Part shown: positions 1-64,000 of the stretch, piece by piece | Numbering within the stretch: position 1 is the stretch's first letter | How the letters are laid out: each line of letters begins with the position of its first letter | NCBI GenBank assembly: GCA_036406615.1 | Contig: DASXAQ010000020.1 | Coordinates: forward strand, 16,608 to 80,607 | Source: Actinomycetota bacterium | GTDB taxonomy: Bacteria; Actinomycetota; UBA4738 | Length of the DNA: 64,000 bases | Direction of reading: 5' to 3' | The notes under the pieces: generated by a model | Seen by the model: only the letters and a program-made list of their open reading frames with translations | The model's database searches: none | Told to the model about the DNA's origin: nothing | Made by a program: the position numbers and the translations under genes

Positions 1-249
1 GCGCTGCTTGGAGCGGATCCAGTTCGCGGCTGGAACGAGCGTCGTGTCGTCCAGGACCCCGAGGAAGCGTCGAAGGAGCAGGTCCTCGGCGTCCATCGTG
101 ACGTTCGTTTCCAGCTCGCCCTTCCACCAGCCGCCCGGGCCCTGCAACGCGAGCAGATGGTCCCGCGCGCGCTCCATCGCATCCGACGCCGCGCGATCGG
201 TCCGGGCTCGCGCCTGGATGCCCTCGCCCGCGCGCTCCCGAAGCGCCAT
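1..249 (-). CDS. shc: squalene-hopene cyclase, N-terminal fragment (runs off the left edge)
   Basis: Not in the ORF track because it is partial. ATG at 249-247 overlaps the upstream stop (ATGA). My translation: MALRERAGEGIQARARTDRAASDAMERARDHLLALQGPGGWWKGELETNVTMDAEDLLLRRFLGVL..., a typical SHC N-terminus. It is the last gene of an hpnCDE-ids-shc order like the Streptomyces hopanoid cluster. Confidence 0.75.
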   Translation of the reverse strand, partial: MALRERAGEGIQARARTDRAASDAMERARDHLLALQGPGGWWKGELETNVTMDAEDLLLRRFLGVLDDTTLVPAANWIRSKQR

Positions 250-1271
250 CAGAAGTTCCTCCCCACGGCGAACGACGCGATCTCGCCGAGCTCGGCCACG
301 GGCACCTTCGCCAGGTCGGCTTCGGCCAGCGCGTCCATCGCGCGTCGCAGGTGTCGCTCGGCCAGCGATTCCGTCCAGGCGCGGCTCCCGGCGCGGTCCA
401 GCAGCTCCAATGCGCGGACGGCGCCGGCGTCGCCGGTGTCGCCGTCGCTCAGGATCTCGGCGAGCTCCCGAGCGTCGCTGCCGCCGGCCGCCAATGCGTG
501 CACCACCGGGAACGTCTTCTTGTGCTGGCGAAGGTCGCCCGCGGATGGCTTGCCCGTCACCTCCGGCTCGCCCCAGGTGCCGAGCAGGTCGTCGATCGCC
601 TGGAACGCGACGCCGACGTCGCGCCCGTACGAACGGAGCGCGTCGATCTGCGCGCCGGCCCCGCCGCCCAGGATCGCGCCCAGCGCCGCGGCGCACGAGA
701 TGAGCGCGCCGGTCTTGTTCGTGGCCATCTCCAGGCACTCCTGCTCGGTCACGTCCACCCGCGATTCGAATGCGAGGTCCTGCGACTGGCCTTCGATCAT
801 GCGAAGCGTCGCGCCGGACAGCTCGCGCGCCGCCCGGTGCGCCTCCGGCCGGTCGACGTCCAGCAGCACGGCGTACGCGAGCGCCGCGAGCGCGTCGCCG
901 GACACGATGGCCTCGCCGACGCCGAACAGCGCCCACACGGTGGGGCGGTGCCGCCGTTCGGCGTCCCCGTCCATGACGTCGTCGTGGATCAGCGAGAAGT
1001 TGTGCACGAGCTCCAGGGCGACCGCGCCGGGCACGGCGTCCTCGGCCGGCGCGCCGACCGCCTCGCCGGCCAGCAGCGTGATCGTCGGACGCAGCGCCTT
1101 GCCGCCGTCGGCGAGCGTCTCTCGCCCCTCGGCGTCGAGCCAGCCAAGGTGGTAGCCGGCCACGCGCGCGAGCGGCGGCGCCAGGCGCTGCACCGCGGAC
1201 TCGAGGCCGGCGCGGACGAGCGGGCGCGTTCGGGCCAACGCCTGAGGAACCGTTCCGGGGCCGGCCATCAC
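249..1271 (-). CDS. polyprenyl diphosphate synthase (FPP/GGPP synthase family)
   Basis: 340 aa ORF with both Asp-rich motifs (LIHDDVMDGD and FQAIDDLLG). 4-nt overlaps with both neighbours. Confidence 0.9.
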   Translation of the reverse strand: MMAGPGTVPQALARTRPLVRAGLESAVQRLAPPLARVAGYHLGWLDAEGRETLADGGKALRPTITLLAGEAVGAPAEDAVPGAVALELVHNFSLIHDDVMDGDAERRHRPTVWALFGVGEAIVSGDALAALAYAVLLDVDRPEAHRAARELSGATLRMIEGQSQDLAFESRVDVTEQECLEMATNKTGALISCAAALGAILGGGAGAQIDALRSYGRDVGVAFQAIDDLLGTWGEPEVTGKPSAGDLRQHKKTFPVVHALAAGGSDARELAEILSDGDTGDAGAVRALELLDRAGSRAWTESLAERHLRRAMDALAEADLAKVPVAELGEIASFAVGRNF

Positions 1272-2647
1272 GCCGCCACCTCCGCGGGGAGGCGCTCGGT
1301 TCGCCCGAGCGCGAGCATCGCGTCACGCGCCGCGCGCACGCCGCTTCGGACCGCGCCCTCCATGGTCGCGGGCCACCCCGTGTCGGTCCACGCCCCGGCC
1401 AGGAACAGGCGCGGGGTGGCCGTGCGGCTGCCCGGCCGCAGCCGGGCGGTGCCGGGCGCCTGCCGGAACGTGGCCGTCCGCTCTCGCGTCACGAGAAACC
1501 GTTCGACGCGGGCTCCTTCCGCGTTCGGAAGCAACGCGGCGAGCGCCGGCACGAACTCCGCCCGCAGGTCCTGCACCGACCGGTCCACGTACCGGTCCGC
1601 CCCGGACAGGCTGATGGCCAGGTACTGGCCCTCCTCCAGGCCGGCCGAGCCGGTCCGGTCGAACACCCACTGCACCGGTGAGTCGACGGCCGCCGCGAAC
1701 CGGAGCCGCGTGACGGGCCGGTCGTACACGACGTGGACGTTGACGATCGGGGACGCGCCAAGCTTCCCGAACGCCTCGGGGTCGGGGACGGCGCCCGGCG
1801 GCAGCAGCGACGACACGCGGTCGTTCGGCACGGCCACGATGACCGCGTCGGCCGGCACCAGGTCGTCCTGCAGGGCCACGCCCCGTACGCCGTCCGCGTC
1901 CGCATCGACCGCGGTCGCTTTCACGCCCAGCCGCACGTCGGCCCCCGCCGCCCGAAGCACCTGCAGCGCAGGCACCCCGTGCAGGTCCGCCAACGGGATC
2001 ATCGGAACCCCCACGTCGGCCGCGTCCGCGCGCTCGAGCAGCCCCGTTCGAAACACCTTGGCCGCCAGCGCCAGGCTCGCCTGGTCGGCCGGCAGGTTCA
2101 GCGTCGGCAGCCCGATCAGGTCCCAGAGCGCCGCGATGGAGCGCTGGGACTGCCCGCGCGCCGCCAGCCAGGCGCCGAAGGTCTGGCCGTCGGTGGCCGG
2201 GTCCCGAGGGTCGACTCGGCGCAGCGCCTGCACCGCCCGGATCGAGCGGACGCGGTCGGCCGGTGACAGGTGGCGGTAGCGCGCGAGCGCGGCGCCCAGA
2301 TGCAGCGGCGCCGGCAGTCCGTTTCGCGTGAGCCGGGCCGTCTGCCCGCCGGGCGACAGGACCGGAATGTCCAGCCGCGGCTGCAGGTCGGCCCGGTCGG
2401 CCGTCCCGACTCGGCGCAGGAACGCGAGGTAGGACGTGCAGCACCGCAGGAACACGTGCTGGCCGGTGTCGATGGTCAGCCCGTCGCGGCGAAACGACGA
2501 CGTCGCCCCGCCGAGCCACTTGTGGGCCTCCAGCAGCGTGACGTCCAGGCCGGCGTCCGCGCATGCGAGCGACGCAGCCATGCCGGCCAGGCCGCCGCCC
2601 ACCACCACGACGCGAGGCTGCCCTTCGTCGGGCCGGTCCACGCTCAA
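1268..2647 (-). CDS. hpnE: hydroxysqualene dehydroxylase HpnE (FAD-dependent oxidoreductase)
   Basis: Rossmann motif VVVVGGGLAGMAASLACADAGLDVTLLEA, amine-oxidase-like length, position after hpnD. Start uncertain: TTG 2647 or GTG 2641 at the hpnD stop is more plausible than the longest ORF start at 2695. Confidence 0.85.
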   Translation of the reverse strand: MSVDRPDEGQPRVVVVGGGLAGMAASLACADAGLDVTLLEAHKWLGGATSSFRRDGLTIDTGQHVFLRCCTSYLAFLRRVGTADRADLQPRLDIPVLSPGGQTARLTRNGLPAPLHLGAALARYRHLSPADRVRSIRAVQALRRVDPRDPATDGQTFGAWLAARGQSQRSIAALWDLIGLPTLNLPADQASLALAAKVFRTGLLERADAADVGVPMIPLADLHGVPALQVLRAAGADVRLGVKATAVDADADGVRGVALQDDLVPADAVIVAVPNDRVSSLLPPGAVPDPEAFGKLGASPIVNVHVVYDRPVTRLRFAAAVDSPVQWVFDRTGSAGLEEGQYLAISLSGADRYVDRSVQDLRAEFVPALAALLPNAEGARVERFLVTRERTATFRQAPGTARLRPGSRTATPRLFLAGAWTDTGWPATMEGAVRSGVRAARDAMLALGRTERLPAEVAA

Positions 2648-3516
2648 CCGACGCCTCCGGCCAGTGCCCGTGCCGCGACCCAACCCTTCTCCCACGCCGG
2701 CAGCGACAGCCGGCGCTCCAGGACCGTGCCCGGCGAGTCCTCGATCCGGTGGAGCAGCCGAACGTAGATCCCCGCCATCGCGCCGGCACAGGCGGCGCTT
2801 CGCCGGTCGAGGTCGCGCAAGAGGCGCAGCCCGCGGCCGAACCAGTCGCGCGCGCGGAACGCTTCGAACCGGATCAGGGCCGCGGTGCGGGGGTTCGACG
2901 GACCCCGAAGGTCCGATGCGGCGGCGCCGAACTCGGCCAGGTCTTCCTCGGGCAGGTACACGCGTCCGCGATCCAGATCCTCGCGGATGTCGCGCAGCAC
3001 GTTCGTCAGCTGCATCGCCACGCCCAGGTCGTCGGCGAGCGCCGCATCCTCCGACGGGCGACGCGCGCCGAACACGGCCAGCGACAGGCGCCCGACGGAT
3101 CCGGCAACGCGGCGGCAGTAGCGCTCCAGGTCGGAGAACGTCCGGTACCGTTCGCCGTCCAGGTCCATGCGAACGCCGTCGATGAGGTCGACGAACGCGG
3201 AGACCGGCAGCGGGAACTGCCGGCTCGCGACCCCGAGCGCGGCGAGCACCCGGTCGAGCGAGTCCGGCGAGATCGCGTCCAGCGACGCCTGCACCTGGTC
3301 GAGGGCCCGGCGCTTGTCCGGCTCGGGCATCGAGCCGTCGCCGATGTCGTCGATCCGCCGCGACATCGCGTAGACGGCGGCGAGGGCGTGGCGCTTCGGC
3401 GCGGGCAGCAGCCTGATGCCGTACCAGAAGTTCCGCGCGCGGCGCTTCGTGACGTCCTCGCAGTAGCGAACCGCGGCGCGTGCGTCGGTCCCATCCAGGC
3501 CGGTGGTCAGGTCCAC
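2644..3516 (-). CDS. hpnD: presqualene diphosphate synthase HpnD (squalene/phytoene synthase family)
   Basis: 290 aa. YCEDVTKRRARNFWYGIRLLPAPKRHALAAVYAMSRRIDDIGD is the typical HpnD N-terminus with the DxxxD region. Confidence 0.85.
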   Translation of the reverse strand: MDLTTGLDGTDARAAVRYCEDVTKRRARNFWYGIRLLPAPKRHALAAVYAMSRRIDDIGDGSMPEPDKRRALDQVQASLDAISPDSLDRVLAALGVASRQFPLPVSAFVDLIDGVRMDLDGERYRTFSDLERYCRRVAGSVGRLSLAVFGARRPSEDAALADDLGVAMQLTNVLRDIREDLDRGRVYLPEEDLAEFGAAASDLRGPSNPRTAALIRFEAFRARDWFGRGLRLLRDLDRRSAACAGAMAGIYVRLLHRIEDSPGTVLERRLSLPAWEKGWVAARALAGGVG

Positions 3517-3520
3517 GCGA

Positions 3521-4372
3521 TCAGCTCCCCCGCCCCAGGAGCTCCACCGCGGCGAACCACGCCCGGCGGGCGTTCGACGCGTGCGCGTTGGATCCGAACG
3601 TGTCGTACCCGCGCCGCTGCAGGTCGTCGAGCGCGGCCATCCCGCCCGCCGTGAACAGCCGGACTGCCAGTCGCACGCGCCCGCGCAGCGTGGCCGCCAG
3701 TGCCCGGCCTTCGGCCAGCAGGCCGCGCGTGCGTTCGGCCTCGAACGCCATGAGCGCGACGAACCGGCGGTCGCGAACGCCGGCCGTCAGCTCCTCGACG
3801 GAGTAGTCGAAGCGCGCCAAGTCCTCCAACGGCACGTACACGCGCCCTCGCGCGGCGTCCTCGCCCAGGTCCTGCCAGAACTCGACGAGCTGCAACCCCG
3901 TGCACGTTCGATCCGACAGCGCGATCCGATGCGGTCCGGCCGCGCCGACCACCAGCAGCACGAGCTCACCGACGGGGTTGGCCGACAGGTCGCAGTATCC
4001 CAGCAGGTCGTCGAACGTCTCGTATCGCGACACGGACTGGTCCCGCCGATTGGCCAGCACCAGCCGGTCGAAGGGTCCGCGCGGGAGGTCGCGTGCGCGC
4101 ACCGTCCAGGCGAGCCGGCGCAGCAACGGGTGCTCGGGACGGCCGCCGCCGTAGATGGCGTTCAGCTCGCCGTCCAGCCAGTCGAGCAGCGCCGTGCGAT
4201 CGCCGGCCGCGTCGTCCCCCAGCTGGTCCACGAGTCGCGCGAAGCCGTACACGCTCATCAGATGCGGGCGCACGTCGCGCGGAAACAGCAGCGACGCGAC
4301 CGGGAAGTTCTCTCCGCCGGCTCGACCCAGGATCTCGGCCGCCGCGGGGACATCGGCCGGGATCACGCTCAT
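3521..4372 (-). CDS. hpnC: hydroxysqualene synthase HpnC (squalene synthase family)
   Basis: 283 aa. GENFPVASLLFPRDVRPHLMSVYGFARLVDQLGDD is the HpnC signature. Lies upstream of hpnD. Confidence 0.85.
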   Translation of the reverse strand: MSVIPADVPAAAEILGRAGGENFPVASLLFPRDVRPHLMSVYGFARLVDQLGDDAAGDRTALLDWLDGELNAIYGGGRPEHPLLRRLAWTVRARDLPRGPFDRLVLANRRDQSVSRYETFDDLLGYCDLSANPVGELVLLVVGAAGPHRIALSDRTCTGLQLVEFWQDLGEDAARGRVYVPLEDLARFDYSVEELTAGVRDRRFVALMAFEAERTRGLLAEGRALAATLRGRVRLAVRLFTAGGMAALDDLQRRGYDTFGSNAHASNARRAWFAAVELLGRGS

Positions 4373-4821
4373 TCGCCGAGAACCTGGATCAGGACCCTTC
4401 GGTCCCGCGCTCGGTCCAGCTCCACGAAGAACACGCGCTGCCAGCGTCCCAACTGCAGCGTCCCCTCGACGACGGGAATCGCCTGCGACGCCGAGCCGAT
4501 CAGCGTCTGCTTGCAGTGGGCGTGGCCGTTCGGGACGTCGTGCTCGTCGTCGTCGAGGTTCTCAGTGCGAAGGGCGAGATCGTCGTGGCGGTATTCGCTG
4601 CCGGTGGGGACCAGTCCGTGGATCAGGTCCTCGAAGTCCTTCATGAAGCCGGACTCCTTCTCGTTGATCACGATCGCGCACGTGGTGTGCGGCGAATAGA
4701 CCAGCGCCATGCCGTTCTCCACGCCGCTGCGCTTGACGCCGTCGAGGACGTCCTCCGTCAGGTCCACGAACTCCGCGCAACGTTCCGTCGTGAAGTTGTG
4801 GTTCTCGAACAGCATCTTCAT
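4369..4821 (-). CDS. YjbQ/UPF0047 family protein (secondary thiamine-phosphate synthase-like)
   Basis: Internal start MKMLFENHNFTTERCAEFVDLTEDV... at 4821, preceded by GGAGG. HTTCAIVINE and GHAHCKQ motifs. Its stop overlaps the hpnC ATG (ATGA). Confidence 0.85.
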   Translation of the reverse strand: MKMLFENHNFTTERCAEFVDLTEDVLDGVKRSGVENGMALVYSPHTTCAIVINEKESGFMKDFEDLIHGLVPTGSEYRHDDLALRTENLDDDEHDVPNGHAHCKQTLIGSASQAIPVVEGTLQLGRWQRVFFVELDRARDRRVLIQVLGE

Positions 4822-4897
4822 GGCGGTCCTCCGCAGCGGTGGCCACGGGAAGGGTCCGGTCCGGCACTGGCCTCCGCCAATCGAGTATGTGAGGTGA

Positions 4898-5770
4898 CTA
4901 CCCGGTCGCGGTAGTTGTATGCGATTCTGCCCTCGCCGACGAAGAAGTGTCAAAGCCCCTGGGCTGCCTGGCGGGGCGCTCCAGCAGGGCCCGCAGCACG
5001 AGCGTGACGGCGCCCCCGATCACCCGCCAGCCGCGCTCCGCCGCGCTCCCGTCGCCCGGCAGGGGCCGGCCGACCTCCGTGGCCAGCTGGGACAGCACGA
5101 TTCGCAGCGCCGCCGCGTGTCCGGGCTTGCGTCGGAACGACCGCGAGGCCAGCTCCAGGAAGATCGGCAACCGGTGCTCGATCGCCGGGGCGAGCGCGGC
5201 GGCGGCCCCGGCCTCGATCGCGGCCGCGCCGGGGTCGGATGCCGGATCCGGCAGGGCGCCGGCCAGGGCCGCGCGGTACTCGGAGGACGCCTCCTCGGCG
5301 GCCAGTTCCGCCACGGTCAGAAACAGCTCCTCCTTCGACCGGTAGTGGCGGTAGAAGGAACCCTTCGCGATGCGCGCGGCCCGGCAGAGGTCGTCCACGT
5401 TCACCTCGTCGAAGCCTCGCCGCGAGAAGGCGTCCTTGGCCGCGCCGAGCAGCCGGGCGGACGGTGCCCGGCGCCGCGACGCCATGCGGGGAGCCAGCGC
5501 CCGGTCCCACATCTCGGGCACGAATGCCTCCGAGGCCTCCAGGTGCAGCAGCTCGGGCAGGATCCGCCGGATCATCGCCAGCGAAAGGCCGCGGCGTTCG
5601 CGAAGCGTTCGGATCAGCATGAGCCCGCGCACATGGCGCTCGTCATAGAGGAAACGGTTGGCCGCGACGCGCTTGGGCCGGGGCAGCAGGCCCTGGCGCA
5701 GGTAGTAGTGGACCGTGGCGTGAGGCACGCCGGACTCGGCCACGACCTCGGTGATCGTCAGGGTTCGCAT
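4898..5770 (-). CDS. dual-HTH regulator: N-terminal MerR-type HTH fused to a TetR/AcrR-type domain
   Basis: Start MRTLTITEVVAESGVPHATVHYYLRQGLL (MerR HTH). A TetR HTH follows about 110 aa later: FSRRGFDEVNVDDLCRAARIAKGSFYRHYRSKEELF. The track ORF's 334-aa N-terminal extension is an Arg/Gly-rich artefact. Confidence 0.8.
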   Translation of the reverse strand: MRTLTITEVVAESGVPHATVHYYLRQGLLPRPKRVAANRFLYDERHVRGLMLIRTLRERRGLSLAMIRRILPELLHLEASEAFVPEMWDRALAPRMASRRRAPSARLLGAAKDAFSRRGFDEVNVDDLCRAARIAKGSFYRHYRSKEELFLTVAELAAEEASSEYRAALAGALPDPASDPGAAAIEAGAAAALAPAIEHRLPIFLELASRSFRRKPGHAAALRIVLSQLATEVGRPLPGDGSAAERGWRVIGGAVTLVLRALLERPARQPRGFDTSSSARAESHTTTATG

Positions 5771-5851
5771 GACGGGCCGTCCACGAGGGGAGTCCTGGCA
5801 TGGTCTCACACAACTCTCGGCGGGCGGTAGGGTTGGGCCGGGAGGAACCGC

Positions 5852-6703
5852 GTGGCCGACGCCCCTGCCCTGATCACCGACTCGAGCGCCTGTGTCCCGC
5901 CGTCGTCCGTGGACCGGCACGGCGTGGCCGTCGTCCCCATCAGCGTGCAGATCGGCTCGTCCGAATACCGCGACGGCGTCGACCTGAAACCCGAGGCCCT
6001 GTACCAGGCCCTGGCCCGGGGGCAGTCCGTGAAGTCCGCCGCGCCGTCGGCGTTCGACTACCTGGACGCGGTGGAGGCCGGCGGCCGGCCGGCCGTGATC
6101 GTGACCCCGGCCCGGGAGTTCACGCACATGTACCGCAACGCGGCGCTGGCCGCCGAGATGGCGAGCGTTGCGGTCACGGTGGTCGACTCGCGGTCGGCCA
6201 CCGCCGGCCACGGCCTGGTGGTCATGGCGGCGGCCGAGGCTCGAGAGGCCGGCGGAGGCGTGGACGACGTGGTGGCTGCCGCGGAGGACGCCTCCGAGCG
6301 CGTCGACCTGGTCGCGTGCCTTGAGTCGCTGGACCACCTCCGCGAGAGCGGCCGCGTTCCCGCGATGGCCCTGGGACTCGCCAACCATCTCGGGCTTCGC
6401 CCCGTGTTCCGCATGCGCGACGGCATCGCGGAGCGCGTGGCGTTGCCGCGAAGCGAGCGCGGCGCGCTCGACCGGCTGGTGCGGAGCTGGCGCGATGGCG
6501 GCGGACGGGAATCCCCGCGGTCGGCCGTCTTTCACGCGGCGCGCCCCGACCGGGCCCACGAGCTGTCGCAGCGCCTGGGCGGGGCGACCTTCGTCACGGA
6601 GTTCAGCGCCGCCATGGGGATCCACACCGGGCCCGGGCTGGTCGGAGTCGCCTGGCTTCGGCCCGCGGACCTCGTCGATGCCGACGACGGGGACGGCCTG
6701 TAG
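5852..6703 (+). CDS. DegV family fatty-acid-binding protein (FakB-like)
   Basis: 283 aa. LITDSSACVPPS...VVPISVQIGSSEYRDGVDLKPEALY is typical DegV. GGGAGG lies upstream of the GTG. Confidence 0.85.
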   Translation: MADAPALITDSSACVPPSSVDRHGVAVVPISVQIGSSEYRDGVDLKPEALYQALARGQSVKSAAPSAFDYLDAVEAGGRPAVIVTPAREFTHMYRNAALAAEMASVAVTVVDSRSATAGHGLVVMAAAEAREAGGGVDDVVAAAEDASERVDLVACLESLDHLRESGRVPAMALGLANHLGLRPVFRMRDGIAERVALPRSERGALDRLVRSWRDGGGRESPRSAVFHAARPDRAHELSQRLGGATFVTEFSAAMGIHTGPGLVGVAWLRPADLVDADDGDGL

Positions 6704-6727
6704 GCGGCCCGGCGTATACTCGCCCGC

Positions 6728-7003
6728 GGTGACCGTGCTAGGCGGGGAGCTAGCGGTGCCCTGCACCCGCAATCCGCTCTAGCGGGGCCGAATTCCCGTC
6801 CGCGGCCCGCGTGGTCCGGGAACGCCCCGGGCACGAAGCGTCGAAGGCCGGGTCCCGCGCGACGCCAACTCGCGAACCCCGTCAGGTCCGGAAGGAAGCA
6901 GCGGTAAGCGGGCGATGGCGGGTGCCGCGGGGTTACCTGACCGGAGCTATCGGCCCGGTGTGCGGCCGAGTCGCGCGGCGTCAACGGCGGGTGCACGGTC
7001 ACC
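6728..7003 (+). ncRNA. ffs: signal recognition particle RNA, long (Bacillus-type, Alu-domain-containing) form
   Basis: Domain IV motif GTCAGGTCCGGAAGGAAGCAGCGGTAAG at about 6881-6908. The 5' part GGGGAGCTAGCGGTGCCCTGCACCCGCAATCCGCTCTAGCGGGGCCGAATTCCC resembles the B. subtilis scRNA Alu domain as I recall it. 11-bp terminal helix GGTGACCGTGC (6728-6738) / GCACGGTCACC (6993-7003). Canonical position upstream of dnaX. Confidence 0.8.
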
Positions 7004-7066
7004 ACTTCTTCCGGCCGCCGTCGAGCGGACCGGACGGCGGAGTCGGCGCGTGGGGAGTGGGCGCGG

Positions 7067-8905
7067 GTGAGCGACGAGACGTATCAGGCGCTGTATCGCA
7101 AGTACCGGCCCCAGGCGCCGGACGAGGTGGTCGGACAGGAGCACGTGGTGCGCGCCCTGGTCGGAGCCGTCCGGGAGGACAAGCTCGCCCACGCGTTCCT
7201 GTTCTGCGGCCCGCGCGGGACCGGCAAGACCTCGACCGCGCGCATCCTGGCCAAGATGATCAATTGCGATCTGGGTCCCACGGCGGAGCCGTGCGGGACG
7301 TGTGAGCAGTGCGTGCGTATCCGCGAGGGCTCGCACCTCGACGTGGTGGAGATCGACGCGGCCTCGCATGGCGGGGTCGACGACGCGCGCGAGCTGCGTG
7401 AGCGCGCTCCCACGGCTCCGGCCATGGGCCGCGAGAAGGTCTACATCCTCGATGAGGCGCAGCGGCTGTCCCGCGAGGCGTTCGACGCCCTGTTGAAGCT
7501 GTTCGAGGAACCGCCCCCGGCCGTGCGATTCGTGCTGGCGACGACCGAGCCGCACAAGATGCCGGCGACGATCGTCGGACGCTGCCAGCGATTCGACTTC
7601 CGGCGCATCTCGGTGGAGTCGCTCGCCGACCTGCTCGAGCGCGTCGCCAAGGACGAAGGGATCGAACTGGCGCGACCGGCGGCGGAAGTCATTGCGCGCC
7701 AATCCGAAGGGTCGGCGCGCGACGCGGAGTCGCTGCTGGACCAGAGCGCGGTCCTCGGCGCCGGGCACATCACCGAAGAGACGGTCGCGTCGCTGATCGG
7801 CGCACCCCAGGGCGCGGTGCAGTTCGAGCTCGCCGACGCGGTCGCCGTCGGCGACACCCGGGGCGTCTTCGAGCTCGTCGACCGGCTCGTGCAGGAGGGC
7901 CAGGACCTTCGCCATCTGACGGGACAGGTCCTCGGCCACTTCCGCGACCTGCTCCTGGTCCAGTCCGCGCCCGAGGAGACCTCCGCGATCGATGTCTCGC
8001 CCGAGGAGCACTCGCGCCTCGTCGCGCAGGCCGGCAAGTTCACCCCCGCCGAGCTGGCGCGGGTGATCTCGTTGCTGCTGGCGGCCCAGACCGACATGCG
8101 CTGGACGACCGCGCCGCGGCTGACGCTCGAGCTGGCCCTGGTTCGGGCCACGATCCCCGAGGCCGACCCCAGTGGGGCCGGGTTGGCTTCTCGGATCGAG
8201 CGGCTCGAACGGCTCGCCGGGGTCACCGATGTATCGGGCACTCGGCCCCAGGCCGGCCGGGCTCACTCGGCCGGTGAGCAGGCATCCGATCGGCAGGAGG
8301 TCGCCGATCCTGCCCCGGCCGGCCAGCGGGCGTCCACTCGGCAGGAGGTCGCCGGCGGTCGCTCCGCCGGCCAGCCCCCGCCCAACCCCGGCTCCGCGAC
8401 CGCCGCCGACCATCACGCCGGGACGCCTCTCGTAACGGAGGAGGCGACGGCAGGAGCTCCTGTGGCGACCGAAGAGGCCGCGGTGGAAGAGGCGTCGGCG
8501 GGGGTGCCGCATGCGGCGGATGTTGGGGCTTTGGATTTGGCGACGATTCGGCGGTCGTGGTCGCAGTTGCTGGATCACCTTCAGTCGGAGCGGCGGATGA
8601 TCCTTCGGGCCAACCTGGAGTCCGCGACGCCGGCCGCGTGGGACGGGACCACGCTCGAGCTCGCGTTTCCGCCGGGGCGCAAGTTCGCGGTGAAGAAGGT
8701 GCAGGAGAAGGACGAGGAGCTGCGCGCCGCGTTCGCGCACGTGTTCGGCGTCGCACCCGCGTTTCGATGCGAGGCGCGCGACGAGGTGCCCGGGATGGTG
8801 ATCCTGGAGGACGAGGAGGAGCCGCCGTCCGCGGAGGACGCGATCGCGCGCCTGAAGGCCGAGCTCGGCGCCGAGGTGGAGCCGGAGTCGGGGGAGGGGC
8901 CGTAG
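7067..8905 (+). CDS. dnaX: DNA polymerase III subunit gamma/tau
   Basis: 612 aa. YRKYRPQ...GQEHV..., Walker [10 protein letters not shown], zinc motif CGTCEQC, then a low-complexity linker and C-terminal tau domain. Confidence 0.95.
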
Positions 8906-8906
8906 G

Positions 8907-9500
8907 GTGTACGAGGGCCCGATCCAGGACCTCATCGACGAGCTGGCACGCCTGCCCGGCATCGGCCCGAAGTCGGCGCAGCGGCTCGCGTTCTGGCTGG
9001 TGAAGGCGCCCCCGGACGACGCGAAGCGCCTGGCCGAGGCGATCGTCGCGGCCAAGGAGAAGGTGCGGTTCTGCCGCGAGTGCTTCAGCGTGTCCGAGGG
9101 CGACCTGTGCCGCGTCTGCCGCGATCCCGGGCGCGACCCCACGGTGATCTGCGTGGTGGAGGAGGCGAAGGACCAGGCCGCGGTCGAGAAGACCTCCATG
9201 ATCAAGGGCCGCTACCACGTGCTGGGCGGCGCCATCTCCCCGCTGGAGGGCATCGGGCCCGACGACCTTCGCGTGCAGGAACTGCTCGAGCGCGTCTCCC
9301 GCGACGGCGTCGTCGAGGTGATCCTGGCGACGAACCCCAATCTCGAAGGCAACGCAACGGCCATGTACGTGGCCGGGCTGATCAAGCCGTTGGGGGTGAC
9401 GGTCACGCGGCTGGCGTTCGGCCTTCCGGTCGGCGGCGATCTCGAATACGCGGACGAGGTGACCCTGGGCCAGGCGCTCGAGGGTCGCCGGGAGATGTAG
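8907..9500 (+). CDS. recR: recombination protein RecR
   Basis: 197 aa. [23 protein letters not shown] (HhH), a Cys4 zinc finger [16 protein letters not shown], and a Toprim region. GGGGAGGGG RBS. Confidence 0.95.
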
Positions 9501-9506
9501 CCGGGC

Positions 9507-10925
9507 TCAGCGGGGCTGCGCGGGCGCCCAGGCCCTCGAGTGCACGGCGCCGAGCGACGCGACGGCACCCAGCAGGATCAGCGCGCCGCCCGCGATCATC
9601 CCGAGCTGGTTGCCGTCCAGCGACACCGGGCCCAGGTGGATCTCGGGGAACGCGTGGGCGATGGCGCCCATGCCGAGCGCGCCGGCGCCCAGGCCGAGCC
9701 GGAACAGCATCTGCACGCCGCCCATGATCCGGCCCCGAACCTCATCCTCGGTCACCCGCTGCGCCAGCGTGAGGGCAAGCACGATCGCCACGCTGAACGC
9801 CGCGCCGAAGACGACGGCCAGCACGAACGACAGCCACAGCAGCGGCAGCAGGGCCATCACGATCAGCACGCCCCCGCACGTGAGGACCGCCGCGACGAAC
9901 ACGTGCGCCTCGCCGCGCCGAACCAGCAGCCGCACGATCGCCAGCCCGATCCCCATGCCCGCGCCCCACAGCGCCGCCAGCCACCCGAACTGCACATCGG
10001 AGCCGTGCAGCGTCTGATGCACGAACGCGATGCCGATCGCGAACAGGACGCCGCCGCCGAACATCGACACGACGAGCCCGTACGCCATCGACCGCAGGCC
10101 CTGGTGGTTCATCACGTACTGGAAGCCTTCGCGGATCCCGGCGAGGAACGCCAGGTGCTCCGGCGCCTCCTTGTGCGCCAGGGGGAGCCCGTAGATCATC
10201 GCCGCGGAGAACACGAACGTGGCCGCGTCGAACAGGAACGCGAACGACGTGGGGTGATCCGCGAAGTAGCCGGCCAGCGGCAGCGCGGAGGGGATGTGGC
10301 CCGCGGCAACGGACAGGCCGCTGAACACCGCGGCGGCCAGCGGCAGCGTGCCGTACGACGTGGCCAGCACCAGCCCGTTGGCCTCCTCGAGGTTGTCGCG
10401 CCGGACCAGCCGCGGGACGCTCGCGTCGCGCGCGGGCAGGAAGAACAGCGAGATGCATTCGTGGACGAACGCGATCACGTACAGCAGGCCGATGCCCACG
10501 AACGGCACGAGCGTGATCAGTGCCGCGCGGGACAGGTCGCACGTCACCATGATCGTGCGCCGGTCCAGGCGGTCGGCCAGCACGCCGCCGACCGGCGCGG
10601 CGAAGATCGGTGGGACCAGGCGAAGGATGAGCACCACGGCCACGGCCGTCTGGTTCGACGTCAGGGCGAACGCGGCGGCGATGAACGCGAGCGTGGCCAC
10701 CCAGTCCCCGAGCGTGGACACCGTCTGGCCGTAGAGCAGCCGCCGGAAGCTCGACGAGCGCATGACCCCGCCGAAGCCGAGCCGCGTCGGCCGCGTTCGG
10801 CGCTCCTGCCGCCGGGGCGTCGGGGACGCGTCCGGGGAATCGGCGTCGGCGAGCTTCGGCTCCCGGGCCGCGTCCGGCCCGGCCTCCGCTGCCAGATCCC
10901 GGTGCGGCTGCTCGCTCAACGCCAC
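9507..10925 (-). CDS. MFS transporter
   Basis: About 12 hydrophobic helices. FRRLLYGQTVSTLGDW resembles the N-termini of DHA3/EntS-type MFS proteins. Start uncertain: GTG 10925 (GC3-rich codons continue to there) or ATG 10763. Confidence 0.8.
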   Translation of the reverse strand: MALSEQPHRDLAAEAGPDAAREPKLADADSPDASPTPRRQERRTRPTRLGFGGVMRSSSFRRLLYGQTVSTLGDWVATLAFIAAAFALTSNQTAVAVVLILRLVPPIFAAPVGGVLADRLDRRTIMVTCDLSRAALITLVPFVGIGLLYVIAFVHECISLFFLPARDASVPRLVRRDNLEEANGLVLATSYGTLPLAAAVFSGLSVAAGHIPSALPLAGYFADHPTSFAFLFDAATFVFSAAMIYGLPLAHKEAPEHLAFLAGIREGFQYVMNHQGLRSMAYGLVVSMFGGGVLFAIGIAFVHQTLHGSDVQFGWLAALWGAGMGIGLAIVRLLVRRGEAHVFVAAVLTCGGVLIVMALLPLLWLSFVLAVVFGAAFSVAIVLALTLAQRVTEDEVRGRIMGGVQMLFRLGLGAGALGMGAIAHAFPEIHLGPVSLDGNQLGMIAGGALILLGAVASLGAVHSRAWAPAQPR

Positions 10926-10969
10926 TAACGTTATCGTGCCCTCCGCCGAGGCTCGGGTAACGTTCGTCC

Positions 10970-11806
10970 ATGGCCGCCGTCGTGACCGACAGCGCGTCGA
11001 ACCTGCCGCCCGAGCTCGCCGACGAGGCGGGCATCCAAGTCGTGCCGCTGTACCTGGCATTCGGCGACGAGGTGCTTCGCGACGGCGTCGACATCCGGCC
11101 CGACGAGTTCTACCGGCGCCTGGCCTCCGACGGCTCGGCCACGTCGTCGACGCCGTCGCCCGGCGACTTCCTCGAGGCGTTCCGCGCGACCGGCGATCGA
11201 GAGATCGTGTGCGTCACCGTCGCGGCGTCGATGAGCGCCGCTCACCAGCAGGCGCTGGCCGCGGCGGAGCGGTTCGACGGAACGGTCCGGGTCGTCGACT
11301 CGGGGTCGGCCTCGATGGCGCAGGGGTTCGTGGCCCTGTCGGCGGCGCGAACGCTGGCGGCCGGAGGATCCCCGGAGGCGGCGGAGGCGCGCGCGCGGGA
11401 GACGGCCGAGCGCGTCCGGCTGATCGCCACCGTCGACACGTTCGACTACCTTCGCCGATCGGGCCGCGTGAGCTCGCTGCAGGCCTACGCGGCCACCGTG
11501 CTGGACATCAAGCCGGTGTTCGCGTTTCGTCGCGGCGAGCCGTTCGCCCTCGCCCGGCCGCGGACCCGGCGGCGGGCGGTGGACCGCGTGGTGGAGGCGG
11601 CCCTGGCCGACATCGGCGGCCGGCCCGTCCACCTGGCGACGATGCACGCGGCGGCGCCGGCCGAGGCCCGCGCGCTCGCCGATCGGATCGCGGCGGCCAC
11701 GGACGTGGTCGAGCAGGTGGTCGTCGAGGTCACGCCGGTCATCGGCGCCCACACCGGCCCGGGCCTGCTGGGCGCGGCCTTCTTCTGTGATCGAGCGACG
11801 GGCTAG
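10970..11806 (+). CDS. DegV family fatty-acid-binding protein (second copy)
   Basis: 278 aa. VVTDSASNLPPELADEAGIQVVPLYLAFGDEVLRDGVDIRPDEFY. Confidence 0.85.
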   Translation: MAAVVTDSASNLPPELADEAGIQVVPLYLAFGDEVLRDGVDIRPDEFYRRLASDGSATSSTPSPGDFLEAFRATGDREIVCVTVAASMSAAHQQALAAAERFDGTVRVVDSGSASMAQGFVALSAARTLAAGGSPEAAEARARETAERVRLIATVDTFDYLRRSGRVSSLQAYAATVLDIKPVFAFRRGEPFALARPRTRRRAVDRVVEAALADIGGRPVHLATMHAAAPAEARALADRIAAATDVVEQVVVEVTPVIGAHTGPGLLGAAFFCDRATG

Positions 11807-11839
11807 GCTGGAAGCGTCCCTCCGCGGCCGCGGGGGGCG

Positions 11840-12553
11840 GTGGGAGCCAGTGGCATGACGGGTCGCATCGCATGGGTCGCCGCCGCGTACCTGGTCGGAA
11901 CGTTTCCGGCCACGTTCGTCATCGCGAAGCTGAAGGGTGCCCACGGGCTGCTGGCGGCCGCGGGGCGCGACGCCGGGGAGACCGACGCGCACCTGTTGAT
12001 GACGCGCTACCTCGGCGCCCGCTGGTCGAGCCTGGCGGCGACCACCGACGTGCTCAAGGCGTTGCTGTTCACCCTGGCCGCCCGCGCGTGGGGCGACCTT
12101 CCTCCGGAGTGGCTGGCGATGGTCGGCGTGGCACTGGTCATCGGGCACGCGTTCCCCTTCTATGCGACGCAGATGGCGGGCCGGGGCATGACCGCGACGG
12201 CGGGCGTCCTGCTGGTGCTGCTGCCGTGGGAGATGGTCCTGTGCGGGCTGATCATCCTGGCCGGCATCGCGGTCAAGAACTCGGGCCTCGCCAGCACCAT
12301 CGGGCTGGCCACCGTGCCCATCGCCGCGGCCGTCCAGGGCCAGCCCGAGGCGTACGTGGCGATGAGCGTGGTGATCCTGGTGCTGATCATGATTCGCCGC
12401 CTCCAGGGCGTCGGCGAGGTGGTGGCGTCGGGCGTGTCGCCCGTTCGCGCCGTCCTGTCGCGGTGCGTCCTCGACGCCACGCCGGCCCCCGGCTCGCAAC
12501 GCCGCGGCGCGTCCGAGCCGTATGGCGAACAGGCGCCTCCCGGCACCGTGTGA
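11840..12553 (+). CDS. PlsY-like membrane protein (glycerol-3-phosphate acyltransferase family) with a degenerate motif 1
   Basis: AAYLVGTFPATFVIAKL, TRYLG, DVLKA and GHAFPFYATQMAGRGMTATAGVLL align by eye to B. subtilis PlsY. The GSGNxGATN motif is replaced by AGETDAHLLM. Confidence 0.7.
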   Translation: MGASGMTGRIAWVAAAYLVGTFPATFVIAKLKGAHGLLAAAGRDAGETDAHLLMTRYLGARWSSLAATTDVLKALLFTLAARAWGDLPPEWLAMVGVALVIGHAFPFYATQMAGRGMTATAGVLLVLLPWEMVLCGLIILAGIAVKNSGLASTIGLATVPIAAAVQGQPEAYVAMSVVILVLIMIRRLQGVGEVVASGVSPVRAVLSRCVLDATPAPGSQRRGASEPYGEQAPPGTV

Positions 12554-12605
12554 GTCTCGGTCGCCTGCCCGTTCCGCGCTTCCGCCCACGGTAGGCTCCG
12601 CGGAG

Positions 12606-13865
12606 ATGGGCCTGATCGTGCAGAAGTACGGCGGGACGTCGGTGGCCGACGCCGAACGAATCCAGGCCGTTGCCGACCGCGTCGTCTCCGCGAGGGGACA
12701 GGGCAACGACGTCGTCGTGGTGGTGTCGGCGATGGGCAACGCCACGGACGACCTGATGGCGATGGCCCTGAACCTGACGCCGTCGCCCAACCCGCGGGAG
12801 CTGGACCTGCTGTTGACCGCCGGCGAGCGGGTCGCGATGAGCCTGCTGGCCATCGCGATCAACGCGGCCGGCCTGCCGGCCACCTCCTACACCGGGTCGC
12901 AGGCGGGCATCATCACCGACACGGATCACGGCCAGGCCAAGATCGTCGACATCCGCCCCGGCCGAATCCGCGACGCGCTCGCGCGCGGCGACATCGTGAT
13001 CGTCGCCGGGTTCCAGGGGGTCTCCACCGCCTACGACGTGACCACGCTCGGCCGGGGCGGCTCGGACACGACCGCGGTCGCGCTGGCGGCAACCCTGGGC
13101 GCCGACGTCTGCGAGATCTACACGGACGTGCCCGGCGTGTTCACGGCCGACCCTCGCGTGGTGCCGGGGGCGGTCAAGCTGCACGCGGTCTCGTACGAGG
13201 AGATGTTGGAGCTGGCCGCGTCCGGTGCGAAGGTCCTGCAGCTACGATCCGTGGAGTACGCGCGGCGCCACGGCGTACGGCTGCATGTTCGCTCGTCGTT
13301 CGACGGCGGGCCGGGCACGTGGGTGACGCAGGAGGATGCACGCATGGAGCAGGCCCTGATCTCGGGCGTCGCCTGCGACGCCGGCGAGGCCAAGGTCACC
13401 ATCGAGGACGTACCCGACCGTCCGGGCGTGGCCGCGGCGATCTTTCGCGCCGTGGCCGACGAGGGGCTGCAGGTCGACATGATCGTGCAGAACAGCTCGC
13501 GCCAGGGACAGACCGACGTTTCGTTCACCGTCCCGAAGGCGGAGCTCGCCCGGGCGACCGCGCTGATGGACCGCCTGGTGAAGGAGGCCGGTGCGGCCGG
13601 CTACACGGTGGACGACGACATCGCGAAGGTGTCGCTGGTGGGCGCCGGGATGAAGAGCAGCTTCGGCGTCGTCGCCGACATGTTCGAGGCGCTGGCCGCC
13701 GAGCGCATCAACATCGAGATGATCTCAACGTCGACCATCCGCATCTCCTGCGTCGTGCGGGCGGCGCTCGCCGACCGGGCGGTCCGCGCCGTGCACGACC
13801 GGTTCCGCGACGCGATCCTCGCGGGCGCGCAGGCTCGGGGCCGGCACGAGGACGCCGCCGGGTAG
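12606..13865 (+). CDS. lysC: aspartate kinase
   Basis: MGLIVQKYGGTSVAD start and C-terminal ACT domains. In-frame internal ATG at 13344 with GGAGGA 7 nt upstream (nested beta subunit). Confidence 0.95.
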   Translation: MGLIVQKYGGTSVADAERIQAVADRVVSARGQGNDVVVVVSAMGNATDDLMAMALNLTPSPNPRELDLLLTAGERVAMSLLAIAINAAGLPATSYTGSQAGIITDTDHGQAKIVDIRPGRIRDALARGDIVIVAGFQGVSTAYDVTTLGRGGSDTTAVALAATLGADVCEIYTDVPGVFTADPRVVPGAVKLHAVSYEEMLELAASGAKVLQLRSVEYARRHGVRLHVRSSFDGGPGTWVTQEDARMEQALISGVACDAGEAKVTIEDVPDRPGVAAAIFRAVADEGLQVDMIVQNSSRQGQTDVSFTVPKAELARATALMDRLVKEAGAAGYTVDDDIAKVSLVGAGMKSSFGVVADMFEALAAERINIEMISTSTIRISCVVRAALADRAVRAVHDRFRDAILAGAQARGRHEDAAG

Positions 13866-13874
13866 GCTGAGGCC

Positions 13875-14921
13875 ATGCGAGTCGCCGTCGTTGGCGCCAC
13901 CGGCGCCGTTGGCCGGGAGATGGTCCGGATCCTGGAGGAGCGGGCGTTCCCCGTGGATGACCTTGTGCTGCTCGCCACGGAACGCTCCGAGGGCACGGCC
14001 GTCCCGTTTCGCGGCGACGACGTCGTCGTGCGTGCCGCGCGCGACGGCTGGCACCGGGGCGTCGACCTGGCGCTCGTGTCCGCCGGCGCGGCAGCCTCGC
14101 GGGAGCTCCTGCCACCGGCGGCGCGGGCGGGCACGGTCTGTGTGGACAACTCATCGGCGTTTCGCATGGACCCGGACGTTCCGCTGGTGATCCCCGAGGT
14201 GAACGCCGAGGCGTTGCACGGCCACCGCAACCTGGTCGCGAACCCGAACTGCACGGCGATCACCGCGCTGGTGCCGATGGGGCCGCTGCACCGGCGGTTC
14301 GGGCTTCGCTCGCTGATCACGTCCTCGTACCAGTCGGTGTCGGGCAGCGGGATGAAGGGCATTCGCGAGCTCGAGGAGCAGATGGAGAAGCTGCACGGCC
14401 AGATCGAGGACCTCCGGCGTCCCGATCCGGGCGCCCTGCCGTCGGGCCCGGTCTTCGCCGGCACGATCGCGTTCAACGTCGTGCCGCTGTGCGAGCGGCC
14501 GGATCCGGACGGCTCCGGCTACACGACCGAGGAGCTGAAGATGGCCGCCGAAGCGCGAAAGATCCTCGGCGTGCCCGGCCTGGAGGTGGCGGCCACCGCC
14601 GTGCGCGTCCCCGTCGCCGTCGGCCACGGCGTCTCGGTCCACGCGCGGTTCGTCGAGCCGGTGACGCCGGCGCTGGCGCGCGAGGCGCTCGAGGACGCCG
14701 ACGGGGTTCGGGTCGTGGACGACCTCGCCGGTGGCGTGTTCCCGACGCCGATCGACGCCGCCGGCGGCGACGACGTGCTCGTGGGGCGGATTCGGCAGGG
14801 CTCCGATCCCACTGCGCTGCTCTACTTCTCGGCCGGAGATAACCTGCGCAAGGGCGCGGCGCTCAACGCCGTGCAGATCGCGGAGGCGGTGGCGTGCGAA
14901 ACGAACGGGCCGGGCCCATGA
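13875..14921 (+). CDS. asd: aspartate-semialdehyde dehydrogenase
   Basis: 348 aa. MRVAVVGATGAVGREM..., active-site NPNCTAI, SGSG. Confidence 0.95.
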   Translation: MRVAVVGATGAVGREMVRILEERAFPVDDLVLLATERSEGTAVPFRGDDVVVRAARDGWHRGVDLALVSAGAAASRELLPPAARAGTVCVDNSSAFRMDPDVPLVIPEVNAEALHGHRNLVANPNCTAITALVPMGPLHRRFGLRSLITSSYQSVSGSGMKGIRELEEQMEKLHGQIEDLRRPDPGALPSGPVFAGTIAFNVVPLCERPDPDGSGYTTEELKMAAEARKILGVPGLEVAATAVRVPVAVGHGVSVHARFVEPVTPALAREALEDADGVRVVDDLAGGVFPTPIDAAGGDDVLVGRIRQGSDPTALLYFSAGDNLRKGAALNAVQIAEAVACETNGPGP

Positions 14922-14935
14922 GGGGCCCGGCCCGT
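14905..14935. terminator. perfect 12-bp GC hairpin between convergent genes
   Basis: ACGGGCCGGGCC (14905-14916) / GGCCCGGCCCGT (14924-14935) with loop CATGAGG. The asd TGA (14919-14921) lies in the loop. No T-tract. Confidence 0.5.
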
Positions 14936-15057
14936 CGAGCGGCTGGACGTGCGTCGGTGCGGTGACGAAGCTGATCTGGAAGTGACGTCATTGTCCTCGT
15001 CGCGGCCGTCGGCCACAAGAGGCTTTTGCCCGAAGTTGGGCTAGGCCCTTCGGCTGC

Positions 15058-15708
15058 CTACAGGTCCCACACCCAGCGCCCCGAGACGAACGGCTTCGCG
15101 GCGATCCATGCCGGCCGGATCGAGCAGCGGGGGTTCGGCGTGACCTGGTTGACGAGCACGGGGATCCCCGGATGCACCGCTCGGGCGATGGCGGTGAAGC
15201 GCCGGGCGGCGCGTCCGAAGACGCGTGGGGCACAGTCGAATCGCTCCAGCTGCAGGTCGACCACGTCGCCATAGCGCGCGGCCACGCGCACGATCGATTC
15301 GAACCGGTCCAGGCTCGCCGGGCCGAGCGCCGCGAAGTGGAAGGCCGGCGTCATGATCACGCGGAAGCCGTCGGCGTGCGCCCGGCGGCCGAACCGTGCG
15401 AGCGACCCCAGCGGATCGGCGCGGTCCGAACCGGACACCGTCCAGTCCTCCAGGTCGTAGGCGACCCAGCGATTCGTCGAGTTCGCCTCGGCCCTCGCCA
15501 GGCCGGAGAGCGAATCCGCCCACGCCATGTCGAGGTCGACGCGGCGGATGGCCCGGTACACGGATGGCGGTGCGCTGACGAGCTGGCGGGGCATGTCCGA
15601 GGGAGCGATGGTTCCCGTCGTCGCGGGAGGCGGCGCCGTCCCCGGGGGTGTGGAGGCGGCCGGGGGGCCCAGCAACCCCGCAAGGATCATCAGCAGGATG
15701 GCCCCCAT
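15058..15708 (-). CDS. hypothetical secreted protein
   Basis: 216 aa. N-terminal hydrophobic signal MGAILLMILAGLLGPPAAS, then a Pro-rich linker. I recognised no motif. Confidence 0.6.
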   Translation of the reverse strand: MGAILLMILAGLLGPPAASTPPGTAPPPATTGTIAPSDMPRQLVSAPPSVYRAIRRVDLDMAWADSLSGLARAEANSTNRWVAYDLEDWTVSGSDRADPLGSLARFGRRAHADGFRVIMTPAFHFAALGPASLDRFESIVRVAARYGDVVDLQLERFDCAPRVFGRAARRFTAIARAVHPGIPVLVNQVTPNPRCSIRPAWIAAKPFVSGRWVWDL

Positions 15709-15830
15709 GGCTCCCCCTCCCGCGGGTCGGCGTTCGCCCGGCCGAGGCGCACCCGCAGTCTAGGGCGCGGGGCCGTGGGGGTGATAGCGGAAAGGGGACG
15801 GTCGCTCGCGGGCGGCCGGCCAGGACGGGC

Positions 15831-16118
15831 TCAGCGCGGTTCGCAGGCGCACGGAAGCCGGCCGCATCGGGGGCACCCGTTCGCGTACCGTGCCGCGGCC
15901 TGGTCGAGGTCGATGCCGGCCAGGTTGGCTACCGACGCCAGCCAGGCCAGCACGTCGCCCGCCTCGTGCGCGCGGGCGGCGGGATCGTCGTGGCGCAGCG
16001 TCCGTGCCAGCTCGCCGACCTCTTCGACCAGCCAGCGGAAGGTCCCGTCGACGCCGCGGGCGTCGTCGCGTTCGAGGTACGTCTCGCGAAGGACCCGCTG
16101 GAACTCGGCCAGGTCCAC
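15831..16118 (-). CDS. MazG-like nucleotide pyrophosphohydrolase domain protein
   Basis: VDLAEFQRVLRETYLERD...FRWLVEEVGELARTL...EAGDVLAWLASVANLAGIDL is the MazG EExxE/D pattern. C-terminal CPRCGRLPCAC. GTG at 16118 just after the upstream stop. C-terminal part of track ORF 15831-17675. Confidence 0.7.
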   Translation of the reverse strand: MDLAEFQRVLRETYLERDDARGVDGTFRWLVEEVGELARTLRHDDPAARAHEAGDVLAWLASVANLAGIDLDQAAARYANGCPRCGRLPCACEPR

Positions 16119-16126
16119 GCCGGTGG

Positions 16127-17668
16127 TCAGCCGGCCGGGATCGGCTCGGCGGCGAGGGCTGGTGCGGGCGGCGGGGGCGAGTCGATCGTGAGGTCGTCGA
16201 CCGGCTCGCGCTTGGGCGCGCCTCTCATGTAGATGGCGACCGGCGGTCCGTAGCGAGCGAGGGCCTGCACGGCCTGGCCCGCCAGCCATGGGGGGAACGC
16301 CGCGGTGATGAGCGAGGTTCCGGAGAACGCGAGCACCGGCACGGTGAAGCGGTTCCGCGGCATGGCCGCGATCAGCACGAGCGGCGTGAGCAGGTACCAG
16401 TACAGGAACCACGGCGTCACCAGGAAGTAGACCGACAGCACGGCCAGCACCGACAGCCACAGGTCGTCCTCGGTACGGACGCGTCGGATCGCCCAGATGA
16501 CGACCCACGCGAGCAGACCGACCCCGACCCACCGCACGATGGCCCCGGCGGCGTCGCCCGGCGATGGTACGCCCGCGCCGCCGAGCACGGGCGTCAGCAG
16601 CTTCTGCACGGTGCCGGCCAGCGACTTGTTGCTGAGGTCGGCGACGTGGAACAGTCCGCGGAACGTGTCGATCCCGGCCCAGTACGGAACCGACAGCACG
16701 GCGGCGATCCCGGCGAACATCGCTCCGTGCTTGGCAGCGGTGCGTATGCCGCGATCGCGCAGCAGCAGCACCAGGTGCAGGACCAGCCCGATGACCGCGT
16801 ACACCTTGATGAGCGACGCCACCGTCAGCAGCACGGTGGCCAGGCCCATGCGTCCTCGCCGCCTGGCCAGGTACGCCCCGAGCAGACATGCCGCCACCGC
16901 GACGTCGACCAGGCCGCCCAGCGGCACCGTGATCAGCACGAGCGGGTTCCACGCGTACGCCAGCACGCCCCAGCCCGCTCCCTGGCCATCGCGGCCCGAC
17001 GCGTCGCCGCGCCAGCGCCAGGCGAACACGATCATCGTGACGATCGCGGCGTCCAGGGCCAGCACGACGAGCTTGTACAGCAGGAACCCCGTCGTGATGC
17101 TCGACCCGGCGGCTTTGGCGACACCAAGGGACAGCAGCGACCAGACCGGCCCGTAGACGCTCGTCTGCAGCGGCCAGTGGATCCAGGAGTACCAGGAGTC
17201 GACCCAGATCGCGACCGGTTGGGTCGTATACGGGTTCATCCCGTGCAGGAACGGCATCATCGCCTGTGGGTTGGCCTGCACGAGTTGCGCGGAGGGGTGG
17301 ATCAGCTGCATCCGGCCGTACAGCAGATATTGATACATGTCCTGCGATTGCGGCAGCGGCGCGAACAGCAGCGCCAGGTGCAGCACGGCCGCTCCGCCGA
17401 GCAGCCAGCCGAGCCCGATCCGCGCGCCGCGTCGCCACGCGATCAGCGCCAGCGCGTAGGGGATGAACAACAACAGCAAGGGACGGTTGTAGCCGTAGGA
17501 GAACGGGAACTTGCGCGGCCGGTAGTAGCCCGAAGCGTGGTGCCCGATCGTGGGGGCAACCAGGAAGTAGACGGCGAGCGCGGCGGCTCCGACGAACAGG
17601 ATGACCACCCATCGCGACAACGCGAACGACCGTGGGGGGGTGGCCGTCTCCTGCGCGGACATCGTCAT
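16127..17668 (-). CDS. polytopic membrane protein, GT-C/DUF2029-like glycosyltransferase candidate
   Basis: 513 aa with more than 10 hydrophobic helices throughout. The family assignment is a weak guess from its architecture. Confidence 0.75.
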   Translation of the reverse strand: MTMSAQETATPPRSFALSRWVVILFVGAAALAVYFLVAPTIGHHASGYYRPRKFPFSYGYNRPLLLLFIPYALALIAWRRGARIGLGWLLGGAAVLHLALLFAPLPQSQDMYQYLLYGRMQLIHPSAQLVQANPQAMMPFLHGMNPYTTQPVAIWVDSWYSWIHWPLQTSVYGPVWSLLSLGVAKAAGSSITTGFLLYKLVVLALDAAIVTMIVFAWRWRGDASGRDGQGAGWGVLAYAWNPLVLITVPLGGLVDVAVAACLLGAYLARRRGRMGLATVLLTVASLIKVYAVIGLVLHLVLLLRDRGIRTAAKHGAMFAGIAAVLSVPYWAGIDTFRGLFHVADLSNKSLAGTVQKLLTPVLGGAGVPSPGDAAGAIVRWVGVGLLAWVVIWAIRRVRTEDDLWLSVLAVLSVYFLVTPWFLYWYLLTPLVLIAAMPRNRFTVPVLAFSGTSLITAAFPPWLAGQAVQALARYGPPVAIYMRGAPKREPVDDLTIDSPPPPAPALAAEPIPAG

Positions 17669-17810
17669 GGCTCACGTGGCCGCGGCGGCGCGGGGGCGCG
17701 CTCGCGGCATGTCGACCATCTTACCCAGTTGCCGAAATTGACCTTTCGGCGTGATGTTGAGAAAGGATTGTGGGCCCGAAGGCTCGGCGTGGGTCTCGGC
17801 CGGTCCGCAG

Positions 17811-18413
17811 CTAGGACATCAGCTCGACGATCAGGCGCTCGTCGATCTCGACCGTGAGCGGGATCTCGTTGCGGTAGGGGTCGCGGGTCAGGCGCCCGGA
17901 CACGTTGTCCTTGTCGCGTTCGAGGTACGGCGGCGGTTCCGGCGTGACCTCCAGGGCTTCGCGGACCGACAGGAAGTTGCGCGCCGCCGGGCTGGCCTCG
18001 ATGGTCTGCCCGGGCCGCACGCGGGCGCTGGGGATGTCGACGCGCTTGCCGTCCACACGGATGTGCGCGTGCGACACGAGCTGGCGGGCCTGGCGCATCG
18101 TCTGGGCGAAGCCGAGCCGCAGCACGAGCGAGTCCAGGCGGGTCTCCAGCAGTCGGATCAGCTCCTCGCCAGTGACGCCCTTCTTGCGGCTGGCGTCGGC
18201 GAAGTAGCGGCGGAACTGGCGCTCCTGCACGCCGTACATCGCGCGGAGCTTCTGCTTCTCCAGCAGGCGCATGTGGAACTCGGACAGCCGGCGACGGGCC
18301 TGGCCGTGCTGCCCGGGCGGATAGGGCCGCTTGTTCACTGGGCAATTGGGCCGTCCGCAGACGGCCGCGCCCACGCGGCGGCAGATCCGGTGCTTCGGTC
18401 CGAGTTTCTGCAT
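17811..18413 (-). CDS. rpsD: 30S ribosomal protein S4
   Basis: 200 aa. GPKHRICRRVG...PGQHGQARRRLSEFHMRLLEKQKLRAMYG, plus an S4 RNA-binding domain. Confidence 0.95.
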   Translation of the reverse strand: MQKLGPKHRICRRVGAAVCGRPNCPVNKRPYPPGQHGQARRRLSEFHMRLLEKQKLRAMYGVQERQFRRYFADASRKKGVTGEELIRLLETRLDSLVLRLGFAQTMRQARQLVSHAHIRVDGKRVDIPSARVRPGQTIEASPAARNFLSVREALEVTPEPPPYLERDKDNVSGRLTRDPYRNEIPLTVEIDERLIVELMS

Positions 18414-18468
18414 ACGAGCCGTCCAGTATGGCAGCCGAAACCGCGACCGGCATGCCGGCCGCGAGCCT

Positions 18469-18545
18469 TGGTCGGGACGGCGGGATTTGAACCCGCGACC
18501 TCAGCGTCCCGAACGCTGCGCGCTACCAAGCTGCGCCACGTCCCG
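18469..18545 (-). tRNA. tRNA-Pro (anticodon CGG)
   Basis: Reverse complement CGGGACGTGGCGCAGCTTGGTAGCGCGCAGCGTTCGGGACGCTGAGGTCGCGGGTTCAAATCCCGCCGTCCCGACCA folds as a cloverleaf. 7-bp acceptor stem, anticodon loop TTCGGGA, T-loop GGTTCAAATCC, encoded CCA. Confidence 0.9.
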
Positions 18546-18610
18546 ACGGTACCGGCCTCGCGGCCGGACCCGACAGTGTAACGAGGATCGATCGCTGCCA
18601 TCATGCCGGG

Positions 18611-19639
18611 ATGCGCATCGCCCAGGTCTCGCCTCCCTGGCTGGCGGTCCCGCCGAAGGGCTACGGGGGCATCGAGTGGGTCGTCTCGCTGCTGACCGAC
18701 GGACTGGTCGATCGCGGCCACGACGTCACGCTGTTCGCCACGGGGGATTCGACGACCAAGGCCACGCTCGACTACGTGTTCGAGCGCGCGCCCGGGTCCG
18801 CGCAGATCAACGACATCTGGCACGACACCGTGCACACGCTGCACGCGTTCCGCGACCTCGACGCGTTCGACGTCTTCCACGTGCACTCGCCGTGGTCCGC
18901 CCTGGCCGCCGGCGCCGCGGCCGGTCGGCCGCTCGTCCACACGCTGCACGGGTCGTTCACGGACGAGATGCGGCAGGTGTACGCGCAAATCGGAGACCGG
19001 GCCTGGTTCGTGGCCATCAGCGAGAACCAGCGTTCGCACATGCCGGAGCTCAACTACGCGGGCGTCGTGTACAACGGCATCGACGTCCCGGCCTATCCGT
19101 TTCGCACGGACAAGGACGACTTCGTCCTGTTCCTCGGCCGCGCGGCTCCGGACAAGGGCGTCCTGCGCGCCGTCCTGGCCGCGCGCGAGGCGGGCGTTCG
19201 GCTCGTCATCGCGGTGAAGGTGGCGCACGACGAGGAGATCCGCCACTGGAACGAGGACGTGTTGCCGGTCATGCCACCGGACGCGACGGTGCTGGGGGAG
19301 ATCACGATCGACGAGAAGCTCGACCTGCTGTCGCGGGCGCGCGCGGTGCTGTTCCCGATCGACTGGGACGAACCCTTCGGCCTGGTCATGGCCGAGGCGA
19401 ACGCGTGCGGCACGCCGGTGATCGCCACCCCGCGCGGCTCCGTGCCGGAGGTGATCGCCGACGGTCAGACCGGGTTCCTCGTCCCGGTCGAGGACTATCC
19501 GAAGCAGGCCGCGGCGGCGCTCGACCGCCTGAGCGGGATCGATCCAGACGCGTGCCGGCGCCGGGTCGAGGAGCGGTTCAGTACCGACGCCATGGTGTCG
19601 GGCTACGAGGCCGCGTTCGAACGCGCGATCTCGTCCTGA
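18611..19639 (+). CDS. glycosyltransferase family 4 (GT-B fold)
   Basis: 342 aa. MRIAQVSPPWLAVPPKGYGGIEWVV..., and C-terminal EPFGLVMAEANACGTPVIAT (E-x7-E-type motif). Confidence 0.9.
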   Translation: MRIAQVSPPWLAVPPKGYGGIEWVVSLLTDGLVDRGHDVTLFATGDSTTKATLDYVFERAPGSAQINDIWHDTVHTLHAFRDLDAFDVFHVHSPWSALAAGAAAGRPLVHTLHGSFTDEMRQVYAQIGDRAWFVAISENQRSHMPELNYAGVVYNGIDVPAYPFRTDKDDFVLFLGRAAPDKGVLRAVLAAREAGVRLVIAVKVAHDEEIRHWNEDVLPVMPPDATVLGEITIDEKLDLLSRARAVLFPIDWDEPFGLVMAEANACGTPVIATPRGSVPEVIADGQTGFLVPVEDYPKQAAAALDRLSGIDPDACRRRVEERFSTDAMVSGYEAAFERAISS

Positions 19640-19669
19640 TCCTCGGCGCGCCCCCGCGCGCTCTGTCTG

Positions 19670-20584
19670 CTACGCGTGCGCCGCTTCCGCCGAGGGCCTG
19701 GCGCGCAACTCGAGGATCGTCGCCTCGGGGCGGCACAGGAACCGGAACGGCGCGTATCTGCTCGTGCCGAGCCCCGGCGACACGTGCATGAGCGCGGGCG
19801 GGATGCTCGACAGGCCCATGGCGATGCGCGTCGGCAGCTGGCCGTTGGTGACGAGCGCGCCGACGACCGGAAGCCGAACCTGGCCGCCGTGCGTGTGCCC
19901 CGCGACGATCAGCTCGTAACCCAGCGCGGCCAGCTCGGGAGCCGGGTCGGGGGAGTGCACGATCGCCAGGCCGACCGCCCCGTCGTCCGAACGGGCGGCC
20001 ACGCGCAGGTCCTGCCGGCCGATGTGCGGGTCGTCCAGCCCCACCACCTCGAACCGGACGCCGTCGGAGGCCAGGCTGGCCTTGCGGTTTCGCAGGTGCT
20101 GCCATCCGTCGCGCTCCAGGAGCCGGACGAGGTCGTCGGCCCTGCCGCGGATCGCCTTGCGGGGCTTTCGTTCTCGCAGGAAGTAGCGCGCGTAGTTGAG
20201 GGGCTGCGGCGCGTAGTAGTCGTTCGAGCCGAGCACGACGTACGACGCCAGCCGCCCACGGATGGGACGCAGGGCGGCGGCCGCCGCCTCGACGGCCTCG
20301 GGCCCGCCGACCAGGTCGCCCGTGGCCACCGCCACGTCGGCGGGAGGAAGCGACGCCAGGAAGGACACCAACGAGCGGTTGCTTGGGAGCAGGTGAAGGT
20401 CCGAAACGTGCAGGATCGTCAGCGGGTGGGCCCCCTCCGGGAGCACGGGCAACCGGTAGACCCGCCGGCGGTACCATCGTCGCTCGATGAACACGCCGTA
20501 CGCGACGCACAGGGCGCCGGCGCCAACCACGGCCACGAGCGCGACGACGAGGTTCGGGATGCCGGCGAGCGGGGGGAAGCGCAT
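19670..20584 (-). CDS. membrane-anchored metallophosphoesterase (YkuE/calcineurin-like)
   Basis: Start MRFPPLAGIPNLVVALVAVV (TM helix), then ILHVSDLHL, TGDLV, LGSNDYY, AGHTHGGQ. Confidence 0.85.
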   Translation of the reverse strand: MRFPPLAGIPNLVVALVAVVGAGALCVAYGVFIERRWYRRRVYRLPVLPEGAHPLTILHVSDLHLLPSNRSLVSFLASLPPADVAVATGDLVGGPEAVEAAAAALRPIRGRLASYVVLGSNDYYAPQPLNYARYFLRERKPRKAIRGRADDLVRLLERDGWQHLRNRKASLASDGVRFEVVGLDDPHIGRQDLRVAARSDDGAVGLAIVHSPDPAPELAALGYELIVAGHTHGGQVRLPVVGALVTNGQLPTRIAMGLSSIPPALMHVSPGLGTSRYAPFRFLCRPEATILELRARPSAEAAHA

Positions 20585-20599
20585 GGGGAGCCGATTGTA

Positions 20600-21052
20600 G
20601 TGGCGGACCTGAAGGCCCGGTTGCAGGAAGATCTGAAGAACGCGTTGCGGTCCGGTGAGAAGGTTCGACTGAGCGCGCTTCGCATGCTCGCGTCGTCCGT
20701 CAAGTACCGCGAGGTCGAGGTCGGCCATGACCTGTCGGACGACGAGTTCGTCGAGGTCGCCTCGAAGGAGGTCAAGCGCCGCCGCGAGGCGATCGAGGCC
20801 TACGAGAAGGCGGGCAGGCAGGACCGCGCCGGCGTCGAGCGCGAGGAGCAGACGGTCCTGGAGGCGTACGTGCCGGCGGGGCTCACGCCGGATGAGGTTG
20901 ACGCGCTCATCGATGAAGCCGTCGCCGCGACGGGAGCGTCGGGGCCGGGCGACATGGGCAAGGTGATGGGCCGCGTCATGGCGAACGCGAAGGGCCGCGC
21001 CGACGGTCGGGTCGTCCAGGACAAGGTCCGCGCGCGCCTCGGGGGCGCCTGA
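20600..21052 (+). CDS. GatB/YqeY domain protein
   Basis: VADLKARLQEDLKNALRSGEKVRLSALRMLASSVKYREVE... is a typical YqeY N-terminus. GTG at 20600 with GGGGAG upstream. Confidence 0.85.
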   Translation: MADLKARLQEDLKNALRSGEKVRLSALRMLASSVKYREVEVGHDLSDDEFVEVASKEVKRRREAIEAYEKAGRQDRAGVEREEQTVLEAYVPAGLTPDEVDALIDEAVAATGASGPGDMGKVMGRVMANAKGRADGRVVQDKVRARLGGA

Positions 21053-21068
21053 GAAGCCGGCGGGCTTC
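21053..21068. terminator. short hairpin between convergent genes
   Basis: GAAGCC-GGCG-GGCTTC immediately after the YqeY stop. Confidence 0.35.
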
Positions 21069-21097
21069 CCGGGCCGCCGCGCTCCGTCGGTGGCTGC

Positions 21098-23485
21098 TCA
21101 GCGCGAGCCGCGCCCGCGGCGACGCCACACCGGCAGGACGACGGCCGGGATCAGGACCGACAGCGCCGGCCACAACGGCATCCCGGCGGCGGGTCCCGCG
21201 CCCGGGCCCGGCGGCGGCCCCTCGGTGGGTGAGCTCGTCTGGGTGGGTGTGGGCGACGGAGTGTGCGTCGGCGGCGGCGAGTGTGTCGGCGGCGGCTTCG
21301 GCTTCTGGCCGTTGCTCACCCAGATCGTCACGCCGGTCCCGATGGGCGCGGAGCTCCCGCCGCCCGGATCCTGCTTGAAGACGATCCCCGAGGGCTGGTT
21401 CGACGGCGCCAGCTTCACGATGGCCGCGTACTTGGCCTTCGCCAGGATCGACGTCGCCTCGGCCTGGGTCTTGCCGACGACGTTCGGCACCGTTCCGCTC
21501 TTGATCGGCGGCCGACCCGCGTGCAGGAAGTCCCGAACGGGCATATGCCTGGTTACCGCCAGCATGTACTGGTGCCAGATGGGCGCGGCCAGGACGCCGC
21601 CGAACCCCTCGCCGTAGCGAGGCACGGCGCGCATCGGGCATTCGCACTTCTCGTAGCCCACCCAGACGCCGGCGGTGAGCTGGCGGATGTAGCCCATGAA
21701 CCAGGCGTCCTGGAAGTCGTCGCCCGTGCCGGTCTTGCCCGCCTCCGGGCGACAGTCGCTGGGACACAGCTGGGCGGCCGTCCCGGTTCCCCCAGAGATC
21801 ACGCCCTGGAGCATCTGCGTCTCCAGGGAGGCGACCTGCGGCGTGATGGCCTCGGTGCAGCGGGGGCGGGCGCGAAACACCGTGGCGCCGCTCGAGTCGG
21901 CGATCCGGGAGATCGAGTACGGCAGGCAGTGCTGGCCGCCGTTGGGGAGCGTCGAGTACGCGGCGGTCATCTCCAGGGGCGTGACGCCCAGGCCGGTCGT
22001 GCCGAGCGTCAACGGGCACACGGGCGTGAGCGGCGTGCGGATGCCCATGGCCCGGGCGGTGTCGGCCACGTTCTGGGGGCCGACCTCGTTGATCACCTGC
22101 GCGAACACCGCGTTCACCGAGTCCGCGGTCGCCGCCCACAGCGAGTAGTTCCCGCCGCCCGGTTCGGCGTTGTGCACCGTCCACGTCTCGCCGCCGCCGC
22201 AGTTCGGGATCGTCTTCGGCGAGTTCCCGTTGAACACGGAGTCGGGCGAGATGCCTTCGCTGAGCGCGGTTGCCAGCGTGAACGCCTTGAACGCGCTGCC
22301 GGCCGTCCGGTGGCCCTGCATCGCCAGGTAGAACTTGTGCTTCGGCCACGCGTAATTGCCGTCGGCCGCGGCGACGATCGCGCCCGTCTGGGGCACGACG
22401 CTCACGAGTGCCGCCTGCGGCATGCCCGCCCCGTACAGGTGGCTCTTGATGGCGTTCTCCGCCGCCTCCTGGAAGCGCGGGTTCAGCGTGGTGTAGATCT
22501 TCAGCCCGCCCTGGAACAACGCGTGAACTCGGTCCTCATACGTGGCGCCGAATCGCGGATCGGCGAGGAAGCTGTTGACGACGTACTGCACCCACTTCGG
22601 CTGCCGGACCACGTTGCGCATCGACGAACGCAGCTTGATGCGCGTCTGGATCGCGTCGTCGTACTGCGACTGCGTGATCCAGTGCAGGTCGAGCATGCGC
22701 GCCAGCACGAAGTTGCGCCGGGCCAGCGCGGCCGTGGCGTGGTGGATGGGGTCGAGGTCCGCCGGCGCGTTGATCATCCCCGCCAGTAGCGCGGCCTGCG
22801 GCAGCGTGAGCTTGTCGACGCGTTCGCCGAAGTACCACTCGGCGGCCGTCCCGATGCCGTAGACGCCGTTGCCGAGGTACACCTGATTGAGGTAGGCCTC
22901 GAGGATCTGGTCCTTGGTGTACTTCTGCTGCAGGCGGATCGCGTCCTGCGCCTCCTTGATCTTTCGCGAGATCGTGACCGCGTTGCCGACTTCGGTGTTC
23001 TTCACGAGCTGCTGCGTGATCGTGGACGCGCCCTGGACGACCCCACCGGCTCGCAGGTTGGCGACCAGCGCGCGCACGATCGACGGCACGTCGATCGGCC
23101 CGTGCTCGTAGAAGCCGTGGTCCTCGATCGCCAGCACGGCCTGACGCGAGATCTCGTTGACCTGCTTCAGCGGGACGATCTTGCGGTTGTAGGTGAGCCA
23201 CACGTTCGCCAGCACCGAGCCGTTGGCGGCGTAGAGGGTCGAGCGCGACGGAAGCGTGGGGATGGTGAGCGGCACCGTCGTCTTGCCGAGGAACTTCTGG
23301 TCCACCTGTTTCACGGCGTAGCCGGCGCCGCCGATGAACGGCAGCAGCCCCAGCGCGATCAGCCCGGCGGTGAGCGCCATCACCAGCAGGAAGGCGAACG
23401 GCCGGACCCCGATCCGGACCGCCCGCGTCCGGCGCAAGCGGGTCCAGCGCTGTCGGGCTGCAGCAAGGCGTGACGAGATGTCCAT
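21098..23485 (-). CDS. class A penicillin-binding protein (GT51 transglycosylase + transpeptidase + PASTA) with an extra C-terminal anchor
   Basis: 795 aa. N-terminal TM helix, AIEDHGFYEH and RKIKEA (GT51), SAFKAF (SxxK), PASTA (VPNVVGKTQAEATSILA), a Pro/Thr-rich linker, then a terminal hydrophobic helix + WRRRGRGSR. Confidence 0.95.
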   Translation of the reverse strand: MDISSRLAAARQRWTRLRRTRAVRIGVRPFAFLLVMALTAGLIALGLLPFIGGAGYAVKQVDQKFLGKTTVPLTIPTLPSRSTLYAANGSVLANVWLTYNRKIVPLKQVNEISRQAVLAIEDHGFYEHGPIDVPSIVRALVANLRAGGVVQGASTITQQLVKNTEVGNAVTISRKIKEAQDAIRLQQKYTKDQILEAYLNQVYLGNGVYGIGTAAEWYFGERVDKLTLPQAALLAGMINAPADLDPIHHATAALARRNFVLARMLDLHWITQSQYDDAIQTRIKLRSSMRNVVRQPKWVQYVVNSFLADPRFGATYEDRVHALFQGGLKIYTTLNPRFQEAAENAIKSHLYGAGMPQAALVSVVPQTGAIVAAADGNYAWPKHKFYLAMQGHRTAGSAFKAFTLATALSEGISPDSVFNGNSPKTIPNCGGGETWTVHNAEPGGGNYSLWAATADSVNAVFAQVINEVGPQNVADTARAMGIRTPLTPVCPLTLGTTGLGVTPLEMTAAYSTLPNGGQHCLPYSISRIADSSGATVFRARPRCTEAITPQVASLETQMLQGVISGGTGTAAQLCPSDCRPEAGKTGTGDDFQDAWFMGYIRQLTAGVWVGYEKCECPMRAVPRYGEGFGGVLAAPIWHQYMLAVTRHMPVRDFLHAGRPPIKSGTVPNVVGKTQAEATSILAKAKYAAIVKLAPSNQPSGIVFKQDPGGGSSAPIGTGVTIWVSNGQKPKPPPTHSPPPTHTPSPTPTQTSSPTEGPPPGPGAGPAAGMPLWPALSVLIPAVVLPVWRRRGRGSR

Positions 23486-23581
23486 CGGCGATCAGGCTAT
23501 CCAGGGAGTTGGCCGGAAGATGGATGAAAGCTTAGCGTCCGTCAGCGCCTTGCGGGCGGTGGGCGGGCGGATTCGCGACCG

Positions 23582-23587
23582 TACAAT
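23582..23587 (+). promoter_or_regulatory. -10-like TACAAT 6 nt upstream of the NfeD GTG (leaderless candidate)
   Basis: cgaccgTACAATcgcccgGTG. No room for an SD sequence. Confidence 0.35.
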
Positions 23588-23593
23588 CGCCCG

Positions 23594-24958
23594 GTGATCC
23601 CCCCGCGTCGCCCCCCGGTGCGCGCCGCCGTCCTGTTCGCCGCGATCTCGGTCTCGGTCGTCGGCGGCGCCCTCACGTCCGATGCGGCCGCGTCCACGCC
23701 GTCGGTGCAGATCGTGCAGGTGCACGGGCAGGTCGACCCCGCGCTGTCGGGCTACGTTCGCGGGTCCGTCGAGGACGCCGAACGAACGGGGTCCACCGTC
23801 GTGCTGCAGCTGGACTCGCCGGGCGCGTACGGGGACCTGGCCGTCTCGCTTGCGGACTTCCTTCGCCACGCCACCGTGCCGGTGGTGACGTGGGTGGGTC
23901 CGGTGGGGGCGCGGGCCGAAGGCGGCGCCATGTTCCTGGTCTACGGATCGGACCTGGCCGCGATGGCGCCCGGGGCCGGCATCGGGCCGGCGCGTCCGTT
24001 CGACCTGGCGACGTCCGCGTCGCGGGAGCCGGCCGCGCAGGTGGCGTCCAACTCGGCGCGGCTCGCCGCCCTGGCTCCCGGCTCGGGGGCGACCGCGAGG
24101 GGGGCCCTGCTGAGCGTGGGGCGGGCGCTGCCGGCGGGCCCGGCGCTCGACGCCGGAGCCGTGGCGTTGGTCGCGCCCGACGTCCCCGGGCTCCTTCGAC
24201 AGCTGGACGGACGAACGGTCCAGACGGCGCGGGGACCGGTGACGCTTGCCACCTTGGGCCGCCCGGGACGCCCCGTCGATGTGTCGTTCCACGAGATCGG
24301 CCCATGGCGGCGCGCGCTGCACGCGGTCAGCACGCCCGCGGCCGTGTACGTCCTGTTGCTCCTCGCGCTGTGGGGCATCGCGTTCGAGTTCACGCAGCCC
24401 GGCCTGGGGCTCGCCGGGATCGTCGGGGTGCTGTGTCTGGCGCTGGCGGCGTACGGGCTGGCGGTGGTGCCGGTGCACTGGGCGGGCATCGCCCTGATCC
24501 TGATCGGCACGGGCCTGCAGGCTGCCGACGTCATGGTCCGGCGCCTGGCGTGGCTGACCGCGATCGGCAGCGCCCTGTTCCTGGCGGGCTCGATCGTGGC
24601 CTGGTGGGGAGTGGCGCCGGCCGTCGCGCCTGCCCTGTGGCTCATCGTCCTGGCGACCGTTGCCGGGTTCGTCGTCTTCGGCTTCGGGATGACCGTGGCG
24701 CTGAAGGCGCGCGAGCGGATCCGCACCGCCCAGATCGGGCTGGTCGGCCTGGTGGGCGAGGCGCGCAGCGACCTGGATCCGGAGGGCGGCGTGTTCGTCA
24801 AGGGGACGCTGTGGCGCGGGCGGTCGTCGAACGGGCGGATCCCGCGCGGGACCCGCGTTCGCGTGCGCGGCGTCGACGGGTTGGTCCTTCGGGTGGAGCC
24901 GGATCCCGGCGACGTGCCGAACGGGCCCGACCTGCCGCCGCCAGCGCCCGCCGGCTGA
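23594..24958 (+). CDS. NfeD-family membrane-bound serine protease (ClpP-class, long form)
   Basis: 454 aa. Signal sequence, VQVHGQVDPALSGYV...LQLDSPG, central TM block, and a C-terminal OB-like domain (GTLWRGRS). Confidence 0.85.
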   Translation: MIPPRRPPVRAAVLFAAISVSVVGGALTSDAAASTPSVQIVQVHGQVDPALSGYVRGSVEDAERTGSTVVLQLDSPGAYGDLAVSLADFLRHATVPVVTWVGPVGARAEGGAMFLVYGSDLAAMAPGAGIGPARPFDLATSASREPAAQVASNSARLAALAPGSGATARGALLSVGRALPAGPALDAGAVALVAPDVPGLLRQLDGRTVQTARGPVTLATLGRPGRPVDVSFHEIGPWRRALHAVSTPAAVYVLLLLALWGIAFEFTQPGLGLAGIVGVLCLALAAYGLAVVPVHWAGIALILIGTGLQAADVMVRRLAWLTAIGSALFLAGSIVAWWGVAPAVAPALWLIVLATVAGFVVFGFGMTVALKARERIRTAQIGLVGLVGEARSDLDPEGGVFVKGTLWRGRSSNGRIPRGTRVRVRGVDGLVLRVEPDPGDVPNGPDLPPPAPAG

Positions 24959-25009
24959 CGCGGTCAACGCGGCGGCGGCCCCTGCCGATACCCATCTCGA
25001 GGTGCGCGC

Positions 25010-25507
25010 ATGAACGGAGCCCGGGCGATCGTCCTGGTCGTCGACGACGATCCCGACCTGCAGCTGCTGTTGCGCTCGACCCTGCAGACGGAAGGGTACG
25101 AAGTCCGCAGCGCGACGGGCGCGCTGTCCGCCATGGACCGCATCCGCGAGGACCGGCCGCAGCTGGTGCTGCTCGACCTCATGATGCCGGAGGTGGACGG
25201 CTGGGCCGTGCTGGAGGCGCACGCTCGTGAGTTCGCGGACGAACGGGACGCTCCGAGGTTCATCGTCGTGTCCGCCAAGGCCGCCGACGAGGACCGCGCT
25301 CGCGCGGTGGGGCTCGGCGCCGACGACTACGTGACCAAGCCGTTCGACCCTCGGGCGCTCGCGGGCGTCATCCGCGAGGTCCTGGCCAGGACCCGCGAGG
25401 AGGCCGAGGCGAACCGTCGGGCGCTGCTCGCCAGGTTGGCGGCCCGAGGCGCCGGGCGCGCCGGGGTCGGTCCGGACCAGGGCGCGCCCGCGGCCGAGGC
25501 CTCCTGA
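25010..25507 (+). CDS. single-domain response regulator (CheY-like receiver)
   Basis: VLVVDDDPDLQ..., LVLLDLMMPEVDG, DDYVTKPFDP. No output domain; Ala/Arg-rich tail. Confidence 0.85.
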   Translation: MNGARAIVLVVDDDPDLQLLLRSTLQTEGYEVRSATGALSAMDRIREDRPQLVLLDLMMPEVDGWAVLEAHAREFADERDAPRFIVVSAKAADEDRARAVGLGADDYVTKPFDPRALAGVIREVLARTREEAEANRRALLARLAARGAGRAGVGPDQGAPAAEAS

Positions 25508-25677
25508 CCGGGTCCGACGCGGCCCCGATCCCTGCGACCGGGCGGGTCGCACCCCACGGCCGCCGGTGTGTGCCGATTGTGTGAACCTGCCGGGCACCCG
25601 AAACGAAATCAATCCCTTGCGCGTCGATCACCGAAGTACCAATCGAGACCGCCCCGAAGGAGGGAAGGGCAGCACCG

Positions 25678-25959
25678 ATGGCCGCCGAATCGTGGGACTA
25701 CGGGTGGCAGTGGCGAGCGGCGTGCCGCGGCGAGGACGCCCACCTGTTCTTCCCGCCCAGCCACTTCGAGCGCTCCGAGGAGAAGCGCGGCCGCGAGCGC
25801 AAGGCCAGGGCCATCTGCGGCGGCTGCCCCGTCAGGGTCGAGTGTCTGGACTACGCGCTGCGCGTGCGCGAGTCGCACGGCGTCTGGGGCGGCCTGAACG
25901 AAGCCGAACGGCGAGCGCTGCTGCGAGAGCGCGAGAACCAGCTTCGATCCATCGGGTAG
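25678..25959 (+). CDS. WhiB family transcriptional regulator
   Basis: 93 aa. Four Cys (AACRG...CGGCPVRVEC), GVWGG turn, basic tail. GGAGGG RBS. Confidence 0.9.
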   Translation: MAAESWDYGWQWRAACRGEDAHLFFPPSHFERSEEKRGRERKARAICGGCPVRVECLDYALRVRESHGVWGGLNEAERRALLRERENQLRSIG

Positions 25960-26010
25960 GCCGCGCGAGCCGGCGGGGCGCAGCAGCCGGCCCGGCGTCG
26001 CGGCCGGCGA

Positions 26011-27897
26011 TCATCCCCCGCCTCGAAGGACCCGAAGGTCCCCGCGACGCACCGTGACCCCCTGCGCATCCAGGTACTCGAGCAGCGGGACGGCGAACTT
26101 CCTGCTGGTGCCGAGCGCCTCGCGGAAGCTCGACACGCTGATCCCCTGTGCCGGACCTTCCGCGACGGCGCGACGCCCCCGATCCACCAGGTCGGGCGTC
26201 ATCACGATGTCGGCCGAGACGCGCACCAGGCGTCCTTCCGCACACACGGCCGACAGCAGCTCCGGTTCGAAGCCTCGCGCGAACAGCTCGGCCACGGTCG
26301 GCGGGGTGGGCTCCGCGGCGGCGACCGTGGCCGTCAACCGATCGGCCTCGGGGTTGCCTTCGGTCGTCGGGCGATGCGACGGCAGGCTCACCGTCGCGCC
26401 GGCGCGCGCGATCCGGCCGGTCCGCGCCAGGGAGTCGAAGACCTCGTCGGCCAGTCCCGGATCGGCCAGCAGCGGGTGGACGCGCGCCAGGACCGGGCGC
26501 AGGCTCGGCGCGTCGACGCCTGCACGCAGCGGGTGCTCCGCGTGCTGGTCGCGCAGGTGCGCATCGATCTCGCCGCTCACGCGCTCCATGATCGAAGCGG
26601 CCGCCACCCACGGCCCGAGTCCCACGAGACGGGCGCCCTCCCCCGAGCTCACGGCCGCATCCACGCCGGTCAGCACCCGCACGTCGGCCGCGCGGACGAC
26701 GCCGCGCTCCTCGACGAGCAGCGCCGCCAGCGCGCGCCGGTCGGTGGCGGCGCTTCGGGCGGCCAGGAAGTCGGCGTGGCCCGCCTCCCATCGACGAGGG
26801 GGTTCCACGTCCAGCACGCGGCCGCCGGCGACGGTCTCGCGCCGGCCGACTTCGCGGAGCACGAACGCGTCGTGCACGTCGAGCACCAGCGGCTTGCTCA
26901 CCGCGATCCGCGCCAACGCCGTGTCCCGGCCGGGCTCCAACCCGGGTGTTTGCGGCGGGAAGCGGACCCGCGCGTCGCTCTCGGCGGCGCCCACGTGGAT
27001 CTTGTACGCGCCCCTTGACGTGAGGCGGTGGGCCAGCCCGCGCACCGGCCACAGGACCACGTCGAACGTCGAGGTCGGCCGCCAGCGTCCCGCCTGCACC
27101 AGCGCGTCGCCACGGTCCAGGTCCGCCTTCGCCGTGCCCGCCAGGTTCACCGCGACGCGCGAGACGGGGCGCGCGACCTCAAGCGACCGCTTGTGCGTCT
27201 GCAGCCCCCGGATACGGGCGCGATGCCCGGACGGCAGGATCTGCGCCTCGTCACCGACCCGCAGCGGTCCGCCCGTGAGCGTGCCGGTGACCACCGTCCC
27301 GGCGCCCCGGATCGTGAACGCGCGGTCGATGAACTGCCGCGGGCGACCGTCCGACTCGGGCGGCGGCGCGGCCGCCAGCATGGCGTCCAGGGCCGCGCGG
27401 AGCTCGTCCAGCCCCTCGCCGGTGACCGAGGAGCAGGCAACGATATCCACTCCCTGCAAAGCGGTGCCCTGCAGTCGTTCTCGGACCTCCTCGCGCCGCG
27501 CTTCCACGGTGGGCGGATCCACCGCGTCGCGCTTCGTGAGCGCGACGACGCCGCCGCGGGCTCCCAGCACGTCGACGATCTCCAGGTGCTCCTCGGACTG
27601 CGGCTTCCATCCCTCGTCGGCGGCGACCACGAACAACACCAGCCGCACGGGCCCCACCCCGGCGAGCATGTTGCGGATGAACCGTTCGTGGCCCGGCACG
27701 TCCACGAACCCAACCTCGCGGCCGGATGGCAGCGTCATCCACGCGAACCCAAGGTCGATCGTGAGCCCGCGGCGCTTCTCCTCGGCGAAGCGGTCGGGGT
27801 CGATGCCGGTGAGCGCAACGATCAAGGAGGACTTGCCGTGGTCCACGTGGCCCGCGGTGGCCACGACGTGAAGCGGCGCGAGGGACGGGTCGCTCAC
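26011..27897 (-). CDS. selB: selenocysteine-specific elongation factor SelB
   Basis: VSDPSLAPLHVVATAGHVDHGKSSLIVALTG, DVPGHERF, TKRD, and long C-terminal winged-helix region. GTG at 27897 overlaps the selA TGA (GTGA). The upstream part of track ORF 26011-29034 is rejected. Confidence 0.9.
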   Translation of the reverse strand: MSDPSLAPLHVVATAGHVDHGKSSLIVALTGIDPDRFAEEKRRGLTIDLGFAWMTLPSGREVGFVDVPGHERFIRNMLAGVGPVRLVLFVVAADEGWKPQSEEHLEIVDVLGARGGVVALTKRDAVDPPTVEARREEVRERLQGTALQGVDIVACSSVTGEGLDELRAALDAMLAAAPPPESDGRPRQFIDRAFTIRGAGTVVTGTLTGGPLRVGDEAQILPSGHRARIRGLQTHKRSLEVARPVSRVAVNLAGTAKADLDRGDALVQAGRWRPTSTFDVVLWPVRGLAHRLTSRGAYKIHVGAAESDARVRFPPQTPGLEPGRDTALARIAVSKPLVLDVHDAFVLREVGRRETVAGGRVLDVEPPRRWEAGHADFLAARSAATDRRALAALLVEERGVVRAADVRVLTGVDAAVSSGEGARLVGLGPWVAAASIMERVSGEIDAHLRDQHAEHPLRAGVDAPSLRPVLARVHPLLADPGLADEVFDSLARTGRIARAGATVSLPSHRPTTEGNPEADRLTATVAAAEPTPPTVAELFARGFEPELLSAVCAEGRLVRVSADIVMTPDLVDRGRRAVAEGPAQGISVSSFREALGTSRKFAVPLLEYLDAQGVTVRRGDLRVLRGGG

Positions 27898-29282
27898 CGC
27901 GCGCCGAGCGCGTGTTCGACCGCGCGGGCCAGGCGCGCATCGTCGCCGGGCGCGACCGTTCGAAGGTCGAACGCCACCACGCCGTCGCCGGTTCGGCAGA
28001 ACACCGCGGGACGGCCGGTTCGAAGTGATGCTGCGGTCTCCTCCGGTCGCTCGGTGGGGACGACGACCAGCACCGACGCCACGGGATGGCCCGGCAGCGC
28101 GCCGCCCCCGAACGCACCGTCGCCGCGCTCGACGAACGCGCCGGGAAGGCGTTCGGCGAGCGCGGCCGCGCGGGTTCGAAGTGCGCGCACCGACGCGCCG
28201 AGCGCCGACCACAGTGGAATCTCGTCCCTCCGGCCGGACGCGTACAGGCGAAGCGTTGCCTCCAGCGCGGCCAGGGTCATCTTGTCCAGTCGAACCGCGC
28301 GCGCGATGGGATGGCGCCGCAGCGTGGCGACCAGGTCGGCACGGCCGGCCACGATGCCGGCCTGCGGGCCGCCCAGGAGCTTGTCGCCGGAGAAGCAGAC
28401 CAGGTCGGCGCCCTCCCGCAGGGCCTCGCGAACCGAGGGCTCGTCCCGCGGCACGCCCGGGTAGCGCTCGAGCAGTCCGCTGCCGACGTCGAACACCAAT
28501 GGGATTCCCGCTGCGGCCGTGATCTTCGAGAGTTCTTGTGGCGCAACCGTATTGGTGAAGCCAACGACGCGATAGTTGCTGGGGTGCACCTTCAGGATCA
28601 GGCCGGTCTTCGCCGTGACGGCACGGCGGTAGTCGGTGGCGCGGGTTCGATTCGTCGTGCCGACCTCGACCAGCTTGGCTCCGGAAGCGGCCATGATCTC
28701 CGGCAGGCGGAACTCGCCGCCGATCTCGATCAGCTCGCCGCGGGAGACCAGCACCTCCCTTCGGGTCGCGAGCGCCGCCAGCGAAAGCAGCAGGCCCGCT
28801 GCGTTGTTGTTCACGCAGATCGCGTCCGGCGCGCCGGTGAGCGCACAGACCATCCGCTCGGCGCGCGCGGTGCGCCGGCCGCGCGACCCGGTCGACCGGT
28901 CCACCTCCAGGTCGGAGTAGCCGGCCGCCACCCGCGAGACCGCCCGCACGGCGGCGCCGGCCAGCGGTGCGCGGCCGAGACCCGTGTGCAGCAGCACGCC
29001 GGTCGCGTTCAGCGCCTCGGAGACCCCCGCCCACTCCCGCGCCGTTCGCTCGACGGCGTTGGCGAGGATCGCGTCGGCCTCCGGCGGCTCCCGGCCGCGC
29101 GCGGCCGCCGCTCGGGCCGCCCGAAGCGACTCCGTCAGCGACGCCTTGAGCAGCGGTCGGCCGAAGCGCGCAGTGGCCCGGCGTCCGGCCTCGGAGCGCA
29201 ACAGCGCATCGACGGACGGCAGCGACCGCCGCCGGTCCGAGGGGACCGGCGTGCGCTTCGACCGCGCCGTTGATTGGACCAT
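27894..29282 (-). CDS. selA: L-seryl-tRNA(Sec) selenium transferase SelA
   Basis: 462 aa. LPSVDALLRSEAG..., NNNAAGLLL, FSGDKLLGGPQAG (PLP lysine). Confidence 0.9.
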   Translation of the reverse strand: MVQSTARSKRTPVPSDRRRSLPSVDALLRSEAGRRATARFGRPLLKASLTESLRAARAAAARGREPPEADAILANAVERTAREWAGVSEALNATGVLLHTGLGRAPLAGAAVRAVSRVAAGYSDLEVDRSTGSRGRRTARAERMVCALTGAPDAICVNNNAAGLLLSLAALATRREVLVSRGELIEIGGEFRLPEIMAASGAKLVEVGTTNRTRATDYRRAVTAKTGLILKVHPSNYRVVGFTNTVAPQELSKITAAAGIPLVFDVGSGLLERYPGVPRDEPSVREALREGADLVCFSGDKLLGGPQAGIVAGRADLVATLRRHPIARAVRLDKMTLAALEATLRLYASGRRDEIPLWSALGASVRALRTRAAALAERLPGAFVERGDGAFGGGALPGHPVASVLVVVPTERPEETAASLRTGRPAVFCRTGDGVVAFDLRTVAPGDDARLARAVEHALGAR

Positions 29283-29311
29283 GCCGGCCCGAGCATAGCC
29301 CCCTGCTCTGT

Positions 29312-29317
29312 TAGGCT
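29312..29317 (+). promoter_or_regulatory. -10-like TAGGCT 9 nt upstream of the nuoD ATG
   Basis: gtTAGGCTcggcctcggATG, within the 44-bp selA/nuoD divergent spacer. Confidence 0.3.
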
Positions 29318-29326
29318 CGGCCTCGG

Positions 29327-30514
29327 ATGGACACGCAGGAACGCCTCGCGTACTCGTCGAGCGCGGACGCCTGGATGCTGCGAGGCGGCGGCATCGATGT
29401 CGTCGTCGAGGGAGCCCTCAACACCGAGGAGATGATCCTCAACATCGGGCCGCAGCACCCGTCGACCCACGGCGTGCTCCGCATCGTGCTGGAGCTGGAC
29501 GGCGAGCGGATCGTGCGGGCCGAGCCGGTGATCGGCTACATGCACCGCGCCGCGGAGAAGCTGGCCGAGTACCGCGACCCCAAGCAGGTCATGGTGCTGA
29601 TGAACCGCCACGACTGGCTGTCCGCGTTCAACAACGAGCTCGGCTGGGTGCTGGCGTGCGAGCGGCTGATGGAGATCGACGTGCCCGAGCGCGCGCGCTG
29701 GATCCGAACCATGGTCGCCGAGTGGAACCGCATCCTGAACCACCTCATGTTCTGCGGCTCGTTCCCGCTGGAGCTCGGCGCGATGACGCCGATGTTCTAC
29801 GCGTTCCGCGAGCGCGAGATGATCCAGGCGCTGCTCGAGTCGGCGACGGGCGCGCGCATGCACCACTCGTACGCGCGCATCGGCGGCTTGAAGGACGACC
29901 TGCCGCGCGGGTTCCTGCAGCAGTCGGCCGAGACGCTGAAGTGGGTGCGGGCCAAGCTCCGCGACTTCGAGACGCTGGTCATGGGCAACGAGATCATCTT
30001 CGCCCGCACGCGCAACATCGGGGTGCTTCCGCCAGAGGCGGCGGTGTCCTACGGATGCTCCGGGCCGGTGCTGCAGGCGTCCGGGGTCGCGATGGACGCG
30101 CGCAGGGACGAGCCGTACGAGAAGTACGACGAGGTCGAGTTCGACGTGCCGGTCGGCACCGTCGGCGATTCGTACGACCGGCTGTGGGTGCTCGTGCAGC
30201 GGATGTGGGAGTCCTGCCGGATCATCGAGCAGTGCATGGACAAGCTGCCGCCCGGGCAGTTCGTCGCGGCGAAGCTCCCCAAGCGCATGAAGATTCCCGA
30301 GGGCGAGATCTACGTCCGCACCGAGAACCCGCTCGGGCTGATGGGCTACTACGTGGTGGGCGACGGCGGCGAGTCGCCGTACCGACTCAAGATGCGCACG
30401 GCGTCGTTCTCGAACGTCTCGATGATCGCGGCCCTGCTGCCCGGCTCGCTGATGCCGGATCTGATCTCGGTCCTGGGCAGCGTGTTCTTCGTCGTCGGCG
30501 ACGTCGACTGCTGA
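29327..30514 (+). CDS. nuoD: NADH-quinone oxidoreductase subunit D homologue, stand-alone copy
   Basis: 395 aa. NIGPQHPSTHGVLRIVLELDGE, IGYMHRAAEKLAE, ARMHHSYARIGG. No other nuo genes flank it. Confidence 0.9.
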   Translation: MDTQERLAYSSSADAWMLRGGGIDVVVEGALNTEEMILNIGPQHPSTHGVLRIVLELDGERIVRAEPVIGYMHRAAEKLAEYRDPKQVMVLMNRHDWLSAFNNELGWVLACERLMEIDVPERARWIRTMVAEWNRILNHLMFCGSFPLELGAMTPMFYAFREREMIQALLESATGARMHHSYARIGGLKDDLPRGFLQQSAETLKWVRAKLRDFETLVMGNEIIFARTRNIGVLPPEAAVSYGCSGPVLQASGVAMDARRDEPYEKYDEVEFDVPVGTVGDSYDRLWVLVQRMWESCRIIEQCMDKLPPGQFVAAKLPKRMKIPEGEIYVRTENPLGLMGYYVVGDGGESPYRLKMRTASFSNVSMIAALLPGSLMPDLISVLGSVFFVVGDVDC

Positions 30515-30529
30515 CGCCCGGCCGGCGAA

Positions 30530-30546
30530 CGGGCTCTTCGAGCCCG
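30530..30546. terminator. hairpin between convergent nuoD and the small ORF
   Basis: CGGGCTC-TTC-GAGCCCG. Confidence 0.3.
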
Positions 30547-30547
30547 G

Positions 30548-30706
30548 CTACTCCTGCGACTGCGACGCGGCCTTGGCCGCTGCCTTCGCGTCGGCCTTGG
30601 CCCTGGCCTTGTCCTGCTTGGCCTGCTTGTCGCCGCCGAGCAGCCACGCGACGAGGATGGGGATGCCGATGATCAGGATCAGGAAGATCGCCGCTTGGAT
30701 GACCAT
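30548..30706 (-). CDS. small membrane protein (52 aa), below the ORF-track size cut-off
   Basis: My translation: MVIQAAIFLILIIGIPILVAWLLGGDKQAKQDKARAKADAKAAAKAASQSQE. GC3-rich codons. AAGGACGG lies 6 nt upstream of the ATG, 27 nt after the MidA stop. Confidence 0.45.
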   Translation of the reverse strand: MVIQAAIFLILIIGIPILVAWLLGGDKQAKQDKARAKADAKAAAKAASQSQE

Positions 30707-30733
30707 GCGTCACCGTCCTTTCGGGCTCACATC

Positions 30734-31849
30734 CTAGCCCTCCGGGAAGCCGGGCGGGAGGGCGTCCGGGTTCACCCCCGCGCCGAGGCATAGGACGGCG
30801 AACCCGCCGAGCCCCGCCGGATCGACCAGCAGCCGGGCGGCGTTGCGCTCGGAGTACCGGCGCGCGGCGTCGACGCCCCGGCGCTCCCGCTGGGCCAGGC
30901 CCTGCTCGGACAGGGCGGCTCGGTCCCATTCGGCGAACCCGAGCGACCGCAGCAGGTCGCGCTGGGAGACCGGTCCCCACGCCGACAGCCCGCGCGCGCG
31001 GGCCCGTACCGCGATCTCGTCGAAATCCACGCCCGCGGTGATGTCCTGCGTGCCGGGGTGCGACAGCACGTCGGCGAGCGCCCGGTGGCGGCGGTACCCG
31101 TGGACGGCGTCGCGCGCGTCGGCGCCCGGCGGGGCCGCGTAGTCGACGAGTACCGCGTAGCCGCGCCGAAGCGTCCGCGCGAGCGCATCGACGAACTCCC
31201 ACGCTCCGGTGGGCACGACGCGCTCCGTCCCGGGCGCGAGCGACTCCCCGGCCAGCCGGACCGCGTCGAGCGACGGCGCGCCCTCGACGAACGTCAGCGC
31301 GTCGCCGTCGAGACCGACCAGGACCTCGCGGACTTCGCCGTCGGCCCGGCGCGCCACCCGGTGGAAGGGGAGGTTGTCCAGCAGCTCGTTGGCCAGGACG
31401 ACGCCCTCGAGCGGCGACAGTTCGGCGAGCGACGCCGCCCACGTGAGCTCGTCGCCCGAGCGACCCTTCGAGGCGGACGCGGCGTCCATCGATCGCTCGA
31501 TCGCGACGAAGGAGGCCGCGCGGCCAAGCGTGGAGTCCCCCGAAAGCGCGCCGGCGATGGTTCGAAGCAGCGTGGCGTCGCCCGCACCCACGTCGACGAC
31601 GCGAAACGCCCCGGGGCGCCCGAGCGCGTCCCACGCCGCGGTCGCGAATCCGGCCAGCAGCGTGCCGAACGCCGGCGAAACGTGCGGCGACGTGACGAAG
31701 TCTCCCTCGACGCCCGCGGGGTGCGGCGCTCGGCGCGCGTAGTAGCCGCCCTCCGGGTCGTACAGCGCGATCTCCATGAACTCGGCGAAGGAGATCGGCC
31801 CCCGCCGCGTGATCTGGTCGAGGATGCGCCGGTGCGCGGGCGTCGTCAT
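30734..31849 (-). CDS. MidA/NDUFAF7-family SAM-dependent methyltransferase (DUF185)
   Basis: Start MTTPAHRRILDQITRRGPISFAEFMEIALYDPEGGYYA, then DFVTSPHVSPAFG and VVDVGAGDATL (SAM motif I). The N-terminal part of the track ORF is rejected. Confidence 0.85.
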   Translation of the reverse strand: MTTPAHRRILDQITRRGPISFAEFMEIALYDPEGGYYARRAPHPAGVEGDFVTSPHVSPAFGTLLAGFATAAWDALGRPGAFRVVDVGAGDATLLRTIAGALSGDSTLGRAASFVAIERSMDAASASKGRSGDELTWAASLAELSPLEGVVLANELLDNLPFHRVARRADGEVREVLVGLDGDALTFVEGAPSLDAVRLAGESLAPGTERVVPTGAWEFVDALARTLRRGYAVLVDYAAPPGADARDAVHGYRRHRALADVLSHPGTQDITAGVDFDEIAVRARARGLSAWGPVSQRDLLRSLGFAEWDRAALSEQGLAQRERRGVDAARRYSERNAARLLVDPAGLGGFAVLCLGAGVNPDALPPGFPEG

Positions 31850-31902
31850 CGGGCCATGATGGCCGATGCGGTCGCCGACCGGTCGTCTGGCAAGATGGTC
31901 GG

Positions 31903-32523
31903 ATGGACGCTCCGCGCGCCGCGGCGGCGATGGTCGTGGTCCGGGCCGCCGCCGGCGCTGAGACCGGGGGCATCGAGGTGCTGGTCGCCCGGCGTTCGAC
32001 GCGGAGCCGGTTCGCACCCGGCTACGTCGTGTTCCCCGGCGGCGCCCTCGATCCCGGCGACGACGGCCTGGCCCTCGCATGGTTCGGGGAGCCCGCCCGT
32101 CCCTCGCTGTCCTGCGCGCTCCGCGAGCTGGTCGAGGAGGTGGGCCTGTCCGTCGCGGGCTGCTCGGTGGTGGAGGCGCCCGAGCGCCGGCCGCGTGTCG
32201 AACCGCCGCTGCCCGACCTGGCCGCGTTCCACGAGATGGCCAGGTGGGTCGCGCCGGAGTTCCTGCCGGTCCGTTTCGACGCGCGGTTCTTCGCGGTCGT
32301 GGCGGGGCCGGGGCTGCGCCCGTCGCCCGATGGGGTGGAGATCGACGACGCGTGGTGGGCGCGGCCGGGCGATGTGGTGCGACGGTCGGTGGAGGGGTCC
32401 GTCTCGCTGGCATGGCCGACGCTGTGCATGCTGGAGGCGCTTACGGCGTGCCGCACGGTCGACGAAGCGTTGGACCTTCGTGTATCGCAGGTTCCGCCGC
32501 CGCTGGAGCGCAGCGCCCCGTGA
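31903..32523 (+). CDS. NUDIX hydrolase
   Basis: 206 aa. Nudix box GGALDPGD...ALRELVEEVGL. Confidence 0.8.
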   Translation: MDAPRAAAAMVVVRAAAGAETGGIEVLVARRSTRSRFAPGYVVFPGGALDPGDDGLALAWFGEPARPSLSCALRELVEEVGLSVAGCSVVEAPERRPRVEPPLPDLAAFHEMARWVAPEFLPVRFDARFFAVVAGPGLRPSPDGVEIDDAWWARPGDVVRRSVEGSVSLAWPTLCMLEALTACRTVDEALDLRVSQVPPPLERSAP

Positions 32524-33419
32524 GCGGCTCGAGCCGTCCGGTCGCGCGCGTCCTGGCGCCGAACCCGGGGCCGATGACCCTGGAGGGGACGAACACGTGG
32601 ATCGTCGGGCGCGAGCCGGCGCTCGTCATCGATCCGGGGCCGGACGATCGGGGTCACCTTGGGGAGGTCGCCGGCCGCGCTGGGCGCGTGGCCGCCATCC
32701 TGCTCACCCACCATCACCCGGACCACGCGCCCGGCGCGGCGGCCCTCGCGTCGATGACCGGCGCGAACGTGATGGCGCTTCGGCCGGTGGCGGGCGAAGG
32801 AAGGCTGCGCGACGGGGAAACGATCGAGGCCGGCGGCGTTCGGCTCGCCGTCGTCTCGACGCCGGGGCACACGCAGGACCACGTCACGTTCCACGAGCCG
32901 GACCTGCGCGCGCTGTTCACCGGCGATGCGGTCCTGGGCCGAGGCACCAGCGTGATCGACCCGCCCGAAGGCGACCTGTCCGCGTACCTGAGATCGCTCG
33001 AGCGCATGGTGGCGCTTCGCCCGAGCGTCCTGTACCCGGGACACGGTCCGGCCGTGTGGTCGGCGATGGACAAGCTGACGGAGTACGTCCGGCACCGTCA
33101 GGAGCGCGAGCGGCAGGTGCTGGAAGGCTTGGAAGGCGGCGCGCGCACGCCGGGCGAACTCGTGCCCGCCATCTACGCCGACTATCCGGCCGAGCTGCAT
33201 CCGCTCGCGGAGCGCTCGGTGCTCGCCCACCTGCTGAAGCTCGAACGCGAGGGCCGGGCTGCCAGGGTCGGCAAGCCTTCCGACGACCGGTTCGAGGTGT
33301 CGACGCCGCGCGCGTGCGCGCGATGCGGACGCCCCGCGCCGCCGCGCGCGACGCTGTGCGGCCGGTGCAGCCTGGCTGTGCTTCAAGAGGCGCCGGGCGC
33401 GGGCGAGGCGACGACGTAG
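32520..33419 (+). CDS. MBL-fold metallo-hydrolase with C-terminal CxxC...CxxC tail
   Basis: GTG overlaps the NUDIX stop (GTGA). ILLTHHHPDHAPG, TPGHT, GDAVLG, and tail CARCGRP...CGRC. Confidence 0.85.
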   Translation: MSGSSRPVARVLAPNPGPMTLEGTNTWIVGREPALVIDPGPDDRGHLGEVAGRAGRVAAILLTHHHPDHAPGAAALASMTGANVMALRPVAGEGRLRDGETIEAGGVRLAVVSTPGHTQDHVTFHEPDLRALFTGDAVLGRGTSVIDPPEGDLSAYLRSLERMVALRPSVLYPGHGPAVWSAMDKLTEYVRHRQERERQVLEGLEGGARTPGELVPAIYADYPAELHPLAERSVLAHLLKLEREGRAARVGKPSDDRFEVSTPRACARCGRPAPPRATLCGRCSLAVLQEAPGAGEATT

Positions 33420-33994
33420 CGTCCGTCCATCCATCGGACCATCCCGCGCGTTCGAAGGGCTCCCAGCGCCCGGTTCACGCTCTCCCTGGTCGCCCCGGCC
33501 ATCGCCGCCAGCAGGTCCTGGCGGATGGGGAGTTCGACGCGAACCCATGCGCCGCCGGCGGCGGTGCCGTGGACCCGCGTGCCGTGGTCGCGGGCGAGGT
33601 CGCGGAGCGCGGCCAGCACGCGATCGGCGACGGGCAGCGTGAGCGCCGCCGCGAGGCGGCGTTCGGCATCGAGCAGTCGTTCGTGCAGGCGCTCCGCCAG
33701 CCACGCCGCGGTCTCGATGTCGGACGCGGCCGCTCCCGCCAGTCGCCCGGGCGACATGAGCGCCACCGCGGCGTCCACGACCGCGCAGACCTCGGGCCGG
33801 GCTGGGCGGGCGAACCCCCCGTCGGCCGGCCATTCGAATCCGAGCGGCGCGCCGGCCGGGTCGACGCGCCCAGGCGGGAGCGCCGCCTCCAGGCCGAACA
33901 GCTTCCCGGGGCCGAGCACCGCGGTGACGGCGCGGCATCCCGAGGCCGCGGGCCAGGACAGGGCGATCGCTCCCGACGCCACGACGCCGGCCAC
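33383..33994 (-). CDS. Crp/Fnr-family regulator with a short, degenerate sensor domain
   Basis: C-terminal HTH GATRESVNRALGALRTRGMVRWMDGRYVV resembles mycobacterial Crp. Only a remnant of the nucleotide-binding barrel remains (GPGKLFGLEA). Confidence 0.7.
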   Translation of the reverse strand: MAGVVASGAIALSWPAASGCRAVTAVLGPGKLFGLEAALPPGRVDPAGAPLGFEWPADGGFARPARPEVCAVVDAAVALMSPGRLAGAAASDIETAAWLAERLHERLLDAERRLAAALTLPVADRVLAALRDLARDHGTRVHGTAAGGAWVRVELPIRQDLLAAMAGATRESVNRALGALRTRGMVRWMDGRYVVASPAPGAS

Positions 33995-34213
33995 CGGATC
34001 GCGGGAGATCCTCGGCGCGGGGCCCGCCGGGATCCGAACGACCCTGGCCCCGATCAGCTCCCGGACGCGGGCAGACGGGAGCGAGCGGGGATCAAGGGGG
34101 AGCGAGCGCTCGAGGCTCGAACGCCGGCTCGTGGGCCGTCCTCCTCCGGGGAGGCGGGCAGTCTAGCGCGCCCTGCCGACCGTCGGGGGCGGCTCGTATC
34201 ATCGGCGCTGTTC

Positions 34214-35083
34214 ATGAGGGCCGAGACCGACGTTCGCGTCGACGAGGGCGACTCGAGACACTCGGTGGCCGTGCTGGGGGCCGTCCGCGACGACATCCGC
34301 CAGACGCTTCGCGTCGCCTGGATCGACCCATCGATCGAGGCCGTCGCCGCCGCATCTCCGGTCTTCTTCACCGCCGCGTGGTCGGCGATCCGTCCCAACG
34401 TCGGCCGGAGCTTCCTTCGCCTGTCGCGGGCCCTGCGGTCGCTGGCCGCCGAGTCGGTCCGCGCGTCGATGGACCCGCCCGACCTGCGCAAGTCGCTGGA
34501 GCGGCGCGTGTCGCAGGAAGAGATCCGGCGCCTCGGCGAGGCCGCGCGCGCCGGGCAGGCCTCGGCGGCGAAGGTCCTGATCGTCGTGACCGCGCTGCTG
34601 CGCGCCGCCCGCCGGGAGCCGACGGCGGGGACGGGGCAGGAGGAGCCGTCGCTTCGCCGTGGCATCCCCGACTGGCAGCGGTGGATGTCGATCGAACAGG
34701 AGGCCGAGCGATCGCGGCCGGTGCTTGAGCGTGCGGCGCGCCGGCTCGGCTCGCCCGAGGCCCCGGGCGCGTTGCGACTGTTCGCGCGCTGGCCCGAAGC
34801 GTTGGCGCCGCTGTGGAAAGGCATGGAGCCGAATCTGCAGTCCGACGCGTGGACGGCGTCATCCACGAAGCTTCGCCGGACGGTGCGCGCCGGGCTGGCG
34901 TCGCTGCCGCACCCGATCGACCTGCAGTGGCCCGCGCTGTACGAGCGCGGGCTCACCGATGCCGACCGCCGGCGACTGGCGGAGCTGGTGGCGAGCCACG
35001 AGCGGGCGAGCCCGAGCCACACGCTCGCGGCCGCGTTCGCGTGGCTGTCGTTCGGCGCGCCCGAGGTCGGCCTGGAGAGCTGA
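34214..35083 (+). CDS. hypothetical protein with an internal two-fold repeat (possibly DehI-like)
   Basis: ATG at 34214. Repeats FFTAAWSAIRPNVGRSF and LAPLWKGMEPNLQSDAW. GC3-rich. Family call is a weak recollection. Confidence 0.55.
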   Translation: MRAETDVRVDEGDSRHSVAVLGAVRDDIRQTLRVAWIDPSIEAVAAASPVFFTAAWSAIRPNVGRSFLRLSRALRSLAAESVRASMDPPDLRKSLERRVSQEEIRRLGEAARAGQASAAKVLIVVTALLRAARREPTAGTGQEEPSLRRGIPDWQRWMSIEQEAERSRPVLERAARRLGSPEAPGALRLFARWPEALAPLWKGMEPNLQSDAWTASSTKLRRTVRAGLASLPHPIDLQWPALYERGLTDADRRRLAELVASHERASPSHTLAAAFAWLSFGAPEVGLES

Positions 35084-35484
35084 TGCTCGCCGAGTTCACG
35101 GCGGCCGACGCGCCCGACGACGTCGTGGGCAGCGCCGAGTGGGACGGCCCCGGCGTCCGGATCGACGCCGAGGACGCGTCGGTTCGCATGGCCATCGAAC
35201 GCATCTTCGCCCCCACGTCCGTGCTGGTGGACGACCCGTCGCTGCGCTCGTTCGGGACGGCCGGGCCGCAGCTGCTCATGCCCGGATCGCTTCGGTGGTT
35301 CCTGGCCGCCGCCGAGTCCCGGGCGCCGGGGGAGGGACTGGCGGCGCGGCTCGTTCCCCAGACGGGACGCACGCTCGGCTGGGATCCCGCCGGCGCGTAC
35401 CGGACGTTCGGTTCGGCCGTGGAACGCCGCGAGCGGGGCGCGGCGAAGGAGCGGCCCGGCGCGCCCCAGGGCGCTCAGGCGTAG
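35083..35484 (+). CDS. hypothetical protein
   Basis: ATG overlaps the upstream TGA (TGATG). 133 aa with no recognised motif. Confidence 0.45.
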   Translation: MLAEFTAADAPDDVVGSAEWDGPGVRIDAEDASVRMAIERIFAPTSVLVDDPSLRSFGTAGPQLLMPGSLRWFLAAAESRAPGEGLAARLVPQTGRTLGWDPAGAYRTFGSAVERRERGAAKERPGAPQGAQA

Positions 35485-36860
35485 CGCGCGGGATCCAGCA
35501 CCTCGTCCAGCTCCGCGGCCGGCGCGATGCCCTCGGCCTCCGCGACCGCGCGAACGGTTCGCCCGGACCGGAACGCTTCGACCGCCACCTCCGCCGCGCG
35601 CTCGTAGCCGACCAGCGGGCGAAGCGCCGTCGCGAGCCCGAGCGACGCCCAGGCGAACTCGCGGCACCGTTCGGCGTCGGCTTCGATCCCGCGGACGCAG
35701 CGGTGCTCGAGCGTCTCGGCCGCGCGCTGCAGCAGGTGCTCGCACTCCAGCAGCTCGTCGGCGATCAGCGGCGTCATGACGGTCATGTCCAGCTGGCCGG
35801 CCGACACCGCCAGGGCGACGGCGTGCTCCGCGCCGGATACCCGCATGCACACCATGTTCGCCATCTCGCAGATCGACGGGTTCACCTTGCCGGGCATGAT
35901 CGAGGACCCGGGCTGCACCTCGGGCAGGCGGATCTCGGCCAGGCCGGTTCGCGGCCCCATCGCCATCATCCGGAGGTCGTCGCAGACCTGGCCGACCGCG
36001 AGCGCCACGCCCTTCATCGCGGCGGCGAACTCGCCGAGGTCCCCGTGGTTTCGAACGATCTCCACCAGGTCGTCTGCGCCGAAGAGCTCCAGGCCGGTGA
36101 CGCCGGGCAGTTCCTCCAGGACGGCGTCGCGATACCCGGGCGGCGCGCCGAAGCCGGTCCCGAGCGCCGTGCCGCCGATCGGCAGCCTGGCGACGCGTTC
36201 GCGGGCGGTCTGCTCCAGCCGGTCGGTGGCCCGCGCGACCATCGCGGCGTACGCGCGGAACTCGCGACCTACGGTGACCGGCACCGCGTCCTGCAGGTGC
36301 GTCCGCCCCGACGTCACGATGTCCGCGAAGGCGTCGCCCCTGGCCTGCAGCGACCCGGCGAGCGTCCGCAGCGCGCCGATCACCGGCTCTGACGCGCGAA
36401 CGACGGCGATCCGCGTGGCGGTCGGGAACACGTCGTTCGAGGACTGGCCCATGTTCACGTGGTCGTTCGGATGGACGCGGTCGTACGAGCCCAGGCTTCC
36501 GCCGAGCCGCTCGTTGGCGCGATTCGCCAGCACCTCGTTGACGTTCATGTGGGTCGACGTGCCGGCGCCGGCCTGGTACGGGTCGACCAGGAACTGGTCG
36601 GCCAGCGCTCCGTCCAGGACCTCGTGGCCGGCGCGTTCGATGGCGGCGGCCACGTCCTGCGACAGGGCGCCGATGCGCGCGTTGGCGCGCGCGGCAGCGA
36701 CCTTCACCTCCACCAACGCCCGGATGATCTCCGGCCGCGGTCGACGGCCGCTGATGCGGAAGTTCTCGACCGCCCGGACGGTCTCGGCGCCGTAGTACGC
36801 GTCCGACGGCACCTGCACCTCGCCCAGGGCGTCGTGTTCGATCCGATGCTGCGCTCCCAT
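35475..36860 (-). CDS. class II fumarate hydratase / aspartate ammonia-lyase family enzyme
   Basis: 461 aa. DALGEVQVPSDAYYGAETVRAVENFRISG is aspartase-like. SS-loop GSSIMPGKVNPSICE is fumarase-like. Confidence 0.9.
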   Translation of the reverse strand: MGAQHRIEHDALGEVQVPSDAYYGAETVRAVENFRISGRRPRPEIIRALVEVKVAAARANARIGALSQDVAAAIERAGHEVLDGALADQFLVDPYQAGAGTSTHMNVNEVLANRANERLGGSLGSYDRVHPNDHVNMGQSSNDVFPTATRIAVVRASEPVIGALRTLAGSLQARGDAFADIVTSGRTHLQDAVPVTVGREFRAYAAMVARATDRLEQTARERVARLPIGGTALGTGFGAPPGYRDAVLEELPGVTGLELFGADDLVEIVRNHGDLGEFAAAMKGVALAVGQVCDDLRMMAMGPRTGLAEIRLPEVQPGSSIMPGKVNPSICEMANMVCMRVSGAEHAVALAVSAGQLDMTVMTPLIADELLECEHLLQRAAETLEHRCVRGIEADAERCREFAWASLGLATALRPLVGYERAAEVAVEAFRSGRTVRAVAEAEGIAPAAELDEVLDPARYA

Positions 36861-36898
36861 GTCGCTCCTCCTGTTCTCGCAGGTCCAGCGTACGGCCG

Positions 36899-39856
36899 GT
36901 GGTGTCGTCGATGCGCAGTAGCATGCGGCCGATGAGCGCCGAACCCTTCCCGTCGTTCTTCGTCCCGGACGAACGGCAGGCCGCGGTGCTGGCTCACCGG
37001 TCCGGTCCGATGGTGGTGACCGGCGCGGCCGGGACGGGCAAGACCGCGATCCTCGTCGAACGCCTTGCCGCCCTCATCGAGGCGGGCGCGGACCCGGAGC
37101 GAACGGTCCTGATCGTGCGGACGGGCCGGGCGAGCCGGTCGCTGCGTGCCACGCTGCTCGGCCGCCTGGGCCGGTCGCTCGCGGGGTTGCGGGTCACGAC
37201 GGTGCACGGCATGGCCAACGACGTGCTCGGGCGGCGGTTCGAGGCGCTGGGATTCGACCGCGCGCCGGACGTGCTGAACGCCGGCGACCAGTTCGCGCGC
37301 GTGAGCGCCATGCTCGCGCAGGACGACGCCTCCCGCTGGCCGGCGTTCGGTCCGATGGTGAAGCTGCGCGGCTTCGCCGATGTCGTCCGGCAGTTCCTGT
37401 TGCGCGCGCAGGAACGGCTGGTGGCGCCGCACGAGGTGGCCGAACGGGCATCGGCGTCGGGCCTGCAGGGGTGGGCGGAGCTCGCCGCCTTCTACCAGCG
37501 GTACCTGGACGAGCTCGCGCGCCACGCGCTCGTCGACTACGCCGGGTTGGTGGTTCGCGCCGGGGAGGCGTCGGCCGAAGCCGAGCCCATCTTCGATCAC
37601 CTGATGGTGGACGACTACCAGGAGGCGACGCCGGCGGCCGAGCGGCTGCTGATCGAGCTGCGCCCCGCGAGCCTGGTGGTGGCCGGCGACCGTGCGTCCC
37701 ATGTGTTCTCGTTCCAGGGCACGACCGACGCGCCGCTCGAGCGGTTCGAGCGTCGGTTCAGCGGCGCGCACGCGGTAGAGCTCGAGGTGCCGCACCGGTT
37801 CGCACGCGGCGGGCCGGTCGCGCGGGCGTGGACCGCCGCGCACACGTCGGAGGAGCAGTCCGCCATCGCGCGAGAGCTTCGGCGCGTGCACGTGCAGGAG
37901 CACGTCGCATGGGAGGACATGGCGGTCGTCGTGCGCCGCCACGGTGACCACCTGGGCGGCCTGCTGCGGGCGCTCGACGACGCCGGCGTGCCGCGCGCCA
38001 CGCCCGACCGGACGCTGTCGCTCGTGGCCGAGCCGGCAGCGTTCCCGTACGTGCTGGCGCTTCGCTGGCTGGCGCGGCCCGAGGAACGCAACGGCCTGGT
38101 CGAGGCCCTCCTGACCTCGGACCTGGCCCGCCTGTCGCCGGCGGCCGCGCGTGGGCTGGTGCGTGCGGCGGTCGCCGCCGGCGGCGAGCCCGCGGACGCG
38201 TTGTCGGGCGACGGGGGCCTGTCCGATGCCGAGGCGCGGGCGCTCGACGGACTGCGTGCCGCGCTGGATCACGCCGCCGGGGTGGCCGACCGCTCGGCGC
38301 TGGACGCGTTCGCGACGCTGTGGCGCGAGCTTCCGTCGTCGCGCCGGCTGGTCGAATCGGGCACGACGCAGGCGGGGCGGCGCGACCTGGACGCGGTGGT
38401 CGCGCTGTCGGAGGCCATCGCCCGCGCGGCGGAACGCGGGGAGCTGCCCGCGGCGGCCTTCCTCGACCTGCTGGAGGCCGGCGACCGCGGGCCGGGCCTC
38501 GATCTCGGGTTCGACGACACCGGGCCCGGCGTGCGGGTGCTGACGGCCCACGGCACGGCCGGCGACGAGTTCGACACGGTCGTGATCGCCGACGCCGTCG
38601 AGGGCAACTTCCCGTCGGTGTCGCGATCCGAGCCGATGTTCGACCTCGCGTTGCTCGAACGGCCGGTGTCGCAGTCCGAACGCAACCGACTTCGGCTGGA
38701 GGATGAACGCCGGCTCTTCACCCTGATCCTGCGGCGAGCGCGTCGCAGCGTGCTGATCACGGCCGGGGACCCCCACGGCGTCGAGACGAACCTGTCCATC
38801 CGCTCGCGGTTCGTGGCCGAACAGGGACTGGCGTGGACGCCGGCGCCGTCCGCGCCGTATCCCGATCCGCTGACCGTCGCCGAGGCGCACGCGACGTGGC
38901 GCCACGTGCTGGCCGATCCCGCGGCGTCGCCGGCCGATCGCCTGGCCGCGCTCGGCGGCATCCAGGCGCTCGGCGTCGATCCGGCGTCGTGGTGGTACCA
39001 GCGCGACTGGACGGGCGACGACCGCCCGCTGCACGAGGAATTGCGCGTGTCGCACTCACGGCTGGAGAAGCTGGAGAACTGCAACCTCCAGTACGTGCTG
39101 GGACAGGAGATCGGGCTCGAGGGCCGCGCGGGCTACCACGCGTGGGTGGGCAGCCTGGTGCACGAGCTGATCGACGAATGCGACCGGGGCACGATCGAAC
39201 GCTCGGAGGCCGCGCTGATCGCGGAGGCCGAACGCCGGTGGCGCCGCGAGCCCTTCCCGTCGCTCGCCGTGTCGGAGGCGTTTCGCCGTCTGGTCACCGA
39301 GGTGGCGCTCCCCGCGTGGGTCCGCGAGTACGGGCAGGCGCCGGCGCTGGCGCACGAGCTCCGGTTCGAGTTCGCGTTTGACGGCGCCCTCGTGGTCGGC
39401 GTGATCGACCGCATCGGCGGCGTCAGCCCCGTGGGGACCCAGATCACCGACTACAAGACGGGGAAGTCGCGAAACGCCGCGCCGGCCGGGGAGAACCTGC
39501 AGCTGGGGATCTACTACCTGGCCGTCCAGCGCGACGAGGATCTCAAGGCCTTCCGGCCGGTGCGCTGCGTCGAGCTGGCGTTCCTTCGCGATCAGGAGCG
39601 CGACGGTTCCGTCGCGCGGACCGTGCGCGCGTTCACCGGGGCCCGCGAGGAGGAGTTCGAGTCGGCGATGGCCGCCCGCCTCGCCGGCCTGATCGACCGG
39701 CTGCGCGAGCTGCAGCGAACGGAGAACTACCGGCCGAACCCCGCCGCGGCGTGCCGCTTCTGCGACTTCAAGACGCTGTGCCCGCTGTGGCCGGAGGGCC
39801 GGCCGCTGTTCCCGGAGCCACGGGCGTCGTTGCCGTTGGTGGAGGTCGCGACGTGA
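36899..39856 (+). CDS. adnA: helicase-nuclease subunit, AdnA-like (UvrD-type motor + RecB/Cas4-type nuclease)
   Basis: GAAGTGKT Walker A. C-terminal nuclease with ITDYKTGKS and Cys cluster C...CRFCDFKTLC. Start uncertain (36899 to 36932). Confidence 0.85.
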   Translation: MVSSMRSSMRPMSAEPFPSFFVPDERQAAVLAHRSGPMVVTGAAGTGKTAILVERLAALIEAGADPERTVLIVRTGRASRSLRATLLGRLGRSLAGLRVTTVHGMANDVLGRRFEALGFDRAPDVLNAGDQFARVSAMLAQDDASRWPAFGPMVKLRGFADVVRQFLLRAQERLVAPHEVAERASASGLQGWAELAAFYQRYLDELARHALVDYAGLVVRAGEASAEAEPIFDHLMVDDYQEATPAAERLLIELRPASLVVAGDRASHVFSFQGTTDAPLERFERRFSGAHAVELEVPHRFARGGPVARAWTAAHTSEEQSAIARELRRVHVQEHVAWEDMAVVVRRHGDHLGGLLRALDDAGVPRATPDRTLSLVAEPAAFPYVLALRWLARPEERNGLVEALLTSDLARLSPAAARGLVRAAVAAGGEPADALSGDGGLSDAEARALDGLRAALDHAAGVADRSALDAFATLWRELPSSRRLVESGTTQAGRRDLDAVVALSEAIARAAERGELPAAAFLDLLEAGDRGPGLDLGFDDTGPGVRVLTAHGTAGDEFDTVVIADAVEGNFPSVSRSEPMFDLALLERPVSQSERNRLRLEDERRLFTLILRRARRSVLITAGDPHGVETNLSIRSRFVAEQGLAWTPAPSAPYPDPLTVAEAHATWRHVLADPAASPADRLAALGGIQALGVDPASWWYQRDWTGDDRPLHEELRVSHSRLEKLENCNLQYVLGQEIGLEGRAGYHAWVGSLVHELIDECDRGTIERSEAALIAEAERRWRREPFPSLAVSEAFRRLVTEVALPAWVREYGQAPALAHELRFEFAFDGALVVGVIDRIGGVSPVGTQITDYKTGKSRNAAPAGENLQLGIYYLAVQRDEDLKAFRPVRCVELAFLRDQERDGSVARTVRAFTGAREEEFESAMAARLAGLIDRLRELQRTENYRPNPAAACRFCDFKTLCPLWPEGRPLFPEPRASLPLVEVAT

Positions 39857-42800
39857 CGGCCGCCGGCATCCCGCGCGAGGTCGTCGAGGCCATGGGCGCC
39901 GAGCCCACGCCCGAGCAGTGGCGGGCGATCTCGATGCCGCTGGAGCCCTACGTGATCGTGGCCGGCGCCGGTTCGGGCAAGACCTCGGTGATGGCGGCCC
40001 GCGTCGTCTACCTGGCGCTGGTGGCGCTCGGCCGGATCGACGCGGGGCACCCGGGCGTGCTGCCCGGCAACGTCCTGTGCCTGACGTTCACGAACAAGGC
40101 GACCGAGCACCTGACGCAGCGGGTCCGCCGCGCCCTGCTGGCGGTGGAGCTCGCGGAAGGCGAGGAGCCGACGGTCCTCAACTACCACTCGTTCGCGGCG
40201 CAGGTGCTCGAGCGCCACGGGCTGCTCGCCGGCATCGAGCCGGGCCAGCGCGTGCTCACCCAGGCGCAGCGCGTGGAGCTGTGCGGGCGCGTGCTCGATG
40301 AGGTGGAGTTCCGCAAGGTCAAGGCCGAATGGCAGCCCTCGCTCGTGACGAAGATCCTGTCGCTGGCCGACCAGGCGGCCAACCACCGCGTCACGGCCGA
40401 CGAGATCCTGGCGTTCAACGCCGAACGCATCCAGGAGCTGCGCCGGCTGAAGGGCACGCGGACGCTGGAGGCCGCCGAGCAGCGGCTGGAGCTGGCCGGG
40501 GCGGTTCGGAGGTTCCAGGAGCTCAAGCGCGAGCTCGGCGTGATCGACTTCGGCGACCAGATCACCCTGGCTCTGGACATCGTGACGCGGTTCCCGCAGG
40601 TCGGCGCCGACTACCGCGTGCGGTACCAGTCGGCCGTGCTGGACGAATACCAGGACACGAACGTCGCACAGGCGGCGCTGCTGCACGCGCTGTTCGCCGA
40701 CGGGTTCCCGCTGACCGCGGTCGGCGATCCCGATCAGAACATCTACGCGTGGCGCGGAGCGAGCCTGTTCAACCTGATGGAGTTCCGCCGCCAGTTCGCC
40801 GCGCCGGGCGGCGCCGAGGCGCAGCAGCTGCCGCTGTACACGAACTTCCGGTCGGGCGCGCGGATCCTGGCCGCGGCCGACCGCGTGATCGCGCCGCTCC
40901 CGGCGGCGCAGCGGCCCGACCCCGACAAGCAGCTGCAGCCCTGGCCGTCGAACGGGCTCGGCTCCGTCGAGCTGGCGATGCTCGGCGACGAGTGGGCCGA
41001 GGCCGAGTGGATCGCCGAGCGCATCCTCGGGCTCCGCTCGCGTGTGCCGGCGCTCGCCTGGTCCGACGTCGCGGTCCTGTGCCGCAAGAGCAGGCTGTTC
41101 GCTCCGCTGCAGGAGGCCTTCGCCGAGCGCGGCATCCCGGTCGAGGTGGTCGGGCTCGCGGGCCTTCTGAACCAGCCCGAGGTCGTCGAGGTGCTGGCGT
41201 ATGCGCGCGCGGTGGCGGACCCGACCGACGGCGTCAGCCTGGCGCGCATCCTGATGGGTCCCCGCTACCGGGTCGGGTTCAAGGACCTGGCGCGCGTCGG
41301 CGGCTGGGCGAAGCACCGCAACACCGCCCTGCGCGACGAGGACGCGGACGAGGACACGCCGGCGTTCCTGTTCGCCGAGGCCATCGAGCACCTCGATCAG
41401 GTGGAGCGCCTGAGCGAGGAGGGGCGGGCGCGCCTGGAGGAGCTTCGCGACGAGCTGGTCGCGCTTCGCCTGGAGGCGCGAAAGACCGTGGGGGAGTTCC
41501 TTGCCGAGGTCATCCGCCGCACCGGCCTGCTGGCGGAGCTGGACGCGAGCGTCGACCGCGCGTGGGCCGCGGCGGCAAAGCGGAACCTGGCGGCATTCCT
41601 GGACGAGGTCCACGCGTTCTCCCCGGTCGAGGGCGAGCTCACGCTGAAGGCCTTCCTGGACTACGTCGACGTGGTGCGCGCCGGCGAGCGACAGGAGTGG
41701 TCGCCCGTGCAGCCGAGCGGCGACGACTCCGTCAAGGTCATGACGATCCATCAGGCGAAGGGGCTCGAATTCCCCGCGGTGTTCGTCCCCGGGCTCGCGA
41801 ACGGGCTGCTCCCCGACGCGAAGGTCCAGCAGAACCCGGCGGAGAAGGGCGACTCGCTCGACTTCGACCTGCGCGGCGACCGGGAGATGCTGCCGAAGTT
41901 CCAGGGCGTGCTGCGGTCGTTCTGGCAGGACCTGCGCGACCAGGCCATGATCGAGGAGCGGCGCACCCTGTACGTGGCGCTCACGCGGGCGAAGCAGTGG
42001 CTGTTCGTGAGCGGCGCGCACTGGTACGGCGACGACACGCAGAAGCCGAAGCCGCAGAGCCGCTTCATGGACGAGCTGTCGACATGGGCGGCCGAGACGC
42101 CAGACGTGGTCGTGGACCCGGGGCCCGACGTTCCCGAGGAGAACCCGCTGGCGGGGTTCCGAAACCGGTTCGTCCGCGATTGGCCGGGTCCGGCGCGCCG
42201 CGACGAACCGGACGATCTGTTTGCGCAGGGCTGGCGCCGGGTGGCGGTCGACGCGGCGCGGTCGCCGGCCACGGTCGGCGCGCTCGCCGCGGCCCTGCCG
42301 GCCGGCGAACGCGCCGCGTTCGAAGCCTCGTCGGCGGATCGCCGCACCGTCGCCATCAACCTGGTGGAGCGCGAGTCGGACGCGGCCGGCGCCGACGGCG
42401 CGCTGGCGGGCTTCGGGCCGGCCGGCCCCACAGGGCCCACCGGTACCGGCGGCCCCGCCGGGGCGCCCGGCGGGGGGCGCGGCGGTCCCTCGAGCGTGTC
42501 GGTCGGCGGGCTCATCGACTACGCGCGATGCCCGAAGCGCTTCTACTGGAGTGCGATCCGACCGCTCCCGCGCTTCAGCGGCCCGAGCGCCAGGATCGGT
42601 ACGCGGATCCACGCGTGGATCGAACGTCGCGCCGGCGGGCAGGCGACCCTGTTCGAGCTCGAGGAGCGCCCCGACCTGACCCAGGAGGAGCTGGCGGGGG
42701 AGCCGGGACGGCTCGAACGCCTGCAGCAGGCGTTCCTGGAGAGCCGGTTCGCCGACGCCCCGCCGCTGTACGCGGAGCGGCCGTTCCTGCTCTCGCTCGA

Positions 42801-43179
42801 GGGTTACACGGTCGCCGGACGCATCGACGCGATCTTCGGGACGCCCGAGGGTCCCTGGGAGGTCGTCGACTACAAGACGGGACGAAAGCCCGCCGCCGAC
42901 GACCCGCTGGCGGGCCTGCAGCTGGACGTCTACGCGCTCGCCTGCACGGAGGTATGGGGCAAGCGGCCCGAGGATCTCTCGCTCATCTACTTCTACCTGT
43001 CCACGGGCGAAGAGGACGTCCGGCCCGCGGACGATCCCGCCGCCGTCCGGGCTCGCGTGCTGGAGGCGCTGCGAGGCATCGCGCGCGGACGCTTCGACCC
43101 GCAGCCCGGCGACCAGTGTCGCTGGTGCGACTTCCTGTCGTTCTGCGACGCGGGACGCGCCCACGTGGGCGCCGACTGA
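39853..43179 (+). CDS. adnB: helicase-nuclease subunit, AdnB-like
   Basis: GTG overlaps the adnA stop (GTGA). AGAGSGKTS, DEYQDTN, TIHQAKGLEF, VALTRAK, and nuclease VVDYKTGRK + C...CRWCDFLSFC. Confidence 0.85.
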   Translation: MTAAGIPREVVEAMGAEPTPEQWRAISMPLEPYVIVAGAGSGKTSVMAARVVYLALVALGRIDAGHPGVLPGNVLCLTFTNKATEHLTQRVRRALLAVELAEGEEPTVLNYHSFAAQVLERHGLLAGIEPGQRVLTQAQRVELCGRVLDEVEFRKVKAEWQPSLVTKILSLADQAANHRVTADEILAFNAERIQELRRLKGTRTLEAAEQRLELAGAVRRFQELKRELGVIDFGDQITLALDIVTRFPQVGADYRVRYQSAVLDEYQDTNVAQAALLHALFADGFPLTAVGDPDQNIYAWRGASLFNLMEFRRQFAAPGGAEAQQLPLYTNFRSGARILAAADRVIAPLPAAQRPDPDKQLQPWPSNGLGSVELAMLGDEWAEAEWIAERILGLRSRVPALAWSDVAVLCRKSRLFAPLQEAFAERGIPVEVVGLAGLLNQPEVVEVLAYARAVADPTDGVSLARILMGPRYRVGFKDLARVGGWAKHRNTALRDEDADEDTPAFLFAEAIEHLDQVERLSEEGRARLEELRDELVALRLEARKTVGEFLAEVIRRTGLLAELDASVDRAWAAAAKRNLAAFLDEVHAFSPVEGELTLKAFLDYVDVVRAGERQEWSPVQPSGDDSVKVMTIHQAKGLEFPAVFVPGLANGLLPDAKVQQNPAEKGDSLDFDLRGDREMLPKFQGVLRSFWQDLRDQAMIEERRTLYVALTRAKQWLFVSGAHWYGDDTQKPKPQSRFMDELSTWAAETPDVVVDPGPDVPEENPLAGFRNRFVRDWPGPARRDEPDDLFAQGWRRVAVDAARSPATVGALAAALPAGERAAFEASSADRRTVAINLVERESDAAGADGALAGFGPAGPTGPTGTGGPAGAPGGGRGGPSSVSVGGLIDYARCPKRFYWSAIRPLPRFSGPSARIGTRIHAWIERRAGGQATLFELEERPDLTQEELAGEPGRLERLQQAFLESRFADAPPLYAERPFLLSLEGYTVAGRIDAIFGTPEGPWEVVDYKTGRKPAADDPLAGLQLDVYALACTEVWGKRPEDLSLIYFYLSTGEEDVRPADDPAAVRARVLEALRGIARGRFDPQPGDQCRWCDFLSFCDAGRAHVGAD

Positions 43180-43210
43180 TCAGCGCCTGCGCACGCGTTG
43201 GCGCCGACTG

Positions 43211-44305
43211 TCAGCGCCGGCGCAGCAGCCGGTCGTAGTCGGTGTCCTCGACGACGCCCACCAGCCGGCCCCCGTCGATCACCACCACCACGGTGCCGCC
43301 CGATTCGGACAGGCGCTGCATGACCGAGGACATCGGGTCGTCCGGCCCGGCGACGACGGCCGCGTCGGGCCGCACCATCGCCTCGCGGACCGGGCGCTCG
43401 GGCGTGGCATCGCCGGCGGTCGTCAAGGAGACGAAGCCGATCAGGCTTCCGTGCTCCATCACGGGGAACGCCTCGCGCTCGTGTCCGATCAGGAAGCGCT
43501 CGAGTGCCTCGCCGACCGTCATGTCGCCGGGGACGGCCGGCGGCGGAGGCGACATCAGCTCGCGGACCTGGGTGGTCTCGAGCACACGCCGGCGACGTCC
43601 GTCGCGGATCGCCCCGGCGGCAGCCTGGAAGATCATGAACCCGATCAGGCCGCTCCAGAGCCAGTCGTAGTTCTGCCGCAGGCCCGCCTCGACGATCGCC
43701 AGCGCGATCAGCGCCAGCCCGAAACCCTGTCCGATACGGGCGGAGATGGTGGTCGCCGTCCCGAGGCTCCCGGTCAGCTTCCACAGGCCGGAGCGCACCA
43801 GCCGGCCGCCGTCCAGCGGGAACGCGGGCAGAACGTTGAAGACCGCCAGGGCCAGGTTCAGCCGCCCGAGGTAGTCGAACGTGACGTCGATGGGACCCGG
43901 CAACGCGCCCGATCCGTGCAGCAGGAGGAACGCGCCGCCGATGACCGCGCTCGCGATCGGTCCCACGACCGTGGTGAGGAACTCGTCGCCCGGGCCGCGG
44001 TCATCCATGCGCGCATACGTGGCCCCGCCGAACATGTACAGAACGATCCCGAGCACCTCGATCCCGCGCAGGCGCGACATGCCGGCGTGCGCGAGCTCGT
44101 GGCCCAGGATCGAGGCGAAGAACAGGACGGCCGCCAGGACGGCCAGGGCCACCGCGCTGCCGGCGCCGATGCCGGGGAAGCGCGTGGGATCGGCGTAGAC
44201 CACCCACAGGTTGCTGGTGAACAGCAGGGCGATGATCGCGAACGACGGGTCCACGTGGACGTCGATGCTCCCGATATGACCGATCCGCCACCCCACCCCC
44301 TGCAT
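43211..44305 (-). CDS. M50 site-2 protease family protein with CBS pair
   Basis: Start MQGVGWRIGHIG. HELAHAG zinc motif, several TM helices, C-terminal CBS domains. Confidence 0.85.
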   Translation of the reverse strand: MQGVGWRIGHIGSIDVHVDPSFAIIALLFTSNLWVVYADPTRFPGIGAGSAVALAVLAAVLFFASILGHELAHAGMSRLRGIEVLGIVLYMFGGATYARMDDRGPGDEFLTTVVGPIASAVIGGAFLLLHGSGALPGPIDVTFDYLGRLNLALAVFNVLPAFPLDGGRLVRSGLWKLTGSLGTATTISARIGQGFGLALIALAIVEAGLRQNYDWLWSGLIGFMIFQAAAGAIRDGRRRRVLETTQVRELMSPPPPAVPGDMTVGEALERFLIGHEREAFPVMEHGSLIGFVSLTTAGDATPERPVREAMVRPDAAVVAGPDDPMSSVMQRLSESGGTVVVVIDGGRLVGVVEDTDYDRLLRRR

Positions 44306-44327
44306 GGTGACCGAGGCTACCGCAGGG

Positions 44328-45263
44328 TCAGGCGCGGTTCTGCACGAACTGCCAGCCGAACCGGCCCTTGATGCACAGGTGGCCGCTGGTGACGTCGTGG
44401 TCCATCGGCGAGCCGACCTTGACGATGTCACCGTCCTGCACGTGCAGCTCCAGCGTGCAGCCCACGCCGCAGTACGGGCAGATCGTGTCGGTCACCGTCT
44501 GCTTCGACTCGTCCCACGTTCCGTCCTCGCGCATCTCGTGCTCGGACCGGAACATCAGCGCGCCGGTGGGGCACACGCCGATGCAGTTACCGCAGTAGAC
44601 GCACGCCGAGTCCGGCAGCGGCACCGCGTACTCGGTCGAGATGCGAGCGTCGAACCCGCGACCGGCCACCGCGATCGCGAACGTGTTCTGCGCATCGACG
44701 CCGCACGCCTCGACGCACTTGTAGCAGAGGATGCACCGCGAGTAGTCGCGCACGTACAGGTCGTTGTCGACCTTGACCGGCTGGTGCACGGTCTCGGCGG
44801 CGGCGCCGTCCGGGGCGTGGTGGTGGCCGGGCCCCCGCGCGTCGCGCTCGCCGCCGGCCGCGGGCTCGGCCGGCCGGCCGTAGCGCCCCGCGTCGGCCGC
44901 GTACTCGCCGATCCACCGCCGGACGTCGTCGCCCGCCAGCGACAGGTCAACCGACGAGGCCAGAAACTCCAGCACCATCCGTCGGCTGTGCTTCACCCGC
45001 TCCGAGTCCGTCGAAACCTTCATACCCGCTTCGGCGGGCCGCGAGCACGCCGGTACGAGCGCGCGCGACCCCTCGACCTCGACGACGCAGACCCGGCAGA
45101 CGTTCACCGGCGTCAGGTTCTCGAGGTAGCACAGCGTCGGCGTGTCGATCCCCTGGGTCCGGCACGCCTCCAGGATCGTCGTGCCCTCCGGAACGCGAAC
45201 GCTTCGCCCGTCGATCTCCACGTCCACCAGGCGCTTCGGCGGCGCCATCATCACGCGGCTCAT
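44328..45263 (-). CDS. formate dehydrogenase alpha subunit, N-terminal Fe-S module only (NuoG/HylA-like, includes the Mo-type 4Fe-4S domain)
   Basis: Start MSRVMMAPPKRLVDVEIDGRSV (ATGA overlap with the upstream stop). 2Fe-2S region (CYLENLTPVNVCRVCVVEV), ferredoxin motifs CILCYKCVEAC and CVYCGNCIGVCP, then CPYCGVGCTLE...GHLCIKGRF. Ends ...GWQFVQNRA. Confidence 0.85.
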   Translation of the reverse strand: MSRVMMAPPKRLVDVEIDGRSVRVPEGTTILEACRTQGIDTPTLCYLENLTPVNVCRVCVVEVEGSRALVPACSRPAEAGMKVSTDSERVKHSRRMVLEFLASSVDLSLAGDDVRRWIGEYAADAGRYGRPAEPAAGGERDARGPGHHHAPDGAAAETVHQPVKVDNDLYVRDYSRCILCYKCVEACGVDAQNTFAIAVAGRGFDARISTEYAVPLPDSACVYCGNCIGVCPTGALMFRSEHEMREDGTWDESKQTVTDTICPYCGVGCTLELHVQDGDIVKVGSPMDHDVTSGHLCIKGRFGWQFVQNRA

Positions 45264-47140
45264 CGCGATCCCGCCCCGTCGAACAGGCGCAGCTTGGCGA
45301 TCGCCGACTGCACGGCGCCGGCGGCCGTCTGGCCCAGGCCGCAGATCGACGCGTCGCGCATCACCTGGGCGATCTCGTCGATGAGCGCCAGGTCGGCGCC
45401 GGTGCCGCCGTTCGATCGTCCATCGGCGAGGCGCCGAAGCGCCTCCTCCTGCCGGACGGTGCCGACGCGGCACGGGACGCACTGCCCGCAGGATTCGTCG
45501 CGGAAGAACGCCGCGATCCGCAGCACGATGTCGACCAGGTCGACCGTGTCGTCGAACGCCATCACGACGCCGGATCCCAGCGAGACGCCGGCCGCGCGCG
45601 CGTCCTCGAACGTCAGTCGCAGGTCCAGGTCGTCCGGCGTGACGAACGCACCGGCCGCGCCGCCCAGCAGGATGGCCTGCAGCGCACGGCCTTCGCGCAC
45701 ACCCCCCGCCTGGTCCAGCAGCTCGCGAAGCGTCGTGCCGAACTCGATCTCGTACAGGCCCGGCCGCTCGACGCATCCGCTCAGGCAGAACAGGCGCGTG
45801 CCGGTGGAGTCCGGCGTGCCGATCCGCGCGAACGCCGGTCCCCCGATGCGAAGGATCTCCAGCACGTTCAGCAGCGTCTCGACGTTGTTGATGCCGGTCG
45901 GCTTGCCGAACACGCCGTGCGTGACGGGGAACGGCGGCTTGTTGCGAGGCTCGGCGCGCTTGCCCTCGATCGAGTTGAAGAGCGCCGTCTCCTCGCCGGC
46001 GATGTACGCGCCGGCGCCGCGGCGAAGCTCGATGTCGAACGCGAACCCCTCGCCCATGACGTTGGCACCCAGGAACCCGCGCGCGCGGCATTGCTCGATC
46101 GCGTTTCGCAGCCGCTCGTGCGCCAGGGGATACTCGCCGCGGATGTAGAGGTAGCCGGCCTCGCTGCCGGTGGCGTAGCCGGCGATCGTGAGCGCCTCGA
46201 CGACCGCGAAGGGGTCTGCCTCCATCACGACCCGGTCCTTGAACGTGCCGGGCTCGGACTCGTCCGCGTTGCACACGAAGAAGTGGGGACGGACCGGTTG
46301 CTTCGCGACCGCCTCCCACTTCACGCCGGTGGGGAACGCGGCGCCACCGCGCCCGAGCAGGTTGGCGTCCTTCACCTCGCGGATGACGCCCTCGGGCCCG
46401 AGCGCCACGGCGGTCCGCAGCGCTTCGTACCCGCCGTGCGACCGGTAGGAATCGAGCGAGGTCGGATCCGCCTTGCCGACCCGCGTGAGGAGTGGGCCTG
46501 CCGAGCCGCCGCGCTGCATCGAGGCGGAAAGTCGCGTCTCACTGCGCCAATAGGGAGCGTCGTCTTCCGATGGGTCGCCGAGCCCGGCCTCTCGCACGAG
46601 GTCCGCGATCCGGGCGACGCCCACAGAGACGTCATGGCCGGCAAGCGACCCGTTCTGCACGAGCGCGGCCGGCGCCGCTTCGCACATGCCGAGACACGGG
46701 CTGCGGAGCCACGTCGCGCCGTCCCTGTCGGATCCGGGCGGACCGAACTCGCGTTCCAGGCTGGCGCACAGATCTTCGGCGCCGTTCACCCGGCAGGCGA
46801 TGTCGTCGCACACGTGCACGACGGTCTTCGGCCGCGGCTCGGTCGAGAACAGCGCGTAGAAGCTCGCCACGCCGTACGCCTCGGCCGGCGGGATCGTCAG
46901 GCGCTGCGCGACGTAGCCGAGCGCGCCCTCGCTGATCCATCCCACACGCGACTGGACCGCGTGCAGGACCGGGAGCAGCAGGTGGCGCTGCTCCCGCGCG
47001 GCCCGGCCGCCGCGGGCGATGTGTCCGTCGAGTTCGGTGCGCGAGCCGCCGACCCAACCGCTCTCGGGCTGCCCCAGGATGCCGTCGACGGCCGCGCGCT
47101 CCTCGTCGGTCGCCGACGCGGGCAGGAGGTGCAGGTCCAT
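45260..47140 (-). CDS. fused NuoE-NuoF-like (FdsG/FdsB) NAD(H)/FMN/Fe-S subunit
   Basis: 626 aa. NuoE-like 2Fe-2S part (VCDDIAC...CLGMC). NuoF part GRGGAAFPTGVKW, CNADESEPGTFKDR, ESCGQCVPCRVGT. Confidence 0.9.
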   Translation of the reverse strand: MDLHLLPASATDEERAAVDGILGQPESGWVGGSRTELDGHIARGGRAAREQRHLLLPVLHAVQSRVGWISEGALGYVAQRLTIPPAEAYGVASFYALFSTEPRPKTVVHVCDDIACRVNGAEDLCASLEREFGPPGSDRDGATWLRSPCLGMCEAAPAALVQNGSLAGHDVSVGVARIADLVREAGLGDPSEDDAPYWRSETRLSASMQRGGSAGPLLTRVGKADPTSLDSYRSHGGYEALRTAVALGPEGVIREVKDANLLGRGGAAFPTGVKWEAVAKQPVRPHFFVCNADESEPGTFKDRVVMEADPFAVVEALTIAGYATGSEAGYLYIRGEYPLAHERLRNAIEQCRARGFLGANVMGEGFAFDIELRRGAGAYIAGEETALFNSIEGKRAEPRNKPPFPVTHGVFGKPTGINNVETLLNVLEILRIGGPAFARIGTPDSTGTRLFCLSGCVERPGLYEIEFGTTLRELLDQAGGVREGRALQAILLGGAAGAFVTPDDLDLRLTFEDARAAGVSLGSGVVMAFDDTVDLVDIVLRIAAFFRDESCGQCVPCRVGTVRQEEALRRLADGRSNGGTGADLALIDEIAQVMRDASICGLGQTAAGAVQSAIAKLRLFDGAGSR

Positions 47141-47144
47141 CCGA

Positions 47145-49106
47145 CTAGTCGGCCCCCGCGCCGGCGGGCACCGTCGCGTCCTCGGCCGGCTGCCCGTTGG
47201 CGGCCGGCGCGTCGAGCTTGTCGATGCGAATGGCCGTCGCCTTGAACTCCGCCGTGCCCGATTTCGGGTCGGTCGCGTCGATCGTGAGCAGGTTCGTGGC
47301 GACGTCGTCGGGGAAGTGCAGCGTCATGAACGCCAGGCCGGGCCGCAGTCCCGTGTCGATCCGCACCGGCGCGACGACCGTGCCGCGCCGCGAGGTCACG
47401 CGCACCCGCTCGCCGGGCTGCAGGCCGTGGCGTTCGGCGTCCTCGGGCGACACGTCCAGGGTCTCGCCGCGGCGCATCGGCGAGGAGAACCCACCGCTCT
47501 GCACGCCCGTGTTGTACGAATCGAGCCGGCGCCCCGTCGTGAGCCGGATCGGGTACTCGTCGGTGAGCTCGTCGACCGGGGGGTCGTGGTGCACGACGCT
47601 GATCGGGGCCAGCGGGCCCTGTTCGTCTCCGTCGAGCCACAGCCGGCCATGCAGGAACTGCGCGCCCGGGTCGTTTTCATCGAAGCACGGCCACTGGATG
47701 CCGTTCAGCTCCTCCAGCCGCGCGTAGCTCATCCCGGCGTGCATCGGCGAGAGCGACCGGCATTCGTCCCACACCTGTTCCGCGGTTGGGTCGCCCCAGT
47801 CGTGGCCCAGGCGGCGGGCGATCTCGCCCATGATCCAGATGTCGTCGCGGGCGTTGCCCGGCGGGTCCATCGCCTTGCGCACGCGCTGGACCCGGCGCTC
47901 GCTGGACGTCACGGTGCCCTCCGCCTCGCACCACGTCGCAGATGCCGGCAGGACGACGTCGGCGATCTCCGCCGTCTTGGTCAGGAAGATATCCTGCACG
48001 ACCAGGTGCTCCAGGCCCAGGAGCAGCTTCATCGCGCGGTGCTGGTCGGCCTCCGACTGCGCGGGGTTCTCGCCGACCACGTAGGCGGTCGTGAGCTCGC
48101 CACGCTCCATGGCCTCGAACATCTCCGACAGGTGCCACCCGTAATCGGCACGAATGGGTGTGCCCCAGGCCTTTTCGAACTTGGCCCGGGCTTCGGCGTC
48201 CTTCTCGACGTCCTGGAACCCGGGGAGCTTGTTCGGGATCGCCCCCATGTCCCCGCCGCCCTGAACGTTGTTCTGGCCGCGCAGCGGCTGCAGCCCGCTG
48301 CCGTAGCGGCCGATGTGGCCCGTCAGCAGGGACAGGTTGATCAGCGCGAGCACGTTGTCGACCGCGTTGTGATGCTCGGTGATGCCGAGCGTCCAGCACA
48401 GCTGCGCGCGGTCCGCCCTGGCGAACGCGTGCGCCAGCTCCCGGATGGCCTCGGCCGGCACCCCGGTCGTGCGCTCCGCGTACTCCAGCGTGTAGGGCTG
48501 CACGGCATCGCGGTACTCGTCGAAGCCGGTGGTCGCGTGGTCCACGAACGCCTGGTTCACCAGGCCCGCAGCGATGATCTCGCGCCCGACCGCATTGGCC
48601 AGGGCGACGTCCGAGCCCACGTCCAGGCCGAGCCACAGGTCGGCCCACTGCGCCGACGACGTCCGGCGCGGATCGACCGAGTACAGGCGGGCGCCGTTTC
48701 GGATCCCCTTCAGGACGTGGTGGAAGAAGATCGGGTGCGTCTCGCGCGCGTTCGAGCCCCACAGGACGATCACGTCCGTGCGCTCGACCTCCTCATATGA
48801 GCTGGTGCCGCCCCCGGCACCGAAGACCGTCGCCAGACCGACGACGCTCGGCGCGTGTCAAGTGCGGTTGCAGCTGTCGATGTTGTTGCAGCCGATGACC
48901 GAGCGCGTGAACTTCTGCGCAACGAAGTTCATCTCGTTCGTGGCCTTGGAGCAGCTGAACATGCCGAACGAGAGCGGCCCCTGCTTGTCGACCGCCGTCC
49001 GGAAGCCAGCCGCCGCCCGATCGAGGGCCTCGTCCCACGTTGCCCGGCGGAGCACGCCGGCGTCGCGGACCAGGGGCTCGGTCAGTCGGGTGTAGCGCTG
49101 CGACAT
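47145..49106 (-). CDS. fdhA: formate dehydrogenase catalytic (Mo/W-bisPGD) module with in-frame TGA selenocysteine; lacks its own N-terminal Fe-S domain
   Basis: Track ORFs 48858-49106 and 47145-48773 are in one frame. Read-through gives ...NIDSCNRT-U-HAPSVVGLATVFGAGGGTSSYEEVERTDVIVLWGSNARETHP, the canonical FDH Sec motif. Starts MSQRYTRLTEPLVRD. Confidence 0.85.
48820..48851 (-). promoter_or_regulatory. candidate bacterial SECIS hairpin
   Basis: In the mRNA, 12 nt after UGA: GUCGUC-GGUCU-GGCGAC (48845-48829) above a CCGA/UCGG lower stem. The apical loop contains GU. A second hairpin GGUGCC-GGGGGC-GGCACC lies at 48821-48804. Confidence 0.45.
48858..48860 (-). other. selenocysteine (UGA) codon of fdhA
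   Basis: TGA at the position of the catalytic Sec/Cys in the C-x-R-x-U-H motif. selA and selB are in the same window. Confidence 0.8.
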
Positions 49107-49240
49107 GCCGCGCGACCTCCTCGAATCCGACCTGTCGTTCGAAGTCTAAACCGTGGGTCAGGATGGGGCCGGGTGGCCTCCGCCACAGGGCCCAAAGGAT
49201 CAGCCGAAAGGCGCCATCAAGGAATCGACCCCCGGTCCCG

Positions 49241-49918
49241 ATGGGCTATTGGAGAACCGGCATCGGGCGGTTCTTGACGGTCAGCCCGGGCAAACGCTTC
49301 ATCGAAGGGGAGCCGACCACGGCCTCACGAAGAACGAAATCGGACAAGCAGGGCACGAGCCGCCGATCCTCCGCGATCGCGTGGCTGCTCGCGGCCGCGG
49401 TCCTCTCGGGCCCGGCCGTGCTCGCTGCGCCGGCGGCGAACGCGGCGCCTCCCACCATCAACTGCAGCACCGATCCCGGCAACGGCCAGTGCAACAAGCT
49501 GTCGGCGACGTTCACGTGCGTCTGGAACAACCGCAACGGCACCTACTCGGCCGTCTTCGGCTACAAGAACTCGTCCTCGCACCCGCTGGTGGCCACCGTG
49601 GGGCTGGAGAACATGTTTCTGCCCGCTCCGAACGGCCGTGGGCAGCCGACGACGTTTCCCGCCGGCTCCACCGTGACGAACGCCGTCGTCGTCACGTGGA
49701 ACGGGTCGGCGTTGACGTGGGTCCTGCCCGGCGGCACCGCCACCGGCGGGTTCTGGGCCACTCCGTGCTCGAGCCCGCCCGTGCCGATGGTCGCCGGCGC
49801 GGCGCCGGCGCTCCCGTTCCTGCTGCTGGCCGGCGCGAGCCTGTGGTGGCTCCGCCGCCGCGGCCGGCTCGCATGGGTGCTCGCGGCCGTTCGCGGGTCG
49901 ACGGGGGGCGCCGGGTGA
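49241..49918 (+). CDS. small secreted Cys-containing protein with C-terminal TM helix + Arg cluster (candidate sorting substrate)
   Basis: Signal-like SRRSSAIAWLLAAAVLSGPAVLAAPAANA. About 130-aa domain with 4 Cys. Tail PPVPMVAGAAPALPFLLLAGASLWWLRRRGR. Start uncertain (ATG 49241 or TTG 49273). Confidence 0.65.
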   Translation: MGYWRTGIGRFLTVSPGKRFIEGEPTTASRRTKSDKQGTSRRSSAIAWLLAAAVLSGPAVLAAPAANAAPPTINCSTDPGNGQCNKLSATFTCVWNNRNGTYSAVFGYKNSSSHPLVATVGLENMFLPAPNGRGQPTTFPAGSTVTNAVVVTWNGSALTWVLPGGTATGGFWATPCSSPPVPMVAGAAPALPFLLLAGASLWWLRRRGRLAWVLAAVRGSTGGAG

Positions 49919-50682
49919 ACGTGCTGGCGGTCGGTGCGCATCCCGACGACATCGAGCTCGGCTGCGCCGGCACCTTGGCGCGGCACGTGTGGGCCGGGGA
50001 CACCGTGACGATGCTGGTGATGACCACGGGCGAGCGCGGCCCCCAGGACTCGGTCCCCCGGGTGGACGAACAGGTCGCCGCTGCGCGCCTGATCGGCGCG
50101 AACCTGATCTGGGGCGGGTTCTCGGACGGCGCCGTGCCCACCGGCGGGGACACGGTCGCGTTCATCGACGAGGTCGTGCGCCTCACCAGGGCCGAGATCC
50201 TCTACACGCACGCGCCGAAGGACAGTCACCAGGACCACGTCACGACGGCGCTGTGCTCGCTGGCCGCGGCACGCCGGCTCCCGCGCGTGCTCTGCTACCA
50301 GTCGCCGTCCACGACGTCGTTCGACCCGAACCTGTTCGTCGACATCGACGAGACGTTCGAGCTGAAGCGCCGGTCGCTGAGCGCGCACCAGTCGCAGGTC
50401 CTGCGCTGCGAGATGGTCGACCTGGAGGCCGTCGGGGCGGCCGCGCGGTACTGGGGCCACCGCTCGCGGGTGCGCCACGCGGAGGGGTTCGAGACGCCGC
50501 GCTTCGTCTGGCAGATCGGCGCGGATGCCGACGTCTCACGGACGGCAGGCCGGCCGGTGGAAACGGCCGACCCGCAGCTCGAGCCGGCCGCCGTGGAGGA
50601 GTGGGCACACCTGCCGCAGACGCGCACGCCCGCGCCTCGCTCCCGGGACGAGGCGGCGCGGCTGATGGCGGCCTCGGAGTAG
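49915..50682 (+). CDS. PIG-L/LmbE family deacetylase
   Basis: GTGA overlap with the upstream stop. VGAHPDDIELGCAGT and HQDH motifs. Confidence 0.85.
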   Translation: MNVLAVGAHPDDIELGCAGTLARHVWAGDTVTMLVMTTGERGPQDSVPRVDEQVAAARLIGANLIWGGFSDGAVPTGGDTVAFIDEVVRLTRAEILYTHAPKDSHQDHVTTALCSLAAARRLPRVLCYQSPSTTSFDPNLFVDIDETFELKRRSLSAHQSQVLRCEMVDLEAVGAAARYWGHRSRVRHAEGFETPRFVWQIGADADVSRTAGRPVETADPQLEPAAVEEWAHLPQTRTPAPRSRDEAARLMAASE

Positions 50683-50686
50683 CGCG

Positions 50687-52063
50687 GTGAACGAACCGGC
50701 CCCGCACCCCCGAAGCGTGTCCGCCCCCCGCCTGCCTCGCGGGGCGCCGTGGTCGCTGCTGTACCTGCTCGCGCTGGAGATCGTCGCGGTGAGCCTGCTC
50801 GGCGTGGACCGCGCCGTCACCGCGGCGGCGATCGCGATGAACGTCGTGTTCATCGTGTACCTGTTCCGCCACCTTGCGTTCGCGGCGACGGCTGCCCGCT
50901 ATGCATCGCGGGACCTGCGGCGCCTGCCCGACGTGGATGTCGCGTTCGTGCCGACCGTCACGGTGATGGTCGCCTGCCACAACGAGGCCGTGGTGGCGCG
51001 GAACCTGGTTGCCGGCCTCCGCGGGCTGGACTACCCGGGCGACCGCCTGGACGTGATCCTGGTGGACGACGGGTCGCAGGACGGGACGGGCCCGATGCTG
51101 GAGCACCTGACCGCGACCGACCCACACATCCGCGTGCTGCACCGCCCGCCCGGCGAGGGCGGCGGGAAGTCCGGCGCGCTGAATGCGGCGCTCGAGCGGG
51201 CCACCGGGGAGATCATCGTGGTCTTCGACGCCGACCACGTGCCCTCGCCGGACGTCGTGCGCCGCCTGGTTCGCCATTTCGCGGACGCCCGCGTCTCGGC
51301 CGCCCAGGGGCGCTGCGTCATCACGAACTGGGGCGAGACGCCGCTGGCGCGCGCCATCGCCATCGACTACTTCTCCGGGTACCTGGTCAACGAGTACGGG
51401 CGTCAGGCACTGTTCGAGCTTCCCGCCTACGGCGGCGCCAACTGCGCGGTGCGGGCCTCGACCCTGCGGCGACTGGGAGGCTGGAACCCCGCCACCGTCA
51501 CGGAGGACACCGATCTCACGATGCGGGTGCTGTTGTCCGGTGAGCGCGTTCGCTACGACGTCACCGCCGTGGACACCGAGCAGGCCCCGACGACCATCCG
51601 CTGGTTCATGCGGCAGCGGTACCGCTGGGCGCGCGGCCATCAGCAGGTGTGGCGCGACTACCGGCGGGCCGTGCTCGCGACGCCGCACCTCGGGACGATG
51701 GCGCGGATCGAGACGCTCATGTTCCTGCTGGTCTTCCACGTGCCCGTCGTGTGTGCGGCGACGTTCGTGCTGCTGGCGATGCGCCTGGCCGGCATCGGGC
51801 ATCCGATCACGTTGTTCGAATTGCTGCCGCTGACCGCGCTGTTGTTCGCCGGCCCGTTCTGCGAGCTGGCGGTGGGGCTGGTCGTCGGACGCGCGCCGCG
51901 CTGGACCGCATGGTCCCTGGCGCTGATGCTGCCGGTGTTCATCGTGTCGATCACGGTCACGACGAAGGCATGGATCGACGGCCTCCTCGGCGTCCCGTAC
52001 GCGTGGGTGAAGACGCGCCGGTCGGGCGCTGAGCCGTCCACGCCGGAGCGGGTGGCCGCGTGA
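50687..52063 (+). CDS. processive family 2 glycosyltransferase (polysaccharide synthase)
   Basis: 458 aa. TM helices at both ends. VACHNE, ILVDDGSQDGT, VVFDADH, QRYRWARG (QxxRW). Confidence 0.9.
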   Translation: MNEPAPHPRSVSAPRLPRGAPWSLLYLLALEIVAVSLLGVDRAVTAAAIAMNVVFIVYLFRHLAFAATAARYASRDLRRLPDVDVAFVPTVTVMVACHNEAVVARNLVAGLRGLDYPGDRLDVILVDDGSQDGTGPMLEHLTATDPHIRVLHRPPGEGGGKSGALNAALERATGEIIVVFDADHVPSPDVVRRLVRHFADARVSAAQGRCVITNWGETPLARAIAIDYFSGYLVNEYGRQALFELPAYGGANCAVRASTLRRLGGWNPATVTEDTDLTMRVLLSGERVRYDVTAVDTEQAPTTIRWFMRQRYRWARGHQQVWRDYRRAVLATPHLGTMARIETLMFLLVFHVPVVCAATFVLLAMRLAGIGHPITLFELLPLTALLFAGPFCELAVGLVVGRAPRWTAWSLALMLPVFIVSITVTTKAWIDGLLGVPYAWVKTRRSGAEPSTPERVAA

Positions 52064-52629
52064 GGAGTCCGCGCGTCCGGGTCGTGGTCGTGCTGGTCGC
52101 CTGCGTGGTGGCCGCCATGTCGGGCTTCTTCCTGCTGGTCGACCCGATCCGCCGTCTGGAGATCGCCGCCGCGGTGCTGCTCGCGCGCCCCTTCGGCGGG
52201 CGCGTCTCCGCCGTGGGGGGCGACCTGATCCAGGGCCTGCCGGCCGCGGCGCTTCCCTTTCGCGCCACGGTCACCCCGTTCTGCTCCTCGTTGATCCCGA
52301 TCCTGGCCCTCGGATCGATCTCGATGTTCATCCTGGCCGGCTCGATCGCCCGGCGCGCCGCGGCGTTCGCGATCGCGGCGGCAACGATCCTGTGCTGCAA
52401 CGTCATCCGAATCGCCGCGTCGGTGCTGGTCGGCCTGCGCGCGGGCCCGGCGGGGCTCGCCCTGTTTCACGACTGGGTCGGGACCGGCTTCGCCCTCGCC
52501 TACACGCTCGGCGGCTTCATGCTGATGCTCTACGTGCTGCTGCCGAAGGTCGGCCGCATGCCGGGCGCGTGGCCGGGCGTCCCGGCCGCCGACGCGGCGC
52601 CCGGATCGCCCCGAGGGGGCGGCCGGTGA
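52060..52629 (+). CDS. miniature exosortase/archaeosortase-like membrane protein
   Basis: 189 aa, about 5 TM helices. GDLIQGLPAAALPFRATVTPFCSSL (Cys), CCNVIRIAASV (NxxR), LFHDWVGTG (His), in the order and spacing of the exosortase core. GTGA overlap. Confidence 0.6.
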   Translation: MRSPRVRVVVVLVACVVAAMSGFFLLVDPIRRLEIAAAVLLARPFGGRVSAVGGDLIQGLPAAALPFRATVTPFCSSLIPILALGSISMFILAGSIARRAAAFAIAAATILCCNVIRIAASVLVGLRAGPAGLALFHDWVGTGFALAYTLGGFMLMLYVLLPKVGRMPGAWPGVPAADAAPGSPRGGGR

Positions 52630-53975
52630 GCGCGCCGGCGGCGTTCCTGTTCGCGGCGAACCCGGCCGGCGAGAGCTGGCAGGCCGGCCTGTTCTTCGCG
52701 CTCGCCGGCGCTGCCGTCGTGGTGGCCGCGGTGGTGTGGCGCCTTCGCGCCGACCGGCGGCTGCTTCGCGAGGCGACGGCGAGGCTTCGCGACCCGAACC
52801 CCGCCGCGCGCGTGGAGGCGGTGGACGCCGCGGTGGACCTCGGGCTGTTTCGCACGGGGGGCCTGCTGGTCCGGTTCGCCGCGCGAGAGCGGGACCCGGC
52901 CGTGCTCGACGCGCTGGCCGAGGCCGTGGCGGCGCGGCAGTGGGAGCCGGCCGCCACCCAGGACGTGGTTCGCCTTCGCCGATGGGCGCGGGACCACGCG
53001 GAGGACCGGCGGGCGGCCGCAGCCGGGCCCTCGCAGCGACGTCGGACCGCGCGCGTGCTGATCACCGGCGCCGGCGGGCCGGCCGGCGTGGCCGTGATCC
53101 GAAACCTCGTCCGGCGCGGCGTCCACGTCGTGGCCGTCGACGCCGACGAGCTCGCGGTGGGGTTCGGCCTGGCGTCCGAGGGCTACGTCGTCCCGACCGC
53201 CACCGAGCCCGACTACCTCTCGCGGATCCTCGAGGTCGCGGCCGCGACGCGGGTCGACGCCCTGCTGTGCACGGTGGCCGAGGAGTACCCGGCACTTCGC
53301 GCCCACGCTCTGGACGCGGCGGGCATCCGGTCGATGCTCCCGTCGCCGGAGTCCGTTCGCGTGTGCCTGGACAAGTGGGCGTTCGCGCACGCGATGGAGG
53401 AGGCCGGCCTGCCGGTGCCGGCGACGCGACTGCGCGACCACGTCGACATCCCCAAGCCGTGGATCGTCAAGCCTCGCTTCGGACGCGGGTCGCGAGACGT
53501 GCACGTCGCGCGCACGCTGACCGATCTCCGCCGCGCCTTGCGGTGGACGCCGGACCCCATCGTCCAGGCGCTGGTCGAGGGCCGCGAGTTCACCGTCGAC
53601 GCGCTGGTGGGCCGCGACGGCGCCGTCGCCGGCATGTCGCCCCGCTGGCGCCTGGAGACGAAGGCCGGCATCTCGACGAAGGGACTCACCTTCTCCGATC
53701 CGAAGGTCGTCCGCACGGTCGAGCGCGTGCTCGTCACCGTCGGCCTGGTCGGGCCCGCGAACGTGCAGGGGTTCGTGACGAAGGACGGCGACGTCGTCGT
53801 GCTGGAGGTCAACCCGCGCTTCTCGGGCGGCCTGCCACTGACCCTGCACGCCGGCGCCGACCTGGTCGGCGAGTACGTGCGCGCGATCCTGGGCAAGCCG
53901 ATCCGCCCCGAGCGGCTGGTGGCCCGGCCCGGGGTCGCCATGTCGCGCTACTTCGACGAGGTGTTCGCGGCGTGA
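52626..53975 (+). CDS. ATP-grasp enzyme with N-terminal TM helix and HEAT-like repeat
   Basis: GTGA overlap. TM helix LFFALAGAAVVVAAVVW, then RDPNPAARVEAVDAAVDLG...ERDPAVLDALAEAV, then an ATP-grasp core (KPWIVKPRFGRGSRDV, LEVNPRFSGG). Confidence 0.8.
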   Translation: MSAPAAFLFAANPAGESWQAGLFFALAGAAVVVAAVVWRLRADRRLLREATARLRDPNPAARVEAVDAAVDLGLFRTGGLLVRFAARERDPAVLDALAEAVAARQWEPAATQDVVRLRRWARDHAEDRRAAAAGPSQRRRTARVLITGAGGPAGVAVIRNLVRRGVHVVAVDADELAVGFGLASEGYVVPTATEPDYLSRILEVAAATRVDALLCTVAEEYPALRAHALDAAGIRSMLPSPESVRVCLDKWAFAHAMEEAGLPVPATRLRDHVDIPKPWIVKPRFGRGSRDVHVARTLTDLRRALRWTPDPIVQALVEGREFTVDALVGRDGAVAGMSPRWRLETKAGISTKGLTFSDPKVVRTVERVLVTVGLVGPANVQGFVTKDGDVVVLEVNPRFSGGLPLTLHAGADLVGEYVRAILGKPIRPERLVARPGVAMSRYFDEVFAA

Positions 53976-55138
53976 GGATCACGGTGCCGGTCGGGACCCG
54001 TCCGGAGATCATCAAGCTGGCGGGCGTGGTGGGCGCGCTGCGGGCCGCGGGTCACACCGTTCGATGCATCGCCACCGGCCAGCACGACGATCCCCGGATG
54101 GCCGGGGACATCTTCGACGAGCTCGGGTGCGCCCCTGACGCGGTCTGGTCGCTCGAGGGCGACGAGGGCAGGCGCGTCGCGACCCTGCTGGGCGACGCGT
54201 TCGATGAAATGGCAACCCACGCGCCAGACGCGGTCCTGGTCCTGGGCGACACCTACACGGCCCCGCTGCTGGCACTGGCGGCCCGGCGCCACGGCGTCGG
54301 CGTCGTGCACCTGGAGGCCGGGCTCCGTTCGTTCAACGAACGGTCGATGGAGGAGACGAACCGCCGCCTGATGGCCGTCCTGGCCACGCTGCACCTGGCG
54401 CCGAGCGAGCTGGCCGCGTCGTTCCTGCGCGCCGAAGGTGTCGCGCCGGATCGCATCCGGGTGGTGGGCAACCCGATCGTGGACGCGATGGTTCGAAGCG
54501 GCGTCGAGCGCGTTCCGGTGGAGCGCCGGTCGGGGTCGCTGCTCACCGCCCACCGCGCCACCAACGTCGACGACCCCGCCAGGCTTCGGGAGATCGTGCG
54601 GCTGGCGGCGTCCCTCGGAGCCGAAGCCGGCCCCGTCACGTTCCCGTTGCACCCGCGCACGCGCTTGCGCCTGCACCGGGCCGGGTTGCTCGATCGCCTC
54701 GCGAGCGTTCCCGGCGTCGCCCTCTGCGATCCGCTCGGCTACGGCGACATGCTCGCGCGGGTCTCGGCGAGCCGCCTCGTGGTCACGGACTCGGGCGGGT
54801 TGCAGGAGGAGGCGTCGTACTTCGGCATCCCGTGCGTGGTCCTGCGGTCGACCACGCCGCGATGGGAGCTGGTGCAGGCGGGCGCCGCGGAGCTCGCCGG
54901 CATGGACGCGGACCGCGCGCTGCGCGCCGTTCGCCGGCTGAGCGCTTCCGCGGAACAGCGACGGATCGACGGGCTCGCATGCCCGTACGGCGACGGCCAC
55001 ACCGCCGCCCGCGTCGTGGATGCGCTGGCGGATCCGCTCGTCGCCGGACTGATCCGGCCCGCCGAGCCGGCGCTGGGCGCGGCGCCGTTCGTGGCCTGGA
55101 CGGTCGACGAGCAGCTGCCGGCCGAGCTCGCATCGTGA
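53972..55138 (+). CDS. wecB: UDP-N-acetylglucosamine 2-epimerase (non-hydrolysing)
   Basis: GTGA overlap. VGTRPEIIKLAGV, LGDTYTA, HLEAGLRSFN, VTDSGGLQEEA. Confidence 0.9.
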   Translation: MRITVPVGTRPEIIKLAGVVGALRAAGHTVRCIATGQHDDPRMAGDIFDELGCAPDAVWSLEGDEGRRVATLLGDAFDEMATHAPDAVLVLGDTYTAPLLALAARRHGVGVVHLEAGLRSFNERSMEETNRRLMAVLATLHLAPSELAASFLRAEGVAPDRIRVVGNPIVDAMVRSGVERVPVERRSGSLLTAHRATNVDDPARLREIVRLAASLGAEAGPVTFPLHPRTRLRLHRAGLLDRLASVPGVALCDPLGYGDMLARVSASRLVVTDSGGLQEEASYFGIPCVVLRSTTPRWELVQAGAAELAGMDADRALRAVRRLSASAEQRRIDGLACPYGDGHTAARVVDALADPLVAGLIRPAEPALGAAPFVAWTVDEQLPAELAS

Positions 55139-55869
55139 CGTCGGCGCGCCGCGTCGAGGCGGTCACCGTCGACCTGGACGACACGCTCTACGAGCAACGC
55201 CACTTCCTGGTCGGCGCCTGGGCCGCGGTCGCGGACGCCGGCGCCGCGCGCGGGCTCGCGCGGGGGCCGTTGCACCGGGCCCTGCTGGACGTGGCTTCGG
55301 AGGGATCCGACCGCGGGCGAATCGTGGACCGGGCGCTCGAGCGCATCGGCGCGGAGCCGGCGCACGCGGCGCCGCTGGTCGACGCCTTTCGACGGTTCGA
55401 ACCGGACCTGCTGGCCGTGTATCCGGGCGCGCGGGCGGCGCTGGCCGCGCTGCGAGCGCGCGTGCCCGTTGCATGCATCACCGACGGCGACCCCGGGATC
55501 CAACGGGCCAAGCTGCGCGCGCTCGCCCTGGACGACGCGTTCGACGCGCTCGTGATCTCCGACGAGATCGGGCGCGACGTTCGAAAGCCGCACCCCCTGC
55601 CCTTCCTGCGCGCGGTGCAAGCGCTGGGCGTGGCGGTGGAGCGAACGGTCCACGTGGGGGACCGGCCGGCCAAGGACGTTGCCGGGGCGGCGGCGGCGGG
55701 GCTGCTGGCCGTCCGCGTGACGACCGGCGAGTACGGGGACGATCCCATTCCGCCGGGATGCCCGGCTCCGCTGGCGACGGTGGCAAGCGTCCGGGAGGCG
55801 TTCGAGCTGATCGCGACGCTGGCGACGACCGCGGTCGACCCGTCGTCGCATGCCGTCGCCCGGCGCTGA
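55135..55869 (+). CDS. HAD-family hydrolase
   Basis: GTGA overlap. VTVDLDDTLY (DxDxT), ITDG, KPHP, VGDRPAKDV. Confidence 0.8.
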   Translation: MTSARRVEAVTVDLDDTLYEQRHFLVGAWAAVADAGAARGLARGPLHRALLDVASEGSDRGRIVDRALERIGAEPAHAAPLVDAFRRFEPDLLAVYPGARAALAALRARVPVACITDGDPGIQRAKLRALALDDAFDALVISDEIGRDVRKPHPLPFLRAVQALGVAVERTVHVGDRPAKDVAGAAAAGLLAVRVTTGEYGDDPIPPGCPAPLATVASVREAFELIATLATTAVDPSSHAVARR

Positions 55870-55882
55870 CGCGCGCTTCGGC

Positions 55883-56767
55883 TCAGTCCGTCAGGTCGAT
55901 CCGCTCGGGGCGCGTGTACACGTTGAACGACGGCCCCCGGAGGAACCCGACCACGGTCATGCCCAGCCGTTCGGCGGTCTCGACCGCCAGGCTGGACGGC
56001 GCCGACACGGCGGCCACGATCGGGATGCCCGCCATCGCGGCCTTCTGCACGATCTCGAAGCTCACCCGGCCGGACACGTGCAGGACCCGTTCGGACAGCG
56101 GCAGCGACCCGTCGAGCAGCGCCCACCCCACCAGCTTGTCCACGGCGTTGTGCCGTCCCACGTCCTCGCGCAGCGCCAGCATCCGGCCGTCCACGTCGAA
56201 CAGCCCGGCCGCGTGCAGGCCGCCCGTCTCCTCGAACACGCGCTGTGCCTGCCGCAGCGCGTCGGGAAGACCAATGAGGGTCGAGCGCGCGATCGCCGGG
56301 CCCGGCGGCAGCGACGAGCAGGCCACCTCCACCTGGTCGATCGACGCCTTGCCGCACACGCCGCAGCTCGAGGTCGCATAGAAGTTGCGCGTGACGTCAC
56401 CCTGATCGAACGCGCGGGACGTTCGAACGGTGACGACGTTGTACCGCTGCTCCGGCACGTCCGTGTCGCAGTAGCGCACCGACTCGATCTCGTCGCGGTC
56501 GTGGATCAACCCCTCCGTCCACAGGAAGCCGGCGGCCAGCTCGAAGTCGTGGCCGGGCGTGCGCATCGTGACGGCGACGCTCACCGCGTCCTGCCCGGGG
56601 CCGCGGACCTGGATCTCCATTGGTTCCTCGGTGGCCAGCCGGTCCGGGCGCTCCGCGGGCAGGCCGTCGCGCACCGCCGTCACCCGCGCGGCGCTCACGC
56701 TTCGTCGCGGCTCGGGCGAGTCGCCCGCGCCGCCGGTGTGGATCGAAGAACGGGCCATCGATCCCAT
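55883..56767 (-). CDS. fdhD: formate dehydrogenase accessory sulfurtransferase FdhD
   Basis: MRTPGHDFELAAGFLWTEGLI, SSCGVCGKASID, GRHNAVDKLVG. Start ATG 56767 or 56758. Confidence 0.85.
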   Translation of the reverse strand: MGSMARSSIHTGGAGDSPEPRRSVSAARVTAVRDGLPAERPDRLATEEPMEIQVRGPGQDAVSVAVTMRTPGHDFELAAGFLWTEGLIHDRDEIESVRYCDTDVPEQRYNVVTVRTSRAFDQGDVTRNFYATSSCGVCGKASIDQVEVACSSLPPGPAIARSTLIGLPDALRQAQRVFEETGGLHAAGLFDVDGRMLALREDVGRHNAVDKLVGWALLDGSLPLSERVLHVSGRVSFEIVQKAAMAGIPIVAAVSAPSSLAVETAERLGMTVVGFLRGPSFNVYTRPERIDLTD

Positions 56768-56792
56768 TATCGGCGCGAGTATCGTGGGCCGC

Positions 56793-57374
56793 ATGGACGC
56801 GTCGCTCACGGGGGTCCTGCTGGCCGGCGGCCGGAGCGCACGCATGGGCGTGGACAAGGCGGCGATGGCGTTCGACGGCGAGCCCCTGGCGGTCCGGGTC
56901 GCGCGGCGGCTGGGGGAGTGCTGCGATCGCGTGCTCGTCGCGTCCGGCGACGGACGGCGCCTGGCCTGGCTGGGCCTCGAGCAGGTGGCCGACCCCATCC
57001 CGGACGCGGGACCGCTGGCGGGCATCGTCGCCGGGCTCGAACACGCGCCGGGGCCGGCCGCGGCGGTCGCGGCCGTGGACATGCCGTTCGCGAGCCCCGG
57101 CGTGCTCCGCCTGCTGGCCTCGCTGCGCGGCGACGCGGACGCCGTGGTGCCGGTCACCGACGACGGCCTCGAGCCGCTGCACGCCGTCTACGCGACGTCG
57201 GCCGCGGCCGCGTTGCGGTCGGAGCTCGAGTCGGGGGTTCGCGCCGTCCGCGAGGCGATCGAGGGGCTTCGCGTTCGCCTCGTGGAACGCCTCGAGTGGT
57301 CGCCGGCCGATCCCTCCGGGGCGTTTGCCCGCAACCTGAACCGGCCGGCGGACCTACCCCGCGGATCCGGCTGA
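56793..57374 (+). CDS. mobA: molybdenum cofactor guanylyltransferase MobA
   Basis: MDASLTGVLLAGGRSARMGVDKA, AVDMPF. TATCGT lies 7 nt upstream of the ATG. Confidence 0.85.
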   Translation: MDASLTGVLLAGGRSARMGVDKAAMAFDGEPLAVRVARRLGECCDRVLVASGDGRRLAWLGLEQVADPIPDAGPLAGIVAGLEHAPGPAAAVAAVDMPFASPGVLRLLASLRGDADAVVPVTDDGLEPLHAVYATSAAAALRSELESGVRAVREAIEGLRVRLVERLEWSPADPSGAFARNLNRPADLPRGSG

Positions 57375-57380
57375 ACCGCG

Positions 57381-57797
57381 TCAGCCGGCCATCGCGTCGG
57401 CCAGCCGGCGCGCGAGCGTGGCCAGCATCGACACGGCGATCGACGGCTCCCGTTCCAGCAACGTCGCGAAGTCTCCGCGCCCGACCGCAAGACAGCGAAC
57501 GGGGGTGACCGCCTGCACGCGCGCGGTGCGGGCGCCGTCGGTCAGCAGCGCCAACTCGCCGAAGAAGTCCCCGGGGCCGCCGGCGATGGGTTCGCGACCG
57601 GGCGTCGTCACCGAGACCTCGCCGTCCTCCACGACGAACAGGCCGCTGCCGGCCATCCCCGGCTGGATCAGCACCGAGCCGGCGGGCGCGTCGAACTCGG
57701 TGGCGGCGTCCAGGATGCGCCGAAGCGAGTCCTCGGGAACGCCGTGGAACAGCGGGATCTCGGACAGGCGCTTCAGCCGGTCGGCGTCGTCGGGCAT
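57381..57797 (-). CDS. stand-alone cyclic-nucleotide-binding domain protein
   Basis: 138 aa. IPLFHGVPEDSL..., GDFFGELALL, RTARVQA. Confidence 0.8.
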   Translation of the reverse strand: MPDDADRLKRLSEIPLFHGVPEDSLRRILDAATEFDAPAGSVLIQPGMAGSGLFVVEDGEVSVTTPGREPIAGGPGDFFGELALLTDGARTARVQAVTPVRCLAVGRGDFATLLEREPSIAVSMLATLARRLADAMAG

Positions 57798-57848
57798 GCG
57801 GGCTCACTCATACCACAGCGGTCCCACGGCAAGCTCGGGACTCCGTCG

Positions 57849-58115
57849 TCAGCCGGCATCGTCGCCGCCGGGGGGTTCCGAGTCGCTGAGCAATTCCCGC
57901 GCCGCGTCCTGCGCGGCCCGGATCGCGCCGGCCCGGTCGTCGCCGGACCGACCCGCCAGGACGCCGGCCAGGAACGCGGACAGCGGCGCGAGCCGCCGAT
58001 CGTCCGTTCCGCGCGCGATGTCGCGCGCGAGGCCGAGCAGGGCGTCGGCCTGCTCGCGCGTCACCGGATCCTGTCCCAGCCTGGCCGCGAACGCGTCGAT
58101 CCACTCGTTCACCAC
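57849..58115 (-). CDS. small DUF6457-like protein (commonly next to mobA in actinobacteria)
   Basis: GTG at 58115 after GGAGG. VVNEWIDAFAARLGQDP...LLGLARDIARG...APLSAFLAGV. Family name from memory. Confidence 0.6.
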   Translation of the reverse strand: MVNEWIDAFAARLGQDPVTREQADALLGLARDIARGTDDRRLAPLSAFLAGVLAGRSGDDRAGAIRAAQDAARELLSDSEPPGGDDAG

Positions 58116-58268
58116 TGCACCTCCACCCCTTTTGATGAATCGCCTCACGCGAGGGTAGCCTTGCCGCGCGGAGCCGTGCGGCTCCGACGCGAACCGATCG
58201 CGGGGAGGGAGCGACACGACGCGCGACGCGCAGCGGCCGAACGCGGGCTCCCTGGGTATGGTGGGTTC

Positions 58269-58886
58269 GTGAGCGTCCGCCCAGGGACCCCCACCCTCGC
58301 GGGCCGCGGCGTGGCGGCGGTCCCCGTCCCCCGCCGGCTCCCGCTGCTGACGGTCGGCATCGTCATCTTCCTCGGTTCGGAGCTGATGTTCTTCGCGTCG
58401 CTGTTCGCGATGTACTTCACGCTTCGAGCCGAACACCCCAGCCTGTGGCCGCCCCCGGGCACCGACCTCGCGGTCCTGCGCCCGGCCCTGTTCACCGCGG
58501 TGCTGGTCGGATCGAGCTTCACCATGCAGATGGCCGACCGCCGGATCAAGCAGGGCAACCCGATGGCGATGCGCCGGTGGATCTGGCTCACCATGGCGAT
58601 GGGCCTGATCTTCCTGTTCGGGCAGGCCTGGGACTACCACGACCTGACCGGGCAGGGCGTGACGATGGCCTCCAGTGCCTACGGGTCGGCGTTCTACACG
58701 ATGACCGGCTTCCACGCGCTGCACGTGACGGCCGGGCTGATCGTGATGCTGGTCGTGCTCGGGCGCGCCGCGACCGGCGCGTACGACCACGGGGAGCATG
58801 CGGCCGTCGAGGCGGCGACGTACTACTGGCACTTCGTGGACATCGTGTGGGTGGCGCTGTTCCTCACGCTGTTCGTGGTTCGGTGA
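58269..58886 (+). CDS. ctaE: cytochrome c oxidase subunit III
   Basis: GSELMFFASLFAMYF, GFHALHVTAG, YWHFVDIVW. Confidence 0.9.
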   Translation: MSVRPGTPTLAGRGVAAVPVPRRLPLLTVGIVIFLGSELMFFASLFAMYFTLRAEHPSLWPPPGTDLAVLRPALFTAVLVGSSFTMQMADRRIKQGNPMAMRRWIWLTMAMGLIFLFGQAWDYHDLTGQGVTMASSAYGSAFYTMTGFHALHVTAGLIVMLVVLGRAATGAYDHGEHAAVEAATYYWHFVDIVWVALFLTLFVVR

Positions 58887-58893
58887 GCCGGGC

Positions 58894-59673
58894 GTGAGGA
58901 TCCCGGTAAACCGGCGCGTCCGGAACTTCGCGATCGTCTTCGCCGCGTTCATGGTGCCCGGCACCCTGTTCCTCGCGTTCGGCTCCGGGCCCGCGCAGGC
59001 CGGCGACGCCAGCCTGTCGGTCGCCCTGCAGACGCAGCTGGCGGATACGGGCCAGCAGCTGTACGAGGAGCACTGCGCCTCGTGCCACGGCGAGGGAGCG
59101 GTCGGCACCTCGATCGCGCCGCCGATCATCGGGCTCGGCCCCGCCAACTGGGACTTCCAGATGTCCACCGGGTACATGCCGCTGGCGAACCCGAAGTCGC
59201 AGCCGATCCGAAAGCCGCCCGTGCTCTCGCCGGCCGAGATCCAGGCGGTGATCGCCTACCTCGAGTCGCTGCAGCCGGGTGGCACGCCGATCCCGGAGGT
59301 GAACCCCGGGGCCGGCAACCTGTCGGAGGGCGAGCGGATCTTCCAATTGAATTGCGCTCCCTGTCATTCCACCAGCGGCAACGGGGGCGCGGTCGGCCCG
59401 CAGGTCGCGCCCAACCTGCACCAGGCGACGCCCAAGCAGATCGGCGAGGCCGTGCGCATCGGCCCAGGGACGATGCCGGTGTTCAACGAGAACGTGATCA
59501 CGCCTCAGCAGCTCGACTCGTTGGTCGCCTACGTGCTGACGCTGCGCGACCCGCAGCATCCGGGCGGGTTCGCGCTCGGGTACGGCGGCCCGATCGTCGA
59601 AGGATTCGTGGCGATCCTGATCGGGCTCGGCGCGCTGGTGCTGGTCACGCGGTTCATCGGAGAGCGATCGTGA
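58894..59673 (+). CDS. qcrC: dihaem cytochrome c subunit of the bc1 complex
   Basis: Two CxxCH motifs (CASCH, CAPCH), N-terminal signal/TM helix and C-terminal TM anchor. Confidence 0.9.
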   Translation: MRIPVNRRVRNFAIVFAAFMVPGTLFLAFGSGPAQAGDASLSVALQTQLADTGQQLYEEHCASCHGEGAVGTSIAPPIIGLGPANWDFQMSTGYMPLANPKSQPIRKPPVLSPAEIQAVIAYLESLQPGGTPIPEVNPGAGNLSEGERIFQLNCAPCHSTSGNGGAVGPQVAPNLHQATPKQIGEAVRIGPGTMPVFNENVITPQQLDSLVAYVLTLRDPQHPGGFALGYGGPIVEGFVAILIGLGALVLVTRFIGERS

Positions 59674-60518
59674 ACGAGCGGGCCGCATCCAGGCTGATGG
59701 CCTGGATCCTGGCGCTTTCGATCCTGGCCGGCGTCGGCCTGTTCGTCCTGTACGCGCTCGGCGGCCAGCCGCAGCTCGAGGGCGCGCTGCTGTTCGTGGC
59801 GCTCGGCGGCGTCGGCTTCGCGCTGATCCTGTGGGGCAAGTACCTGTTCCGCCCCGAGATCGTCACCGAGGAGCGCGAGCCCCACGCGTCGGAGGAGGAG
59901 GCGCTGGCCGCCGCCGAGGAGGCCTACGAGGGCGGCGAGGAACTGGTGGCTCGGCGGTCGTTCCTGGTGCGGATGCTGGTGGGCGCGTTCGGCGCGCTCG
60001 GCGTGGCGGCCATCGTGCCGATCCGTTCGCTCGGTCCGGGCCCGGGACGCTCGCTGTTCCACACCGCCTGGCGCCCGGGCATGCTGCTGGTCGACGAGGC
60101 GGGGCGGCCGATCCAGGCGGGGGCGCTGGCCCTCGACAGCGTCGTGACCGTGTTCCCGCAGGGGCTGACCGACGCGGTCGACTCCGTGGCGGTCCTGGTG
60201 AAGGTTCCGCCGGATGCACTGAACCTGCCGGAGGGCCGGAACGACTGGGCCCCACAGGGAAACGTCTGCTACTCGAAGCTGTGCACCCACGCCGGCTGTC
60301 CGGTCGGCCTGTACCTGGCGCAGTACCACGAGCTGCAGTGCCCGTGCCACTTCTCGGCGTTCGACGTGCTGAACGGCGCCAACCCCGTGTTCGGGCCGGC
60401 GCCGCGGGCCCTGCCGCAGTTGCCGATCGAGATCGACGCTCAGGGGTTCCTTCGCGCGAAGGGTGACTTCACCGCGCCGGTCGGACCGGGGTTCTGGAAC
60501 ATGGGGAAGGGCTCGTGA
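59670..60518 (+). CDS. qcrA: Rieske Fe-S subunit of the bc1 complex
   Basis: GTGA overlap. CTHAGC...CPCHFSAF Rieske motifs and N-terminal TM helices. Confidence 0.9.
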   Translation: MNERAASRLMAWILALSILAGVGLFVLYALGGQPQLEGALLFVALGGVGFALILWGKYLFRPEIVTEEREPHASEEEALAAAEEAYEGGEELVARRSFLVRMLVGAFGALGVAAIVPIRSLGPGPGRSLFHTAWRPGMLLVDEAGRPIQAGALALDSVVTVFPQGLTDAVDSVAVLVKVPPDALNLPEGRNDWAPQGNVCYSKLCTHAGCPVGLYLAQYHELQCPCHFSAFDVLNGANPVFGPAPRALPQLPIEIDAQGFLRAKGDFTAPVGPGFWNMGKGS

Positions 60519-61924
60519 TCCTTCGGATCTTCCGCTGGTTCGACCAGCGGCTCGGCGCCGCGAGCTTCGCCCGCAAGTCGCTTCGCAAGATCTTCCCCGA
60601 CCACTGGTCGTTCATGCTGGGCGAGATCGCCCTGTACGCGTTCGTCATCCTGGTGCTCACCGGGATCTTCCTGACGTTCTTCTACGTCCCCGACTCCGCG
60701 ACGGTCGTGTACCACGGCCCGTACCGCGCTCTGGACGGGCAGACGATGTCGCGGGCGTACGAGTCGGTGATGCGCCTGTCGTTCGAGGTCCGCTCCGGCC
60801 TGGTCTTCCGGCAGATCCACCACTGGGCGGCGCTGGTCATGCTCGCCGCCGTCGCCGTACACGCCGCTCGCATCTTCTTCACCGGGGCCTTCCGCAAGCC
60901 GCGCGAGCTCAACTGGATCCTGGGAACGCTGCTGCTGATCCTGACCATCGGGATCGGCGTGGTCGGATACTCGCTGCCGGACGACCTGCTGTCGGGGACC
61001 GGGCTGCGGGTGATCTATTCGATCGTGCTGTCGATCCCCGTGATCGGGACGTGGCTGGCATTCCTGCTGTTCGGCGGCAAGTACCCGGCCCCGGACATCC
61101 TCAACCGGCTGTTCATCCTGCACGTGATGCTGCTGCCCGCCGCGATCGCCGCCGTCATCGGCGCGCATCTGGCGATCGTGTGGCGGCAGAAGCACACGAA
61201 CTTTCCCGGGCAGGGGCTGACCGAGGACGCGATCCGCGGCGAGCGCCTGTGGCCGAGGTACGCGTTCAAGTCCGCCGGCCTGTTCTTCTTCATGTTCGCG
61301 GTGCTGTCCGCGCTCGGCGGCCTGGTTCAGATCAACCCGATCTGGCTCTACGGGCCGTACGACCCCATCACGGCCAGCGGCTCGAGCCAGCCGGACTGGT
61401 ACGCCGCCTGGCTGGAGGGGCTGGTCCGGCTGTTCCCGGGCTGGCAGATCACGATCTTCGGCTACGTGATCCCCGAGCCGTTCTTCCCGGGCATCCTGAT
61501 CCCCGGGCTGTTCTTCACGGTCATGGCGCTCTGGCCGTGGATCGAAGCGCGCATCACCAGCGACCACGAGATGCACAACCTGCTCCAGTACCCGCGGGAA
61601 CTCGCGTGGCGCACGGCGCTCGGGGTCGCGGGCATCGCGACCATCGTGGTGCTGACGGTCGCCGCCGGCGACGACAGCCTGGCCGCGTTCCTCGACGTCT
61701 CCATCGAGGCGATGACGCACGCGCTGCGGGTCGCGGTGCTCGTCGTGCCCGTCGTGTCGTTCGCCTTCACCTACGTCATCGCGCGCGAGCTCGGGCGGTC
61801 GGGCGCGCATCCGGTGCGGCGATCGAAGGTGGCTGCGGTCCGGCGCACCGGGCAGGGCGGCTTCGAATCCTCCGAGGAGGAGGGCGGCGGGTTCGAGGGC
61901 GCCGACGAGCGCCTCGAGGTATGA
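60515..61924 (+). CDS. qcrB: cytochrome b subunit of the bc1 complex
   Basis: 469 aa. FPDHWSFMLGEIALY, RQIHHWAA, and conserved His pairs in TM helices. Confidence 0.95.
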   Translation: MILRIFRWFDQRLGAASFARKSLRKIFPDHWSFMLGEIALYAFVILVLTGIFLTFFYVPDSATVVYHGPYRALDGQTMSRAYESVMRLSFEVRSGLVFRQIHHWAALVMLAAVAVHAARIFFTGAFRKPRELNWILGTLLLILTIGIGVVGYSLPDDLLSGTGLRVIYSIVLSIPVIGTWLAFLLFGGKYPAPDILNRLFILHVMLLPAAIAAVIGAHLAIVWRQKHTNFPGQGLTEDAIRGERLWPRYAFKSAGLFFFMFAVLSALGGLVQINPIWLYGPYDPITASGSSQPDWYAAWLEGLVRLFPGWQITIFGYVIPEPFFPGILIPGLFFTVMALWPWIEARITSDHEMHNLLQYPRELAWRTALGVAGIATIVVLTVAAGDDSLAAFLDVSIEAMTHALRVAVLVVPVVSFAFTYVIARELGRSGAHPVRRSKVAAVRRTGQGGFESSEEEGGGFEGADERLEV

Positions 61925-62520
61925 GCCCGCCGCGAGGCGATGGTCGACGGGCTGCGTCGGGGGCGGCCGATCCCGCGACGCCGGAGGAGGTCCTGCGCGC
62001 CCTCGCGGATCCGGATCGCCTGGCCGTGGCCGGCATCCTGGCTCGGGGCCCCCGGTCGGCCGAGGCGATCGCCTCGGAGCTCGGGTTGCCTGCCGACCGG
62101 GTTCGGCGGCTGTTGGCGAAGCTGGCCGCGGTCGGGATCGCGAGATCGCCTTCGGAGGGATCCGACTACCGCCTGGTCCGCGAGACGCTGCGCCGGGCCG
62201 CGCGGGAGGTGGGTCCGCAGAGGGATCCGGGACTGGCCCTCGGCGCCGTGGACGAGGATGAGGAAGCCGTTCTGCGCCAATACTTCCGGGCGGGGCGCCT
62301 GCGCGAGATCCCGGTGAAGCGGGCGAAGCGGCTGGTGGTCCTGGAACGCCTGGCGCTGGAGTTCGACGTCGGCTTCCGGTATTCGGAATCGCAGGTGAAC
62401 GACGTGCTCGGGCGATTCCACGACGACCACGCGTCGCTGCGACGCTATCTCGTGGACGAGGGGTTCCTGTCGCGCGGCGGCGGCGAGTACTGGCGCACCG
62501 GCGGCCGCGTCGAGGTCTGA
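61921..62520 (+). CDS. ArsR-like wHTH + DUF2087-type protein
   Basis: ATG overlaps the qcrB TGA (ATGA). LRALADPDRLAVAGILARGPRSAEAIASELGL (wHTH). C-terminal LREIPVKRAKRLVVLERLA...HDDHASLRRYLVDEGFLSR. Confidence 0.7.
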   Translation: MSPPRGDGRRAASGAADPATPEEVLRALADPDRLAVAGILARGPRSAEAIASELGLPADRVRRLLAKLAAVGIARSPSEGSDYRLVRETLRRAAREVGPQRDPGLALGAVDEDEEAVLRQYFRAGRLREIPVKRAKRLVVLERLALEFDVGFRYSESQVNDVLGRFHDDHASLRRYLVDEGFLSRGGGEYWRTGGRVEV

Positions 62521-62552
62521 TGCCCGCCGTGGGTGCGGTCGCCGCTTGGCCG

Positions 62553-64000
62553 CTACTGGACCCAGAGCTGGTCGAGCAGCAGACCCCACTGCATGCTGTG
62601 GACGTTGTTGCCGGCGCGGGCCGAAAGGAAGTCGATGCCGGCGTCGTTCTGGTAGAAGACCGCGGGGCTGAGATCGGTGACGATCTTGTCCGCCTGGGCC
62701 CACAGCTGGCTGGCATGTTCGGACTGCGCGACCTGGGCCGCGCTCGCGCGCCGGATCGCCTTCTGGAGGCGAGCGTTGCAGAGCCGCGAGAGGTTGAACG
62801 TCGATCCGCACTCGAACAGCTGCAGGAAGTCGTGCGCGGCCGGATAGTCCAGGAAGTAGCCGTCCAGGGCGACCTGGACTCCCGGGCCGGGTGGATAGGT
62901 GAGCGCGAAGTATCGGGATTGGTCGCGCGGCACGACGGCGTCGTACCCGAGGGATCGAAGCAGGCCAGCCACGTAGGACTGTGCCTGCCGGCCCCCCGTC
63001 GCGAAGGGGCTCGCCCAAACCTCGACCCGGGCTCCTCGGGTCCCCGACTGCGTGATCAGGCGCTGCGCCCGCCCGACGAGAGGGCCGCTCCACGCGCCGG
63101 TCGAGCGATTGGGGTTCGACGTGTATGGGCAGTAGGGCTCGTATCCGGGGAAGTTTGGTGGCAGGAGCTGACAGGCGATGCGGCCGGCGTTCTGGCCGCC
63201 GACGAGCCGGAGGACGGCCGCTCGGTCGAACGCGTAGTTCACGGCTCGGCGGGCGAGCTCGTTGTCGAAGGGCGGCATGGTGGTGTTCAGGATCACGTAC
63301 GACACGCCGGCCCTGACGAAGGGGTGAACCCGGCCCGCGTACCTGGTGGTGAGGGTCGACACGGCGTCCGCCGGCGGAGGATCCAGCATCGCGTCGGCCG
63401 TCCCCTGTTCCACGTCCCTCACCTGGTCCGCAGGTGAGACGCCGAAGGTGTACTGGATGCGGTCCGGGAATCCGTCGGGCTGGGCCGATTCCGACCACAT
63501 GTGGAACCGCCCGTTGCGGACGAGGGTAAGGCCGACCTTCGCGTCGTAGGAGGCGAACCGGTACGGACCGGTGGCGGGAATCGGGGTCGTCGCCATGCTG
63601 CTCATGGGCACGCCCGCGGGCACGGCGAACGCAAACGGCATGGCGAGCTTCTGCAGGAAGTCGGGGTCCGGATGCGACAGGTGGAATTCGATGGTGCCCG
63701 CCTGGTCGTCGACGACGACCCCTCGCGAAAGATCGCACGTCGAATGGCCGGGGTGAGCCAGGAAGCTCCGGTTGCACGCATCCGCTCCGACGATCGCGTC
63801 GTAGAAGTCGGCGTTCGCCGGGGTGCCGTTGTTGTTGACCTGGAATCCACGTTCGAGGGCGCGCCGGAGGTCGCTCGCCAGCACGGCCGTGCCGGTCGAG
63901 TAGTGGATTCCGGACCTGAGCTGGAAGGCGTAGACCCGACCTCCCGAGGTCGGCGTGGGCACGGCGGTGGCCAGGTCGGGAACGAGCGTTGCTCCGCTGC
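62553..64000 (-). CDS. ABC transporter substrate-binding protein, family 5 (peptide/nickel type), 5' end beyond the window
   Basis: The frame stays open upstream of the track start: ...SGATLVPDLATAVPTPTSGGRVYAFQLRSGIHYS, the classic SBP_bac_5 motif region. Confidence 0.85.
   Translation of the reverse strand, partial: SGATLVPDLATAVPTPTSGGRVYAFQLRSGIHYSTGTAVLASDLRRALERGFQVNNNGTPANADFYDAIVGADACNRSFLAHPGHSTCDLSRGVVVDDQAGTIEFHLSHPDPDFLQKLAMPFAFAVPAGVPMSSMATTPIPATGPYRFASYDAKVGLTLVRNGRFHMWSESAQPDGFPDRIQYTFGVSPADQVRDVEQGTADAMLDPPPADAVSTLTTRYAGRVHPFVRAGVSYVILNTTMPPFDNELARRAVNYAFDRAAVLRLVGGQNAGRIACQLLPPNFPGYEPYCPYTSNPNRSTGAWSGPLVGRAQRLITQSGTRGARVEVWASPFATGGRQAQSYVAGLLRSLGYDAVVPRDQSRYFALTYPPGPGVQVALDGYFLDYPAAHDFLQLFECGSTFNLSRLCNARLQKAIRRASAAQVAQSEHASQLWAQADKIVTDLSPAVFYQNDAGIDFLSARAGNNVHSMQWGLLLDQLWVQ

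Follow-up and report, generated by a model that had tools for sequence, protein, structure and literature searches.

A selenocysteine-encoding operon for a probable formate dehydrogenase whose alpha subunit is split into two parts encoded in permuted order

The question raised by this locus is whether the alpha subunit of a formate dehydrogenase, a single chain in FdsA, can be divided between two genes at the point where the proximal [4Fe-4S] cluster (FS0) meets the molybdenum domain, with the C-terminal part encoded first. FS0 is treated as integral to the catalytic subunit in Fe-S-containing Mo/W-bisPGD enzymes. The operon lies on the minus strand of the window, the whole stretch of 64,000 nt that was analysed, and proceeds 5' to 3' from a catalytic gene through a fused NuoE/NuoF gene to a gene for an Fe-S subunit (Table 1). 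The genes are closely packed, as the original prediction had described: the NuoE/F ATG lies 4 nt past the catalytic TAG, and the start of the Fe-S gene and the stop of NuoE/F share an ATGA overlap. A promoter and terminator scan of positions 43000–49600 gave nothing informative.

Table 1. Features of the operon and of associated genes (window positions)
Feature	Positions	Strand	Details
Catalytic subunit gene, Mo/W-bisPGD formate dehydrogenase module	47145..49106	-	653 codons including Sec83; no Fe-S domain
In-frame UGA read as selenocysteine	48858..48860	-	motif CNRT-U-HAPSV; tgc aac cgc act TGA cac gcg ccg agc gtc
SECIS hairpin	48828..48846	-	CGUCGUC-GGUCU-GGCGACG; starts 11 nt past the UGA
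Fused NuoE/NuoF-like flavoprotein subunit	45260..47140	-	626 aa
Fe-S subunit	44328..45263	-	311 aa; [2Fe-2S], two [4Fe-4S] and proximal (FS0) [4Fe-4S]
Molybdop_Fe4S4 (FS0) domain, C-terminus of Fe-S subunit	44337..44498	-	PF04879, 74 bits, residues 256–309 of 311; CxxCxxxC...C ligands
selA (selenocysteine synthase)	27894..29282	-	TIGR00474, 464 bits (cutoff 268); Pfam SelA
selB (Sec-specific elongation factor binding SECIS)	26011..27900 (start approximate)	-	TIGR00475, 328 bits (cutoff 242)
fdhD (formate dehydrogenase sulfurtransferase/maturase)	55883..56728 (start approximate)	-	NF001943, 326.7 bits (cutoff 269)
MobA-like guanylyltransferase (bis-MGD synthesis)	56844..57353 (approximate)	+	Pfam NTP_transf_3; divergent from fdhD

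The catalytic protein begins MSQRYTRLTEPLVRD, and a GAGGAGG Shine-Dalgarno sequence lies 5' of its ATG. In-frame stops just upstream make an N-terminal extension of the gene impossible. Within the protein, Pfam recognises a Molybdopterin domain (PF00384, residues 7–431, 224 bits) and a Molydop_binding domain (PF01568, residues 521–624, 94 bits) and no Molybdop_Fe4S4 domain (PF04879). The search and the lack of upstream room together bear out the original prediction of a Mo-bisPGD module free of any Fe-S domain, with none overlooked. Against TIGR01591 the module scores 644.5 bits, below the equivalog cutoff of 666.25, and matches profile positions 51–672 only; the missing positions 1–50 are matched by the C-terminal end of the Fe-S subunit (53.7 bits). 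When the two proteins are aligned with Rhodobacter capsulatus FdsA (6tg9_A), residues 13–307 of the Fe-S subunit correspond to FdsA 25–303 and residues 6–635 of the catalytic subunit to FdsA 307–938, whilst in a fused relative (P0221) residues 7–300 correspond to the Fe-S subunit and 303–377 to the catalytic N-terminus. These three comparisons place the split at the junction of FS0 and the Mo domain, where it had been predicted. Combined with the domain content, they uphold the further claim that the proximal [4Fe-4S] would have to be supplied in trans.

The active-site residues are kept, namely Sec83-His84 and Arg276 in RGQNNVQG, the latter being present in 119 of 120 homologues. The 120 database sequences most similar to the catalytic part all carry Molybdopterin and Molydop_binding domains only. 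The solved chains closest to it are T. kivui FdhF at 485 bits and FdhH of E. coli at 451, with FdsA at about 400 bits. The module is hence nearer in sequence to the FdhF type than to FdsA, and its electron partner could differ from the FdsA-type expectation.

The Fe-S subunit is composed of Fer2_4, 4Fe-4S dicluster and Molybdop_Fe4S4 domains in Pfam, and its C-terminus reads ...GHLCIKGRFGWQFVQNRA. Sixteen cysteines (45/56/59/73, 177/180/183/187, 221/224/227/231 and 262/265/269/297) are kept in 117–118 of 118 family members. C262, C265, C269 and C297, together with K299, the lysine of a C-x-K-G motif, are invariant in the 61 members that were aligned. Between residues 74 and 176 no cysteine occurs in any of the 118 members, and the ligands of the FdsA cluster A4 are replaced; this His/Cys3 [4Fe-4S] cluster is therefore absent. 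In FdsA, A4 (His117, Cys121/124/130) is off-pathway and located at the dimer interface (PMC7171172). The earlier description of a NuoG-like Fe-S module holds in that the protein does end in Molybdop_Fe4S4, but it goes too far if a complete NuoG/FdsA N-terminus is meant, since the His-ligated cluster is gone. An AlphaFold2 model of the subunit alone has a mean pLDDT of 57, with cluster-binding regions below 50, and is silent on docking; the 61-sequence family alignment, at 74% identity or above, is too shallow, and the model was set aside.

A second feature of the catalytic gene, missed in the original prediction, is its in-frame UGA, which makes a mechanical ORF list show the gene as pieces of 82 and 542 aa. 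These pieces are one selenoprotein gene. In FdhF-type chains the residue aligned with the UGA is Cys or Sec, and each of the 68 assessable related catalytic genes among the matches listed has TGA there. The SECIS hairpin was judged by our own covariation count over 67 distinct sequences, in which the GGUCU loop is invariant and each of the six pairs of the core is paired in 64 to 67 sequences. Pair 18–30 swaps from C-G (54 sequences) to G-C (13), a compensatory change, and overall pairing amounts to 93% compared with 16–34% when the partner is slid. An Rfam search around the UGA at permissive thresholds matched no SECIS family. The spacing of the hairpin and its GGUCU-containing apical loop probably correspond to those of the E. 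coli fdhF SECIS.

Genes for selenocysteine insertion are present in the same window, with selA and selB 15–20 kb from the operon; the selB product contains GTP_EFTU and SelB winged-helix domains in Pfam. No tRNA-Sec was found within the window, and no selD among the part of its ORFs that was scanned. Of the genes for cofactor maturation, fdhD is on the strand of the operon, 6.8 kb upstream, and its product is 72% identical to the FdhD encoded directly upstream of the operon in a related locus (L002), where a neighbouring protein is 58% identical to the MobA-like protein of the window.

The UGA also provides grounds for suspecting that the split is an artefact, whether of misassembly, of a rearranged pseudogene or of annotation, and that the true gene is one fused FdsA-like alpha subunit. 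Genes for Sec-containing formate dehydrogenases are routinely called as two ORFs, as with Swol_0785-86 of S. wolfei (PMC3582634); the fused relatives P0221 and P0262 stop at the UGA with ...NNIDHCARL, and JGI data call the catalytic gene of this window as a truncated 542-aa fragment. However, the break caused by the UGA is at catalytic residue 83, away from the junction of Fe-S and Mo parts; the Fe-S module sits 1.9 kb downstream beyond NuoE/F with a start and a stop of its own, and all ligands are conserved. Moreover, four independent JGI metagenome assemblies of the organism contain this Fe-S protein unchanged and between the same neighbours, and the order catalytic–NuoE/F–Fe-S on one strand is identical in 69 of 69 three-gene loci, from several phyla, among the matches listed. 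An assembly artefact is thereby excluded, as the original prediction had argued from the junctions. The artefact reading is already refuted and retains virtually no probability, and the split and permuted layout is confirmed as real.

The layout is, moreover, not a one-off and represents a conserved, multi-phylum family of soil bacteria. The Fe-S subunit recurs at 69–82% identity in no fewer than 80 species-level genomes, spread over Actinomycetota, Acidobacteriota, Chloroflexota and other groups. Among the matches listed, the relatives at or above 69% identity are all split, with the same order and no fused gene of standard order. Among the 69 three-gene loci the 4-nt overlap of NuoE/F stop and Fe-S start recurs in 43, and the gap between the catalytic and NuoE/F genes has a median of 10 nt. 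Of the related loci, 36 have fdhD upstream and 32 have a MobA-like gene after that for the Fe-S subunit. One locus (L038) has the Fe-S gene alone, the operon being broken, and another (L074) has NuoE/F and Fe-S genes with no catalytic gene within 5–7 kb. Fused forms were seen only near about 40% identity to the Fe-S subunit, in a search of a representative library. That search returned mostly metagenomic fragments, and several of its short matches turned out to be fused genes cut short at the Sec codon. One fused match (P0248) is, judged by its context, an Rnf-linked and Stn/Bfu-like protein, and was rejected as a close ancestor. A tblastn search of a plasmid collection found no family member, only fused FdsA-type genes at no more than 36% identity.

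The fused NuoE/F subunit contains, in Pfam, 2Fe-2S_thioredx (residues 49–163), Complex1_51K (256–427), SLBB and NADH_4Fe-4S (537–616) domains, with the ligands Cys111/116/149/153 and Cys551/554/557/600 in place. The domain content points to NAD(P)+ as the likely partner and is the basis of the label NAD-type given in the original prediction. It might instead be envisaged that NuoE/F and the Fe-S subunit make up an electron-bifurcating (Bfu/Hyl-type) or hydrogenase-type module, which would couple formate to ferredoxin or H2 plus NAD(P). Bifurcating complexes do supply some of the best solved matches of NuoE/F (the subunits 9bov_B, 7t2r_B, 7q4v_B and 8oh5_B), and the sources name the Fe-S subunit HndD or YjgC, the JGI name 'NADP-reducing hydrogenase HndD' implying a hydrogenase. 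Bfu-type HydB, however, has a C-terminal ferredoxin domain with two [4Fe-4S] clusters, whereas Pfam finds no such domain on NuoE/F, where NADH_4Fe-4S ends ahead of a short tail of the 626-residue chain. Furthermore, no hydrogenase catalytic domain is seen in the window or the conserved neighbourhood, and the Fe-S subunit ends in the FS0 domain of a Mo enzyme and not in an H-cluster domain, all of which makes a bifurcating or hydrogenase module very improbable. The Fe-S subunit was likewise rejected as HndD or [FeFe]-hydrogenase, as it has no H-cluster domain and scores 168 bits against NF040763 (cutoff 765).

The operon probably encodes a soluble cytoplasmic, NAD(P)+-linked and Sec-containing Mo/W formate dehydrogenase of three subunits with its proximal cluster in trans. 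The three proteins would assemble into one complex. UGA83 would be recoded by SelB acting on the downstream hairpin, and FdhD and MobA would mature the cofactor. The catalytic subunit would oxidise formate at its bis-MGD metal site, with Sec83, His84 and Arg276. Onto this subunit the Molybdop_Fe4S4 domain that ends the Fe-S protein would dock, so as to provide both the proximal [4Fe-4S] and the C-x-K-G lysine in trans. Electrons could then travel along the Fe-S subunit, by way of its pair of ferredoxin-type [4Fe-4S] clusters and its [2Fe-2S], to the [4Fe-4S] and FMN of NuoE/F and lastly to NAD(P)+. The metal may be molybdenum or tungsten, and oxidation is the presumed direction, although the reaction may also run in reverse. 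In FdsA the main path is bis-MGD-A1-A2-A3-A5-B6-FMN (PMC7171172), and the predicted chain would equate to A1-A2-A3-A5-B6-FMN without the off-pathway A4.

Reversibility bears on a different proposal, that the complex is a CO2 reductase which feeds formate to tetrahydrofolate and glycine metabolism (reductive-glycine-type) and not a formate-oxidising producer of NADH. Metal-dependent formate dehydrogenases work reversibly (PMC7171172). In one related locus (L001) the operon adjoins formate-tetrahydrofolate ligase and two GCV_T genes, and an FTHFS-like ORF cluster is present in 9 related loci. Such C1-assimilation neighbours are nonetheless confined to a minority of loci, with none in the window, and NADH is, from the redox potentials, a weak reductant for CO2. 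A respiratory lifestyle is suggested by other genes of the window, those for cytochrome c oxidase subunit III, for cytochromes b and c and for fumarase, and a CO2 reductase is accordingly considered unlikely.

Comparison of the probable formate-oxidising enzyme with the NAD+-dependent Mo-formate dehydrogenase FdsABG(D) from R. capsulatus and Cupriavidus necator (PDB 6TG9/6TGA, 6VW7) reveals a shared chain of bis-MGD, proximal [4Fe-4S], two [4Fe-4S], [2Fe-2S], NuoF-type [4Fe-4S], FMN and NuoE-type [2Fe-2S]. An FdhD-type maturase is also common to both, and the Fe-S subunit and catalytic module together cover FdsA 25–938 collinearly, at about 35–40% identity. Unlike FdsABG, the alpha subunit is here the product of two genes, cut at FdsA 303/307 with the C-terminal part encoded first, Sec replaces Cys, NuoE and NuoF are fused, and no FdsD is seen. 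The single FdsA chain has four [4Fe-4S] clusters, of which A4 is missing here. The tungsten enzyme FDH1 (Fdh1AB; PDB 7E5Z, 7VW6) of Methylobacterium extorquens AM1 has a single-polypeptide diaphorase, presumably a NuoE/F-type fusion, which matches NuoE/F over residues 228–614 (317 bits), and its catalytic region is also similar (417 bits). It differs in that its alpha subunit, of 989 aa, is a single chain bearing the Fe-S modules in cis, in that its gene order is not permuted and in its use of Cys rather than Sec. E. coli FDH-H (FdhF; PDB 1AA6/1FDO) and FdhF of the T. kivui HDCR (7QV7) share the U/C-H and RGQNNVQG motifs. FdhF, though, has its own N-terminal FS0 (residues 1 to about 60), the alignment with the catalytic subunit beginning at FdhF 61–63, and its partners are HycB-type ferredoxins and a hydrogenase instead of a NuoE/F flavoprotein.

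Partly similar arrangements occur elsewhere. HoxU of the NAD+-reducing [NiFe] hydrogenases is likewise a stand-alone Fe-S subunit, similar to the N-terminus of NuoG, and links a NuoE/F-type diaphorase with a catalytic subunit that is a protein of its own. It is without Molybdop_Fe4S4, whereas the partner here is a Mo/W enzyme, and the Fe-S subunit scores 137 bits against the HoxU model NF005745, below its cutoff of 333. Formylmethanofuran dehydrogenase (FwdB/FwdD; PDB 5T5I) sets a precedent in that a Mo/W-bisPGD catalytic polypeptide is spread over two subunits, FwdB being a weak match (69 bits). The Fwd split falls at the C-terminal cap (domain IV) and leaves FS0 on FwdB, unlike the present split, which takes FS0 off the catalytic chain. 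The N-terminus of FdsA has been reported to resemble HoxU, and the separate C-terminal subunit has been noted for M. wolfeii (PMC7171172).

The idea that the split and reordering are functional and not neutral, involving Moco loading without FS0 in cis, Sec-coupled synthesis and an origin by duplication, is speculative and rather unlikely. For NarG and DmsA, insertion of FS0 in cis is reported to be a prerequisite for Moco insertion (PMC5123574), and an in-trans FS0 would hence need another order of maturation. If the idea is correct, Moco insertion without FS0 in cis would be an exception to this FS0-first rule. Placing the Sec gene first and tightly coupled would tie the synthesis of the flavin and Fe-S modules to successful UGA recoding, and failed Sec insertion would yield an 82-aa peptide and not a dead-end Fe-S fragment of about 380 aa. 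The layout might have arisen in one step, if an alpha-NuoE/F unit was duplicated in tandem and the array then lost a part at either end, and it could later have passed horizontally between soil phyla. No relics of a duplicated alpha gene lie beside the operon, where the intergenic gaps are too short to contain any.

A description of a formate dehydrogenase with FS0 on a separate subunit, or of this gene order, was not found in the literature, although the search covered subscription journals thinly and constitutes weak evidence. As a natural and conserved enzyme with FS0 on another chain, the system offers a direct test of the FS0-before-Moco rule as well as a ready-made split system for the engineering of formate dehydrogenase modules. 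Formate metabolism and selenium dependence may also be under-appreciated in the largely uncultured soil groups that make up the 80 or more species-level genomes. Public annotation of the family is systematically misleading: the Fe-S subunit appears as 'NADP-reducing hydrogenase HndD', 'YjgC' or a generic '2Fe-2S protein', and every one of the 120 best database matches to the catalytic part is a post-UGA fragment. With the one subunit misnamed and the other truncated, metabolic reconstructions could wrongly infer hydrogenases or broken formate dehydrogenase genes.

The operon most likely encodes a heterotrimeric, cytoplasmic NAD(P)+-linked selenocysteine formate dehydrogenase in which, judging from sequence, the proximal [4Fe-4S] cluster (FS0) is supplied in trans, the Fe-S subunit being the one that would give this cluster to a separate catalytic subunit. 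As originally predicted, the catalytic protein carries no Fe-S domain and the junctions are tight, with a 4-nt gap and an ATGA overlap. Pfam agrees on the missing domain, and in-frame stops just upstream of the catalytic gene make an N-terminal extension impossible. Aligned to R. capsulatus FdsA (6tg9_A, 958 aa), the two halves reveal a clean fission, with residues 25-303 matched by the Fe-S subunit and 307-938 by the catalytic module. Likewise, the Fe-S C-terminus fills positions 1-50 of the TIGR01591 profile and the catalytic module positions 51-672, the latter scoring 644.5, just below the cutoff of 666.25, because 50 profile positions are absent. In P0221, a relative with a fused chain, residues 7-300 match the Fe-S subunit and 303-377 the catalytic N-terminus. 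The stretch ...KGRFGYDFxNHPDRLxxPLIK... runs unbroken in P0221 and in a second fused relative, P0262, which bears out the placement of the break exactly at the KGRF/DRL junction.

Features of the operon and its surroundings in the window
Feature	Position	Strand	Details
Catalytic gene	49106..47145	minus	Protein start MSQRYTRLTEPLVRD; GAGGAGG ribosome-binding site in front; Pfam Molybdopterin, Molydop_binding
In-frame TGA of catalytic gene	48860..48858	minus	Motif CNRT-U-HAPSV
NuoE/F gene	47140..45260	minus	ATG 4 nt past catalytic TAG; Pfam 2Fe-2S_thioredx, Complex1_51K, SLBB, NADH_4Fe-4S
Fe-S gene	45263..44328	minus	ATG shares ATGA with NuoE/F stop; Pfam Fer2_4, 4Fe-4S dicluster, Molybdop_Fe4S4 (residues 256-309 of 311)
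A4-replacing segment	about 44769-44981	minus	Fe-S residues 95-165
Intervening genes	49153-55138	plus	PIG-L deacetylase, GT2 glycosyltransferase, exosortase-like membrane protein, ATP-grasp enzyme, UDP-GlcNAc 2-epimerase
fdhD	55883..56728		
mobA	56844..57353		
Respiratory genes	57375-61924	plus	Cytochrome c oxidase subunit III, di-haem cytochrome c, cytochrome b
selA	27894..29282	minus	Selenocysteine synthase; above NCBIfam cutoff
selB	26011..27900	minus	Sec-specific elongation factor; above NCBIfam cutoff
NuoD-like gene	29327-30514	plus	NF004739, 435 bits (cutoff 360); divergent from selA
Genes downstream of operon	36755-44431		UvrD/PD-(D/E)XK helicase-nuclease pair (AddAB/AdnAB-like); M50 peptidase with CBS domains
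Large SRP RNA	6733-6998	plus	182 bits
tRNA-Pro(CGG)	18469-18545	minus	

In the FdhH structure described by Boyington and colleagues in 1997, domain I reportedly comprises the N-terminal FS0 segment and two later chain segments. If so, the chain is interrupted within a structural domain and the Fe-S and catalytic subunits would have to interdigitate, which would fit their strict co-occurrence. The predicted structure is of a single chain only and of poor quality.

The split layout is shared by a whole family rather than confined to the window. More than 120 database clusters match the Fe-S subunit at 75-84% identity; except for a single 392-aa call, their lengths lie within 310-354 aa, and fused enzymes appear among the matches only near 40% identity. 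A scan of species-representative genomes gave at least 554 confirmed relatives, from which the best 80 (69-82% identity) were taken further; as labelled, these comprise about 36 Actinomycetota, 20 Acidobacteriota and 15 Chloroflexota, with one or two each from Planctomycetota, Gemmatimonadota, Dormibacterota, Vulcanimicrobiota and Armatimonadota and three vaguely labelled. Among these 80, the permuted order proposed originally, catalytic-NuoE/F-Fe-S on a single strand, recurs in all 69 loci with all three genes, the last two overlapping by 4 nt in 43 and the first two lying a median of 10 nt apart. This conservation excludes an artefactual split, and an assembly error is further countered by four independent JGI assemblies that contain an identical Fe-S protein with the same neighbours. 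That identity stays at 70-80% between members from different phyla suggests that the family has spread horizontally.

An fdhD gene lies upstream of the operon in 36 related loci and a MobA-like gene downstream in 32. In the window, ~6.7 kb of plus-strand polysaccharide-type genes separate fdhD and mobA from the operon; the close relative L002 lacks these, its fdhD directly adjoining the operon, and the intervening genes therefore look like an insertion. The helicase-nuclease and M50 peptidase synteny is shared by loci L002-L004 and L085-L088. Nine loci, mostly Chloroflexota-labelled (L009, L033, L041, L043, L045, L055, L057, L072 and L077), have the catalytic and NuoE/F genes separated by 1.3-3 kb of unrelated genes, including a SBP_bac_3/SLT (solute-binding) protein in L009 and an opposite-strand subtilase in L043. 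The operon parts can evidently be unlinked, as the Fe-S gene stands alone amid glycosidase and glycosyltransferase genes in an Armatimonadota-labelled MAG (L038, 7001-7921), and a Chloroflexia MAG (L074, 4956-7915) has NuoE/F and Fe-S genes with no catalytic gene within 5-7 kb.

The in-frame TGA, which the original prediction missed, occupies the Mo-ligating Sec or Cys site with the conserved His next to it, and is found at this position in 68 of 68 related loci. Eleven nt 3' of it lies a hairpin, CGUCGUC-GGUCU-GGCGACG, whose spacing and loop are presumably those of the E. coli fdhF SECIS. In 67 distinct sequences taken from related loci the loop never varies, each of the six core pairs forms in 64 to 67, and pair 18-30 is C-G in 54 and G-C in 13, the switch being made by synonymous substitutions at third positions; pairing is 93%, falling to 16-34% once the partner is slid. 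The window contains selA and selB; no tRNA-Sec was found within it, and a scan of part of its ORFs showed no selD.

The chemistry and the chain of cofactors match those of known NAD-linked metal formate dehydrogenases. U83, H84 and R276 are all present in the catalytic subunit, and 118 family members of the Fe-S subunit conserve 16 Cys (four for a [2Fe-2S], eight for two [4Fe-4S] and four for FS0), as well as the C-x-K-G lysine that accompanies the FS0 Cys. Residues 74-176 hold no Cys in the family alignment, and the window protein has other residues in place of the FdsA motif HxxxCxxCxxxxxC. In FdsA this motif binds A4, a His/Cys3 cluster that sits where two FdsA chains meet in the dimer and is not part of the main pathway (PMC7171172), so the main path bis-MGD-A1-A2-A3-A5-B6-FMN is intact, and the link between protomers is what goes missing. 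The replacing segment probably has another structural role, given that W117, Y121, G129, R140, G146 and H148 are invariant and H147 nearly so; AlphaFold2 is partly confident here (block-mean pLDDT about 42-84).

Both cluster motifs are retained in the NuoE/F subunit, which by Pfam lacks a ferredoxin domain at its C-terminus; with no such extra domain and no hydrogenase domain, the complex is unlikely to be of a bifurcating or hydrogenase type. A physiological role as CO2 reductase is possible in some hosts, since the L001 operon adjoins formate-THF ligase and glycine-cleavage T genes, although neither the window nor most loci suggest it. The respiratory genes form an actinobacterial bc1-aa3 region, indicating an aerobic respiratory host for the Sec-dependent enzyme.

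One hypothesis for the origin is tandem duplication of alpha plus NuoE/F, with the outer halves then lost, which would explain the clean break as well as the permuted order by a single event; no relics or intermediates of a duplication were found. FdhF-type chains give the catalytic part higher scores than FdsA does, and FdsA is the best-scoring match of the Fe-S part, making recombination of modules another candidate. The distant fused relatives P0245 (976 aa) and P0248 (961 aa; loci L089/L090) combine in one chain an N-terminus resembling NuoG, a Mo domain and, at the C-terminus, a NuoE-like domain, and P0248 adjoins rnf genes along with a NuoF that bears additional ferredoxin domains (Stn/Bfu-like).

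As far as full-text literature searching shows, a separate subunit bearing FS0, a permuted gene order that is conserved, obligate Sec and the loss of A4 are new. Known deviations from the archetype are loss of FS0 and Fe-S-rich extensions, and in NarG and DmsA insertion of FS0 is reported as a prerequisite for Moco insertion (PMC5123574), making the split family a useful natural test case for this rule. Public annotation is also affected: each of the 120 best-matching database homologues of the catalytic part is a post-UGA fragment, and HndD or YjgC is a frequent name for the Fe-S subunit.

Elsewhere in the window, the NuoD-like gene has no other nuo genes near it, its next neighbour encoding a Methyltransf_28 protein on the other strand, and the large SRP RNA and tRNA-Pro(CGG) are ordinary housekeeping RNAs.

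What the first reader, a model, noticed from the sequence alone, without database searches (positions are those of the whole stretch)
49241..55869. Seven-gene translationally coupled EPS operon with an exosortase-like protein and its candidate substrate, in an actinobacterial background
The operon reads, in order:
1. secreted 4-Cys protein ending in a TM helix + WLRRRGR;
2. PIG-L deacetylase;
3. processive GT2 synthase (QRYRWARG);
4. 189-aa exosortase-like protein;
5. TM+HEAT+ATP-grasp enzyme;
6. UDP-GlcNAc 2-epimerase;
7. HAD hydrolase.

Five junctions are 4-nt GTGA overlaps and the sixth is a 4-nt gap, so this looks like a single expression unit. Exosortase/PEP-CTERM systems are known mainly from Gram-negative EPS producers, and archaeosortases from archaea. 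A compact sortase-substrate-polysaccharide module beside WhiB/AdnAB/QcrCAB genes is not a system I recognise. The chemistry implied (HexNAc/ManNAc polymer, N-deacetylation, possible ATP-grasp re-acylation of the freed amine) together with protein sorting suggests a coupled glycan-protein surface structure.
Basis: partly seen in the sequence, partly recalled or inferred. Interest (0 to 1): 0.8.

Follow-up and report, generated by a model that had tools for sequence, protein, structure and literature searches.

The report
Actinobacterial exosortase, substrate and glycan operon
A tightly packed seven-gene operon in a high-GC actinobacterium pairs a miniature, so far unnamed type of exosortase (a membrane protein-sorting enzyme) with its likely target protein and a sugar-polymer pathway, which could show what such enzymes attach their targets to.

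Summary
Seven same-strand genes (49241-55869) are joined by five GTGA overlaps and one 4-nt gap, and all seven family assignments were confirmed.

Gene 4 (189 aa) passes the curated exosortase/archaeosortase signature (TIGR04178, 35.7 bits against a cutoff of 23). It falls far below every named Xrt/Art subfamily model. Cys75, Asn114-x-x-Arg117 and His137 are invariant in 52 aligned relatives.

The order GT2, exosortase, HEAT-like, ATP-grasp, WecB, HAD is colinear in all 84 related loci. These come mostly from soil and peat metagenomes, and the few named ones are Acidimicrobiia. In several relatives the exosortase domain is fused to the ATP-grasp enzyme.

Sixteen of 26 loci with enough upstream DNA, counting the window itself, encode secreted proteins directly upstream. 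These fall into at least two families with no detectable similarity. What they share is a C-terminal signal: usually Pro-Val-Pro, then a membrane helix, then an Arg cluster. Gene 1 carries it.

This is best read as a dedicated exosortase sorting system tied to glycan synthesis. It works like the Firmicute XrtG system but belongs to no described subfamily. The ATP-grasp link is unusual. The acceptor chemistry remains inference.

The parts
49241..49918 (+). g1: secreted 225-aa protein (class A domain, 4 Cys) with a C-terminal sorting-type tail; candidate exosortase substrate. TTG 49274 is an alternative start.
   Evidence: Homologues lie directly upstream of the same operon in other loci. No Pfam or NCBIfam domain.
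49373..49444 (+). g1 signal-peptide hydrophobic core, ending in ANA (residues 45-68)
   Evidence: Read from the sequence. Aligned homologues have N-terminal signal peptides at the same place.
49778..49786 (+). g1 signature motif Pro180-Val-Pro182, four residues after the invariant Cys176
   Evidence: P[VL]P occurs in 17 of 30 listed tails, (S/T)PAxSTLAGWGP in 9. C176 and P180 are invariant in class A.
49787..49852 (+). g1 C-terminal transmembrane helix (residues 183-204)
   Evidence: conserved position in all tails.
49853..49867 (+). g1 basic cluster RRRGR (residues 205-209), followed by 16 further residues to the stop
49915..50682 (+). g2: PIG-L/LmbE-family de-N-acetylase. Accessory: present in 12 of 26 loci with upstream sequence.
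   Evidence: PF02585 74 bits. BshB1 90.6 bits against a cutoff of 182.5, not met. Distribution.
50687..52063 (+). g3: membrane-embedded GT2 synthase-type glycosyltransferase with QRYRW (51614-51628)
   Evidence: PF00535, PF13641, PF13632. Best named model PgaC/IcaA, 126 bits against a cutoff of 422. Adjacent to the exosortase gene wherever upstream sequence is present.
52060..52629 (+). g4: 189-aa four-helix exosortase/archaeosortase-family protein of an unnamed subfamily. Cys75 at 52282-52284, Asn114-x-x-Arg117 at 52399-52410, His137 at 52468-52470.
   Evidence: TIGR04178 35.7 bits against a cutoff of 23. XrtS 27.5/145 and XrtP 18.6/200, not met. Invariant residues. AF2 pLDDT 90.8.
52626..53975 (+). 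g5: N-terminal TM anchor (52683-52739), acidic HEAT-like helical region, and a cytoplasmic ATP-grasp ligase (from about 53040)
   Evidence: PF02655, PF15632, PF21360; PRK12767-type 186 bits against a cutoff of 390. Split into two genes in L001, L003, L084. Fused to the exosortase domain in P0161, P0203 and P0219; P0186, P0235 and P0239 combine a strong exosortase-profile match with ATP-grasp domains.
53972..55138 (+). g6: non-hydrolysing UDP-GlcNAc 2-epimerase (WecB)
   Evidence: TIGR00236 249 bits against a cutoff of 210; PF02350 277 bits.
55135..55869 (+). g7: HAD-IA family phosphatase-like hydrolase (DLDDT at 55171-55185)
   Evidence: PF00702 92 bits. TIGR02253 104 bits against a cutoff of 169.75, not met.

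Best explanation
The operon encodes a dedicated exosortase-type protein-sorting system coupled to synthesis of a HexNAc-containing glycan or glycolipid.

Shown by computation:
- g4 belongs to the exosortase/archaeosortase superfamily. It is a minimal four-helix form.
- Its invariant Cys75, Arg117 and His137 are predicted to sit near the outer face of the membrane.
- g1 and its counterparts in other loci are Sec-type secreted proteins.
- They share only a tripartite C-terminal tail: a Pro-Val-Pro-type signature, a TM helix, then an Arg cluster.
- These proteins are encoded immediately upstream of the operon.

Inferred:
- After export, g1 is held in the membrane by its C-terminal helix.
- The exosortase cleaves at or near Pro-Val-Pro through a Cys acyl-enzyme. 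It then passes the new C-terminus to a nucleophile instead of water.
- The other genes build that acceptor on the cytoplasmic face.
- WecB supplies UDP-ManNAc and the GT2 synthase polymerises and/or exports the glycan.
- The membrane-tethered ATP-grasp ligase, and PIG-L where present, install or expose an amino group.
- HAD removes a phosphate.

The expected result is a protein covalently anchored to a cell-surface glycan or glycolipid.
For: - Family membership: TIGR04178 passes its cutoff for g4 and for 9 of 10 relatives sampled across the E-value range.
- Catalytic residues: C75, R99, N114, R117 and H137 are invariant in 52 sequences. The C...N-x-x-R...H pattern is present in 123 of 123 close homologues. 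Residues matching the sortase catalytic triad are reported as conserved in archaeosortases (PMC6098224).
- Synteny: GT2-xrt-HEAT-grasp-WecB-HAD is colinear in 84 of 84 loci, broken only by contig ends. Flanking genes are not conserved across clades, so the unit is the operon itself.
- Substrate link: ORFs with the tail were found on the + strand directly upstream of GT2 or PIG-L and nowhere else in the loci or the 64-kb window, apart from one false positive, a PIG-L C-terminus. Sixteen of 26 loci with at least 900 nt upstream have one or two.
- Shared signal, unrelated carriers: class A and class B proteins share no detectable similarity and have no Pfam domain, yet carry the same tail. This fits Haft's criteria for a sorting signal in a dedicated system.
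- Motif type: P-x-P resembles PEP. It also resembles PIP-CTERM, which I cite from memory.
- Enzyme coupling: natural fusions of the exosortase domain to a cytoplasmic linker and ATP-grasp tie the ligase to the sorting enzyme. They also fix the topology: exosortase C-terminus inside, ligase cytoplasmic.
- Precedent: genes syntenic with archaeosortase artA (pssA, pssD) are required for ArtA-dependent lipid anchoring and substrate processing (PMC7157517).
Against: - No biochemical evidence exists for this subfamily, and the acceptor of any bacterial exosortase is unknown.
- Ten of 26 loci with upstream sequence show no tail-bearing ORF. This includes a whole peat clade searched to about 9 kb on each side where the contigs allowed. 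The exosortase is therefore more tightly linked to the glycan enzymes than to an adjacent substrate.
- PIG-L is absent from 14 of 26 loci, so a deacetylated amine cannot be the universal acceptor.
- The signature motif is not uniform: Pro-Val-Pro in most tails, (S/T)PAxSTLAGWGP in one subclade, none in L010.
- Pfam Exosortase_EpsH is below its gathering score for the window protein itself (20.2 against 25.7).
- The AF2 model of g1 is poor (pLDDT 55), so the substrate's fold and function are unknown.
- The ATP-grasp enzyme is cytoplasmic while the predicted active site faces outward, so its role is indirect at best.
Confidence: 0.6

Rival explanations
1. Glycan machinery only. g4 is a non-proteolytic membrane subunit of the GT2/ATP-grasp glycan synthase complex, acting as a scaffold or lipid/glycan handler. 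g1 is simply a C-terminally membrane-anchored surface protein that is not cleaved.
For: The exosortase gene is always next to the GT2 and ATP-grasp genes, and is sometimes fused to ATP-grasp. Ten of 26 loci lack an adjacent tail-bearing ORF. EpsH-type proteins were first noticed as EPS-locus components (PMC1569441).
Against: A Cys/Arg/His set is invariant across the family, including the clade without adjacent substrates. The signature motif just outside the TM helix is conserved across protein families with no detectable similarity. A plain membrane anchor would not need that.
Confidence: 0.2
2. The sorting system is real but the acceptor is a membrane lipid, as for archaeosortase A. The glycan genes are co-regulated neighbours that make a separate exopolysaccharide matrix, as proposed for PEP-CTERM/XrtA EPS loci.
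For: ArtA substrates are lipid-anchored (PMC6098224, PMC7157517). XrtA systems sit in EPS loci with no demonstrated covalent protein-glycan link.
Against: The exosortase-ATP-grasp fusions and the invariant six-gene core point to tighter coupling than co-regulation. No lipid-synthesis gene is conserved in the unit.
Confidence: 0.12
3. The g1-type tails are variant LPXTG-like signals processed by a housekeeping sortase, and the exosortase homologue has another role.
For: The tails have the same tripartite architecture as sortase signals. One relative's tail (L039b, NPVPITGAG) marginally passes the LPXTG_anchor model, 16.6 bits against 15.9. Some tails read PVPxTG.
Against: The window tail and most others give no LPXTG hit even at E<=10. 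Most lack a T-G at the right spacing. No other gene family is conserved around the unit across clades. The tails co-locate with an exosortase homologue.
Confidence: 0.05

Closest known systems
XrtG system of Firmicutes (exosortase G + Firmicu-CTERM protein + XrtG-associated GT2 glycosyltransferases)
   Same: It is a Gram-positive, dedicated, operon-encoded set: a small exosortase, one adjacent substrate with a tripartite C-terminal signal, and GT2 glycosyltransferase(s) (PMC12854382).
   Different: g4 gives no XrtG hit at E<=0.01, and g3 scores 54.5 bits against a cutoff of 364 on the XrtG-associated GT model. The tails do not hit a Firmicu-CTERM model. The phylum differs. HEAT/ATP-grasp, WecB, HAD and PIG-L genes are not listed among the XrtG components in the one source read.
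PEP-CTERM/XrtA (EpsH) systems of Gram-negative EPS producers
   Same: Same superfamily signature domain. The substrate motif is P-x-P type, followed by a TM helix and a basic cluster. The system is genomically associated with polysaccharide biosynthesis (PMC1569441, PMC3237569).
   Different: XrtA is described as having eight predicted TM helices and usually many dispersed substrates per genome. Here there are about four helices in 170-190 aa and one or two adjacent substrates. No XrtA or PEP-CTERM model hit. There is no outer membrane.
Small exosortases XrtS and XrtP (NCBIfam NF033767, NF012139) and the XrtP-associated glycosyltransferase (NF053846)
   Same: These are the nearest named models. 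They are of similar size (155-159 profile positions), and XrtP also has a dedicated ~440-residue GT2 partner model.
   Different: Scores are far below the cutoffs: 27.5/145, 18.6/200, 78.7/520. The same holds for ten relatives. I could not retrieve any description of these systems.
Archaeosortase A / PGF-CTERM with PssA/PssD
   Same: This is the experimentally supported member of the superfamily: C-terminal cleavage, with syntenic pssA/pssD genes required for lipid anchoring and processing. It is the model for 'neighbouring genes make the acceptor'.
   Different: It is archaeal, anchoring is to a lipid, the motif is PGF, and no archaeosortase subfamily model was passed (ArtF was the only one to appear, 17.8 bits against 150 for one relative).
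Sortase A / LPXTG with lipid II cross-bridge acceptor; eukaryotic GPI transamidase with PIG-L-dependent GlcN-PI anchor (from general knowledge)
   Same: Works like these: a Cys transpeptidase removes a C-terminal hydrophobic signal and joins the protein to an amine on a cytoplasmically pre-built glycoconjugate. A PIG-L-family deacetylase is part of GPI anchor synthesis.
   Different: There is no homology to sortases or to Gpi8. The analogy is functional only and untested.
PNAG (PgaC/IcaA) and Nod-factor (NodC-NodB-NodA) pathways
   Same: g3's best named hits are PgaC/IcaA, NodC and CelA-type processive GT2s with the QxxRW motif. The logic 'HexNAc chain, then de-N-acetylation, then re-acylation' exists in Nod-factor synthesis (general knowledge).
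   Different: All equivalog cutoffs are missed (126/422, 88/550). The deacetylase here is PIG-L type rather than CE4. The putative acylating enzyme is an ATP-grasp ligase. WecB implies ManNAc.

Membership tests
Exosortase/archaeosortase superfamily | Match to the curated signature domain (TIGR04178) above its cutoff | tested here: met
   35.7 bits against a cutoff of 23 for g4. Nine of 10 sampled relatives pass.
Exosortase/archaeosortase superfamily | Match to Pfam Exosortase_EpsH (PF09721) above its gathering score | tested here: inconclusive
   The window protein scores 20.2 against 25.7. Relative P0161 scores 27.9 and most homologues carry a precomputed PF09721 hit.
Exosortase/archaeosortase superfamily | Polytopic membrane protein with conserved Cys, Arg and His (sortase-like catalytic residues) | tested here: met
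   C75, R117 (in N-x-x-R) and H137 are invariant in 52 sequences. The pattern is present in 123 of 123 close homologues. The helical membrane model has pLDDT 90.8. Mapping onto the experimentally tested ArtA residues was not done.
Exosortase/archaeosortase superfamily | Cognate proteins with N-terminal signal peptide and tripartite C-terminal signal (motif, TM helix, basic cluster) | tested here: met
   Two carrier families share no detectable similarity.
Exosortase/archaeosortase superfamily | C-terminal cleavage or transpeptidation of the substrate | not testable with these tools
   Needs genetics and mass spectrometry.
XrtA / PEP-CTERM | XrtA-type model hit for the enzyme and PEP-CTERM (TIGR02595) hit for the tail | tested here: not met
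   No such hits at E<=0.01 for g4 or at E<=10 for ten tails.
XrtG system (Firmicutes) | XrtG model, Firmicu-CTERM tail and XrtG-associated GT2 model above their cutoffs | tested here: not met
   No XrtG hit for g4. TIGR03111 scores 54.5 against 363.95 for g3. No Firmicu-CTERM hit.
XrtS / XrtP / XrtR / XrtM / XrtX / XrtH / ArtF | Subfamily model above its curated cutoff | tested here: not met
   The best score is XrtS, 27.5 against 145 for g4. Relatives reach at most 39.1 against 145.
Sortase / LPXTG substrates | LPXTG-type anchor domain in the tail | tested here: not met
   The window tail gives no hit. Only L039b is marginal, 16.6 against 15.9.
PNAG synthase PgaC/IcaA | Equivalog model TIGR03937 above its cutoff | tested here: not met
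   126.2 bits against 422.3. The GT2 fold and QxxRW motif are present.
Non-hydrolysing UDP-GlcNAc 2-epimerase (WecB) | Equivalog model TIGR00236 above its cutoff | tested here: met
   249.3 bits against 210.15.
PIG-L/LmbE deacetylases | Pfam PF02585 above its gathering score; specific equivalogs (BshB1, MshB, Mca) | tested here: met
   PF02585 scores 74.3 against 28.2. The equivalogs are not met: BshB1 90.6 against 182.5. It is a family member of unknown specificity.

The most novel reading that the evidence does not exclude
The mini-exosortase acts as a transpeptidase that joins the new C-terminus of the Pro-Val-Pro-tailed protein to an amino group on the glycan or glycolipid made by the same operon. 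That amino group would be installed or exposed by the ATP-grasp ligase, or by PIG-L where present. The outcome would be a bacterial, GPI-anchor-like or sortase/lipid-II-like protein-glycan conjugate. The natural exosortase-ATP-grasp fusions would then mark the enzyme that builds the long-sought exosortase acceptor.
Probability: 0.25. Interest if true: 0.85.

Novelty: new variant of a known kind. Interest (0 to 1): 0.62.

Why it matters
Exosortases are widespread, but what bacterial exosortases attach their substrates to is still unknown. Only the archaeal ArtA has experimental support.

This subfamily offers an unusually clean test system:
- a four-helix enzyme;
- one or two adjacent substrates;
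- a fixed set of five cytoplasmic or membrane enzymes;
- a direct fusion of the sorting enzyme to an ATP-grasp ligase in some lineages.

That narrows the search for the acceptor to the product of a handful of genes.

It also extends dedicated exosortase systems to Actinomycetota. The members are mostly uncultured soil and peat lineages, including Acidimicrobiia. It defines a new C-terminal sorting signal (Pro-Val-Pro type) that current NCBIfam models do not recognise. Adding the enzyme and signal models would improve annotation of several hundred protein clusters now labelled only 'exosortase/archaeosortase family protein' or 'hypothetical'.

Tried and rejected
- A single-sequence homology search with g4 found only 6 proteins. 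The profile search was needed.
- My first synteny pass used an out-of-frame ATP-grasp fragment and gave spuriously weak hits. This was corrected.
- My first tail filter was too strict and missed g1 itself. It was replaced.
- Rfam found no riboswitch or other RNA near the operon, only an SRP RNA and one tRNA elsewhere.
- The promoter/terminator scan was no better than shuffles.
- No PDB sequence relative or fold relative exists for g4. TatC and V-ATPase c-ring matches at E>1 are noise.
- The AF2 model of g1 was too poor (pLDDT 55) to search for folds.
- Pfam found nothing in class A, class B or L036-type substrates.
- PDB relatives of the ATP-grasp domain are uninformative: 2pn1, named only 'carbamoylphosphate synthase large subunit' with no function given, then CarB.
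- The pseudomurein paper did not clarify the CPS-like ATP-grasp function.
- Cluster look-up gave no taxonomy.
- The key Haft 2012 paper is not held.
- Flanking genes such as gcvP, NUDIX, GNAT and Lnt are shared only within one clade, so I rejected them as parts of the system.

Full report
OBSERVATION

The window is uniformly GC-rich, about 70-75%. Between 49241 and 55869 there are seven + strand ORFs. Five junctions are GTGA start/stop overlaps: g1/g2 at 49915-49918, g3/g4 at 52060-52063, g4/g5 at 52626-52629, g5/g6 at 53972-53975, and g6/g7 at 55135-55138. The sixth junction (g2/g3) is a 4-nt gap.

The N-termini implied by these starts match those of homologues:
- g2 begins VNVLAVGAHPDD.
- g6 begins VRITVPVGTRPEIIKL.
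- g7 carries DLDDT at residues 13-17.
- g4 has a short basic N-terminus before its first helix, like its relatives.

- g1 continues 16 residues beyond WLRRRGR.
- The g1 start is ambiguous. The only canonical options are ATG 49241 and TTG 49274.
- The HEAT assignment in g5 is weak. There is no Pfam hit in the window protein and only weak HEAT_2 hits in homologues.

WHAT THE GENES ARE

Profile searches confirm every assignment:
- g2: PIG-L.
- g3: a membrane-embedded GT2 with QRYRW. Its best named hits are PgaC/IcaA, NodC and CelA, all below the equivalog cutoffs.
- g5: an ATP-grasp ligase of the 'CPS-like' PRK12767 / ATP-grasp_3 / ATPgrasp_Ter type, with a PylC-like N-domain.
- g6: WecB, above its equivalog cutoff.
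- g7: a HAD-IA hydrolase.

g4 is the key gene. It passes the curated exosortase/archaeosortase signature TIGR04178 (35.7 bits against a cutoff of 23). It falls far short of every named subfamily: XrtS 27.5/145 and XrtP 18.6/200. XrtA, XrtG and Art models do not appear at all.

g1 has no Pfam domain, and its only NCBIfam hit (15.9 bits against a cutoff of 206.8) is far below threshold.

THE EXOSORTASE-LIKE FAMILY

A single-sequence search found only six relatives. A profile search found at least 170 clusters at 90% identity. Sources name them, at best, 'exosortase/archaeosortase family protein'. The few organism labels read Acidimicrobiia, and the one genome locus is an 'uncultured Actinomycetes' MAG.

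An exhaustive profile search of 1.84 billion representatives gave 381 hits at E<=1e-3 and 222 at E<=1e-10. Ten of these, spread across the score range, again passed only the generic signature. As of NCBIfam 20.0 this is therefore an unnamed subfamily.

In 52 aligned members C75, R99, N114, R117 and H137 are invariant. The pattern C...N-x-x-R...H is present in 123 of 123 close homologues and 124 of 149 representatives; I did not examine why the other 25 lack it.

The AF2 model is confident (pLDDT 90.8). It shows a long first helix, a small three-stranded sheet and further helices. No solved structure resembles it by sequence or by fold.

By the positive-inside rule (my reading of the sequence), the N- and C-termini are cytoplasmic. 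Cys75, Arg117 and His137 lie toward the outer face.

CONSERVED GENE ORDER

tblastn with the window proteins was run against 83 related loci and the window's own operon region, 84 sequences in all. Every one showed the same order: [substrate] [PIG-L] GT2, exosortase, HEAT-like, ATP-grasp, WecB, HAD. The only differences come from contig ends.

Flanking genes are not shared across clades. The gcvP, NUDIX, GNAT and Lnt neighbours are confined to one Acidimicrobiia-like clade. In the window the operon instead lies between a formate-dehydrogenase cluster and fdhD/mobA-like genes. The conserved unit is therefore the operon itself.

HEAT-like and ATP-grasp are one gene here and in L002. They are two genes in L001, L003 and L084.

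Several representatives join the exosortase domain to the ATP-grasp enzyme in one polypeptide. Pfam finds both domains in P0161, P0203 and P0219. P0239, P0186 and P0235 combine a strong match to the exosortase profile with ATP-grasp domains. The four sequences I read (P0161, P0203, P0219, P0239) have a cytoplasmic linker with no intervening TM helix, then the HEAT-like region and ATP-grasp. This gene fusion is strong evidence that the ligase and the sorting enzyme act together. It also fixes the ligase on the cytoplasmic side.

THE CANDIDATE SUBSTRATES

I searched all ORFs of at least 80 aa on both strands of all loci and of the whole window. The target was a C-terminal hydrophobic helix followed by a basic cluster and preceded by a Pro-containing motif.

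Twenty ORFs qualified. Nineteen lie on the operon strand directly upstream of GT2 or PIG-L. The twentieth is a false positive, a PIG-L C-terminus. In the 64-kb window only g1 qualifies.

Of 26 loci with at least 900 nt upstream of GT2, counting the window itself, 16 have one or two such genes.

The mature parts fall into at least two families:
- Class A is g1-like, with the conserved pattern EC...GY.N...GQPT.F...W.L...C...P.
- Class B is the L003/L055/L057/L062 type.

Their similarity is not significant (E = 0.69), and neither has a Pfam domain. L036 may represent a third type.

What these proteins share is the tail: [T/N/P]-P-V-P-[V/I]-x3-G, about 20 hydrophobic residues, then an Arg-rich cluster. 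A P[VL]P motif occurs in 17 of 30 listed tails. One subclade has (S/T)PAxSTLAGWGP instead, in 9 tails.

In g1 the motif is P180-V-P182 (49778-49786). The helix is 49787-49852 and RRRGR is 49853-49867.

No NCBIfam sorting-domain model recognises these tails. The one exception is a marginal LPXTG_anchor hit for a single relative.

This pattern matches Haft's stated criteria for a dedicated sorting system: a shared tail on otherwise unrelated secreted proteins, encoded next to the candidate enzyme. The P-x-P signature resembles PEP-CTERM.

MECHANISM

Shown:
- family membership of g4;
- invariant Cys, Arg and His;
- a strict operon;
- fusion of the exosortase domain with ATP-grasp;
- positional linkage and a shared tail for the substrates.

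Inferred:
- g1 is exported and held by its C-terminal helix.
- The exosortase cleaves near Pro-Val-Pro through a Cys75 thioester.
- It transfers the protein to a nucleophile.

The precedents are ArtA and sortase. ArtA shows C-terminal cleavage plus lipid anchoring that depends on the syntenic pssA and pssD genes. Sortase uses lipid II (general knowledge).

By analogy I propose that the operon's cytoplasmic enzymes build the acceptor:
- WecB makes UDP-ManNAc.
- The GT2 synthase polymerises and/or exports.
- The membrane-tethered ATP-grasp ligase, and PIG-L where present, create an amino-bearing residue.
- HAD removes a phosphate.

This last layer is speculative. PIG-L is missing from 14 of 26 loci, and the ligase's substrates cannot be read from its sequence.

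The acidic HEAT-like region could bind the Arg-rich cytoplasmic end of the substrate. That is pure conjecture.

RIVALS

1. g4 is a non-proteolytic partner of the synthase and g1 is a plain tail-anchored protein. In favour, the exosortase is more constantly linked to the glycan genes than to a substrate gene. A peat clade has an AhpD-like gene upstream and no tail-bearing ORF in the flanking DNA held, up to about 9 kb on each side. Against it, that clade keeps the Cys/Arg/His set, and a plain anchor would not need a conserved motif.
2. The acceptor is a lipid and the glycan is a separate matrix.
3. A housekeeping sortase processes the tails. This is weakly suggested by PVPxTG in two tails and by the marginal LPXTG hit. 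Most tails do not fit.

COMPARISON AND NOVELTY

The closest described system is the Firmicute XrtG set: Firmicu-CTERM protein, XrtG and two glycosyltransferases. The present system works like it but fails its models. It adds the ATP-grasp/HEAT, WecB and HAD core and has a different signal.

XrtS and XrtP are the nearest models by score, but they are not met.

Full-text searches found no paper linking exosortases to Acidimicrobiia or Actinomycetota. Haft's 2023 survey does not mention these taxa. The library is incomplete, however, and Haft 2012 is not held.

I rate this a new variant of a known kind: a new exosortase subfamily with a new cognate signal and an unusual enzymatic partner.

VERDICT

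The acceptor chemistry remains open.

Interest is 0.62. This is not a new category of system. It is a compact and tractable one that could answer what bacterial exosortases attach their substrates to.

Noticed in passing
window 44328-49106 (- strand) and 55883-57374: The operon sits between a formate-dehydrogenase-like gene set on the minus strand (NuoF/NuoE-like and molybdopterin subunit ORFs ending at 49106) and, downstream, an fdhD-like gene (minus strand, from 55883) and a mobA-like gene (56559-57374, LAGGRSARMG motif). These functions belong together. The cassette may therefore have inserted into an fdh locus, and relatives carry it in other genomic contexts. The assignments come from reading the translations and were not profile-tested.
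   Followed up: partly
window 49304-49321: A strong Shine-Dalgarno-like GAAGGGGAG (49304-49312) lies inside the annotated 5' end of g1. No canonical in-frame start follows it; the nearest in-frame codon at normal spacing is ACG at 49319. A start there would give a more typical signal peptide than ATG 49241 or TTG 49274.
   Followed up: no
P0161, P0203, P0219, P0239, P0186, P0235 (representatives): These are single polypeptides with an exosortase domain, then a conserved cytoplasmic linker (ERAEQDRFGRHTARRP..WARPGLGYR in the four sequences read), a HEAT-like region and ATP-grasp. P0186 (1118 aa) appears to carry two nucleotide-binding/ATP-grasp modules. Their taxonomy and gene context could not be looked up.
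   Followed up: partly
L058, L061, L063, L064, L068, L069, L075 (peat metagenomes): This clade has the full GT2-to-HAD core and intact Cys/Arg/His. An AhpD/carboxymuconolactone-decarboxylase-like gene sits directly upstream of GT2, and no tail-bearing ORF appears in the flanking DNA held (up to about 9 kb each side). Any substrates must be elsewhere.
   Followed up: partly
L039 2649-3940; L055 3-1434: These loci carry tandem pairs of substrate genes: two class A in L039 and two class B in L055. Class A genes precede PIG-L, whereas class B genes sit between PIG-L and GT2.
   Followed up: no
L022 604-1296, L027 1-672, L029 6822-7586, L039 2649-3455: Several class A substrates have long Thr/Pro-rich low-complexity linkers between the signal peptide and the conserved domain. 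Such linkers are typical of O-glycosylated surface proteins.
   Followed up: no
L086 1-9640: A block of about 25 short minus-strand genes, including an NlpC/P60 protein, lies immediately upstream of the operon in one 1.68-Mb contig. It looks prophage-like.
   Followed up: no
window 6733-6998 (+) and 18472-18545 (-): A bacterial large SRP RNA (182 bits) and one tRNA are the only Rfam matches at gathering threshold in the window.
   Followed up: no
window 57744-59673: ctaE-like (cytochrome oxidase subunit III) and qcrC-like (di-haem cytochrome c, two CxxCH) ORFs lie just downstream. This arrangement is typical of Actinomycetota and consistent with the 'actinobacterial background'. It was read from the translations only.
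   Followed up: no

What the first reader, a model, noticed from the sequence alone, without database searches (positions are those of the whole stretch)
52060..52629. Miniature (189 aa) protein carrying the Cys / N-x-x-R / His exosortase signature
The sequence shows, in order, ...GGDLIQGLPAAALPFRATVTPFC-SSL..., about 40 aa later ...LCCNVIRIAAS..., and about 20 aa later ...LFHDWVGTG.... Each motif sits at the end of a hydrophobic helix. This matches the three near-invariant motifs described for the exosortase/archaeosortase core, including the 'g..i.l..g.....v...CS' lead-in. Characterised members are much larger (about 280-500 aa, 8 or more TM helices). This would be close to a minimal catalytic core.
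Basis: partly seen in the sequence, partly recalled or inferred. Interest (0 to 1): 0.7.

Follow-up and report, generated by a model that had tools for sequence, protein, structure and literature searches.

The report
Mini exosortase with its own cargo operon
The 189-residue membrane protein is a genuine, very small member of the exosortase family of protein-sorting enzymes, and it sits in a seven-gene operon, conserved across Actinomycetota, that also encodes its likely cargo protein and sugar-polymer machinery that no curated family yet describes.

Summary
ORF 52060-52629 (+) is coding. It passes the curated NCBIfam exosortase/archaeosortase signature (35.7 bits, cut-off 23). In 106 homologues Cys75 is kept in 103, Asn114 in 105, and Arg117 and His137 in all 106.

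It is not uniquely small. NCBIfam already holds 155-168-position models for exosortases P, R, S and X. This protein and its relatives reach none of those subfamily cut-offs.

The surroundings add the main finding. The gene lies in a translationally coupled operon (49241-55869):
- a secreted cargo protein with a C-terminal signal (motif, membrane helix, Arg cluster)
- a PIG-L deacetylase
- a processive GT2 synthase
- the mini-exosortase
- a membrane-tethered HEAT/ATP-grasp ligase
- a UDP-GlcNAc 2-epimerase
- a HAD phosphatase

Of 80 related Actinomycetota loci, 66 hold the five-gene core and 65 hold it collinear; 12 of the other 14 are cut by contig ends. Fifty-three loci also carry an adjacent protein with the same kind of C-terminal signal, on unrelated passenger domains. 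Some relatives fuse the exosortase to the HEAT/ATP-grasp protein.

Best reading: a dedicated exosortase system that cleaves, and probably re-anchors, its operon-encoded cargo, coupled to glycan synthesis. The chemistry is inferred, not shown. I rate it a new variant of a known kind, with moderate interest.

The parts
49241..49918 (+). Candidate cargo gene. It encodes a secreted protein of about 215-225 aa: a signal peptide (...AAPAANA/AP), a beta-rich passenger domain of about 100 aa with two conserved Cys, and a C-terminal sorting signal. The start is ATG 49241 (JGI call, 225 aa) or TTG 49274.
   Evidence: A profile HMM built from 19 upstream-neighbour proteins of related loci hits this ORF at E = 7e-35. 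Sequence. An independent JGI gene call gives 225 aa. No Pfam or NCBIfam family matches. Alignment A4 has C82, N113, Q124, G131, W149 and C165 invariant.
49766..49915 (+). C-terminal tripartite sorting signal of the cargo: C-SSPPVPMVAG, then the helix AAPALPFLLLAGASLWWL, then RRRGR and a 16-aa tail.
   Evidence: The same layout appears in 62 tails from 54 sources. In 58 of 62 a P-x(0-4)-G motif abuts the helix.
49915..50682 (+). PIG-L family de-N-acetylase (MshB/BshB-like). It has no signal peptide. Its GTG start overlaps the cargo stop codon (GTGA).
   Evidence: PF02585, 72.6 bits. Weak hits to BshB1 and MshB. Junction shown.
50687..52063 (+). Membrane-embedded processive family-2 glycosyltransferase (synthase type), with 2 N-terminal and 3 C-terminal hydrophobic helices.
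   Evidence: PF00535 and PF13641. The best NCBIfam hit is PgaC_IcaA, 126 bits, below its cut-off of 422. Motifs DDGS127, DAD181, TED272 and QRYRW310 are present, and QxxRW occurs in 77/80 loci.
52060..52629 (+). Miniature (189 aa, four-helix) exosortase-family protein, the finding itself. Catalytic candidates are C75, R117 and H137, plus N114 and the invariant E34.
52626..53975 (+). Membrane-tethered cytoplasmic protein: an N-terminal TM helix (GLFFALAGAAVVVAAVVW), a HEAT-like region (DPAVLDALAEAVAARQWEP) and an ATP-grasp ligase domain. Its start overlaps the exosortase stop codon (GTGA).
   Evidence: PF02655, PF15632 and PF21360. PRK12767-type 'carbamoyl phosphate synthase-like protein', 186 bits, below its cut-off of 390. 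A weak HEAT_2 hit in an orthologue. Relatives fuse this protein to the exosortase.
53972..55138 (+). Non-hydrolysing UDP-N-acetylglucosamine 2-epimerase (WecB).
   Evidence: TIGR00236, 248.5 bits against a cut-off of 210. PF02350.
55135..55869 (+). HAD-superfamily phosphatase, the last gene of the operon.
   Evidence: PF00702 and PF13419. TIGR02253 subfamily hit below cut-off, and generic HAD-IA family models above cut-off. GTGA junction with wecB.

Best explanation
The 189-aa protein is a dedicated, miniature exosortase-family enzyme: a Cys/Arg/His intramembrane cysteine protease, possibly a transpeptidase. Its four helices place Cys75, Asn114/Arg117 and His137 near the outer face of the cytoplasmic membrane.

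Its substrate is most likely the small secreted protein encoded by the first gene of the same operon (49241-49918). That protein would be exported by Sec and held in the membrane by its C-terminal helix and Arg cluster. The enzyme would then cut it at the Pro/Gly-rich motif that abuts that helix.

The other operon genes are the PIG-L deacetylase, a processive GT2 synthase, WecB, a HAD phosphatase and an ATP-grasp ligase tethered next to the exosortase. They probably make and export an amino-sugar glycan. The cargo is then either attached to that glycan or embedded in it.

Status of each step:
- Shown: family membership, residue conservation, the operon structure and its conservation, the adjacent tripartite cargo, and the fusions.
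- Inferred: cleavage of the cargo by this enzyme and the site of cleavage.
- Speculative: transpeptidation and the nature of the acceptor.
For: 1. Family. TIGR04178 is passed. Of 106 homologues, 105 hit it at E <= 0.001.

2. Catalytic residues. C75 103/106, N114 105/106, R117 106/106, H137 106/106.

3. Structure and topology. The AF2 model is confident (pLDDT 92.8, pTM 0.84) and shows a beta-hairpin leading into the Cys. The charge distribution fits an N-in, C-in protein.

4. Operon. Seven genes, with five of six junctions being GTGA overlaps.

5. Conservation. Of 80 Actinomycetota loci, 66 hold GT2, Xrt, ATP-grasp, WecB and HAD, and 65 hold them collinear. Twelve of the other 14 are truncated contigs.

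6. Cargo.
   - The window and 53 loci carry an adjacent gene ending in motif + TM helix + Arg cluster.
   - Unrelated passenger domains share this tail.
   - Some of those passengers are NCBIfam 'choice-of-anchor P' proteins.
   - The motif abuts the helix without a spacer.
   - These points match Haft's criteria for sorting signals and for dedicated one-to-one systems (bioRxiv 10.1101/2023.06.07.544157).

7. Physical coupling. Natural fusions Xrt-HEAT-ATP-grasp (P0044, P0063, P0105, P0110, P0121, and P0048 with two ATP-grasp domains) and Xrt-HEAT (P0066, P0089) are seen. Two loci show the fusion in a single ORF.

8. Precedent. Small exosortases paired with GT2 enzymes are already known for XrtG and XrtP (PMC12854382).
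Against: - There is no experimental evidence for any member of this subfamily.
- Pfam PF09721 scores below its gathering threshold (20.2 against 25.7).
- No solved exosortase structure exists for comparison. Model coordinates could not be read, so the Cys-His-Arg geometry is unchecked.
- The model's secondary-structure string shows residues 96-160 as one unbroken helix. The turn assumed at G125-G129 therefore rests on charge, hydropathy and fusion logic only.
- The sorting motif is loose (P-x(0-4)-G). The window's cargo has an unusually long tail of 16 aa after the Arg cluster.
- About a third of the loci showed no cargo with my detectors. Several of those loci are truncated.
- The role of a cytoplasmic ATP-grasp next to an enzyme that acts at the outer face is unexplained.
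Confidence: 0.65

Rival explanations
1. It is a release protease only. The enzyme cuts the cargo's C-terminal anchor and frees it into the matrix or medium, with no transfer to a glycan or lipid. The glycan genes only supply the surrounding matrix.
For: Whether exosortases and archaeosortases are one-step transpeptidases is still unsettled even for ArtA (Haft preprint). Nothing in my data shows an acceptor.
Against: The catalytic trio matches that of sortase transpeptidases. The tight coupling and fusion to glycan and ligase enzymes would be unnecessary for simple release.
Confidence: 0.15
2. It is a non-proteolytic membrane subunit that scaffolds or regulates the GT2 synthase and ATP-grasp complex, comparable to the small accessory membrane proteins of other synthases. 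The neighbouring tail-anchored protein is simply membrane-anchored and is never cleaved.
For: It always sits between the GT2 and the ATP-grasp gene and is sometimes fused to the latter. The ATP-grasp domain is cytoplasmic, whereas the putative active site faces outward.
Against: Near-perfect retention of Cys, Asn, Arg and His across sequences that are only 27-55% identical is hard to explain without catalysis. Unrelated passenger domains share the same tail, and some belong to the choice-of-anchor P family. That pattern argues for a recognised signal rather than a plain anchor.
Confidence: 0.1
3. The adjacent proteins are degenerate sortase substrates (LPxxG-like motifs such as LPEEGNG, LPADGNG, VPTGAVGG). 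The mini-exosortase acts on some other, unidentified substrate.
For: Several tails resemble LPXTG in outline and carry a TM helix plus a basic tail, as sortase signals do.
Against: The fourth-position Thr of LPXTG is not kept. It is D, E, A or absent, and the window has PPVPMVAG. The motif abuts the helix with no spacer, which Haft gives as the mark of signals cut by membrane-embedded enzymes and not by sortase. The conserved neighbour is the exosortase. My searches of the loci surfaced no sortase gene, although sortase itself was never used as a query.
Confidence: 0.07

Closest known systems
Exosortase S (NCBIfam NF033767) and exosortase R (NF012138): small exosortase subfamilies
   Same: They are about the same size (models of 155 and 160 positions). 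The alignment to XrtS runs end to end (residues 17-158 against positions 9-153 of 155). Of 106 relatives, 92 hit XrtS and 56 hit XrtR at E <= 0.001.
   Different: The scores are far below the curated cut-offs: 27.5 against 145 for the window protein, and a best family E-value of 9.5e-15. It is therefore a separate subfamily. I found no description of the partners of XrtS or XrtR.
Exosortase G system of Firmicutes (XrtG TIGR03110, Firmicu-CTERM protein, XrtG-associated GT2 TIGR03111)
   Same: It is a Gram-positive organism's small exosortase, with a dedicated C-terminal-signal protein and GT2 glycosyltransferases in one locus (PMC12854382).
   Different: The window protein does not hit TIGR03110 even at E <= 10. 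The GT2 scores 54.5 against 364 for TIGR03111. The sorting motif is different. XrtG loci are not described with PIG-L, ATP-grasp, WecB or HAD partners.
Exosortase P with its associated glycosyltransferase (NF012139, NF053846)
   Same: A small exosortase paired with a membrane GT2.
   Different: The scores are 18.6 against 200 for the exosortase and 78.7 against 520 for the GT2.
XrtA/EpsH with PEP-CTERM proteins (Haft 2006, PMC1569441)
   Same: The same catalytic signature, a tripartite C-terminal signal whose motif abuts the helix, and location in polysaccharide loci.
   Different: XrtA is a large protein with eight or more helices that serves many substrates in Gram-negative bacteria with an outer membrane. 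Here the enzyme has four helices and the system looks one-to-one or one-to-few, in monoderm Actinomycetota.
Archaeosortase ArtA with PGF-CTERM
   Same: Homologous core. It is the only family member with mutagenesis support for the conserved residues, and it shows coupled removal of the C-terminal helix and attachment of an anchor.
   Different: It is archaeal, larger, uses a lipid anchor derived from archaetidylethanolamine, and has many substrates.
Sortase A / LPXTG and eukaryotic GPI transamidase (analogues only, not homologues)
   Same: A cysteine enzyme removes a C-terminal hydrophobic signal and joins the new C-terminus to an amine. PIG-L-type de-N-acetylation creates the free amine in GPI synthesis.
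   Different: The folds are unrelated. The analogy is from general knowledge and is untested here.

Membership tests
Exosortase/archaeosortase family (TIGR04178 signature; Pfam PF09721) | Scores at or above the curated cut-off of the family model | tested here: met
   TIGR04178 scores 35.7 bits against a cut-off of 23, E = 7.8e-9. Of 106 relatives, 105 hit it. Pfam PF09721 alone is below threshold (20.2 against 25.7).
Exosortase/archaeosortase family | Near-invariant Cys, Arg and His (putative catalytic triad) | tested here: met
   C75 103/106, R117 106/106, H137 106/106, and also N114 105/106. The feature is defined in Haft's preprint.
Exosortase/archaeosortase family | Deeply membrane-embedded, with the three residues on the same (outer) side | tested here: inconclusive
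   Hydropathy, the positive-inside rule across 106 sequences and C-terminal fusion to a cytoplasmic ATP-grasp all fit an N-in, C-in, four-helix topology with the residues in the outer leaflet.
Exosortase/archaeosortase family | Co-occurrence with proteins that carry a tripartite C-terminal sorting signal (motif, TM helix, basic cluster). For dedicated systems these are encoded next to the enzyme. | tested here: met
   The window has such a gene at 49241-49918. The tally is 62 tails in 54 sources, on unrelated passenger domains that include choice-of-anchor P proteins.
Exosortase/archaeosortase family | Cleavage of the sorting signal (protease or transpeptidase activity) | not testable with these tools
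   This needs genetics and mass spectrometry.
Exosortase S (NF033767) | Score of at least 145 bits | tested here: not met
   27.5 bits for the window protein. The best E-value among the 106 relatives is 9.5e-15.
Exosortase G system (TIGR03110 / TIGR03111 / Firmicu-CTERM) | Model cut-offs for the enzyme and its associated GT2 | tested here: not met
   There is no TIGR03110 hit for the window protein at E <= 10, and only 16 of 106 relatives hit it weakly. The GT2 scores 54.5 against 363.95.
Exosortase P system (NF012139 / NF053846) | Model cut-offs for the enzyme and its associated GT2 | tested here: not met
   18.6 against 200 for the enzyme and 78.7 against 520 for the GT2.
Processive beta-glycan synthases of GT family 2 (PgaC/IcaA, NodC, CelA type), for the neighbouring GT2 | D, DxD, (T)ED and QxxRW motifs, plus flanking TM helices | tested here: met
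   DDGS127, DAD181, TED272 and QRYRW310, with 2 + 3 hydrophobic helices. QxxRW is found in 77/80 loci. No equivalog cut-off is reached: PgaC_IcaA scores 126 against 422.
Sortase/LPXTG substrates, for the cargo | An LPXTG-type pentapeptide with a spacer before the helix | tested here: not met
   The window tail is PCSSPPVPMVAG followed directly by the helix. Relatives have P-x(0-4)-G abutting the helix, with no conserved Thr.

The most novel reading that the evidence does not exclude
The cassette is a self-contained protein-to-glycan anchoring machine of monoderm Actinomycetota.

- WecB, PIG-L, the HAD phosphatase and the membrane-tethered ATP-grasp would build an amino-sugar unit with a free or aminoacylated amine.
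- The GT2 synthase would polymerise and export it.
- The four-helix exosortase would then transfer the cleaved C-terminus of the cargo onto that amine.

This would be a bacterial counterpart of sortase/lipid II or GPI-transamidase chemistry. It would identify the long-sought acceptor of an exosortase, in the smallest known member of the family.
Probability: 0.15. Interest if true: 0.85.

Novelty: new variant of a known kind. Interest (0 to 1): 0.55.

Why it matters
Exosortases are widespread, yet they remain poorly understood biochemically. No structure has been solved. The acceptor of the presumed transpeptidation is unknown. Mutagenesis evidence exists only for the archaeal enzyme ArtA.

This system offers several practical advantages:
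- The enzyme has about 170-190 residues and four helices.
- It appears to have a single substrate, encoded next to it.
- It has a compact and strongly conserved set of partner enzymes.
- Natural fusions point to a physical complex.
- Several carriers can be cultured, including Geodermatophilus, Modestobacter, Pseudonocardia and Catenulispora.

That makes it a tractable model for asking what exosortases attach their substrates to.

The finding also defines three things that appear in neither Pfam-A nor NCBIfam release 20.0: an exosortase subfamily, a C-terminal sorting signal, and a small cargo protein family currently labelled 'hypothetical'.

Tried and rejected
- **PDB searches for the exosortase.** The sequence search with the family profile gave no hits at E <= 1. 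Foldseek with the high-confidence model gave a best E of 0.9, only generic helical bundles. No structural comparison is possible.
- **Catalytic geometry.** Model coordinates are not exposed to scripts, so it is unchecked.
- **Helix packing from covariance.** Mean-field DCA and APC-corrected mutual information on about 200 sequences (Neff about 170) were dominated by local and invariant-column artefacts and were discarded.
- **Word-indexed homologue search with the window's cargo alone.** It found nothing. A profile of 23 cargo sequences found 17 proteins, all unnamed or 'hypothetical'.
- **Cargo structure.** The model is poor (pLDDT 61), and Foldseek gave only insignificant beta-sandwich matches.
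- **Literature searches.** Searches for XrtS/P/R/X, for exosortase with Actinobacteria or ATP-grasp, for exosortase with the carrier genera, and for exosortase with Bifidobacteria found no description of this system. The 2012 Haft paper on archaeosortases and exosortases was not held.
- **First genome scan.** A 26-sequence alignment worked.
- **Cluster look-up.** It gave no source names for homologues.
- **Promoter and terminator scan.** It was uninformative for this high-GC organism.
- **Rejected reading: a fragment of a larger exosortase.** Homologues are consistently 165-210 aa, the reading frame is intact and the gene is translationally coupled.
- **Rejected reading: the minus-strand ORF 49246-49542 as a gene.** It has no family hit and is the antisense shadow of the cargo gene.
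Full report
**1. The observation**

ORF 52060-52629 (+) exists as described, with a GTG start and 189 aa. Its GC by codon position is 0.72/0.57/0.93, the coding signature of this 72% GC window.

The three motifs are at the stated positions: FC75SS, CCN114VIR117IAAS and LFH137DWVGTG. A JGI gene call on the same DNA starts 24 nt later, giving 181 aa. I prefer GTG 52060. Homologues have a short basic segment before the first helix. GTG 52060 also forms a GTGA overlap with the upstream stop codon, as at four other junctions of the operon.

**2. Family assignment**

NCBIfam TIGR04178, the exosortase/archaeosortase signature, is passed with 35.7 bits against a cut-off of 23 (E = 7.8e-9, residues 71-159). 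Pfam PF09721 is hit below its threshold (20.2 against 25.7). No unrelated family competes.

NCBIfam already contains small exosortase models: XrtS 155 positions, XrtP 159, XrtR 160 and XrtX 168. The protein aligns with XrtS from end to end but scores only 27.5 bits against a cut-off of 145.

An exhaustive phmmer search of 1.84 billion representatives found 205 clusters at E <= 1e-3 and 134 at E <= 1e-10. Nearly all are 165-210 aa. In an alignment of 106 full-length members the counts are:

| Residue | Conserved |
|---|---|
| C75 | 103/106 |
| N114 | 105/106 |
| R117 | 106/106 |
| H137 | 106/106 |
| E34 | 106/106 |

Scanning all 106 against NCBIfam, 105 hit TIGR04178 and none reaches any named subfamily. 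The best is XrtS at E = 9.5e-15. This is therefore a genuine exosortase-family protein in a subfamily that curated libraries do not yet define.

**3. Structure and topology**

AlphaFold2 with the 106-sequence alignment gives a confident model (pLDDT 92.8, pTM 0.84). It has a long first helix (4-45), a beta-hairpin (48-60) and a strand (67-70) leading into Cys75, a helix at 78-90, and helical residues 96-160.

Across the family the net charge by segment is as follows:

| Segment | Net charge |
|---|---|
| N-terminus | +1.7 |
| Loop 96-100 | +2.2 |
| C-tail | +0.9 |
| Region 28-72 | slightly negative |

In several relatives the C-terminus continues directly into a HEAT-like region and an ATP-grasp domain, which must be cytoplasmic. 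Together these support an N-in, C-in, four-helix protein with C75, N114/R117 and H137 in the outer leaflet.

There are caveats. The secondary-structure string shows no break at the presumed turn G125-G129. Coordinates could not be read. Covariance analysis was uninformative. No exosortase is in the PDB by sequence or by fold.

**4. The operon**

The gene is the fourth of seven tightly packed genes on the + strand:

| Coordinates | Product |
|---|---|
| 49241/49274-49918 | small secreted protein (cargo) |
| 49915-50682 | PIG-L de-N-acetylase |
| 50687-52063 | membrane GT2 with DDGS, DAD, TED and QRYRW motifs (processive synthase type; best hit PgaC/IcaA, below cut-off) |
| 52060-52629 | mini-exosortase |
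| 52626-53975 | TM helix + HEAT-like region + ATP-grasp ligase |
| 53972-55138 | WecB UDP-GlcNAc 2-epimerase (above its equivalog cut-off) |
| 55135-55869 | HAD phosphatase |

Five of the six junctions are 4-bp GTGA overlaps.

**5. Conservation of the cassette**

A scan of one genome per species returned 116 confirmed relatives, and 80 loci were kept. All are Actinomycetota: Frankiales and Acidothermaceae, Pseudonocardia, Catenulispora, Geodermatophilus, Modestobacter, Blastococcus, Acidimicrobiia, and Bifidobacteriaceae MAGs. None is more than 56% identical to the window protein.

tblastn with the window's proteins shows GT2, Xrt, HEAT/ATP-grasp, WecB and HAD in 66 of the 80 loci, collinear in 65. 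Twelve of the remaining 14 are cut by contig ends, and two (L065, L076) are variants. PIG-L is present in 50 of those 66. It lies usually upstream, and downstream of HAD in the Geodermatophilaceae.

**6. The likely substrate**

Many loci have, next to the cassette, a gene for a 170-300 aa protein. It has a signal peptide and a C-terminus made of a short Pro/Gly motif, an uncharged hydrophobic stretch of 17-24 residues and an Arg cluster. An HMM of 19 such proteins hits the window ORF ending at 49918 at E = 7e-35, and hits 45 of the 80 loci.

The window protein ends ...TPC-SSPPVPMVAG-AAPALPFLLLAGASLWWL-RRRGR plus 16 aa. Its stop codon overlaps the PIG-L start.

In all I counted 62 such tails in 54 sources. 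Fifty-eight have P-x(0-4)-G abutting the helix, and 57 have a Cys within 22 residues upstream. That Cys is invariant together with a Cys in the first beta-strand (A4), so it is probably a disulfide partner and not part of the signal.

The passenger domains differ between lineages while the tail stays the same:
- The window type has no Pfam or NCBIfam family.
- The Pseudonocardia and Catenulispora type is NCBIfam 'choice-of-anchor P' (119 and 96 bits).
- Others are unrelated to both.

To my knowledge, families named 'choice-of-anchor' are those found with different C-terminal sorting signals in different lineages.

These properties match the criteria Haft lists for sorting signals and for dedicated systems: a tripartite tail at the extreme C-terminus, a motif that abuts the helix, unrelated passengers, and adjacency to the enzyme. 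The searchable database holds 17 relatives of the window-type cargo, all unnamed or 'hypothetical'.

**7. Fusions**

Among the representatives, P0044, P0063, P0105, P0110 and P0121 are Xrt-linker-HEAT-ATP-grasp proteins. P0048 carries two ATP-grasp domains. P0066 and P0089 are Xrt-HEAT. L071 and L074 show the fusion within one ORF.

In the window the ATP-grasp protein instead has its own N-terminal helix. In every architecture the ligase is held at the membrane beside the exosortase, which argues for a physical complex.

**8. Mechanism**

My best reading has confidence about 0.65 for the core claim.
- The cargo is exported and retained by its C-terminal helix.
- The mini-exosortase recognises the Pro/Gly motif at the outer membrane face.
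- It cleaves through a Cys75 acyl-enzyme, assisted by His137 and Arg117.

What receives the cargo is unknown. The partner set suggests a candidate: a nucleotide-sugar epimerase, a de-N-acetylase that would expose an amine, an ATP-dependent amide ligase, a phosphatase and an exporting synthase. The product could be an amino-sugar polymer whose free or aminoacylated amines act as the nucleophile. This is analogous to sortase/lipid II or to GPI transamidase. It is inference from general knowledge, and I rate it at about 0.15.

The rivals are a release-only protease, a non-catalytic synthase subunit, and sortase-type substrates. They are weighed in their own section.

**9. Comparison and novelty**

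The enzyme works like, and is a member of, the exosortase/archaeosortase family. It is not a member of XrtS, XrtR, XrtP, XrtX or XrtG by the curated thresholds. Its GT2 is not one of the XrtG- or XrtP-associated glycosyltransferases. The theme of a small exosortase, a GT2 and a dedicated C-terminal-signal protein is known from the XrtG system of Firmicutes (PMC12854382).

The following features are, as far as these libraries and the searchable literature show, not described:
- the subfamily itself
- its restriction to Actinomycetota
- the P-x-G tail
- the cargo family
- the fixed partnership with PIG-L, WecB, HAD and a membrane-tethered ATP-grasp, including gene fusions

I therefore rate it a new variant of a known kind, with interest about 0.55. 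It is not surprising in principle, but it is an unusually compact and testable system for the open question of what exosortases do chemically.

Noticed in passing
window 47145-49106 (-), in-frame TGA at 48858-48860: This is a formate dehydrogenase alpha-subunit-like molybdopterin oxidoreductase. It is interrupted by a single in-frame TGA within ...IDSCNRT-TGA-HAPSVVGLATVF..., the position of the active-site selenocysteine or cysteine in this enzyme family. It is probably a selenoprotein and not a pseudogene. No tRNA-Sec was found in the window.
   Followed up: partly
window 45260-49106 (-) and 55883-57187 (-): The seven-gene cassette lies between formate dehydrogenase genes (NuoF-like subunit and fdhA) and the accessory gene fdhD, all on the opposite strand. 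In other genomes the cassette has different neighbours, for example ribosomal protein L20/L35 genes in Pseudonocardia. It therefore seems to move as a unit. GC content does not stand out.
   Followed up: partly
window 21098-23491 (-): This is a class A penicillin-binding protein (transglycosylase/transpeptidase, judged from reading the translation). It has a Pro-rich linker and ends in ...AAGMP-LWPALSVLIPAVVLPVW-RRRGRGSR, a second membrane helix plus Arg cluster at the extreme C-terminus. Whether this is a plain anchor or a second substrate-like tail is unknown.
   Followed up: no
loci L006, L012, L014, L016, L023: Two or three tandem paralogues of the cargo gene precede the cassette. They have two distinct tail flavours (C-x-T-K-P-V-P-Q-V-G... 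and ...V-P-A-E-G-N...), which suggests one-to-few and not strictly one-to-one pairing.
   Followed up: partly
loci L038, L043, L048, L050, L070 (upstream of the cassette): Response-regulator-like genes ending in a LuxR-type helix-turn-helix (judged by eye from the ORF translations) sit next to the cargo gene in Pseudonocardia and Catenulispora. They are possible dedicated regulators and are absent from the window.
   Followed up: no
window 52060-52629, residue E34 (52159-52161): A glutamate in the helix that follows the first membrane span is invariant in 106/106 homologues, as strictly conserved as Arg117 and His137. It is not part of the classical Cys/Arg/His description.
   Followed up: no
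window 6733-6998 (+); 18469-18545 (-); 36899-43179 (+); 57744-61924 (+): Ordinary housekeeping features: SRP RNA, tRNA-Pro (CGG), two UvrD/PD-(D/E)XK helicase-nuclease genes, and cytochrome oxidase subunit III plus cytochrome c and b genes.
   Followed up: no
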